Program-made: the position numbers and the translations under genes
Shown here: positions 1 to 32,000 of the stretch, one piece after another
How the letters are laid out: each line of letters opens with the position of its first letter
Numbering within the stretch: the stretch's first letter is position 1
Notes under the pieces: model-generated
Told to the model about the DNA's origin: nothing
Seen by the model: the letters and a program-made list of their open reading frames with translations, nothing else
The model's database searches: none
DNA from: Candidatus Methylomirabilis limnetica
Lineage (GTDB): Bacteria > Methylomirabilota > Methylomirabilia > Methylomirabilales > Methylomirabilaceae
Assembly (NCBI RefSeq): GCF_003044035.1
Contig: NZ_NVQC01000007.1
Location: 1 to 32,000, forward strand
Length of the DNA stretch: 32,000 bases
Direction: 5' to 3'

Positions 1-625
1 CGGGAAAGAGGAGGGCGGAGGCGACCGCGTGATGGCCCTTCATGACGGGGAAGCCGATGGCGGCAAGGACGCGCCCGTTGGGCGCACAGGTGATCTGGTA
101 CGTCTGCGGCAGCGCACTCTCCAGGATGGTCCGACAGACCGCAGTGATCTCCTGGGACGGATCGCCGTGCAGCAGGTGGGCGGCGGCTCGATTGAGCACG
201 AGGAGACGCCCCTGGTCGTCGAGCACCAGCAGGCCATCGCTCAGGTGATCTGCGGCCGCGACGATGAAGGGCCCTAAGAGCTTCTCGGCGGCGTGGTGCC
301 GATCAAACGGATCAGGACGCTGCGACGGCGTAAGGAGAGAGCCTGGCAGCAGTTCAACCACCAGATCGCTCTTGACGTGGGTACGGCAGAGCAACACGTG
401 GCCTTGGGCCTGCTCTGCAGCCGAGAGGATCGGGCGCGGCTGCTCGACCCGGTGGATCTGGCCACTGTGGACCATGGCCTTACACCCGCCGCAGTCGCCC
501 TCCGCACAGCGGGTATCGACGAGGCGCAGCCCCTGCCGGAGCGCGTAGTGCAGGATCGGCTCGGTCGCCTCACACTCAATCGTGATCCCCAGCGGTTCAA
601 ACCGCACCGTGCGCTTTAGCGTCAT
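1..625 (-). CDS. [2Fe-2S] ferredoxin-like domain fused to a PAS-like sensor domain; C-terminal part runs off the left edge (partial)
   Basis: Not in the ORF track because there is no stop inside the window. Own translation of the minus strand from ATG at 625-623: MTLKRTVRFEPLGITIECEATEPILHYALRQGLRLVDTRCAEGDCGGCKAMVHSGQIHRV...GHVLLCRTHVKSDLVVELL. This gives C-X4-C-X2-C...C as in plant-type 2Fe-2S ferredoxins. It continues ...FIVAAADHLSDGLLVLDDQGRLLVLNRAAHLLHG... (PAS-like). The frame stays open to position 1. Confidence 0.6.
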   Translation of the reverse strand, partial: MTLKRTVRFEPLGITIECEATEPILHYALRQGLRLVDTRCAEGDCGGCKAMVHSGQIHRVEQPRPILSAAEQAQGHVLLCRTHVKSDLVVELLPGSLLTPSQRPDPFDRHHAAEKLLGPFIVAAADHLSDGLLVLDDQGRLLVLNRAAAHLLHGDPSQEITAVCRTILESALPQTYQITCAPNGRVLAAIGFPVMKGHHAVASALLFP

Positions 626-688
626 CCTGCCGTGTCCCCTCTATGTGCGCCTGCCCCTCGTGCCTGTCACCGGGCACATGTAGCAAGC

Positions 689-705
689 TAGCAACTCTCG
701 TTCCA
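689..705 (-). promoter_or_regulatory. candidate sigma-54 (-24/-12) promoter upstream of the ferredoxin-PAS gene
   Basis: The minus strand reads TGGAACG-AGAG-TTGCT. This matches TGGCACG-N4-TTGCW with the canonical GG..GC spacing, about 65 nt upstream of the ATG at 625. Confidence 0.35.
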
Positions 706-732
706 CTTTTCTGTAGGGGTGGGAGGGGGGGC

Positions 733-1953
733 TCACAGGTCTTCGGTCGACGTCGCCTGTCTGCCCTGGTGGGCGCGGTGACGGACCGTCGGTGTAGAGG
801 CAGCCACCCCTGAGGCGAACACCGCTTCGTCCGGCCACTGCACGGGGATCTTGAACCCGATGTACTGCTCGATCGCGTCGAGCGACAGGACGTACTCCTC
901 GTCAGCCAAGCTAATCGCCTTGCCGGCCGCCCCGGCCCGCGCCGTTCGCCCGATCCGGTGGACGTAATCTTCCGGATCCTGGGGGAGATCGTAGTTGATC
1001 ACGTGGCTGACCGCCTCGACGTGTAGCCCACGGGAGGCGACATCGGTCGCCACCAGGATCGGCAGCGTGCCCTCTTTGAACTTGGCTATGATTCGAAGGC
1101 GCTTGGACTGATCGATGCTGCCGCTGATCAGATCGGCCTGGAAGCCGCACCGGACCAGCTTTTCGGTGAGCCGCTCTACGCCTTGCCGGGTGTTCGAGAA
1201 AATGAGAATTCGTTGCCATGCCTCGCGCTGGAGCAGCCATCGCAACAGCCGGAATTTCTCCTTCTTCTCGACGTGGAAGAGTAGGTGCTCAACCTTATCC
1301 ACCGTGACCTGTTCGGGGGAAATGGCGACCTTGATCGGGTTATTCATAAACTCATACGAGAGCTCCATCTCCCGAAATGAGAGCGTCGCCGAGAAGAGAA
1401 ACGACTGCCGCTTATGGTAGGGTGGTAGCCGTCTCAGCAGGAAGCGAAGATCCTTGATGAAACCCATGTCGAACATCCGGTCGGCCTCGTCCACAACCAG
1501 TACCTCGACTTGGGAAAGCTCGTAGACCTTCTGTTTGAAGTAGTCAATAAGCCGCCCAGGCGTCCCGACGAGTATGTCCACGTTCTGCTGGAGCGCGTCC
1601 CGCTGTTTCTGGTAGTCCACTCCTCCATAGACGGCGAGCCGCGTCAGGCCGGTGAACTTACCCAGCAGCTCCGCATCACATAGGATCTGCACGGCAAGCT
1701 CACGTGTGGGGGCCAGGATCAAGGCGCGGGGGGCGCCAGGAATGGTGGGGCGCTTTGAATTGAGCAGTCTGACGAAGAGGGGGATCAGGAAGGCAGCCGT
1801 CTTGCCGCTGCCGGTCTGGGCTTGCCCGGCGACATCTTTCCCCGCCAGGGCGAGCGGCAGCGTCTCGGCCTGGATGGGCGTGCACCGGGCAAAGCCGACC
1901 GCCTCTATCCCCTTACGGATCGGCCCAGGCAGTGACAAGGCGTCAAAGGTCAT
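733..1953 (-). CDS. rhlB: ATP-dependent DEAD-box RNA helicase, RhlB-like
   Basis: Motifs present: AQTGSGKT (I), PTRELA (Ia), VVDEADRMFDMGF (II, DEAD), SAT (III), HRIGRTARAG (VI). Long collinear resemblance to E. coli RhlB as I remember it (CTPIQA..LPL.LAG.DVAGQAQTG, GRLIDY.KQ, FSATLS, KRLRI, ILVATDVA.RGLH). I start at the internal ATG (1953-1951, MTFDALSLPG...). The 89-codon upstream extension of the track ORF (to 2220) has no helicase-like sequence. Confidence 0.9.
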   Translation of the reverse strand: MTFDALSLPGPIRKGIEAVGFARCTPIQAETLPLALAGKDVAGQAQTGSGKTAAFLIPLFVRLLNSKRPTIPGAPRALILAPTRELAVQILCDAELLGKFTGLTRLAVYGGVDYQKQRDALQQNVDILVGTPGRLIDYFKQKVYELSQVEVLVVDEADRMFDMGFIKDLRFLLRRLPPYHKRQSFLFSATLSFREMELSYEFMNNPIKVAISPEQVTVDKVEHLLFHVEKKEKFRLLRWLLQREAWQRILIFSNTRQGVERLTEKLVRCGFQADLISGSIDQSKRLRIIAKFKEGTLPILVATDVASRGLHVEAVSHVINYDLPQDPEDYVHRIGRTARAGAAGKAISLADEEYVLSLDAIEQYIGFKIPVQWPDEAVFASGVAASTPTVRHRAHQGRQATSTEDL

Positions 1954-2049
1954 ACGCCGCTCCCGTACCGGACAGTCCCGGAAGGTGTTCCCGCAGGGTG
2001 TACGATGGTCGTCCAATTGTATTTTACAGGCGTGTACATGATTGTGGCT

Positions 2050-2078
2050 ATTATGCCTCTCATAATGGGGATTGACAA
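2050..2078 (-). promoter_or_regulatory. candidate sigma-70 promoter for rhlB
   Basis: The minus strand reads TTGTCA-N17-CATAAT, about 90 nt upstream of the ATG at 1953. A plus-strand TTGACA (2072-2077) overlaps it divergently. Confidence 0.3.
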
Positions 2079-2333
2079 GAGAAATCCATTGTGATAGAAA
2101 AACTAGGCTCTTCCTATAAGCGGGCAGATGCAGTGTGTGATAGCAACGGATTGGACGACGACCGAAGCGATTCGATTGCCTGGTAACGATGTTACCCGGC
2201 AGGCTGAAGGATCTTGCCAAAGGGCAGTTTCGGGAGCATACCCGTTGATTTCCCCTTCAATGGCTCGCCGTCCGGGAAGCGTTACGCGGAACAAGAGTTT
2301 GTCCTAACCCTTTAACTTTCTACGGAGGTACAA

Positions 2334-2786
2334 GTGAAGCTCAGAAACATTGCGACAGGAACGCTCATCCTATCCCTATTTTTCCTTACCGGCTGCGGGG
2401 GAGAGGGAGGGGTAGCGAAAGGGGATCCAATAACCGTGGCAGAGCAGTTTATGGATCTGTACTATCATAAAGCGAATATCAAGGAGGCGGCGGCGTTGGC
2501 TACACCTGAGACGGCCCAGAAGATCGATCCGGCGCCCGGATCTCCTGCTGTGGACGCTTCAAAGGAAAAGGACGCGGGCCAGGAGATCTCGTATTTCCTG
2601 AAGGAAAAGAGTATGGAGGGGAAGCATTCGTACGCCCTGTATCTGATCACTATCACGAGAAAGGATGCCGAGCCCATTTACAAGACGACCGCCCTCTTCA
2701 TAGATCTGGTCGGAGAAGCCTGGAAGATTACCCTCTTTGATGAGAAGATCCATAACGGACCACATCAGGAAGTAAAGAAGGGCTAG
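2334..2786 (+). CDS. lipoprotein of unknown function
   Basis: GTG start preceded by GGAGG (2325-2329). N-terminus MKLRNIATGTLILSLFFLTGCGG has a signal peptide and a canonical lipobox L-T-G-C. Confidence 0.7.
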   Translation: MKLRNIATGTLILSLFFLTGCGGEGGVAKGDPITVAEQFMDLYYHKANIKEAAALATPETAQKIDPAPGSPAVDASKEKDAGQEISYFLKEKSMEGKHSYALYLITITRKDAEPIYKTTALFIDLVGEAWKITLFDEKIHNGPHQEVKKG

Positions 2787-2796
2787 TTAGGCCTTT

Positions 2797-2912
2797 AGAC
2801 TGAAGGCTGAAGGCTATTAGGCTTAGCTTCTTCAGTCTTCAGTCTCAGGAAATAAAAAGCCCCAGGGGAAACATCCCCTGGGGCTTTTCTTCTTCCCTTC
2901 AGCCTTCAGTCT
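2797..2912. repeat. inverted-repeat cassette (heptamer-unit arms) enclosing the lipoprotein/groEL terminator
   Basis: AGACTGAAGGCTGAAGG (2797-2813) is the exact reverse complement of CCTTCAGCCTTCAGTCT (2896-2912). An additional internal arm CTTCAGTCTTCAGTCT lies at about 2831-2846. Same GGCTGAA/TTCAGCC family as at 10.1, 10.8 and 16.1-16.4 kb. Confidence 0.7.
2859..2894. terminator. bidirectional rho-independent terminator (lipoprotein gene on +, groEL on -)
   Basis: Stem AGCCCCAGGGG (2859-2869), loop AAACAT, stem CCCCTGGGGCT (2876-2886). T-rich tracts follow on both strands (TTTTCTTCTT on +, TTTTTATTT on -). Confidence 0.75.
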
Positions 2913-2959
2913 ATCGACCTACTTTTCTAGCCGGATCGCTGAAAGCTGATGGCTTCTTC

Positions 2960-4594
2960 TTAGTACATGTCCCCCATACCGTGACCACCCCCTGGCGGCA
3001 TCGCCGGCATCTTATCCTTCTCCGGAATATCGGTCACCATCGCCTCGGTGGTGATCATCAGTGAGGCGATGCTCGCCGCATTCTGCAGCGCAATTCGAGC
3101 CACCTTGGTTGGGTCGATGATCCCGGCCGCCATCATATCTTCGTACGTCTCCGTCTCAGCGTTGAAACCGTACGAACCATCCTTCTCTCGGACCTTCTGG
3201 ACGACAATCGAGCCCTCGACCCCTGCATTCTCTGCGATCTGGCGGATCGGCTCCTCCAGTGCTCGCCGAATGATGTCGCCGCCAATCTTCTCGTCGCCTT
3301 TGAGGCCCAGCTTTTCGATCACCCTCGACGCCCGAAGGAAAGCCACGCCGCCGCCCGGAATGATTCCCTCTTCGACAGCCGCACGAGTCGCGTTCAGCGC
3401 ATCCTCAACGCGGGCCTTCTTCTCCTTCATGGCAATCTCGGTGGCCGCTCCGACCTTGACGATCGCCACGCCGCCAGCAAGCTTGGCCAGTCGCTCCTGC
3501 AGCTTCTCCTTGTCGTAGTCCGAGGTCGTATCCTCGACCTGGGTCCGGATCTGCTTGATGCGGGCCTCGATCTCCTTCTGAGAGCCGGACCCTTCGATGA
3601 TGGTGGTATTCTCCTTGTCGATCACTATCTTCTTCGCCTTGCCCAGATCGTCCAGCCGGATGTTCTCCAGCTTGACCCCCAGCTCCTCAGAGAGTACCTC
3701 ACCGCCGGTCAGGACCGCGATGTCCTTCAGCATCTCCTTGCGCCGGTCGCCAAAGCCCGGAGCCTTGACCGCCGCACAGTTCAGGGTCCCTCGCAACTTG
3801 TTGACCACCAAGGTGGCCAGCGCCTCGCCATCAACCTCTTCAGCAATCACCACCAGCGGCTTACCCATCTTGGCAATCTGCTCCAGAATCGGCAGGAGAT
3901 CCTTGAGGTTGCTGATCTTCTTTTCGTGGATCAGGATCAGGGGGTTCTCCAGGACTACTTCCATCCGCTCAGGATCGGTCACGAAGTAGGGCGAGGTGTA
4001 GCCTCTGTCAAACTGCATCCCCTCAACCACATCGAGGGTCGTTTCCATGCTCTTGGCTTCCTCGACGGTGATGACCCCGTCCTTGCCGACCTTCTCCATA
4101 GCATCGGCGATGAGGTCGCCGATTTCCTTGTCGTTGTTGGCCGAGATTGTGGCAACCTGGGAGATCTCCTTCTTCCCCTTGGTTGGCTTGGAGATTTTCC
4201 TCAGTTCCTCTACGACGCCCTCAACAGCCTTCTCGATTCCTCGCTTCAGCGCCATTGGGTTCGCGCCGGCCGTCACGTTCCTGATTCCCTCCCGGAAGAT
4301 CGACTGAGCCAATACGGTGGCGGTGGTGGTGCCGTCTCCGGCCACATCGGAGGTCTTACTCGCGACCTCCTTCACCATCTGGGCGCCCATATTCTCAAAG
4401 CTATCTTCAAGCTCGATCTCTTTGGCCACCGTGACCCCGTCCTTCGTAATATTTGGGGCGCCAAACTTCTTATCGATCACAACATTGCGCCCCTTGGGAC
4501 CCAGGGTTACCTTCACGGCGCGGGCAAGGAGGTCAACTCCTTTTTGAATCTTTCGCCTTGCCTCCTCATCAAACAGTATTTGCTTCGCTGGCAT
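2960..4594 (-). CDS. groEL: chaperonin GroEL (Cpn60)
   Basis: 544 aa: [13 protein letters not shown]..., [15 protein letters not shown]-binding motif, C-terminal GGM-type tail ([12 protein letters not shown]). Confidence 0.98.
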
Positions 4595-4670
4595 ATCAGC
4601 TTTCCTCCTTAAACGATATCAATGTTTGATCGCGAAATAGCGATCTCGTCGTCAACGCCCTACAAACCTG

Positions 4671-4958
4671 CTATTGCAGGATGCATAGAACGTCTTCCTC
4701 CCTCATGATCAGCAATTCCTTGTCGTCGATCTTCACCTCTGAGCCAGAGTACTTGCCAAAGAGGATCTTGTCGCCGGCCTTCACATCCATCGGCTGTCTT
4801 TTCCCGTCATCGCCGACCTTACCTGGGCCAACGGCAATGACTTCGCCCTCTTGAGGCTTCTCTTTCGCGCTGTCGGGAATGATGATCCCGCCCTTCTTAG
4901 TTTCTTTCTCTTCCAGACGCTTCACCAGGATTCTGTCGTGCAGTGGCTTCACCTTCAC
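4671..4958 (-). CDS. groES: co-chaperonin GroES (Cpn10)
   Basis: 95 aa: [46 protein letters not shown]..., located directly upstream of groEL. Confidence 0.97.
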
Positions 4959-5113
4959 GATCCCTTACTCCTTTCTCCCTGTCTGCTATCTGCCGACAGG
5001 CAGGCGCGGAGCAGATATGCCCCAGCAACCCCCTGACTGTACGATGCACGCAGACAGGCACTACGGTTTACCGCAACGCACCCAACAACGATCTCACACT
5101 CACAACGATTCTG

Positions 5114-5140
5114 TTAGCACTCTCCTTGAGTGAGTGCTAA
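5114..5140 (-). promoter_or_regulatory. CIRCE operator (HrcA binding site)
   Basis: TTAGCACTC-N9-GAGTGCTAA, a perfect match to the CIRCE consensus, 4 nt downstream of the predicted -10. Confidence 0.9.
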
Positions 5141-5143
5141 TGG

Positions 5144-5172
5144 AGTATAGGCGCTTTGACCCTCATTCGCAA
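5144..5172 (-). promoter_or_regulatory. sigma-70 promoter of groES-groEL
   Basis: The minus strand reads TTGCGA-N17-TATACT immediately upstream of CIRCE. Confidence 0.6.
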
Positions 5173-5491
5173 GGACAAATGATCGGATATATTCGGATAA
5201 AAAGTGGCAATAATCGCCATTCTAAGCAGTTAATCAATTATTGGGCTATTTATCGCTGAAACACGCATACGTTCTTTATGGTGATCTGTATTTTAGGCTC
5301 GACAGAGGGCCCGAAGGAGTCTCCCACATGAGCCGGATCAATGTCGCTTCAGGCAGGAACCCGCTCACAAAACTCTCGCTCTCATTCAATGTGCTGAAGC
5401 GGTTCTCTCCATTCTTCACTCCACTGCCGCAGAGACCTATCGCTTAATCCACCCACGCGCGCCCAATGTTTCCCTTCAGTCGATAATGGTC

Positions 5492-5521
5492 TTGACAGTA
5501 TTCTGCGCTGGAACCTATACT
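5492..5521 (+). promoter_or_regulatory. sigma-70 promoter reading into the tandem array and the NDP-sugar gene
   Basis: TTGACA (5492-5497)-N18-TATACT (5516-5521). Confidence 0.5.
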
Positions 5522-5532
5522 CCTTCGACAAC

Positions 5533-5696
5533 TTGGTCTATCTGGTCTGTTTGGTCTATCTGGTCTGTTTGGTCTATCTGGTCTGTTTGGTCTATCTGGT
5601 CTGTTTGGTCTATCTGGTCTGTTTGGTCTATCTGGTTTAGCTGGTCCGTTTGGTCTTGACCAAACGACGAAACAGACGAGATAGACCAGATAGACG
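5533..5696 (+). repeat. 14 x 9-bp (7 x 18-bp) tandem array plus inverted arm
   Basis: Units TTGGTCTAT/CTGGTCTGT alternate from 5533 to 5658; the last three are degenerate (CTGGTTTAG, CTGGTCCGT, TTGGTCTTG). The array is followed by GACCAAACGACGAAACAGACGAGATAGACCAGATAGAC (about 5657-5696), an imperfect reverse complement of the units. Confidence 0.9.
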
Positions 5697-5722
5697 CCAT
5701 AGACATTTTCAGAGGAAGGCGT

Positions 5723-8245
5723 ATGAAAGCCGTTATTATGGCCGGCGGATTCGGAACGCGACTGCGTCCGCTAACGATCAGCATCTCCAAGCCGATGATC
5801 CCAATGGCCACCAAGCCGATGATGGAGCATATTGTGGCACTGCTCAAGAATCACGGCTTTGACGATCTCATCACCCTCCTCTACTTCCAGCCAGAGGTCA
5901 TCGAGCGCTACTTCGGCGACGGTAGCGAATTCGGCGTCAAGATGGTCTATGCCACTGCTACCGAGGACTACGGCACAGCCGGAGCGGTCAAAAACGCCGA
6001 GGCCTTTCTCGACGATACCTTCCTGATCATCAGTGGCGACCTCCTCACTGATTTTGATCTCACGGAGGCGGTCAAGTTTCACAAGGATCATGGCGCCCTA
6101 GCCACCATCGTCTTAACCAGGGTCGAGAACCCGCTCCAGTACGGTGTGGTCATCACGTCTCACGACGGCCGCGTCACACACTTCCTGGAGAAGCCGAGCT
6201 GGAGCGAGGTCTTTAGCGATACCGTGAATACCGGAATCTATATCCTCGAGCCCGAGGTACTCGATCTGATCCCGCCTGGGAAGTCGTTCGACTTTAGCCG
6301 CGATCTATTCCCGAAGCTCTTGAATGAGGGCCGCGCGCTATACGGCTATGTGGCGACCGGGTACTGGAAGGACGTGGGCGATCTGATCGAGTACCGCCTT
6401 GCGCATCGGGATATCCTGGCCGGTATGGTGAAGGTCGCACTTCCAGGGAAGCTGGTGGAGGGACTTGACAAGCCGATCTGGCTTGGGGAGGGGAGTCGCG
6501 TCGATTTCACCGCGTCGCTGAAGGGCGGCGTCCTGATCGGCAAACACACGCAGGTCGGGCCAAATGTTCATATCACCCGCAGCGTCATCGGCGACAACTG
6601 CGTCATCGAGGAGGGGGCCGTCATCGTTGGATCGGTCCTCTGGAATAACGTCTTTATCGGCCCCCGCGCCATCCTGAAGGAGAACATTGTCGGCCGTGGA
6701 AGCGAGATTAAGGCGCACGCTCACCTCTTTGAGGGTGCGTTAATCAGTGATCAGTGTAAGGTCGGCGAGGGGTCAGTGGTCAAGGCCGACGTGAAGGTCT
6801 GGCCCCATAAGGTGGTGGAGGACGGGGCCATCCTGGCCACCAGTTTGGTCTGGGGGCAGAAGTGGTCCCGTTCTCTGTTCGGGGCCTACGGTGTGACCGG
6901 GTTGGCTAATCTTGAGATCTCGCCTGAGTTTGCGGCCAAGCTCGGGGCCTGCTTTGGGGCAACTCTCCGGATGGGAGCGATCGTCCGCACCAGCCGTGAT
7001 TGTCACCAGGCCTCTCACATGGTCAAGCGCGCGATCATCTGTGGCCTCCACTCCGCCGGCGTGGATGTGCACGATTTTCGCATCGTCCCTATCCCGGTGG
7101 TCCGGTACCAGATGGGCGCTCGCGGTGCGGTGGGTGGTGTGCACGTCCGAAAGTCCCCCTTCGATCCCGAGCTGATCGACATCCAATTCTTTGATGAGCG
7201 CGGAATGGATATCTCGTCCAGTTGGGAAAAGAGCATCGAACGATCCTTCTTTCGGGAAGACTTCCGCCGCGCGAAGGTCGATGAGATTGGCCACCTCTCT
7301 CTCCCTGTGTACGACGTGGAATTGTACCAGGAGGGGGTGCTGAGCGTTATCGATCGGGGTGCGCTGCGCGGTCGTGGCTTCCGGATCGTGATCGACTACG
7401 CCTATGGTTCATCCTCCATTATCTTCCCCCAGATCCTCGGGAGGTTGGGGTGTGAGGTGATTGCGCTGAACGCGTACCTGGATCCGGGTAGAATCACCAA
7501 GAGCGCGGAGGGCTTCCATCGTTCATTGCAGCAACTGTCGGAGATTGTCAGAAGTCTGGGAGCTGACCTGGGGATCATGCTTGATACCGGGGCAGAGAAG
7601 ATCTTCGTTGTGGATGACAATGGCGACCTGTTGAGCGATGACCTGGCATTAGCCCTCATGGCCCTACTGGTAATGCGGACCCATCCTCCGGGGGTGATCG
7701 GCGTTCCCATCACCGCCAGCTCAGCCATTGAGGATCTGGCCCGCGACCAGGGCTTTCGGGTCATCAGGACGAAAACGGCCCCGCGTGCGTCGACAGAAGC
7801 GGCAACCCAGGAGGGTGTCATCTTCGTGGGCGACGGTCTCGGCGGTTTCATCTTCTCGCAGTTCCAACCGGTCTTTGACGGAATGCTCGCTACCCTCAAG
7901 CTCCTGGAAATGTTAGCCGCTCAGGATATTCGGTTGCATCAACTGATCCGCTCCATTCCGCAGCGTTTCCGGTGCCACGAGCATATCCCATGCCCCTTGG
8001 AGCGAAAGGGCGGGACGATGCGGGCACTCATCGCCGATACTGCAGATGAGCAGGTCGAACTGGTGGATGGGGTAAAGGTCCATCTTGGCAATGACTCCGT
8101 GATCCTCTATCCGGATCAAGACCGGCCGTATTTCCACATCATCGCCGAAGCCGGTACGCTCGCGCGGGCAGAGGCCCACTTGGCTCGGTATCGAGAAGTC
8201 CTCGCGCTCTGCATGAAGAGTAGCCTGCCAGAGGTCGCTCCGTGA
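5723..8245 (+). CDS. sugar-1-phosphate nucleotidyltransferase (mannose-1-P guanylyltransferase-like) fused to a left-handed beta-helix region and a phosphohexomutase-like C-terminal region
   Basis: RBS GAGGAAGG. N-terminus MKAVIMAGGFGTRLRPLT (GxGTRxxPxT signature). Hexapeptide-like stretch IGDNCVIEEGAVIVGSVLWNNVFIGPRAILKENIVGRGSEIK. The C-terminal ~450 aa are collinear with PGM/PMM domains, but with divergent catalytic loops (see findings). Confidence 0.88.
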   Translation: MKAVIMAGGFGTRLRPLTISISKPMIPMATKPMMEHIVALLKNHGFDDLITLLYFQPEVIERYFGDGSEFGVKMVYATATEDYGTAGAVKNAEAFLDDTFLIISGDLLTDFDLTEAVKFHKDHGALATIVLTRVENPLQYGVVITSHDGRVTHFLEKPSWSEVFSDTVNTGIYILEPEVLDLIPPGKSFDFSRDLFPKLLNEGRALYGYVATGYWKDVGDLIEYRLAHRDILAGMVKVALPGKLVEGLDKPIWLGEGSRVDFTASLKGGVLIGKHTQVGPNVHITRSVIGDNCVIEEGAVIVGSVLWNNVFIGPRAILKENIVGRGSEIKAHAHLFEGALISDQCKVGEGSVVKADVKVWPHKVVEDGAILATSLVWGQKWSRSLFGAYGVTGLANLEISPEFAAKLGACFGATLRMGAIVRTSRDCHQASHMVKRAIICGLHSAGVDVHDFRIVPIPVVRYQMGARGAVGGVHVRKSPFDPELIDIQFFDERGMDISSSWEKSIERSFFREDFRRAKVDEIGHLSLPVYDVELYQEGVLSVIDRGALRGRGFRIVIDYAYGSSSIIFPQILGRLGCEVIALNAYLDPGRITKSAEGFHRSLQQLSEIVRSLGADLGIMLDTGAEKIFVVDDNGDLLSDDLALALMALLVMRTHPPGVIGVPITASSAIEDLARDQGFRVIRTKTAPRASTEAATQEGVIFVGDGLGGFIFSQFQPVFDGMLATLKLLEMLAAQDIRLHQLIRSIPQRFRCHEHIPCPLERKGGTMRALIADTADEQVELVDGVKVHLGNDSVILYPDQDRPYFHIIAEAGTLARAEAHLARYREVLALCMKSSLPEVAP

Positions 8246-9666
8246 ATCCTATCCGGTTCGGTACCTCCGGCTGGCGCGATGTCATCGCCGACACCTTCAC
8301 CTTTGCCAATGTCCGCCTAGTAACGCGAGCCATCGCAGAATACCTGCTCGACGAGGGAGCAGATCAACCACAGGTCGTCGTGGGGTACGACACTCGCTTT
8401 CTCTCGGAAGCCTTTGCGGCCGAGGCGGCGACGGTATTGGCGGCTCACGGAATCCGGGTCTGGCTCACTGATCGGGATACTCCGACACCCGTTATCGCTT
8501 ACGAAGTGATCCGCCGCGGCGCAGCAGGCGGCCTGAACATTACCGCCAGCCACAACCCTCCAGAATATAACGGGCTCAAATTCTCCGGCCCCTCAGGCGG
8601 CTCGGTTCCTCCCGCAGTCACCGATCGAATCGAAAAGAGGGTCCAGGAGCTACTGGCGCAACCCGAGGTCCAGTACCCCTCTCTCGCAGAGTTAGAGGCC
8701 AAGGGACTCGTGGTGCGGATCGACCCGCGGCCGACATACCTGAACCGACTACGGGAGCTGGTAGATCTCAAAGCGATTGCGGCAGCACGCCTGAAGGTGG
8801 CAGTCGACCTGCTCTACGGGACCGCCAGGGGCTACTTGGACGAGATCCTGCGCGAGGCCGGGTGTGACGTGCAGACCTTGCACGGATCCAGTAATCCCGC
8901 TTTCGGCGGTCTGACGCCGGACCCCTCGGAGATGAACCTCCGGGAGCTGGCGACTGTCGTGCGGGCCGGCGGATTTCATCTCGGGTTAGCCGCCGATGGC
9001 GATGCCGATCGATATGGGATTATTGACAAGGACGGCGGCTTCATCGAACCCAACTATATCCTGGCCCTGCTCCTGAAACACCTGACCACTACTCGCGGAT
9101 GGCGCATGGGGGTAGCTCGATCGGTGGCCACAAGCCATCTGGTCGATGCGGTGGCCCGACTGCAGGCGGTCCCGGTGTATGAAACCAAGGTCGGTTTCAA
9201 ATACCTCGGTGAACTCATCACCCAGGGAAAGGTCGCACTCTGCGGCGAGGAAAGCGCCGGATTGTCAATCCGGGGTCACGTGCCGGAAAAGGACGGAATT
9301 CTCGCCGCCCTCCTAGTAGCGGAAATGGTAGCCATAGCCGGTGGCCCCGGCGTCCAGAGCCTTCTCGATACGCTCTATGCCGAGGTGGGGGGTGCGATTT
9401 ACGCTCGCCGCCTGAACCTCCATCTGACGCGAGAGCAGCAAGGACGCCTAGCTGATCGCCTGAAGGATTTACCGGCGCGGGTGGGTGGACTTGCCGTAGT
9501 GGAGGTGAACACGCTGGACGGCACGAAGCTGCTGCTTGAGGACGGCAGTTGGTTCCTCGTGCGGCCTTCAGGAACAGAACCGGTGGTGCGTCTCTATCTG
9601 GACGCGCATTCCGAGGCACAGATTGAGGAGCTGACGACAGCGGCGCGGGCGCTCCTCGATGTCTGA
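8242..9666 (+). CDS. phosphoglucomutase/phosphomannomutase (alpha-D-phosphohexomutase)
   Basis: GTG start overlaps the upstream stop (GTGA). Motifs FGTSGWR, ITASHNPPEYNGLK (phosphoserine loop), AADGDADR (Mg loop), GEESAG (sugar loop). Confidence 0.9.
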   Translation: MNPIRFGTSGWRDVIADTFTFANVRLVTRAIAEYLLDEGADQPQVVVGYDTRFLSEAFAAEAATVLAAHGIRVWLTDRDTPTPVIAYEVIRRGAAGGLNITASHNPPEYNGLKFSGPSGGSVPPAVTDRIEKRVQELLAQPEVQYPSLAELEAKGLVVRIDPRPTYLNRLRELVDLKAIAAARLKVAVDLLYGTARGYLDEILREAGCDVQTLHGSSNPAFGGLTPDPSEMNLRELATVVRAGGFHLGLAADGDADRYGIIDKDGGFIEPNYILALLLKHLTTTRGWRMGVARSVATSHLVDAVARLQAVPVYETKVGFKYLGELITQGKVALCGEESAGLSIRGHVPEKDGILAALLVAEMVAIAGGPGVQSLLDTLYAEVGGAIYARRLNLHLTREQQGRLADRLKDLPARVGGLAVVEVNTLDGTKLLLEDGSWFLVRPSGTEPVVRLYLDAHSEAQIEELTTAARALLDV

Positions 9667-9684
9667 ACGGGTGGTGGCGTAAGG

Positions 9685-10053
9685 ATGCGGACGGGACAGG
9701 TTATCGCCAGCGCACAGGAGGAACTCGCAGCAGCGAAGCGCACCCGCAAACGGCGGATTGTCTTCGTCGCCGTCGTTCTGGTGATTCTGATAGCGGCTCC
9801 CTCTGTGGGCGGAAAGAAGAGCCTCGTCAAGATCTTTCAGATGAGCAAAACCAGGACCGAGCTTCAGCAGGAGATCAGCCGGCTCAGGCAGATCAACGAA
9901 GAGATCACTCGGGAGATCCAGGCCCTCGCCCACAATCCGAGTCAGGTCGAGGCAATTGCTCGCGAGGATCTCGGACTGGTTAAGCCGGGCGAGATCGTTT
10001 ACCAGTTCAGTTTGCAGAGGCCAACCACTGCTCTGCCAGCTCCCTCCCGTTGA
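9685..10053 (+). CDS. ftsB: septum formation initiator FtsB/DivIC family
   Basis: N-terminal TM (RIVFVAVVLVILIAAP), coiled-coil segment (ELQQEISRLRQINEEITREIQAL), and the family-typical EAIAREDLGLVKPGEIVYQF. Confidence 0.75.
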   Translation: MRTGQVIASAQEELAAAKRTRKRRIVFVAVVLVILIAAPSVGGKKSLVKIFQMSKTRTELQQEISRLRQINEEITREIQALAHNPSQVEAIAREDLGLVKPGEIVYQFSLQRPTTALPAPSR

Positions 10054-10083
10054 GTTGCGATGCCAGCCTACAGCCTGAACACC

Positions 10084-10239
10084 TATTCAGGTAGATAGAC
10101 TGTAGGAACGCGCACAGATGAGCCAGGCGTTTTTCTGAATGCGACGCGAAAACGATGGATACCGAAAAGGTTCCGAGCGCCTTGATTCGGTCCATGCGCA
10201 ATGGCTAACAGCCTTCAGCCTAAACACCTGCGTAGTTAC
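10084..10239. repeat. copy A of a ~165-bp inverted-repeat-bounded (MITE-like) element; left end replaced or truncated
   Basis: Collinear with 10696-10862 at high identity by eye (..AGGTAGATAGACTGTA..AACGCGCAC.GATGAGCCAGGCGTTTT..AATGCGACGCGAA..GATGGA.ACCGAAAAGGTTC..CGCCTTGATTC.GTCC.TGCGCAA..CTAACAG.CTTCA..CCTAAA.CACCT..GTAGTTAC). Confidence 0.8.
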
Positions 10240-10267
10240 GTCTTATGTTCGGACCGGACTTTTGCGC

Positions 10268-10295
10268 TTGACATTGCTCGGCAGTTTTGTAAATC
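10268..10295 (+). promoter_or_regulatory. candidate sigma-70 promoter of the small-ORF transcript
   Basis: TTGACA (10268-10273)-N16-TAAATC (10290-10295). Confidence 0.35.
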
Positions 10296-10443
10296 TGTAC
10301 CCTCAGCGTGTGGCGTGTAGTTGGGGTAACGGTTAATGGTCTCATGGGTGTATCTCCTCGGTAGCGCGGTGCTCGGCTACTGAGGCGGATTCTCGATGCA
10401 CTGCTCAGTCAACAATCGCAGGATATAAAGGAGAAGATGGCAG

Positions 10444-10560
10444 ATGGCAGGAATGGCCGCGGTAGTAATAGGTATCCTTATGACACCGATAGGGGCTATC
10501 GGAGGGCTTGTTGCGCTTATAGCTCTTGGTCTTTTCGCTCGATGGGTCTTTAAGGATTAG
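10444..10560 (+). CDS. 38-aa hydrophobic peptide (candidate small membrane protein or type I toxin)
   Basis: Below the track's length cut-off. Own translation: MAGMAAVVIGILMTPIGAIGGLVALIALGLFARWVFKD*. AAGGAG at 10428-10433, 10 nt upstream. One Gly/Ala-rich TM helix with a basic/aromatic C-terminus. No homology evidence available. Confidence 0.35.
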   Translation: MAGMAAVVIGILMTPIGAIGGLVALIALGLFARWVFKD

Positions 10561-10612
10561 CCACAGAAATAACGATTCCACACTCGAATCTTCCGCCTTG
10601 TCTCGTACGTAA

Positions 10613-10652
10613 GAGAGGATCGAAGGCCTGCAGGAGGGCCTTCGATCCTCTC
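10613..10652 (+). other. 16-bp perfect GC-rich hairpin downstream of the small ORF (no U-tract)
   Basis: GAGAGGATCGAAGGCC (10613-10628), 8-nt loop TGCAGGAG, GGCCTTCGATCCTCTC (10637-10652). Confidence 0.6.
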
Positions 10653-10695
10653 CGTCCGGTCAAACCTCTCAGCATTGAAGAATCAGCGCCGTTCC

Positions 10696-10862
10696 GTAAC
10701 TACTTAGGTAGATAGACTGTAATAACGCGCACGGATGAGCCAGGCGTTTTCTAAATGCGACGCGAACATGATGGAGACCGAAAAGGTTCTGGACGCCTTG
10801 ATTCAGTCCGTGCGCAAAGACTAACAGTCTTCAACCTTCAGCCTAAAACACCTTGTAGTTAC
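10696..10862. repeat. copy B of the ~165-bp MITE-like element (complete ends)
   Basis: The ends GTAACTAC (10696-10703) and GTAGTTAC (10855-10862) are exact inverted repeats. Sub-terminal AGGTAGATAGACTGT / ACAGTCTTCAACCTTCAGCCTAAAACACCT belong to the GGCTGAA repeat family. The core is shared with copy A. Confidence 0.8.
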
Positions 10863-11154
10863 GCATCACGTTAGAACGTCACCAGCCGCTATCCGACGAG
10901 CGTTTTGACGCTCATTCTATCGCTTTTCCGCCCTGCTCGGCTCGTATGCATTAGTATCTGCGAGAAATTGGTTGCGACCACTCCTCTACTCCGCCAGAGG
11001 GGAGCGCCACTCATGTCTAATAACTGGCCCGTCGGTGCGCCAAAAGATCTTGCCAAAGGTTCACGATCCGACTATACTGAGTCATTAAAGTCAAGTGAAT
11101 AGCGGGTCCACCGTTGATGATTAGCATTGTGTAGCGCCAAGGGGAGAGGCGACA

Positions 11155-12309
11155 GTGAAGCGCGTAAGCATACTTGGCTCAACAGGGACTATCGGGGTCA
11201 AGGCCCTGGCAATGATAGATCTGCACCGCGACTCCTTTGAGGTGGTGGCTCTTGCGGCCAGGGATAATATCGATCTTCTGGAACAGCAGATCAGGCGGTT
11301 CTCTCCCCGCATTGTTGCTGTCGGAACCTCTAAGAGTGCGACAATCCTGAAAGATCGGGTGAAAGATGTACCCGTTGAGATCGGGTGGGGGGACGAGGGG
11401 GTACTGAGCGTCGCCACGGCGGCAGAGGCAGACATTGTCCTCTCCGCGATAGTGGGCGCGGCTGGCCTGCTTCCGAGCCTCGCCGCCATCAAGGCGGGAA
11501 AGGACATTGCCCTCGCCACGAAGGAGATCATGGTCATGGCGGGGGAGCTGGTGATCGCCGAGGCCCGAGCACGGGGCGTTCGGATCCTTCCCGTCGATAG
11601 CGAACATTCGGCCATCTTCCAGTGCCTGGGAGGACAAAATAGCTGTGAGCACTTGAAGCGGGTGCTCCTGACCTCCTCGGGCGGACCGTTCCGTCAGCGC
11701 CCGAAAGGAAGCTTCGCGAGTATTACCCCGGAAGAGGCGCTGCAGCACCCGACATGGGTCATGGGGAAGAAGATTACCGTCGATTCGGCTACCCTCATGA
11801 ATAAGGGGCTGGAAGTCATCGAAGCCAGTTGGCTCTTTTCCCTCACGCCGCAACAGATCGACGTAATTATTCACCCACAGAGCATTATCCATTCGATGGT
11901 GGAGTTCATGGACGGTTCGATCCTGGCTCAGATGGGGGTGACAGACATGGGGCTGCCGATCCTGTACGCCCTCTCGTACCCTGATCGGCTTCAGTCTCCA
12001 CTACCGCCCCTCGACCTGAACGCCCTGTCGGCTTTGACCTTCGAACCGGTTGATCACGAAAGGTTCCCCTGCCTTGGATTCGCCTATCAGGCGCTCCAGG
12101 CCGGGGGGACCTATCCGGCCGTCCTCAACGCAGCCAACGAAGTGGCGGTGGACCTGTTTCTCTCCAGCCGGATCACTTTCCCTGACATTCCCGCCCTCAT
12201 CGCCAAAACGATGGACAGCCACCAGGGTCGTAAGATCGATTCTCTTGAAGATGCTCTGGATGCCGATCGCGAGGCCAGACGGCTGGTCTTGGCGGCACTG
12301 CAAACCTAA
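11155..12309 (+). CDS. dxr: 1-deoxy-D-xylulose-5-phosphate reductoisomerase
   Basis: GTG start with GGGGAGAGG RBS. ILGSTGTIGVKAL NADPH-binding motif; PVDSEHSAIFQCL; LTSSGGPFR; ATLMNKGLEVIEA. Confidence 0.95.
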   Translation: MKRVSILGSTGTIGVKALAMIDLHRDSFEVVALAARDNIDLLEQQIRRFSPRIVAVGTSKSATILKDRVKDVPVEIGWGDEGVLSVATAAEADIVLSAIVGAAGLLPSLAAIKAGKDIALATKEIMVMAGELVIAEARARGVRILPVDSEHSAIFQCLGGQNSCEHLKRVLLTSSGGPFRQRPKGSFASITPEEALQHPTWVMGKKITVDSATLMNKGLEVIEASWLFSLTPQQIDVIIHPQSIIHSMVEFMDGSILAQMGVTDMGLPILYALSYPDRLQSPLPPLDLNALSALTFEPVDHERFPCLGFAYQALQAGGTYPAVLNAANEVAVDLFLSSRITFPDIPALIAKTMDSHQGRKIDSLEDALDADREARRLVLAALQT

Positions 12310-12324
12310 GGTGAGGAGAAGGGC

Positions 12325-13470
12325 TTGTACGCTGGTATGATAGCCTTGGTAACTACGGCTGCCTTCAGCCTCTTTGATGTGGTAGATCCTCGACCGCTCC
12401 TTTCGCATCTCGACTCTCTCCTTTGGGCTGTCCTCGTCCTGGGTGGGCTCATCTTCATCCACGAGCTCGGCCACTTCCTGGTCGCCAAGCGGGCGGGGGT
12501 CAAGGTGTTAAAATTCTCCCTCGGTTTTGGCCCAAAAATTATCGGGATAACGCGGGGCGAGACCGAATATCTCCTATCCGCTATCCCGCTTGGCGGCTAT
12601 GTCAAGATGCACGGTGAGGATCCCAAGGAAGAGGTGGCCGACCCGGAAAGATCGTTTTCCGCAAAATCGGTCGGGTGGCGCTCGCTGATCATCCTGGCCG
12701 GCCCTGGATCCAATCTTCTCCTTGCCGTCGCCATCTTCTGGGTTATCTTCACGATCAGTGGTGTCCCGGTCCCTTCTACCAGAATTGGCAAGATTTTGGA
12801 GGGATACCCAGCCCAGACCGCAGGACTGAAAACCGACGACAGAATCTTGGCAATCGACGGGAATCCGGTCGATAGCTGGGAAGACATACCAGCGAGGATT
12901 TCCAAGCGCGCCGGTCAACCTGTTCAGCTAACAGTAGAACGGGAAGGAACTAAGTTCGATGTCACTGTCCATCCGAAAATTGACAGAGTAAAGAGTATAT
13001 TTGGAGAAGAAGAGGAAATTGGACGAATCGGGATTTCACAGGCCGAAAACATCGTTATGGCCAAAGCCAATCCGCTTAGCGCATTCGGCAGAGCGATCTC
13101 TCATACGTACGATCTCAGCCGCCTGATCCTGCTCACCTTTGTCAAGCTGATCCAGGGTGTTGTCCCGGCCAAGACGATTGGTGGACCGCTCCTGGTGGCG
13201 CAGATGGCCGGCCAGCAAGCGCGCCTGGGTATCTTGTATCTCCTGAACTTTACCGCCGTCCTATCCATTAACCTGGCAATCCTGAATCTGCTGCCGATCC
13301 CTATTCTGGATGGGGGGCACCTGCTCTTCTCGCTGATTGAAGCCGTTCGCGGTAAGCCAGTCAGCCTGCAGAAGCGAGAGATGGCTCAGCAGGTTGGAAT
13401 GGCCATGTTGGTGGCCCTGATGATTTTTGCCTTCTACAACGATATCTTCCGCCTGCTTGGAAAACAGTGA
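12325..13470 (+). CDS. rseP: RIP metalloprotease RseP (site-2 protease, M50)
   Basis: HELGHF (HExxH), a single PDZ-like segment (AGLKTDDRILAIDGNPV), C-terminal NLLPIPILDGGH. Start is TTG 12325 (GAGGAG 5 nt upstream) or ATG 12337. Confidence 0.9.
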   Translation: MYAGMIALVTTAAFSLFDVVDPRPLLSHLDSLLWAVLVLGGLIFIHELGHFLVAKRAGVKVLKFSLGFGPKIIGITRGETEYLLSAIPLGGYVKMHGEDPKEEVADPERSFSAKSVGWRSLIILAGPGSNLLLAVAIFWVIFTISGVPVPSTRIGKILEGYPAQTAGLKTDDRILAIDGNPVDSWEDIPARISKRAGQPVQLTVEREGTKFDVTVHPKIDRVKSIFGEEEEIGRIGISQAENIVMAKANPLSAFGRAISHTYDLSRLILLTFVKLIQGVVPAKTIGGPLLVAQMAGQQARLGILYLLNFTAVLSINLAILNLLPIPILDGGHLLFSLIEAVRGKPVSLQKREMAQQVGMAMLVALMIFAFYNDIFRLLGKQ

Positions 13471-13473
13471 GAT

Positions 13474-13560
13474 CGTTCGAAGTTCAAAGTTCAAGGTTGG
13501 AGTTCACGATGCTGGTTGTTGAGAACCTTGCACGTTGAACATTGTACTTTCTTGAACGTG
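13474..13560. repeat. imperfect palindrome with heptamer-unit arms in the rseP-ispG spacer
   Basis: Left arm CGTTCGAAGTTCAAAGTTCAAGGTTGGAGTTCACG contains tandem AGTTCAA units. The right side (..CACGTTGAACATTGTACTTTCTTGAACGTG) is roughly its reverse complement. Confidence 0.5.
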
Positions 13561-13564
13561 AATC

Positions 13565-14641
13565 ATGATTGAAAGACGTAAGACACGGCAGATTCAGGTT
13601 GGACCAGTCAGGGTCGGCGGTGACGCGCCGGTGACTGTCCAATCGATGACGAAGACCGATACGCGGGACGTCCGGGCCACGGTGGATCAGATCTGGGCAT
13701 TGGAGGCAGCCGGGTGTGACATCGTGCGAGTCGGTGTCCCGGACAAAGACGCTGCAGAAACACTGGGCGAGATTCGAAAGCAGATCAGGATCCCGCTGAT
13801 TGCCGATATTCACTTCGATTATAGACTCGCCCTCATTGCCCTCGATCAGGGAGTCGACGGCCTCCGCCTCAACCCCGGCAACATCGGGGACCGTTCTCGC
13901 GTGGAAGAGATCGTCAAGGTGGCGGCGGAGCGAAAGATTCCGATCCGCATTGGCGTGAACGCCGGATCTCTGGAAAAGGACCTGCTGGCCAGGGACGGCG
14001 GGCCGACTCTAAAGGGGATGGTGGAGAGCGCCCTGCGCCACATCCGGATTCTCGAAGACCTGAACTATCCCGAGATGAAGGTCTCGCTGAAGGCCTCTGA
14101 TCCCCTGATGATGATTGAAGCATACCGCCTCCTGGCGGAAGAGATCGACTACCCTCTCCACCTTGGCGTCACAGAGGCCGGGACGCCGGGGGTGGGAACG
14201 ATCAGGTCGGCCGTCGGCATCGGGACGCTGCTTGCCGAGGGAATCGGCGACACCATCCGAGTGTCGCTCTCGGCCGATCCCGTCGAGGAGATCAAGGCGG
14301 GAATAGCCATCTTGAAGTCACTCGGTCTTCGGAAGGGCGGGCTGACCTTCGTCTCCTGTCCGTCTTGTGCGAGGGCCGATATCGATCTGGTTGCCCTCGC
14401 CCAGGATGTAGAGCAGCGACTGGCGGGGATCACCAGGGAGATCCACGTCGCCGCGATGGGGTGTGAGGTGAACGGACCAGGAGAGGCCAGAGGCGCCGAC
14501 ATTGGGGTCGCCGGCGGTAAGGGGATCGGCTGGATTTTTAGGAAGGGAGAGGTGATTCGCAAGGTCAAGGAGTCGGAGATCGCCGATGCCCTGATGGAGG
14601 AGATCAACAAGATGTTGGCAGAAGGCGACGGCCATACTTAG
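13565..14641 (+). CDS. ispG: 4-hydroxy-3-methylbut-2-en-1-yl diphosphate synthase
   Basis: MIERRKTRQIQVGPVRVGGDAPVTVQSMT..., Fe-S cysteines in FVSCPSCAR and GCEVNGPGE. Confidence 0.95.
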   Translation: MIERRKTRQIQVGPVRVGGDAPVTVQSMTKTDTRDVRATVDQIWALEAAGCDIVRVGVPDKDAAETLGEIRKQIRIPLIADIHFDYRLALIALDQGVDGLRLNPGNIGDRSRVEEIVKVAAERKIPIRIGVNAGSLEKDLLARDGGPTLKGMVESALRHIRILEDLNYPEMKVSLKASDPLMMIEAYRLLAEEIDYPLHLGVTEAGTPGVGTIRSAVGIGTLLAEGIGDTIRVSLSADPVEEIKAGIAILKSLGLRKGGLTFVSCPSCARADIDLVALAQDVEQRLAGITREIHVAAMGCEVNGPGEARGADIGVAGGKGIGWIFRKGEVIRKVKESEIADALMEEINKMLAEGDGHT

Positions 14642-14765
14642 CGGTCAGCCAACAGACTCTTGCTGCACGTTGGCTGCTCATAGCTGATCATTTTCCCCGG
14701 GGGAGTGCATACGACTCGCTCCCCCTTTATTTTTTCTGAAAGCTGACAGCTGATGGCTGAACGCT
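14640..14765. repeat. inverted-repeat cassette enclosing the ispG terminator
   Basis: AGCGGTCAGCCAACAG (14640-14655, overlapping the ispG stop) versus CTGACAGCTGATGGCTGAACGCT (14743-14765), whose reverse complement is AGCGTTCAGCCATCAGCTGTCAG. Same architecture as 2797-2912 and 21395-21506. Confidence 0.6.
14699..14736 (+). terminator. rho-independent terminator after ispG
   Basis: GGGGGAGTG (14699-14707), 9-nt loop, CGCTCCCCC (14717-14725), then TTTATTTTTT. Confidence 0.7.
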
Positions 14766-14784
14766 TCTTATTTGGGGTTACGCC

Positions 14785-16044
14785 ATGCGTTGGACCAGAT
14801 CACTGATCCCGACACTGAAAGAAGAACCTGCAGAAACAGAGGCGGTCAGCCATACACTGATGATTCGGGCCGGCTTGGTTCGACAGCTCGCGGCTGGAAT
14901 TTACGTCTACCTGCCACTAGGGCAGCGGGTGATGGACAAGGTGAACGGTATCATCCGTGAAGAGATAAATGGGATCGGCGGGCAGGAGATCACTATGCCG
15001 ATCCTGCACCCGGCCGAGCTGTGGCAGCAAACCGGACGATGGACGACCATCGGCGAGGAGATGTTTCGGCTGCAAGATCGTGGCAAGCGTCAAATGTGTC
15101 TGGGGATGACCCACGAAGAGGTCATTGCCTGGCTTGCAGCCCGGGAGATTCGATCTTACCGGGATCTCCCGCAGATCTGGTACCAGATCCAGACCAAGCT
15201 CCGAGACGAGGCAAGGCCCAAGAGCGGTATCCTCCGGACGCGGGAGTTCCTGATGAAGGACTCCTACTCGCTGGACCGGGATGATGAGGGGCTGGAGAGG
15301 AGCTACGAGCTTCACAAGGAAGCCTATCGTCGCATCGTGACGCGGTGCGGCCTGTCCTGTCACGTCGTCGAGAGCGACCCGGGAATGATGGGCGGTGCAA
15401 CCGCGCACGAATTTATGGCGCCAAGCGAAGCCGGAGAGGATGAGGTTGCCCTCTGTGAGCGCTGCAGCTACTCGGCAAATGTCGAGCTCGCCATCTCAAA
15501 GCGATGTCCGCATTGCGAGGGCAGCCTGCGGACCCTGCGCGTGATCGAGGTCGGGAACATCTTCAAGCTCGGAACAAAATATTCGACTGCTCTCAAGGCG
15601 ATGTATCTAAATGAGGCCGGAGAGGAGCGCCCCATCGTCATGGGAAGCTACGGGATCGGGCCAGCCCGGATCGCCGCCGCCGCGATCGAGCAGCACCATG
15701 ATGAGCTGGGAATCATCTGGCCCACGACCATCGCGCCCTTTCAGCTCCATCTGCTGCCGGTGAACGTGCGCGATCAGAAGTTGGTTGAGATGACCGAGGC
15801 TATCTATACCCAATTTATAAGGGAGCGAATAGAGGTCCTGTACGATGACCGGGATGAGCGCCCAGGCGTGAAATTCAAGGACGCCGATCTGCTTGGCCTG
15901 CCCCTTAGAATGACCGTCGGAAACCGGGCCCTCAAGGAGGGAATGGTTGACTTGAAGGTACGAAAGACCGGCGAGGAGGTACAGGTCCCGCTATCGGAAG
16001 CGGTCTCCAGGGCACAAACCCTTCTTTCCCGCCTCACCGATTAA
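14785..16044 (+). CDS. proS: prolyl-tRNA synthetase, bacterial-type but lacking the INS editing domain
   Basis: MRWTRSLIPTLKEEPAETEAVSHTLMIRAGLVRQLAAGIYVYLPLG is a typical bacterial ProRS N-terminus. Class II core and anticodon-binding C-terminus are present. Only 419 aa. Confidence 0.9.
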   Translation: MRWTRSLIPTLKEEPAETEAVSHTLMIRAGLVRQLAAGIYVYLPLGQRVMDKVNGIIREEINGIGGQEITMPILHPAELWQQTGRWTTIGEEMFRLQDRGKRQMCLGMTHEEVIAWLAAREIRSYRDLPQIWYQIQTKLRDEARPKSGILRTREFLMKDSYSLDRDDEGLERSYELHKEAYRRIVTRCGLSCHVVESDPGMMGGATAHEFMAPSEAGEDEVALCERCSYSANVELAISKRCPHCEGSLRTLRVIEVGNIFKLGTKYSTALKAMYLNEAGEERPIVMGSYGIGPARIAAAAIEQHHDELGIIWPTTIAPFQLHLLPVNVRDQKLVEMTEAIYTQFIRERIEVLYDDRDERPGVKFKDADLLGLPLRMTVGNRALKEGMVDLKVRKTGEEVQVPLSEAVSRAQTLLSRLTD

Positions 16045-16125
16045 CGTTACCAAAAGTAGAGACCCTAGAACCACGTCTCCGCTGGGGGGTCCATGACTTT
16101 AAGCCTATTCGGCTATGAGCTAAAG

Positions 16126-16436
16126 GTAGCTACTCAGGTAGATAGGCTGAAGGCTGAAGGTTTTTAGGGACAAATAATGCGTGATCATACAAAACTCCGG
16201 AAAGGTCTTAAATCTACTGGGGGCTCATTCCCCGCGGATTGCCGCGAGTTCGTCATACCGGCGGAAGCCGGTATCCAGAGGGCCCGACTGGATTCCGTGT
16301 CAAGCACGGAATGACTGGCCAGAACAGAAGACGCTACTCAGCGGCTTACCGCGGGGTAGTTCATTGGCTTGATTTGTGCCTTGCGAGATAATTCAGAGCC
16401 TTCAGCCTTCAGCCTGAACACCTGAGCAGTTACTAC
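16126..16436. mobile_element. 311-bp MITE-like element with ~38-bp terminal inverted repeats and a nested second repeat
   Basis: Left end GTAGCTACTCAGGTAGATAGGCTGAAGGCTGAAGG (16126-). Right end CCTTCAGCCTTCAGCCTGAACACCTGAGCAGTTACTAC (-16436), whose reverse complement is GTAGTAACTGCTCAGGTGTTCAGGCTGAAGGCTGAAGG. The interior 16226-16316 carries a ..GTCATACCGGCGGAAGCCGGTATCCAG..CTGGATTCCGTGTCAAGCACGGAATGAC.. palindrome of the same type as 19391-19480. No transposase is present. Confidence 0.6.
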
Positions 16437-16480
16437 TAAAGTTTGACGACGTTAGCAGCCTGCTACGCCCTTGCCGCCCT

Positions 16481-17260
16481 TTAGGTCTGCTTCTCCCGCC
16501 TGCGGTTCATGTAGTAGTTTACGCCGAATACTAGAGCGCAAATACCCAGCAATGTGGTAGCCAGCTGGAACCCCAAATTTGAGAAAAACCAGGGGAGGCG
16601 GCTGTGCGCCCTTACCTCCAGGCCCACGGAAAAGGGGAAGCTGTAGGTAGGATCAACGGCGCGCATATCGGCTTCCGTAGGGTCGGTCCCGGGCCCGTGA
16701 GTGTGAGTTACCCGCTGCCATTCCCCAACCTCGGAGCCGCGATGAGGCTTGTGGGCAATACCAGGGCCCACCTTTTCCAACGTCATGAGGGCGATGTAGT
16801 GACCGGCCTTGGGGATCTCGGTATCGACCCTTACCGTACCATCACCGTAAACAGCCGGCGGACGAGAGAAGATGGCGTGAGAGTGTTCACTGCCGCCCTT
16901 GTCCTCGTGGGCCTCAACAGCCTCCACAATCCGGACCGAGATGGGCAGCACTCGCATCTCTTCATTGTAAAGGTCAAAGGCCACCGACAACTTACCCGCC
17001 TTCGGGACCCCCTCGCAGTAGGACTGAAATTCCTTCTTCACCTCCACCGAACCCACTTCGTGTAACAAGGGAACCATGCCTGCGCCCACAAGCTCCTGAT
17101 AGGCCGTGAAGTGAACGGTATAATGGCCCTTCACGGCGGTGCAGGCATCTGCTGCATCCCAGTCGCCCATCACATCACCACCGCCATGGCCAAGGGCCTG
17201 AGATGCCCAGACAACCGGCGCAAGCACTACCCAGAATAACAACATCAAGCGTTTCATCAT
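16481..17260 (-). CDS. exported His-rich protein with C-terminal membrane anchor, unknown function
   Basis: Start moved to ATGATG at 17260 (GGGAG RBS). Signal peptide MMKRLMLLFWVVLAPVVWASQALG|HGGGD. His clusters (AHEDKGGSEHSHA, HKPHRGSE, THTHGPG). C-terminal TM LGFQLATTLLGICALVFGVNYYM followed by RRREK. Confidence 0.65.
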   Translation of the reverse strand: MMKRLMLLFWVVLAPVVWASQALGHGGGDVMGDWDAADACTAVKGHYTVHFTAYQELVGAGMVPLLHEVGSVEVKKEFQSYCEGVPKAGKLSVAFDLYNEEMRVLPISVRIVEAVEAHEDKGGSEHSHAIFSRPPAVYGDGTVRVDTEIPKAGHYIALMTLEKVGPGIAHKPHRGSEVGEWQRVTHTHGPGTDPTEADMRAVDPTYSFPFSVGLEVRAHSRLPWFFSNLGFQLATTLLGICALVFGVNYYMNRRREKQT

Positions 17261-17361
17261 GATCCTACTCCCATCCCCTATGAATCTAGGGTGCCCACTC
17301 TCTGCCGTCAAGCTTTAATATCACCACTCACTCAGCAGTATGCGCGATATCCGCCGTGACA

Positions 17362-18774
17362 TTATGATGATTCATCCCGCTTGCCTGGCAGGCCGGGCTC
17401 GGTAAGCTTCAACGGAACAAGGATCTCGGCAATCTGAACCTCGGTGAGCAGTTTTTCATCGCGGACTACGTCAATGACGGTCTTCTGCTCGCGCAGAGCA
17501 CGCTTTACCACCTCGGCGGCCCTGGCATAGCCGATATACATGTTCAATGCTGTCGCCAGCGCCATACTGCCCTCGGCATAGCGGCGGCATCGGTTGGCGT
17601 CAGCAACGATGCCGCTGACGCAGCGGTCAATGAAGACCCGTATAGCATTCTTCAGGATCTCAATCGACTCGTGCAGATTATAGGCCATGACCGGCATCAT
17701 GACGTTCAGCTCAAGCTGCCCGGCCTGGACCGCCATCGCAACGGTCAGGTCGTTGCCAATCACCTGAAAGCAGACCATGTTCAGCATCTCGGCCATGGAT
17801 GGGTTGATCTTGCCCGGCATAATCGAGGAGCCCGGCTGCACGGCAGGCATCGCGATCTCAGCGAATCCTGTTGTGGGACCTGAGGTTAGAAGGCGCAGGT
17901 CGTTGCAGATCCTGGTTAGTTCGAGCGCCAACAGCCGCAGGACCGACGAGGCCTCCGCAATAGGCAGGTTCGACTGCATCGCTTCGCGCATGTCGGGCGC
18001 ATTGCTCCACTCGATCCTCGTCCAGGTACGCAGGTACTCTACCAGCTTGGCGCGGTACTGCGGGTGGGTGTTCAGACCAGTACCGGAGGCGCTCCCGCCA
18101 ATCCCCAGCTCTTCAAGCGATCGCGCTGCGGCAGCGATCCGCTCCTGACATTTTCCGATGGTCACGGCATAGGCTGCGAATTCCTGTCCCAGCCGGATAG
18201 GAACCGCATCCTGAAGATGCGTTCGAGCCGACTTCAGGATGCCATCGAACTCCTTGGCCTTTTCTCGAAATACCTGTTCTAGATCCTTCAGGACTGGCAG
18301 CAGCTCCGCAAACAGCATGCGAGCGGCCATCCGCATGGCGGTCGGAAAGACGTCGTTGGTGGACTGGGCCATGTTGACATGGTCGTTTGGGTGGGCAAAG
18401 GCATAGTCGCCCTTCTTTCCGCCTAAAAGCTCGATAGCTCGATTAGCCAGGACCTCGTTCACGTTCATGTTAAAAGCCGTCCCAGCCCCCATCTGGTATA
18501 CTTCTACGATAAACTGATCGCGCAGCTTACCGGCCAGGACCTCGTCTGCGGCCGCCGCAATCGCTCGACTTATCTCCGGCTTCAAGAGCCCCAAGTCGGC
18601 GTTGACCAATGCGGCCGCCTTCTTGACCATCACCGTCGCCTCCACCATCTTGAAATGCATTCGGAGCCCGCTGATGGGAAAGTTTTCCAGTGCCCTGACT
18701 GTCTGGAGGCCATAGTAGGCATCGATCGGGACCTCCTTCGATCCTAATGAATCCTGCTCGATCCGCATCGTCAT
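17362..18774 (-). CDS. aspA: aspartate ammonia-lyase-like class II fumarase/aspartase family enzyme
   Basis: GSSIMPGKINP signature loop. The N-terminus RIEQDSLGSKEVPIDAYYGLQTVRALENFPISG and VYQMGAGTAFNMNVNEVLANRA resemble AspA more than FumC (which has QTGSGTQ). The assignment within the family is not certain. Confidence 0.8.
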   Translation of the reverse strand: MTMRIEQDSLGSKEVPIDAYYGLQTVRALENFPISGLRMHFKMVEATVMVKKAAALVNADLGLLKPEISRAIAAAADEVLAGKLRDQFIVEVYQMGAGTAFNMNVNEVLANRAIELLGGKKGDYAFAHPNDHVNMAQSTNDVFPTAMRMAARMLFAELLPVLKDLEQVFREKAKEFDGILKSARTHLQDAVPIRLGQEFAAYAVTIGKCQERIAAAARSLEELGIGGSASGTGLNTHPQYRAKLVEYLRTWTRIEWSNAPDMREAMQSNLPIAEASSVLRLLALELTRICNDLRLLTSGPTTGFAEIAMPAVQPGSSIMPGKINPSMAEMLNMVCFQVIGNDLTVAMAVQAGQLELNVMMPVMAYNLHESIEILKNAIRVFIDRCVSGIVADANRCRRYAEGSMALATALNMYIGYARAAEVVKRALREQKTVIDVVRDEKLLTEVQIAEILVPLKLTEPGLPGKRDESS

Positions 18775-18791
18775 CCTTTTCTCTCTTGCGG

Positions 18792-19304
18792 CTACAAGGG
18801 TTCACACGCTGGAATCTTTACCATCAGCGCCTTGAGTCGAGTCGGCGTAAGCTCGCTCCGAAGCGACCATGCCGGATCGGCATACTGGTCCCTTTTCTTC
18901 ATCAGCAGCCACTCCTTCCCGGTCTCGCCCCTGGCTAATCGGGCCAACGCGAACGCCCCCTTCAGCTTCTGCCCTTTTAGAATGAAAGCAAATTTCCCCG
19001 CTGCAAGCTGCGCCTGTGGTGAATCCGCCTCGCTCGCCTCATAGGTCCCGTAGTCCCAGACTACCACGGGTCCAGCACCGTAGCCTCCCTCCGGGATGAT
19101 TCCCTCAAAGTCGATATACTCCAACGGGTGGTCCGCAACCATCACGGCCAGCCGCTTGTCAGCAGGATTCATTGATGGCCCCTTGGGAACCGCCCACGAT
19201 TTGAGGACCCCGCCCATCTCGATCCGGAAGTCGTAGTGCAGCCGCGTCGCCTTATGTTCGTGGACGACAAACCGTAGCGTTACAATTGCCGTGGGTTTCG
19301 CCAT
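18792..19304 (-). CDS. stand-alone DNA ligase D 3'-phosphoesterase (PE) domain protein
   Basis: FVVHEHKATRLHYDFRIEMGGVLKSWAVPKGPSMNPADKRLAVMVADHPLEYIDFEGIIPEGGYGAGPVVVWDYGTY matches the LigD PE domain pattern (H-x-H, RLHYDFRLE, KSWAVPKGPS, EDHPL.Y..FEG.IP). Confidence 0.85.
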   Translation of the reverse strand: MAKPTAIVTLRFVVHEHKATRLHYDFRIEMGGVLKSWAVPKGPSMNPADKRLAVMVADHPLEYIDFEGIIPEGGYGAGPVVVWDYGTYEASEADSPQAQLAAGKFAFILKGQKLKGAFALARLARGETGKEWLLMKKRDQYADPAWSLRSELTPTRLKALMVKIPACEPL

Positions 19305-19390
19305 CTTCTCGCACCTTCCCTGGAAGCGATCCTAGTGCCCTGTCTCAGAATTTCGATGACGAAGTCCGCGCTCCATGTATCGTCATTCCC

Positions 19391-19480
19391 GCGCAAGCGG
19401 GAATCCAGAACTCCTGTTATTTCCTGGATTCCGGCTCGCGCCTGCTATGCGGGCTTGGCCGGAATGACGTCAGGAAACAT
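19391..19480. repeat. double-hairpin palindromic repeat ('IPAQAGIQ' type)
   Basis: CGTCATTCCCGCGCAAGCGGGAATCCAG ... CTGGATTCCGGCTCGCG..GGCCGGAATGACG. Related copy at 16226-16316. It generates the spurious ORF 19286..19534. Confidence 0.75.
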
Positions 19481-19581
19481 GCAACGAATTTCAGAGACAC
19501 CACACTAGTTCACCAGGCATTATGTCATAACTAAATAAAAGGGATGGAACAAATATCTCGTGGCGCTCACCTTCGATGCGG

Positions 19582-19610
19582 TTGCTCGGCTCGCATCCGC
19601 GTAGTAGAAT
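19582..19610 (+). promoter_or_regulatory. candidate sigma-70 promoter of the HAD/GHMP-kinase pair
   Basis: TTGCTC-N17-TAGAAT, about 60 nt upstream of the CDS. Confidence 0.35.
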
Positions 19611-19666
19611 GACGCAACAACCTTCTCGGGCGTAACGAAGCGGACCAGATACACAACTAAGACACA

Positions 19667-20380
19667 GTGGGTGAGATGGAAAGCAAGGCGCGAGGCATCC
19701 TGTTGGATTTCGATCATACCCTCTTTGATACCGATCGCTTCTTCTGGGTCGATCTCAAGCGCGCCTTAGCCAGATTCGGCATTCCTGATGACGCCTGGGA
19801 AAAGAGCTACGAGGCAATCTGGTCATCAGGATATTCGTTGGCGAAGCACCTCGAAGAGCTTGCACGTCTTGGCGCTGTTGCCGATCCTCCAACAGTACAG
19901 GCAATGAGGGAGGCTCTTGAGAGTGCCTTCTCCGATCTTCGTCCTTATCTTTTTCCTGATGTTCTGGAGTTCCTGGACACTGCGCGACACCGGGGGTTCG
20001 AGTTGATCCTCCTCTCCTTCGGTGATCCGGCCTGGCAGAGCTACAAGGTGCGGGCCTCGGGGGTCACCCCGTACTTCACGCAGATCGTGTACACGGCCAA
20101 AGAGGCGGGCAAGGCAGCACTATGCGCGGAGCGTGCGCTGCAGTACAGAGAACTGTACGCTATCGATAACAATCCGGCGGATCTTGATGCTATGAAGGCG
20201 TCTACCCCAGGGCTACAGACGTATCTGATCTGTCGCGTGGAGCCATCCGCTCCTGAAGGGGAGGACCCGCTGGTTAGGGATCGTTTCCGAGAGGCCGCTA
20301 AGTATCTCACGATTCCATCCCTTCTCACGCATCTTCGGTGTCATAGCCTCAAGGAGGTGTCTCTTTCATGGCCGAACTGA
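19667..20380 (+). CDS. HAD-superfamily hydrolase (phosphatase-like)
   Basis: Motif I LLDFDHTLFD (DxDxT) near the N-terminus. Start is GTG 19667 or ATG 19676. Confidence 0.7.
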   Translation: MGEMESKARGILLDFDHTLFDTDRFFWVDLKRALARFGIPDDAWEKSYEAIWSSGYSLAKHLEELARLGAVADPPTVQAMREALESAFSDLRPYLFPDVLEFLDTARHRGFELILLSFGDPAWQSYKVRASGVTPYFTQIVYTAKEAGKAALCAERALQYRELYAIDNNPADLDAMKASTPGLQTYLICRVEPSAPEGEDPLVRDRFREAAKYLTIPSLLTHLRCHSLKEVSLSWPN

Positions 20381-21393
20381 TCGTCGCGAGGGCTCCAACG
20401 CGCATCGATTTCGCCGGTGGCACGCTCGATATCCCGCCGCTGCACCTCTTTCATCAACCGGCAATTACCATCAACGTCGCGATCGACCTTATCGCCGAGG
20501 TTGCTGTGACGCAGCGTCCGGGGCGTGCAATTCGACTCTTCGCTTCTGACCAGGGACGGCAAGTAACTTGGCCGTCGCGCGATAAGATTACCTGGACACG
20601 CCAGCCATTCCTAGAGATGCTGGCCAGGCTCATCCAGTCGCTCGCGCCCGATACCGGCATGGATATCCGAACCGCCTGTCAGGCTCCGGCCGGCGCCGGG
20701 ACCGGCGGCTCTTCGGCGCTGGCGATCGCAACAGCGGCTGCTTTGGCGGCAGTCGCAGGCCGACCGCTCCAGCGTTCAACGCTGATCGAATACGCGAAGA
20801 GCATCGAGACCCAGGCGATCCGTGTCCCCACCGGGTATCAGGATTATTACGCCGCAGCCTACGGCGGCGCTAGCAGCATCGAATTCGGGCTTACCGGTAT
20901 CCGTCGAACCGCTATCGCAGGAAAGGCGTTTCTTGCGCAGCTTGAGCGCCATCTACTGTTGCTGTACCTTGGCAAGCCTCGCTTCTCAGGCGCCAACAAC
21001 TGGGATCTGTTCAAGCGCCACATCGAGGGGGATCGCAGGACGCTGGCCCTCTTCGACGCGCTCCAGGAGAATGCCCTCGCCATGCTGCATGCCTTCCAAG
21101 CGCAGGACCTGCGTGGCATCGCCCACCTCCTGAACCGGGATTGGGAGATCCGACGGCGGGTGCTCCCTACCATGAGCAGCCCGGCCATCGACAGGTTGAT
21201 TCGTTCGCTACGGCGGGCAGGAGCCCTCGGGGCCAGGGTCTGCGGCGCAGGCGGAGGAGGCTGTCTCGCCCTCATCATCGAGCCGGAGGCCAGGGCAAAA
21301 CTCATCGCCATAGCCGAGGCCGCGGGCGCCAAAAGCCTACCCTCCATCATCAATACACGAGGCCTGGTAGTTCAACGCGGCAAGGACAGCTAG
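20368..21393 (+). CDS. GHMP-family sugar kinase (heptose-7-P kinase / COG2605-like)
   Basis: AAGGAGG RBS. N-terminus ARAPTRIDFAGGTLDIPPL and the GHMP motif PAGAGTGGSSALAIATAAAL. Late glycine-rich motif CGAGGGGC. Overlaps the HAD gene by 13 nt. Confidence 0.85.
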   Translation: MAELIVARAPTRIDFAGGTLDIPPLHLFHQPAITINVAIDLIAEVAVTQRPGRAIRLFASDQGRQVTWPSRDKITWTRQPFLEMLARLIQSLAPDTGMDIRTACQAPAGAGTGGSSALAIATAAALAAVAGRPLQRSTLIEYAKSIETQAIRVPTGYQDYYAAAYGGASSIEFGLTGIRRTAIAGKAFLAQLERHLLLLYLGKPRFSGANNWDLFKRHIEGDRRTLALFDALQENALAMLHAFQAQDLRGIAHLLNRDWEIRRRVLPTMSSPAIDRLIRSLRRAGALGARVCGAGGGGCLALIIEPEARAKLIAIAEAAGAKSLPSIINTRGLVVQRGKDS

Positions 21394-21394
21394 T

Positions 21395-21506
21395 AGCGGT
21401 CAGCAAGACTAGGCAAACTGGAAGGTTATATCCGAACGCTCGTCTTGACAGTTGTGGACTGTTTCTCGTATCACTGGACTCTGCTGAAAGCTGATGGCTG
21501 ACCGCT
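21395..21506. repeat. inverted-repeat cassette immediately after the GHMP kinase stop
   Basis: AGCGGTCAGC (21395-21404) and GCTGACCGCT (21497-21506) are exact reverse complements. The right arm carries CTGAAAGCTGATGGCT, also present near 2940 and 14738. Confidence 0.6.
21445..21474 (+). promoter_or_regulatory. candidate sigma-70 promoter inside the cassette
   Basis: TTGACA (21445-21450)-N18-TATCAC. Confidence 0.25.
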
Positions 21507-21560
21507 GCAACTTTTTCCTTGCATCCGTCGAGGGGTTCCACTACCGTAAACTTACACAAG

Positions 21561-21626
21561 AAAGGAGGTGATCCAGTGGGCTTACCGTTAACCATCTGGA
21601 CAACATGTGAGGTGATTGTAACGTAG
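21561..21626 (+). other. 15-nt perfect Shine-Dalgarno/16S-3'-end complement followed by a 16-codon ORF
   Basis: AAAGGAGGTGATCCA (21561-21575) is the exact reverse complement of the conserved 16S terminus TGGATCACCTCCTTT. GTG at 21576 opens MGLPLTIWTTCEVIVT* (stop 21624-21626). CCTCCT at 21633-21638 could pair back onto AGGAGG. Confidence 0.3.
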
Positions 21627-21812
21627 GTGTGTCCTCCTCACCGGATCGACTGCCTGAGGATTTCCGCCTACGGAATTCTAGCAGTCACCGAGCCCTGAAG
21701 CCCTGGCCTTGTCCAGCCAGGCCCCGCGATGCTGTCACGGGGAAGCGCTTCGGGGCTTTCTTATTTGAAGAAGCTAGCAGGCCGCATGGGAGATGGCGTA
21801 AAGCCCTCCACT

Positions 21813-22196
21813 TCATTTGACCTGCAGGCTCTCCCTCAGCCGCATCATCGGCCCCTTCATCCAGTCGCCGCAGCCGCCTTTCTCCTCCCGAAGCCAGGAC
21901 TCTCCGAAAGCATCGTACTCGATCCAGAAGACCCGATTATCGTAGAAATGGACTCTCAGAACCTCCATCCGTCCCGAAATTGGACCTGGTACCCATCGTC
22001 CCCAGACTTCCTGCTTGATATCCATAGGGCCCTGGGAGGAGACGAGCTTTGAGACCATCTCACGGGTCATGCCCAGCACAAGCGTCTGAAAGGCTTGGCG
22101 CGTAGGTGTGGCGACCGGCGGCGGCTGCTGCGCAAAAACCGGGGCTGCTAAGTAGAACATCGCTACCAGCAACAGGACGCTGGCTCTTCGGATCAT
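21813..22196 (-). CDS. small secreted protein, unknown function (last gene after gspD)
   Basis: Start moved to ATG 22196 (GGAGG RBS 7 nt upstream). Signal peptide MIRRASVLLLVAMFYLAAPVFA|QQ. The upstream 46 codons of the track ORF are a translated palindromic repeat. Confidence 0.6.
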   Translation of the reverse strand: MIRRASVLLLVAMFYLAAPVFAQQPPPVATPTRQAFQTLVLGMTREMVSKLVSSQGPMDIKQEVWGRWVPGPISGRMEVLRVHFYDNRVFWIEYDAFGESWLREEKGGCGDWMKGPMMRLRESLQVK

Positions 22197-22266
22197 AATA
22201 GCCTCCTTCTGTCTGGGAATGATCGAGAACTCATCAATTTTTCCATCGCAAATCCTCCCTCCACGC

Positions 22267-22314
22267 GAAATCCCCCCCGCTCCCCTTTGATAAAGGGGGG
22301 TTGGGGGGGATTTG
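22267..22314. repeat. nested G/C-run palindrome ('PLYKRGAGG' type)
   Basis: GAAATCCCCCCCGCTCCCCTTTGATAAAGGGGGGTTGGGGGGGATTTG. Twin copy at 29684-29733. Confidence 0.8.
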
Positions 22315-22379
22315 TCTCGCACCGGGCGCAGCAAGCAGCGCCCCTACACGCTACACACGGTGGATACAGGGGTCCGGCT

Positions 22380-24494
22380 CTACTCCATCTTCGGCCCGCG
22401 CCCTCCTGATGAGGGGGTGGGAGACGATTTCAACAGATCTTCCAACGATTGAACCCTGCTCCTGAACTGCTCGCTCATAAGTTTGCCCTCTTCCGGGGTT
22501 CCAATGACATGAGGTGTGATCAGGATGAGGAGCTCGTCCCTATTGAGCACCTCTTTGGTTCCCCGGAACAGATACCCGAACAGCGGGATCGAGCTTAGAA
22601 ACGGGATACCGGTGTAGTCTTTCGTCTTGTCCGTCCGGATGATCCCTCCAATGAGTAGCGACTGGCCATCCTGCACCACCACCGCCGTCTTTGTTGTCAC
22701 CTTGTTGAACGAGGCACCACCCTCAGAAGCAGTAGCAGTGCTGGCAATACTCGTGTTCTCAGTCTCTATGTCCAGCGAGACCAATCGCTTCTCATTCACG
22801 TGAGGCTTGATCTTCAGGATAATCCCGATGTCCTTGCGCTGGAAGGTGCTGAAAAGATTGGAGGAGGTGTTTGTCGCGTTACCAGTAGTGGTCCCTAGAG
22901 ACTGTACTCCGGTCGGAATCGGGACCTCCTGACCGATCTGGATATTCGCCTCCTTGTTGTTGGCCGTAAGCAGGTGAGGGTTGGCCAGGACCTCTGCTTT
23001 CCCCACAGTAACAAGATTATTCACGACCACGCGATACTTATCCTTGTCTACAAAAGCAAGAGTAAGACCGGTCGCGGGAGCTTTGCCGTCCTTCACAACT
23101 CCAGTGATCGCGGTCGCGAGGGGCGCGACGCCATATGCCGACGTAATGAGGAATTGACCACTCCGGATAATCTCCTCCAAGCTAAAGTTAAAACTGTCGT
23201 TCAAGCTGATCCGAGCGAGCATGAGCTCCATCAACACCTGTTTTGGGACAATGTCGATCTGCTTGATCGTCGCCTCGATGATCTCATAGTTGCGCGGCGA
23301 AGTCTTGATGATCAGCGCATTGTTCGCCTCATCCGAGACGATAGTTACGTCGCCCACGATCTCCCCTGGCGCCGCCTCGGTGCCTGGCGGTAGCGCCGCC
23401 CCAGGCGGGGGTGGCGGCTGGCCCGGGGGTGGGGGAGGAGGGGGTGGCGGCGGCGCACCAGGTCCCGCCGGGGGCTGGCCAGGCCTTGCCGGTACAGCCG
23501 CGCCACGCACCAGATCTCGGCGGCCGTACAAGGTGTTGAGTGTATTCGCCAGCTCGGCGGCCTTGGCGTTCTCCACGAAATAGACGAAGATTCGCTGGAT
23601 ATTGTCTCGCTTGGATGGGATGTCCAGCGCCCTGACAGTGTCAAGTAGCCGATTGATTGTTGAGCTGAAACCGGCGATGATCAGGCTGTTGGTCTCCTTG
23701 TGGACCAGCATCTTGGCACCCTTGGACAGGAACGGCTGCAGGATCTTTGTCATCTCGTCGGCGGAAAGGTGGTCGAGGTGGACAATCTGGGTTACGTAAC
23801 GTTCCCGCTCTTCAGTACGCTCTTTTCCCATCTGCACGTCCTCAGGTTCCTGCTGGGCGACCGCGATCGGGACAATTTTGTAATATGCGCCCTCCTTCAC
23901 TGCAATCAGATTATTGACCCCCAGCACCGATTCCATGATGGAGAAAACCTCGCTGGAAGGAACCCTGGTCGTCGTCCGCATCGTGACATTCGCCTTGACG
24001 CCAGGGCCAAGAATAAAGTTGATCCCGGTGATATCGGCAATCGATCGGAGGACCAGCTCCAGATCTGCGTTGTCAAAGTTTAGTGAGACATACTGGGGTG
24101 CTCCAGGCTGGGCAGGCACTCCTTTAGCCGCGCCACCAAGGCGAGCTCCCGCTAGGGGAACAGGAGCACCTTCTATCACGCCTGTCGAAGGCAAGGGAAC
24201 AGGTTTGGGCACTGCCTCCTGGGAAGAAGCGGCGTCTTCCGTATCTTCGGCGTCTTCTGCCTCTTCTGCCTCTTCTGGGTCTTCCACTTCTTGCTCCGCC
24301 TCGACTTTATGCGGACGCGCGGGTGGCGTGGCAATTATCGGAGAAGCAGGTACCGGCGTCGGCGCCGGGGCCACGACCTTCGAAGGCGACAGCTCCGCCT
24401 CGGCTCCGGAACGTCCTAACGCCTGAAAGGCGGTACAAGCGGGAAGGAACACCGCAACCGTTAAGATCACAAGAAGAGTTCTTCGGGTAGCCAA
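22380..24494 (-). CDS. gspD: type II secretion system secretin GspD
   Basis: N0-like VSLNFDNADLELVLRSIADITGINFI. Repeated N-domains (..NALIIKTSPRNYEIIEATIKQID). Secretin core (ANPHLLTANNKEANIQIGQEVPI ... VVVQDGQSLLIGGII ... GIPFLSSIPLFGYLFR). Possible lipobox FLPAC. Confidence 0.92.
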   Translation of the reverse strand: MATRRTLLVILTVAVFLPACTAFQALGRSGAEAELSPSKVVAPAPTPVPASPIIATPPARPHKVEAEQEVEDPEEAEEAEDAEDTEDAASSQEAVPKPVPLPSTGVIEGAPVPLAGARLGGAAKGVPAQPGAPQYVSLNFDNADLELVLRSIADITGINFILGPGVKANVTMRTTTRVPSSEVFSIMESVLGVNNLIAVKEGAYYKIVPIAVAQQEPEDVQMGKERTEERERYVTQIVHLDHLSADEMTKILQPFLSKGAKMLVHKETNSLIIAGFSSTINRLLDTVRALDIPSKRDNIQRIFVYFVENAKAAELANTLNTLYGRRDLVRGAAVPARPGQPPAGPGAPPPPPPPPPPGQPPPPPGAALPPGTEAAPGEIVGDVTIVSDEANNALIIKTSPRNYEIIEATIKQIDIVPKQVLMELMLARISLNDSFNFSLEEIIRSGQFLITSAYGVAPLATAITGVVKDGKAPATGLTLAFVDKDKYRVVVNNLVTVGKAEVLANPHLLTANNKEANIQIGQEVPIPTGVQSLGTTTGNATNTSSNLFSTFQRKDIGIILKIKPHVNEKRLVSLDIETENTSIASTATASEGGASFNKVTTKTAVVVQDGQSLLIGGIIRTDKTKDYTGIPFLSSIPLFGYLFRGTKEVLNRDELLILITPHVIGTPEEGKLMSEQFRSRVQSLEDLLKSSPTPSSGGRGPKME

Positions 24495-24563
24495 TCCTCT
24501 CTCCTTCCTCGTGTTTAGCGATTCAGACCTGAGTTCCCCTTGGTAGCAGGTAAATCACGGTCC

Positions 24564-25232
24564 CTACATTTCCTGCTGCGTCGCTCTCCGCTCCCGCCGC
24601 TCTTGTCGCTCCCTCAACCGCTCCGTCCGGCGTCTCTGTATCTCTTCTCTATCAGGAACCGCGTCAGGAACAGGCGCCTGGATTGGCCCGGACGATTGTG
24701 CAGGAACTCCAGCCTGAACGGCAACAGGCGCTGACGCCTTTGCGGGAGCCGCGGCTGCAGACTCAATGGCCGCCTTTAGGGCGAGATCATGCAGCGTGTC
24801 GCCGCGCTTGAAGATGATCCGATCCTCCTTGATCTCGGTAATTACCCCGCCAGCCACCTCCTGACCAATCGTGTAAATATTCGCTTTCCCTTTGTCGCTC
24901 AGGATGGCCCGGCGCTCATGGTCGCTCAGTATCGTACCGACAAGCGTTGGAAGCGGCGGGGGGGGCGGAGGGGGCGGACTTGCGCCCTGCGGCCGCACCG
25001 GCATAGGCGGCGGCTGCTTGAACGGATTCTTTTCCAGCAAGCCGTCGAACTGCGTGAGGGGTGGTCGAGCCGTCTGGCTATAGGCGAGCGCCTCCGCCTC
25101 TTGCAATGGCTTCGTGACGGCTGAGCCTGGGACCGAGGCGACAGGAGAGACCCACGCCTTCACGACGGCGGCAGCGATCAACACCGCGACAAGGCCCAAG
25201 ATGAGATTCAGAAGCCGCAGCGGTCTACGCAC
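24564..25232 (-). CDS. gspC: GspC-like / PilP-like secretin-interacting inner-membrane protein
   Basis: N-terminal TM (LLNLILGLVAVLIAAAVV), Pro-rich linker (PPPPPPPPLP), then an HR/PilP-like beta segment LVGTILSDHERRAILSDKGKANIYTIGQEVAGGVITEIKEDRIIFKRGDTLHDLAL. No PDZ; Arg/Glu-rich tail. Position between gspM and gspD. Confidence 0.5.
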   Translation of the reverse strand: MRRPLRLLNLILGLVAVLIAAAVVKAWVSPVASVPGSAVTKPLQEAEALAYSQTARPPLTQFDGLLEKNPFKQPPPMPVRPQGASPPPPPPPPLPTLVGTILSDHERRAILSDKGKANIYTIGQEVAGGVITEIKEDRIIFKRGDTLHDLALKAAIESAAAAPAKASAPVAVQAGVPAQSSGPIQAPVPDAVPDREEIQRRRTERLRERQERRERRATQQEM

Positions 25233-25797
25233 CGGCGCTTTTCCCCTCCAACTCCATAGTGTACCCGCTGACCACTACGGTTACCTGAAGCTCGGCGCCT
25301 ACCCTGGGGAAGGATGCGTTCACCTGGAGCTTTGGTACCGTGAGCAGCTTTCCGGCGCTCTCAATCTTGTACAGGAAGTCGCGAAGCTTCCTCAAATCCG
25401 CGTTCAAGGAGAGCTCTACCGCGACCTGCGTGAACCCCTCCGCTTTCTTCGGCACGTGAATGCTTTCACTTACGATAGTGACCCCGCTCTCACTCGCTGC
25501 CTTGTGCAGCATCGTCTGAAGCTCGGCGGCGGCGAGCGTCAGCTTCTCCCCAGGCAACAGTCGCTGTTGCAGTTGCTTGTACAGCCCTTCGGCCTCGGCA
25601 AATTTCTTCTCGTACCGTCTCTTTCCCTCCACAACCAGTTGGAATCGTTCAAGGGCCTGGAGTTTTTCCAGGTACTCACCTCGAACCTGCATTTGGCTTG
25701 AAATGGCCGGAACTATGGCGTAATTGATGGCGAGAAAAGCTACCAGGGCGGCTCCGCCAGCCACGAGAAATCTGCGCTCACGCGAGGCGATGTTCAC
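25225..25797 (-). CDS. gspM: type II secretion system protein GspM (PilO-like)
   Basis: GTG start overlapping the gspL stop (GTGA). Short cytoplasmic N-terminus, one TM (FLVAGGAALVAFLAINYAIV), a coiled coil, then an alpha/beta C-domain. Operon position. Confidence 0.6.
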   Translation of the reverse strand: MNIASRERRFLVAGGAALVAFLAINYAIVPAISSQMQVRGEYLEKLQALERFQLVVEGKRRYEKKFAEAEGLYKQLQQRLLPGEKLTLAAAELQTMLHKAASESGVTIVSESIHVPKKAEGFTQVAVELSLNADLRKLRDFLYKIESAGKLLTVPKLQVNASFPRVGAELQVTVVVSGYTMELEGKSAGA

Positions 25798-27230
25798 GGC
25801 CGTTTCTCCTTCCTGGCCTCAAGGAGCACCTTGATCTGAAACTCTTGCCCCTCAGCGCCTCGCTGGGCCACCGGAGAGGTGAATTGAGCGTTTTCGAAGA
25901 GTGGCGACTGCTCCATAATCGAGATCAGGTCGGAGGCAGAACCGGTGATGAAGCCGCCAATCTTGACTTCTTGCTTCTCGACCGTAAAGAGCGTAAGGGT
26001 CATACCCTTCGGCAGAATCTGGAACAATTCGCGTAGCACATCCAGCTTCCTGACCTCCTCTCGGTCAATGGTCTCCAGGGTGGTGATTTGGCCGGCGAGC
26101 GCCCCCACCTCTCCCTTGAGCAACTCCACCTTGGCTGCTTCAGCCTGCACCCGATCCAGCGTGACAGTCAGCTCTGCTAAAGCCCGGCGCTCCTGACTCG
26201 CCCCATTCACCAGATACGCGAGGCCCAAGGCTACAATGAGGGCCAAGAGTCGAAAGGTCATCGCAAGACCGGGATTGTGGCGAGGGGGAGCCAGCTCTTT
26301 GGGGAGCAGGTCAATATCGAGCGGGAGCACAACGAGCCCGTGAAGCGCAAGCCCAACGGCCGCCCCGAGAGAATGGGCCGCCTGAGGATCTACGCCTCTT
26401 GCCTTGATTCGCTGAAAGGGCTGGAGGAACTCCACTTCAAGACCGGTCCGTTCGGCCAGGTGGCGCAACAGATCTCCCCTGCCCGCGCCCGTTCCTGCGA
26501 TAGAGATTCGCCCTGCCTGCTGGCCGCCATTGGCTTCGAGGTGAGCGAAAAGGGCAGAGATCTCCGGTATCAGCGCATCGAGGGGCACGGCCTGGCCAAG
26601 GGTCAGGTATCGGGAGCATCGAAAGATTCCTTGTTTGGTCAGACTCAGCTCAGCCTCTCCGTCCCGCAGATCGATGAGGACCCTCAGGGGCTCCGCACCT
26701 CGGTCCTGGTTGTAGAGGAGGGCGTTGAGCGATGCGACCGTCGAGACGCCCACAGCGGTCGGCGTGATCCCTGCCTCATGCAGCAGAGCGAGGTATCTAC
26801 TGACCTCCTCTTTCCTGGCCGCGGCCAACAGGACAGTGGCCTTTTCGGCATCGCGCTCAAGCACCTGGAAGTCGTACTGCGCCTCCTCTGGAGGGAAGGG
26901 GACATGTCGTTCAACCTCGTAGTCCAGGACCCCCCGGAGCTCCTCTTCGCCTACCGCCGGCATGCTCACCGATCGCATCGTGACGAAGCGTCGAGGCAGG
27001 CCAACCGTTACGAAGGCGGGTCGCTTGGGTAACCGAGCCAAGAGGCCGGACAGCTTCTCTTTGAGGACTTCCGGCCTATCTTTCTCTTCGACCGGTAGCT
27101 CCTCGATGCCATGATCGAGGAGCTGGACTCTCCCAAACGCTTTGCTTAACAAAACATGGCAGAGCAGGCTACCACGGATATCGATGCCCAGGCTGACTTT
27201 CGATCTTGGGATCAGCTCGCTGAGCGTCAT
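25794..27230 (-). CDS. gspL: type II secretion system protein GspL (PilM-like actin-fold domain + TM + PilN-like domain)
   Basis: N-terminal LGIDIRGSLLCHVLL (PilM/GspL-like), central TM (FRLLALIVALGLAYLV), a coiled coil and a periplasmic domain. ATGA overlap with gspK. Confidence 0.7.
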   Translation of the reverse strand: MTLSELIPRSKVSLGIDIRGSLLCHVLLSKAFGRVQLLDHGIEELPVEEKDRPEVLKEKLSGLLARLPKRPAFVTVGLPRRFVTMRSVSMPAVGEEELRGVLDYEVERHVPFPPEEAQYDFQVLERDAEKATVLLAAARKEEVSRYLALLHEAGITPTAVGVSTVASLNALLYNQDRGAEPLRVLIDLRDGEAELSLTKQGIFRCSRYLTLGQAVPLDALIPEISALFAHLEANGGQQAGRISIAGTGAGRGDLLRHLAERTGLEVEFLQPFQRIKARGVDPQAAHSLGAAVGLALHGLVVLPLDIDLLPKELAPPRHNPGLAMTFRLLALIVALGLAYLVNGASQERRALAELTVTLDRVQAEAAKVELLKGEVGALAGQITTLETIDREEVRKLDVLRELFQILPKGMTLTLFTVEKQEVKIGGFITGSASDLISIMEQSPLFENAQFTSPVAQRGAEGQEFQIKVLLEARKEKRP

Positions 27231-28450
27231 ACGCCTCCATGTCTCGGGTCAAGGCTCCAGAGCCGTACAGAGAGCTTCGGCCGGCCTGGCGTCCCGTCAT
27301 TTCGGAGGATGGCGGCCACGCGAACCGTAAGCCTTGATCCCGTCATCCGCCCAGCCGATTTGACGGAGAAGTTTTTCGCGCTCACTGTAGCCGTCTGACT
27401 GAGTTCTGCGATTATCTGCGTCGGGTTCGCCGGGCCCGACTGGCCTCCAGGCACCACTGCGAATCCCTGTCGACCGCCCCCTAAGATGGCGCGGATAAGC
27501 TCAGTGAACTCCTGCGGGTTCTTAAATGGAAGTTGGGTACGCCGGTCGAGAACGGCCTGGACCTCTGCCGCCGTCAGCCCGAGCGCCATCAAGACCTCGG
27601 AACTGGCGGTATTGACATTCACCATCCCGGAGGAATAGATCGACAAGTGCCTGGCGACTCCGAGGGATTCACCGTGCTGGAGCTCACGTTCCCATGGAGG
27701 TTGCGCCTCCAGTTCAGTCCGCCGCTGCGCGCCAGCGACGTTGCCGTACAGGATCTCCGGGGTCATCCCTTTGATCAGGAGCAGTTCGTCGATAGTCTCG
27801 AAGTCCCCGTTCTTCGCCCGATATGGGCTGGGGAGGGACAGGTAGTAGTCGTCTTCGACGCCACTCAAGCGATGTAGAGTGTCGACGTCGCGCCAGTCCT
27901 GGATCGAATCGACGATGGTGGAGAGGAGCTTCTCATCCGTGACGCCGGAGTTAGAGAACAGCCGGCGAAGCATCGCATCGTATTGCGGGCTGATCTGCCC
28001 GTTCAGGGGAATCTTGCTCTCCTCATCCCTGACCGCCACCCGGTAATGCCCCCCGCCCAGCGCCACATTCTCATAGGCGGCCGGATTGGTACGCCAGTGC
28101 TCGTCCAGAGCGTCGTAGCTCTTCGAGTCTGGCGGGACATCACGGTCGGCATTGATGATCTCCGCCGCCGCCCGGTAGACACCGGCCTCCGCCAAGTAGT
28201 AGGCTTCCGCTTCCTGCCTGAAGTTGCCGGCCGCGGCCAGCTCTGTGCGCATCGAAAAGGTGAAGGCTGTGAACACGACACTCAGAAATGTCAGGATCCA
28301 AAGTACGACCACAAGCGCCAATCCACGCTCCGAATGAAGACGATGTTTCGAGTTTCGAGTTTCGAGTTTCGGGTAAGGGCGACCCGCCGGGTTGCCCCTA
28401 TTGAAACGCCACACTCGAAACTCGAAACGCGAAACTCGAAACGTTTTCAT
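27227..28450 (-). CDS. gspK: minor pseudopilin GspK
   Basis: ERG|LALVVVLWILTFLSVV prepilin-like N-terminus. Large body with the helix-hairpin-helix-like VNVNTASSEVLMALGLTAAEVQAVLDRR typical of GspK. The start is ambiguous (see findings). Confidence 0.8.
   Translation of the reverse strand: MKTFRVSRFEFRVWRFNRGNPAGRPYPKLETRNSKHRLHSERGLALVVVLWILTFLSVVFTAFTFSMRTELAAAGNFRQEAEAYYLAEAGVYRAAAEIINADRDVPPDSKSYDALDEHWRTNPAAYENVALGGGHYRVAVRDEESKIPLNGQISPQYDAMLRRLFSNSGVTDEKLLSTIVDSIQDWRDVDTLHRLSGVEDDYYLSLPSPYRAKNGDFETIDELLLIKGMTPEILYGNVAGAQRRTELEAQPPWERELQHGESLGVARHLSIYSSGMVNVNTASSEVLMALGLTAAEVQAVLDRRTQLPFKNPQEFTELIRAILGGGRQGFAVVPGGQSGPANPTQIIAELSQTATVSAKNFSVKSAGRMTGSRLTVRVAAILRNDGTPGRPKLSVRLWSLDPRHGGV
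28345..28443. repeat. heptamer-arm palindrome inside the gspK 5' end
   Basis: (GTTTCGA)x3-GTTTCGG at 28345-28373. Central AGGGCGACCCGCCGGGTTGCCCCT hairpin. Right arm CTCGAAACTCGAAACGCGAAACTCGAAACG at 28414-28443. Confidence 0.85.
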
Positions 28451-29280
28451 AGCGTTCGCCCTACTTGCACTGGAAAGACCAGCGGCGGCAGGATCAACTC
28501 CCGGAGCCCAGACGATTTCGTCTGTCGAATCGTGAGCGTGAGCTCCACAGCCAACGGCATACGATCAGAGCCCTTCAGGGCGCGCTGCCCCTGTGCAGGG
28601 ACGAATCTCCGAGCTGGGGGCTGCGGCGTCTCGTCTTGGGAAGGATCCCAAGAATCGCGCCAGGCGGGGGGAAGATTTTCCTCCGGCCTGCCCTCCGGCA
28701 CCAGGTACCGAAAGCGCGCCTGCAACGCTCGTTCATCGAGCGGTTTGACTGAATCCTCGAACGAGGCGGATGCCTGAGTAGCAAGAGGGTAGCTTCCTGT
28801 GGCCACCAGTCCCCGACCAGACTCGACGGCATAGGCCACGATCCTGACCATGTGACTGAATGGTTCGGCCCCGTAGCTCTGTGGAAGGGTAGCAAACTTG
28901 AGGGAGTCCGACTTGCCATGAAAGGCGATGACATCCTTATCCTGCTCTTTCACACGCAAAGGGTGTATCATCGTAAGGTCTCGTGCGAGGGTCTCGACAA
29001 GGGTGCGATTGCGCTGGCTCTCTTCCGCCCGCGCCTCCCCGCTCTCCCACGACTTGGCTCCAACCTGGATCGCACCAAGTACGGCGACGAAGATAAGCGA
29101 CAGGATCGTCAGCGAGATCAAGACCTCGATCAAGGTGAAGCCGTGCGGAGTGCGGAGTTCCAGGTTTCGGGTTTCGGGTTTCGGGTTTCGGGTTTCGGGA
29201 GTCCTGCTCTTGTCAGAAACCTGGAACGTGGAACTCGAAACTAGAAACTCGAAACTCGAAACTTGCTTACTGCACCACAC
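28447..29280 (-). CDS. gspJ: minor pseudopilin GspJ
   Basis: HG|FTLIEVLISLTILSLIF prepilin motif with Glu5. Size and operon position. GTG start at 29280 overlaps the gspI end by 14 nt. Stop overlaps the gspK ATG (ATGA). Confidence 0.75.
   Translation of the reverse strand: MWCSKQVSSFEFLVSSSTFQVSDKSRTPETRNPKPETRNLELRTPHGFTLIEVLISLTILSLIFVAVLGAIQVGAKSWESGEARAEESQRNRTLVETLARDLTMIHPLRVKEQDKDVIAFHGKSDSLKFATLPQSYGAEPFSHMVRIVAYAVESGRGLVATGSYPLATQASASFEDSVKPLDERALQARFRYLVPEGRPEENLPPAWRDSWDPSQDETPQPPARRFVPAQGQRALKGSDRMPLAVELTLTIRQTKSSGLRELILPPLVFPVQVGRTL
29157..29262. repeat. heptamer-arm palindrome inside the gspJ 5' end
   Basis: GTTCCA-(GGTTTCG)x5 at 29157-29197. GAAACCTGGAAC (29216-29227) pairs with 29157-29168. 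This is followed by GAACTCGAAACTAGAAACTCGAAACTCGAAAC (to 29262). Confidence 0.85.
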
Positions 29281-29752
29281 GCGTCTGACCCAACTTCTTC
29301 TCGTCCACCATCATCCTCAGGGTCTGAAGGTTCACGGATTTCTCTCCACGGCGGCTAGGCCACGTGACGCGGACCTGGACACTGTAGAGCCGACCGGGGA
29401 GTTCTTCCTCCTGTTCGAGCGGCTGGACCTCAGAGGCCCAACGGAATCCCCCACCGAACTCCCCTGTTTCGGCCGAGCCTGTGAGGTTCCGCATTACGGC
29501 GACCTCGGCCATTTTCTGCCGAGCCAGCAGGACCGCCTGAGTGTAATCTTCGGACGCCTTCGCAGAGCGAACCCCAGCGGCTAGCAGCTCCATGGCCAAG
29601 GCGAACCCGATACCGAGAATGGCCAAGGCAACAATGACCTCGAGCAGCGTGAAGCCATGCTCCGTACGGCGTGCGGAGCATGGCAAATCCCCCCGTGCCC
29701 CCCTTTTGTAAAGGGGGGGGTGGGGGGATTTCGCGCTTCGCACTATGTTCAC
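29267..29752 (-). CDS. gspI: minor pseudopilin GspI
   Basis: HG|FTLLEVIVALAILGIGF prepilin motif. About 125-aa mature size. GTG start overlaps the gspH stop (GTGA). Alternative TTG start at 29686. Confidence 0.8.
   Translation of the reverse strand: MNIVRSAKSPHPPLYKRGARGDLPCSARRTEHGFTLLEVIVALAILGIGFALAMELLAAGVRSAKASEDYTQAVLLARQKMAEVAVMRNLTGSAETGEFGGGFRWASEVQPLEQEEELPGRLYSVQVRVTWPSRRGEKSVNLQTLRMMVDEKKLGQTRVVQ
29684..29733. repeat. nested G/C-run palindrome inside the gspI 5' end (twin of 22267-22314)
   Basis: CAAATCCCCCCGTGCCCCCCTTTTGTAAAGGGGGGGGTGGGGGGATTTCG. Confidence 0.85.
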
Positions 29753-30303
29753 GCATTCTCTGCGGTGCTGATGCGAATCAACCCAACCGATGGATCCACA
29801 ACAATTCGATAGGCTCGCCCCTTCTCGTCAGAGAGGTCAATCGATCCACCCGTCGAGCTCCCCTGCGGAAAGAAGGCAATGGCGCCACGCTCATCTGACC
29901 GAAGGGGGCCGGTGGTGAGGAGAACGGACTTCAGGCTCACACCAGGCGGAAGAGAACGGACCCGAGCCTGCCGCATCTGAACCTGCTGTTCCGGGTCCTC
30001 AACCGTTGGAACCTGGTCGATGCCGCTCAGGCGGCCGACAATCCAGTCGGGTCCCCTCAACCAGTAGCGATTGGTCTGCCGGTCAAGCACCACCTCCACT
30101 ACATCCTGGTTGGCGATCGCCTGCGTTCTGGCAAACCGGCACAGGGCGGCGATATCCCTCGCCGAGGCCTTGAGTCGAGCCTGCCCGAATGGGTGGCTGA
30201 AGGCCGGTGCGACCAGCACGGTCACCAGCGTGAGAATGAACAGCACCACGGTAAGTTCGAGGAGCGTGAAGCCCCTCGTACCCCGCACTGGTCTATTGTT
30301 CAA
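29749..30303 (-). CDS. gspH: minor pseudopilin GspH
   Basis: MNNRPVRGTRG|FTLLELTVVLFILTLV, with a normal 11-aa leader. Size and position. Confidence 0.75.
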   Translation of the reverse strand: MNNRPVRGTRGFTLLELTVVLFILTLVTVLVAPAFSHPFGQARLKASARDIAALCRFARTQAIANQDVVEVVLDRQTNRYWLRGPDWIVGRLSGIDQVPTVEDPEQQVQMRQARVRSLPPGVSLKSVLLTTGPLRSDERGAIAFFPQGSSTGGSIDLSDEKGRAYRIVVDPSVGLIRISTAENA

Positions 30304-30793
30304 CCCGCTCTCCTGCCCGTTTGATGCCCGCCCAGCTCACGATGTCCTGATTCTCCCCATCGCCACCCGCCACGCCATCACCGCCATAGGAGATGATATC
30401 GTAATCGCCATGCTCCCCCGGAGACTTATAGACAAAGGGGTGCACCCAGGGATCTAACGGGATCTCCTGCTTCTTGAGATAGGGCCCATCCCAGTTCTCA
30501 ACCGCGCCCGGATTGACAAGCATCGCCTTCAGCCCTTCCTCGCTGGTCGGATACCGGCCGACGTCGAGGCGAAAGTTGTCTAAGGCGGCGCCGAACAGCT
30601 CGATCTGGGCCTGAGCCGCCGCCTGCTTACCCTTCCCCACCCTGCCGAACAGCTTCGGCCCAACGAGAGCGGCCAACAGGCCGATGATGATGATGACCAC
30701 CAGCAGCTCGATGAGGGTGAAGCCGGCCTGATTACGGTGCAAGGTCCTGGCCCTCGCCTTTTGCCATACCTGGATATCTTCACATCGCTGCAT
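30293..30793 (-). CDS. gspG: major pseudopilin GspG
   Basis: G|FTLIELLVVIIIIGLLAALVGPKLFG...AAAQAQIELFGAALDNFRLDVGRYPTSEEGLKAML...WDGPYLKK..IPLDPWVHPFVYKSPGEHGDYDIISYGGDG is classic GspG. Start placed at ATG 30793 (AAGGAG 12 nt upstream). GTG 30799 or the track start 30844 are also possible. Confidence 0.92.
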   Translation of the reverse strand: MQRCEDIQVWQKARARTLHRNQAGFTLIELLVVIIIIGLLAALVGPKLFGRVGKGKQAAAQAQIELFGAALDNFRLDVGRYPTSEEGLKAMLVNPGAVENWDGPYLKKQEIPLDPWVHPFVYKSPGEHGDYDIISYGGDGVAGGDGENQDIVSWAGIKRAGERVEQ

Positions 30794-30874
30794 TCCCACG
30801 CTCAGCTCCTTTGCTCCATGCCCCATCTGTACGTATGTTCGCACCCCGCACCCCCTCCCTGCCTCTCCTCCCTT

Positions 30875-30929
30875 GTAGGGGCAGGCCTTGTGCCTGCCCA
30901 GAGCGGGCGACCACCAGGGTCGCCCCTAC
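30875..30929. repeat. double-hairpin palindromic repeat in the gspF-gspG spacer ('GRPPGSPLR' type)
   Basis: GTAGGGGCAGGCCTTGTGCCTGCCCAGAGCGGGCGACCACCAGGGTCGCCCCTAC. Two internal hairpins are closed by GTAGGGG/CCCCTAC. Related GGGCGACCC..GGGTTGCCCCT occurs at 28375-28399. Confidence 0.75.
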
Positions 30930-30965
30930 GTCGGCGAGGGTGGGGACGTACCCCGCAAACTGTAC

Positions 30966-32000
30966 TTAGAGCGGAAGCTCATTGATACTAAATATCGCCA
31001 GCAACATCGACATCACGATGAATCCAACAATGAGGCCTAGGGACAGGATCAGGACCGGCTCCAGCAGCGAGGTCAAGCGCTTGACCGTTCGCCGCACCCG
31101 GTCATCGTAGGTGTCGGCCACCTTGATCAGCATCTCCTCCAGCTTTCCAGTCTCTTCTCCCACCCTGGCCATATGGATGGAAAAGGAGGGAAAGGCACCA
31201 GTGGCCCGCAGCGGGCCGCTGATTCCCTCGCCACGCTTCACCCCCTCTTGCAACCTGGACATGGCGCCGGCGATCACCCGATTGGTGACCGTCTCTTTGA
31301 CGATAGAAACGGCGGCGAGCACCGGGACCCCGCTTTGGAGAAGCGTCCCGAACGTCCTGGCAAAGCGGGAGACCTCGATCTCCTGAATCAGGCCTCCCAG
31401 TAACGGCAAGGCCAGCTTCCACTGGTCCCACTGCATCTTCCCCTGCTCAGTCTGTAGATAGGCTCGAAGACCACCCCAGCCAATGACGATCAGCCCCACA
31501 AACACCCACCAGTAGCCGGTCGTGAACGTGCTGATCGCGAGCAGCATCCTGGTCGGCAGTGGCATGAGCTGCTTGGTATCGGCAAAGATCTGGGCAAACC
31601 GTGGAATCACGAAGTTCATCATGACCACCACGGCACCGCCACCCACAAGGAGCAGCAGAATCGGATAGATGAGGGCTGAGGTGATCTCGTCCCGGATCGT
31701 CTTGGACCGCTCCATAAACCCGGCCAGCCGCGAAAGGATCACCTCTAACACGCCGCTCGCCTCCCCCGCCTTAACCATATTGACGTACAGCCGGGAGAAA
31801 AGTCGTGGATGCTTAGCCAAGCTGTCGGCGAATGAACTACCCGCCTGGATGTCGGCCAGGACGCCACGGAGAATAGACCGGAACCGTTGATTGTCGGTCA
31901 GGTCCAGCAGGATCGACAGGCTCCGGTCCAGCTCCATCCCAGCCTCAAGCAATGTGGCAAGTTGTTGCGTGAAGGCCAGGACGTCTTGGGCGGACGGTCC
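30966..32000 (-). CDS. gspF: type II secretion system inner-membrane platform protein GspF (5' end beyond the right edge)
   Basis: GspF/PilC-family sequence (..FTQQLATLLEAGMELDRSLSIL.., ..FPSFSIHMARVGEETGKLEEML.., C-terminal TM). Own translation shows the frame stays open from 31952 to 32000, so the track start is internal. Confidence 0.9.
   Translation of the reverse strand, partial: GPSAQDVLAFTQQLATLLEAGMELDRSLSILLDLTDNQRFRSILRGVLADIQAGSSFADSLAKHPRLFSRLYVNMVKAGEASGVLEVILSRLAGFMERSKTIRDEITSALIYPILLLLVGGGAVVVMMNFVIPRFAQIFADTKQLMPLPTRMLLAISTFTTGYWWVFVGLIVIGWGGLRAYLQTEQGKMQWDQWKLALPLLGGLIQEIEVSRFARTFGTLLQSGVPVLAAVSIVKETVTNRVIAGAMSRLQEGVKRGEGISGPLRATGAFPSFSIHMARVGEETGKLEEMLIKVADTYDDRVRRTVKRLTSLLEPVLILSLGLIVGFIVMSMLLAIFSINELPL

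What the first reader, a model, noticed from the sequence alone, without database searches (positions are those of the whole stretch)
29157..29280. gspJ apparently must be translated through a tandem-heptamer palindrome, giving a ~53-aa prepilin leader
I translated the minus strand codon by codon from the GTG at 29280 to the G|FTLIE cleavage motif. There is no other in-frame ATG, GTG or TTG; only a CTG lies about 8 codons before the Gly. The repeat (GGTTTCG x5 plus its partner arm) is therefore read as ...SSFEFLVSSSTFQVSDKSRTPETRNPKPETRNLELRTPHG|FTLIEV. Prepilin and pseudopilin leaders are normally about 6-25 residues. A repeat landing in the part of the protein that is cleaved off would be selectively tolerated. 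It would also place a very stable RNA hairpin right at a translationally coupled gene junction.
Basis: partly seen in the sequence, partly recalled or inferred. Interest (0 to 1): 0.7.

Follow-up and report, generated by a model that had tools for sequence, protein, structure and literature searches.

The report
Repeat-encoded long leader of GspJ
In a methane-oxidising NC10 bacterium, the secretion gene gspJ is most likely read through a hairpin of 7-base repeats, which adds a disposable 46-residue leader, and the same odd arrangement recurs in three neighbouring genes across the phylum.

Summary
The window comes from Candidatus Methylomirabilis limnetica and carries the operon gspF-G-H-I-J-K-L-M-C-D on the minus strand. 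GTG 29280 overlaps the end of gspI and is the only canonical in-frame start upstream of G|FTLIE. Between them lies an imperfect palindrome with tandem-heptamer arms.

Comparative data support translation through it. In 54 distinct NC10 gspI-gspJ junctions the gspJ frame has no stop codon, against 23 and 17 of 54 for the two control frames. 53 have an in-frame start next to the gspI stop, and 45 have no start within 12 codons of the Gly. The CTG is CTA, a synonymous Leu, in an independent genome with the same allele.

Leader substitutions ignore codon position, so only the frame and openness are kept. gspI and gspK behave the same way. The mRNA hairpin is only modestly stable (z -2.3), while the complementary strand folds much better (z -6).

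Leader alleles turn over quickly. Near-identical mature genes carry unrelated leaders. Single-unit changes that take the upstream start out of frame also occur, always alongside a nearer in-frame start. I call this a new variant of known kinds. The function of the hairpin is unresolved.

The parts
29267..29752 (-). gspI (minor pseudopilin). Its own 32-residue leader (before Gly-1) is read through two further palindromes at 29654-29731.
   Evidence: ORF. Pfam N_methyl hit. The fold is -72.2 kcal/mol with z = -7.8. The frame is open in 33 of 34 orthologous gspH-gspI junctions.
29267..29269 (-). gspI stop codon TAA, which lies inside gspJ codons 4-5.
29278..29280 (-). GTG, the most likely gspJ start. 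It is the only canonical in-frame start upstream of the cleavage site and overlaps gspI by 14 nt.
   Evidence: It is conserved as GTG or ATG in L001, L004, L064, L065, L015, L006 and M. oxyfera. NCBI annotates the same start.
28447..29280 (-). gspJ CDS, 277 aa: a 46-aa leader, Gly(-1), then a 230-aa mature pseudopilin.
   Evidence: Pfam N_methyl scores 29.5 bits, above its cutoff. T2SSJ scores 24.4 bits, below the cutoff of 28. The gene lies between gspI and gspK.
29232..29263 (-). 5' arm of the palindrome in the mRNA sense: GTTTCGA x4.6, translated as VSSFEFLVSS.
   Evidence: TRF. Inverted-repeat output.
29218..29234 (-). Inner part of the 5' arm: the variant units GTTCCAC and GTTCCAG.
29200..29217 (-). 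Loop or spacer of the palindrome.
   Evidence: folds
29163..29199 (-). 3' arm in the mRNA sense: CCGAAAC x5.3, translated as PETRNPKPETRN. It pairs with the 5' arm with one A.C mismatch per unit in the mRNA and one G.U pair per unit on the + strand.
29161..29163 (-). CTG, codon 40, 7 codons before the Gly. It is the only near-cognate alternative start and probably an ordinary Leu codon.
   Evidence: There is no Shine-Dalgarno sequence. The codon is CTA in L064, ATA in L001, and TTG in L058 and L065.
29143..29158 (-). Short third heptamer array, ACTCCGC x2.3 in the mRNA sense, which encodes the last leader residues LRTPH.
29140..29142 (-). Gly(-1) codon. The predicted prepilin-peptidase cleavage is G|FTLIE.
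   Evidence: The Pfam N_methyl match covers residues 46-68.
29077..29139 (-). [quoted passage not shown]
28345..28442 (-). Sibling palindrome inside the 5' end of gspK. The arms are GTTTCGA x4 and TCGAAAC x4, around a degenerate REP-like core. It is translated as FRVSRFEFRVWRFNRGNPAGRPYPKLETRNSK.
   Evidence: The fold is -67.4 kcal/mol with z = -5.7. The frame is open in 39 of 39 orthologous junctions.
27227..28450 (-). gspK CDS. Its ATG overlaps the gspJ stop as ATGA.

Best explanation
The 124 nt between the gspI stop and the Gly(-1) codon of gspJ form an imperfect palindrome with tandem-heptamer arms (GTTTCGA-type units ... CCGAAAC x5). This stretch is coding sequence.

Proposed mechanism:
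1. Ribosomes that finish gspI at TAA 29267-29269 restart at GTG 29280, 11 nt upstream. This is translational coupling, and every junction in this operon has such an overlap.
2. They unwind and read through the palindrome. The product is a prepilin with a 46-residue hydrophilic cytoplasmic leader, MWCSKQ...LRTPH-G.
3. The prepilin peptidase removes the leader at G|FTLIE, so mature GspJ is normal.

The palindrome belongs to a fast-turnover class of heptamer-repeat and REP-like hairpin repeats. In Methylomirabilota these occupy the leader-coding segments of gspI, gspJ and gspK. In an operon whose genes all overlap, the cleaved or cytoplasmic N-terminal extension is the only place where such DNA can sit. 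Only stop-free, in-frame versions persist, unless a second start lies nearer the cleavage site.

Shown here: the anatomy, the conservation of frame and start, the lack of amino-acid constraint, and the turnover.
Inferred: use of the GTG, coupling, cleavage of so long a leader, and that the repeat is tolerated rather than needed.
For: Sequence:
- GTG 29280 is the only canonical in-frame start. The next upstream in-frame stop is at 29313.

Comparative evidence for gspJ:
- Among 54 distinct gspI-gspJ junctions from NC10 genomes and metagenomes, 34-296 nt long, all 54 are stop-free in the gspJ frame. The two control frames are stop-free in 23 and 17 of 54.
- 53 of 54 have an in-frame ATG, GTG or TTG within -20 to +40 nt of the gspI stop. 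45 of 54 have no canonical start within 12 codons of the Gly.
- Leader length has a median of 41 aa and a range of 13-100 aa.

Neighbouring genes show the same pattern:
- gspK: the start overlaps the gspJ stop as ATGA or GTGA in all loci but one. The frame is open in 39 of 39, against 21 and 20 of 39 for the controls. The extension runs from 5 to about 48 aa.
- gspI: the frame is open in 33 of 34, against 18 and 12 of 34.

The CTG alternative:
- CTG 29163 is CTA (synonymous, cannot initiate) in L064, which carries the same allele. The codon is ATA in L001.
- It has no Shine-Dalgarno sequence: duplex +0.1 kcal/mol, against -4.1 for the GTG. The overlapping starts of gspI and gspK are similarly weak.

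Selection pattern:
- Leader substitutions fall 51:59:61 over the three codon positions, with 93 nonsynonymous and 31 synonymous codon changes. The first 150 nt of the mature part give 21:16:83. The gene is therefore under selection, while the leader sequence is not.

Other support:
- There are no terminator-like or promoter-like sites between 28200 and 29900.
- The identical protein is present in independent assemblies and is annotated from the same GTG.
Against: - There is no experimental evidence for the start codon. A 46-aa leader exceeds the published range: 6-26 aa, or about 15-30 aa for type IVb (PMC4471445).
- The GTG has only a weak Shine-Dalgarno sequence.
- L058 carries the window's allele minus exactly one heptamer. 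Its upstream GTG is therefore out of frame and a TTG at codon -7 is its only start. A short leader from that position is thus viable in a close relative.
- In two contigs (L058, L065) a gspK array of 12 or 10 units also takes the coupled ATG out of frame.
- The idea that the repeat is merely tolerated is strained by two results. Period-7 arrays are about 20-50 times denser in the leader segments than elsewhere in the same loci. The window's palindrome shows 4 differences in 141 nt against L064, where 4-fold sites of the mature gene show 21 in 121.
Confidence: 0.68

Rival explanations
1. gspJ starts after the repeat, at CTG 29163 or another non-canonical codon, and has a canonical leader of about 7 residues. 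The palindrome would then be an untranslated intercistronic element.
For: - L058 and L065 have a canonical TTG at the homologous codon (MEPSGEA|G), and in L058 it is the only in-frame start.
- A 7-aa leader would match normal pseudopilins.
- The closest relatives by mature sequence (L002, L003, L013, L052) carry a different junction. L002, L003 and L052 have an ATG or GTG two codons before the Gly. In L002 and L003 this start sits behind a G-rich 3' arm that could serve as a Shine-Dalgarno sequence, as I read the sequence.
Against: - The codon is CTA in L064, which has the same allele, and ATA in L001.
- There is no Shine-Dalgarno sequence, and the codon sits in the 3' arm of the stem.
- 45 of 54 junctions have no start within 12 codons of the Gly, yet all 54 are stop-free in frame and 53 have a coupled start. 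An untranslated spacer would not produce this pattern.
Confidence: 0.1
2. The heptamer arrays act as slipped-strand contingency switches. Gain or loss of one 7-nt unit moves gspJ or gspK in or out of frame with the coupled upstream start. This would toggle or tune production of the pseudopilus tip proteins, as the CTCTT repeats do in the leader-coding region of Neisseria opa.
For: - The unit length is not a multiple of 3, and the arrays lie in the 5' coding region.
- L058 differs from the window allele by exactly one unit, and its GTG is out of frame.
- A gspK leader array has 10, 12 and 18 units in three related contigs. The coupled ATG is out of frame in two of them and in frame in the third.
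Against: - 53 of 54 gspJ junctions and 39 of 39 gspK junctions in the unbiased locus set are in frame.
- Every out-of-frame case keeps a proximal in-frame start, so none is clearly OFF.
- The arrays are short, at 4-5 units in the window.
- Copy numbers come from short-read assemblies, not from reads.
- There is no obvious need for phase variation in a free-living methanotroph.
Confidence: 0.12
3. The palindrome is selected at the nucleotide level as a functional hairpin. It could act in the mRNA to set the stoichiometry or decay of the gspI-J-K segment, or on the complementary strand as an antisense RNA or single-stranded DNA site. Translation through it would then be a side effect.
For: - A hairpin is present at this junction in most NC10 lineages despite complete sequence turnover.
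- Period-7 arrays are concentrated in the three leader segments: 4-11 per kb against 0.22 per kb elsewhere.
- Window against L064: 4 differences in 141 nt in the leader, against 21 in 121 at 4-fold sites (p = 8e-5).
- The + strand folds far better (z = -5.95) than the mRNA strand (z = -2.3) through 11 G.U pairs. The same asymmetry appears in the GTGCGAA and GTTCCAG unit families.
Against: - Pairing probability around the start codons is the same for long-extension gspK, short-extension gspK and repeat-free gspL starts.
- There is no terminator, promoter or Rfam match.
- The strand asymmetry is not universal: 29 loci against 20 for gspJ, and 12 against 15 for gspK.
- The low-divergence tract against L064 spans about 29330-28970, so it also covers the N-terminal helix. 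A recombination tract would explain it equally well.
- A covariation test on one alignable family was uninformative.
Confidence: 0.08
4. The feature is an artefact or a dead gene. Either an assembly error in the repeat has changed the frame, or gspJ is a pseudogene.
For: Tandem repeats are prone to miscounting in short-read assemblies. The T2SSJ Pfam score is below its cutoff.
Against: - The identical protein is on 3 contigs, and an independent genome has the same 46-codon leader.
- The mature part shows a strong third-position substitution bias. The operon around it is intact.
- The arrays are only 32-37 nt long, well inside a single read.
Confidence: 0.02

Closest known systems
Rickettsia palindromic elements (RPEs; Ogata et al. 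2000, as summarised in PMC10969869)
   Same: Both are short palindromic repeats that sit in frame inside protein-coding genes, are translated, and are tolerated because they land in permissive parts of the protein.
   Different: RPEs are conserved element families of about 100-150 bp that encode a conserved peptide and insert in many unrelated genes. Here the arms are arrays of simple 7-nt units, the sequence differs from lineage to lineage, the peptide is under no amino-acid constraint, and the sites are the leader segments of three adjacent pseudopilin genes. I did not test for sequence homology to RPEs.
Neisseria opa CTCTT pentamer repeats in the signal-peptide coding region (slipped-strand phase variation; from my own knowledge, not checked here)
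   Same: Both are tandem repeats whose unit is not a multiple of 3, lying in the part of the ORF that encodes a cleaved leader. Changes in unit number shift the frame. Variants that differ in unit number and change the frame relative to the upstream start do occur here: one unit fewer in the L058 gspJ leader, and 10, 12 or 18 units in a gspK array.
   Different: Here the arrays come as inverted pairs that form a hairpin, and they are short. They are in frame in nearly all sampled lineages, and the out-of-frame variants keep a second start. No switching within a population has been shown.
Heptanucleotide tandem repeats of other bacteria: the TAACTGA direct repeats of Beggiatoaceae and cyanobacteria (PMC4679880), and the general excess of 7-nt simple repeats in prokaryotes cited in that paper. 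The cyanobacterial STRR heptamers are from my own knowledge.
   Same: Both involve a 7-nt unit in short arrays of 2-6 copies that lie close to translational starts and are abundant in particular lineages.
   Different: TAACTGA arrays contain stop codons in the forward orientation, are almost all intergenic and are direct repeats. Only one inverted pair was reported. The NC10 leader arrays are stop-free on both strands, are paired as palindromes, and lie inside ORFs.
REP / BIME / REPIN extragenic palindromes
   Same: Both are GC-rich imperfect hairpins that occur in many copies and are often nested. A REP-like core (GTAGGGGCGACCC...GGGTCGCCCCTAC) sits in the loop of many of the NC10 leader palindromes. 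A degenerate copy is in the window's gspK leader.
   Different: REPs are extragenic by definition, whereas these are read as protein. I could not look for an associated RAYT transposase. The heptamer-array arms are not a REP feature.
Mycobacterial MIRUs (intercistronic repeats whose small ORFs overlap the stop and start of the flanking genes; from my own knowledge)
   Same: Both are repeats placed at gene junctions inside operons in a way that preserves translational coupling.
   Different: MIRUs encode separate mini-ORFs between genes. Here the repeat is fused to the downstream gene as its leader.
Long leaders of type IVb prepilins and Flp pilins (15-30 aa; PMC4471445)
   Same: Both are hydrophilic cytoplasmic leaders that end in Gly(-1), precede a hydrophobic helix with Glu5, and are removed by a prepilin peptidase.
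   Different: The length here is 46 aa in the window, with a median of 41 and a maximum of 100 across NC10. That is beyond the published range. The leader is encoded by repeats and is hypervariable even between near-identical genes. It occurs in T2SS minor pseudopilins, which normally have leaders of 6-8 aa.

Membership tests
GspJ minor pseudopilin of a type II secretion system | Class III signal peptide: Gly(-1), Phe(+1), Glu(+5), and a hydrophobic helix of about 21 residues. | tested here: met
   The sequence is H-G|FTLIEVLISLTILSLIFVAVL. Pfam N_methyl scores 29.5 bits against a cutoff of 21.2. G47, T49 and E52 are invariant in 44 homologues.
GspJ minor pseudopilin of a type II secretion system | T2SSJ domain (PF11612). 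| tested here: inconclusive
   The window protein scores 24.4 bits, below the gathering score of 28. Most homologues carry a precomputed PF11612 hit.
GspJ minor pseudopilin of a type II secretion system | Position between gspI and gspK in a gsp operon. | tested here: met
   gspF-G-H-I-J-K-L-M-C-D were identified by Pfam. The same order is seen in L001 and L002.
Canonical type IV prepilin / pseudopilin leader | Short hydrophilic leader, 6-26 aa (about 15-30 aa for type IVb). | tested here: not met
   The leader is 46 aa if the GTG is used. The published range comes from PMC4471445. The composition is hydrophilic, with a net charge of about +2 by my count from the sequence.
Canonical type IV prepilin / pseudopilin leader | Cleavage by the prepilin peptidase after Gly(-1). 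| not testable with these tools
   The motif is intact. No peptidase gene lies in the window, and cleavage of a 47-residue leader has not been tested.
In-frame palindromic repeat inside a gene (RPE-like) | A palindromic repeat lies within an ORF and keeps the ORF in frame and free of stops. | tested here: met
   In orthologues 54 of 54 junctions are open, against 23 and 17 of 54 for the control frames.
In-frame palindromic repeat inside a gene (RPE-like) | A dispersed multi-copy element family with a conserved sequence or peptide. | tested here: not met
   The GTTTCGA-type motif occurs only in the gspJ and gspK leaders within the 32 kb window. Leader sequences are unrelated between lineages, and the peptide is unconstrained. 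A whole-genome census was not possible.
Slipped-strand contingency locus (opa-type) | A tandem repeat whose unit is not divisible by 3, inside the 5' coding region. | tested here: met
   Arrays of period 7 with 4.6 and 5.3 copies lie within codons 6-40.
Slipped-strand contingency locus (opa-type) | Unit-number variation among close relatives that switches the frame. | tested here: inconclusive
   L058 has one unit fewer in gspJ. A gspK array has 10, 12 or 18 units. However, 53 of 54 gspJ junctions are in frame, the data are assemblies rather than reads, and proximal starts remain.
Slipped-strand contingency locus (opa-type) | ON/OFF expression within a clonal population. | not testable with these tools
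   This needs read-level or experimental data.
REP / BIME extragenic palindrome | Extragenic location. | tested here: not met
   The element lies inside the gspJ ORF.
Intrinsic terminator or known RNA family | A GC-rich stem followed by a U-run, or a match to an Rfam model. | tested here: not met
   There are no terminator-like sites between 28200 and 29900. No Rfam hit reaches gathering score at the locus.

The most novel reading that the evidence does not exclude
The heptamer-array palindromes are not passive passengers. They would be a phylum-wide, exchangeable cassette system specific to the leader-coding segments of the tip pseudopilin genes gspI, gspJ and gspK. Unit-number slippage would couple or uncouple each gene from the upstream ribosome flow. 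With the array in frame, translation is coupled and gives a long leader. With it out of frame, only a weak internal start remains. This would tune or switch the stoichiometry of the GspI-J-K tip complex. The hairpin, which folds best on the complementary strand, would promote the slippage or cassette exchange.
Probability: 0.12. Interest if true: 0.8.

Novelty: new variant of a known kind. Interest (0 to 1): 0.6.

Why it matters
- If the long leaders are real, class III signal peptides tolerate far more than the textbook 6-30 residues. Cytoplasmic N-terminal extensions of 40-100 residues of arbitrary sequence would be compatible with membrane insertion and prepilin-peptidase cleavage. That matters for predicting pilins in metagenomes, where gene callers currently disagree on these starts. 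Some annotations begin inside the mature helix.
- It gives a clean natural example of a coding segment under selection only for frame and openness. This is useful as a calibration case for tests of whether a sequence is coding.
- It shows how simple-sequence hairpin repeats colonise an operon that has no intergenic space.
- The turnover pattern raises a mechanistic question about how these repeats are generated and exchanged. Near-identical mature genes carry unrelated leaders, and an identical leader sits on diverged genes.
- The one-unit frame-changing variants make slipped-strand control of translational coupling directly testable.

Tried and rejected
1. Hairpins sequestering the start codon to enforce coupling. 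Base-pairing probabilities around the start (-12 to +29) are the same for gspK starts with long extensions, gspK starts with short extensions, and repeat-free gspL starts. Not supported.
2. A general rule that the complementary strand folds better. This is true for the window (-77.4 against -54.5 kcal/mol) and for many loci whose junctions carry heptamer arrays. It is not true overall: 29 loci against 20 for gspJ, and 12 against 15 for gspK.
3. Covariation support for a conserved RNA structure. The one gap-free leader family (L007, L008, L027, L038) gave a covariation term of only -0.12 kcal/mol from four sequences. Uninformative.
4. Homologue proteins that start after G|F (9 of 120, many more) as evidence for closed frames. 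Their DNA shows open in-frame leaders or contig ends. They reflect choices by gene callers, not biology.
5. Terminator, promoter or known RNA family. None was found.
6. Nucleotide-level constraint on the palindrome. The window-against-L064 contrast is significant. However, the low-divergence tract also covers the N-terminal helix. Across pairs, leader and mature-gene divergence are decoupled in both directions. Recombination cannot be separated from constraint.
7. Literature. No paper in the held library links Methylomirabilis or NC10 to such repeats or to long pseudopilin leaders.
8. A whole-genome census of the repeat family was not possible.
Full report
**What is in the window**

The minus strand of 22.4-32 kb carries a type II secretion operon, gspF-G-H-I-J-K-L-M-C-D, identified by Pfam. 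The gspJ product is identical to PTL37181.1 / WP_107560934.1 of Candidatus Methylomirabilis limnetica (phylum NC10 / Methylomirabilota). There it is annotated as 277 aa from the same GTG. From gspG to gspM, each called start overlaps the end of the gene before it by 4-14 nt.

**Checking the observation**

- The ORF 28447-29280 starts at GTG 29280. The next upstream in-frame stop is TGA 29313.
- Codon 47 (29140-29142) is the Gly of G|FTLIEV. Between the GTG and the Gly there is no ATG, GTG or TTG. The only near-cognate codon is CTG at 29161-29163, which is codon 40.
- The leader is therefore 46 residues, or 47 with Gly(-1), not about 53.
- Tandem Repeats Finder reports GGTTTCG x5.3 at 29163-29199 (100% match) and AACTCGA x4.6 at 29232-29263, plus a short third array at 29143-29158.
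- The motif GTTTCGRGTTTCG occurs 13 times against 0.02 expected. All copies are here or in a sibling palindrome at 28345-28442, inside the 5' end of gspK.
- The mRNA strand folds at -54.5 kcal/mol but only z = -2.3 against shuffles, because each heptamer contributes an A.C mismatch.
- The complementary + strand folds at -77.4 kcal/mol with z = -5.95, because those positions become G.U pairs.
- The gspK and gspI leader hairpins are strong in the mRNA sense, with z = -5.7 and -7.8.
- There is no terminator-like or promoter-like site and no Rfam family at the locus.

**Is gspJ really read through the palindrome?**

I collected orthologous DNA from NC10 genomes and metagenomes without relying on gene calls.

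- There are 54 distinct gspI-stop to gspJ-Gly junctions, 34-296 nt long. All 54 are stop-free in the gspJ frame. The two other frames are stop-free in 23 and 17 of 54.
- 53 of 54 have an in-frame ATG, GTG or TTG within -20 to +40 nt of the gspI stop. The typical arrangements are ATGA, TGATG, or the window's 14-nt overlap.
- 45 of 54 have no canonical start within 12 codons of the Gly.
- Leaders run from 13 to 100 aa with a median of 41.
- Many of these leaders cannot be aligned to one another, so this is not a single inherited accident.

The same holds for the neighbouring genes:

- gspK: its start overlaps the gspJ stop in all loci but one (L048). The frame is open in 39 of 39, against 21 and 20 of 39 for the controls. 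The N-terminal extension ranges from 5 aa (MKRDGERG...) to about 48 aa.
- gspI: the frame is open in 33 of 34, against 18 and 12 of 34.

Homologue proteins in the databases that begin after the cleavage site reflect gene-caller choices. Their DNA has open in-frame leaders or runs into a contig end.

**The CTG alternative**

In L064, an independent genome (GCA_049660845.1) with the same 46-codon allele, the codon is CTA. That is a synonymous Leu and cannot initiate. The codon is ATA in L001 and TTG in L058 and L065. The CTG has no Shine-Dalgarno complementarity: +0.1 kcal/mol, against -4.1 for the GTG. The other overlapping starts in the operon are similarly weak. The GTG is therefore the only conserved candidate.

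**What selection acts on**

- In gap-free leader pairs, substitutions fall evenly on the three codon positions (51:59:61), with 93 nonsynonymous and 31 synonymous codon changes.
- The first 150 nt of the mature part give 21:16:83.
- The gene is thus functional. The leader is kept open and in frame, but its amino-acid sequence is free to change.

**Turnover**

- Units differ between lineages. Examples are GTTTCGA/CCGAAAC, GTGCGAA/CCCCGCA, GTTCCAG/CCCGGAA and GTTCAAS. The 3' arm always matches the 5' arm of the same leader.
- Three contigs with near-identical mature gspJ (0-2 differences in 705 nt) and identical gspK leaders carry three unrelated gspJ leaders.
- Conversely, L037 and L042 share an identical leader while 18 of 116 4-fold sites differ in the mature gene.
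- The window and L064 differ at 4 of 141 leader nucleotides but at 21 of 121 4-fold sites. That low-divergence tract also covers the N-terminal helix.
- Leader and gene therefore have decoupled histories. I cannot separate recombination from constraint.
- The closest relatives of the window by mature sequence (L013, L002, L003, L052) carry a different, G/C-tract palindrome. L002, L003 and L052 also have a start two codons before the Gly.

**Frame-breaking variants exist**

- L058 carries the window's allele minus exactly one heptamer. Its GTG is then out of frame, and a TTG at codon -7 is the only start.
- A gspK array has 10, 12 and 18 units in L065, L058 and L059. The coupled ATG is out of frame in the first two, which have an in-frame start just after the array (GTG in L065, ATG in L058). 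It is in frame in the third.
- The data therefore fit an either/or rule. Either the array is in frame with the coupled start, or a proximal start is present.
- This keeps a slipped-strand tuning model alive, but the evidence comes from assemblies, not from reads.

**Mechanism I commit to (confidence about 0.68)**

Translation is coupled and reinitiates at GTG 29280. The ribosome reads through the weakened mRNA hairpin and produces a 46-aa cytoplasmic leader. The prepilin peptidase then removes it at G|F. The repeat is a tolerated member of a fast-evolving class of hairpin repeats. In an operon without intergenic space it can only live in leader-coding DNA.

Shown here: the anatomy, the conservation of frame and start, the lack of peptide constraint, and the turnover.
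Inferred: use of the GTG, coupling, cleavage, and neutrality of the repeat.

Two results argue against pure neutrality. Period-7 arrays reach 4-11 per kb in the three leader segments, against 0.22 per kb in the other 249 kb of the same loci. The palindrome is also well conserved against L064. A test for start-codon sequestration and a covariation test gave no support for a specific RNA function.

**Comparison with what is known**

- Published leaders are 6-26 aa, or about 15-30 aa for type IVb (PMC4471445).
- In-frame palindromic repeats are known from Rickettsia (RPEs; PMC10969869).
- 7-nt repeats near starts are known from Beggiatoaceae and cyanobacteria, but those contain stops and are intergenic (PMC4679880).
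- Frame-shifting repeats in a leader-coding region are known from Neisseria opa (my own knowledge).
- No paper in the held library links NC10 to any of this.

I rate this a new variant of known kinds, with interest 0.6.

Noticed in passing
window 29654-29731 (minus strand, gspI 5' end): The gspI leader (MNIVRSAKSPHPPLYKRGARGDLPCSARRTEH|G) is also read through palindromes. One is a C-tract/G-tract hairpin at 29685-29731 and the other a 15-bp hairpin at 29654-29684 that ends at the Gly codon. The fold is -72.2 kcal/mol with z = -7.8. An in-frame TTG 10 codons before the Gly is an alternative start.
   Followed up: partly
window 28345-28442 (minus strand, gspK 5' end): This is a sibling heptamer palindrome (GTTTCGA x4 / TCGAAAC x4) around a degenerate REP-like core. 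It is read as part of GspK (FRVSRFEFRVWRF-NRGNPAGRPY-PKLETRNSK). The ATG overlaps the gspJ stop.
   Followed up: yes
loci L060, L062, L063 (JGI metagenomes Ga0483975, Ga0364930, Ga0364946): The mature gspJ CDS is identical or differs at 2 of 705 nt. L060 and L062 also share an identical gspK leader (L063 ends before it). Yet the three gspJ leaders are completely different. The leader behaves like an exchangeable cassette.
   Followed up: partly
loci L058 1394-1483, L065 935-1013, L059 ~790-915: The gspK leader is a direct GTTCAAS heptamer array of 12, 10 and 18 units in three related contigs. The coupled ATG is in frame only in the 18-unit version.
   Followed up: partly
window 5533-5704: A perfect 18-nt tandem array (TTGGTCTATCTGGTCTGT x5.8, a 9-nt sub-period) is followed by a shorter inverted partner (GACGAGATA-type x4.3). 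It lies directly upstream of the ATG at 5723 of an 840-aa ORF.
   Followed up: no
window 2797-2912 and 16144-16418: Short heptamer arrays in inverted orientation (CTGAAGG / CCTTCAG, 2.3-3 units) bracket other structures. One is a terminator-like hairpin at about 2858-2885. The other is a strongly folding insert of about 235 nt (region 16040-16485, -180 kcal/mol). These units contain TGA and could not sit in a coding region.
   Followed up: no
window 10083-10221 and 10700-10837: Two copies (86-90% identical, 616 nt apart) of an element of about 140 nt, each flanked by CAGCCTTCAGCC-type heptamer motifs, lie in a long stretch with no ORF of 130 aa or more. This could be a MITE-like repeat or a small RNA.
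   Followed up: no
window 21554-21764 (+): This is the only Rfam hit above gathering score in the window: RF02471 Ms_IGR-5 (an actinobacterial sRNA family), 58.9 bits, full length. It is unexpected in an NC10 genome.
   Followed up: no
window 30850-30945 (between gspF and gspG): Nested REP-like palindromes (GTAGGGGCAGGCC...GGCCTGCCC and GGGCGACC...GGGTCGCCCCTAC) lie upstream of gspG. The longest gspG ORF would also give a leader of about 40 aa. An internal ATG would give a 23-aa leader.
   Followed up: no
window 24232-24292, 24588-24613, 24955-24978: 9-nt (in-frame) tandem repeats lie inside the N-terminal part of the secretin gspD and inside the gspC-like gene.
   Followed up: no
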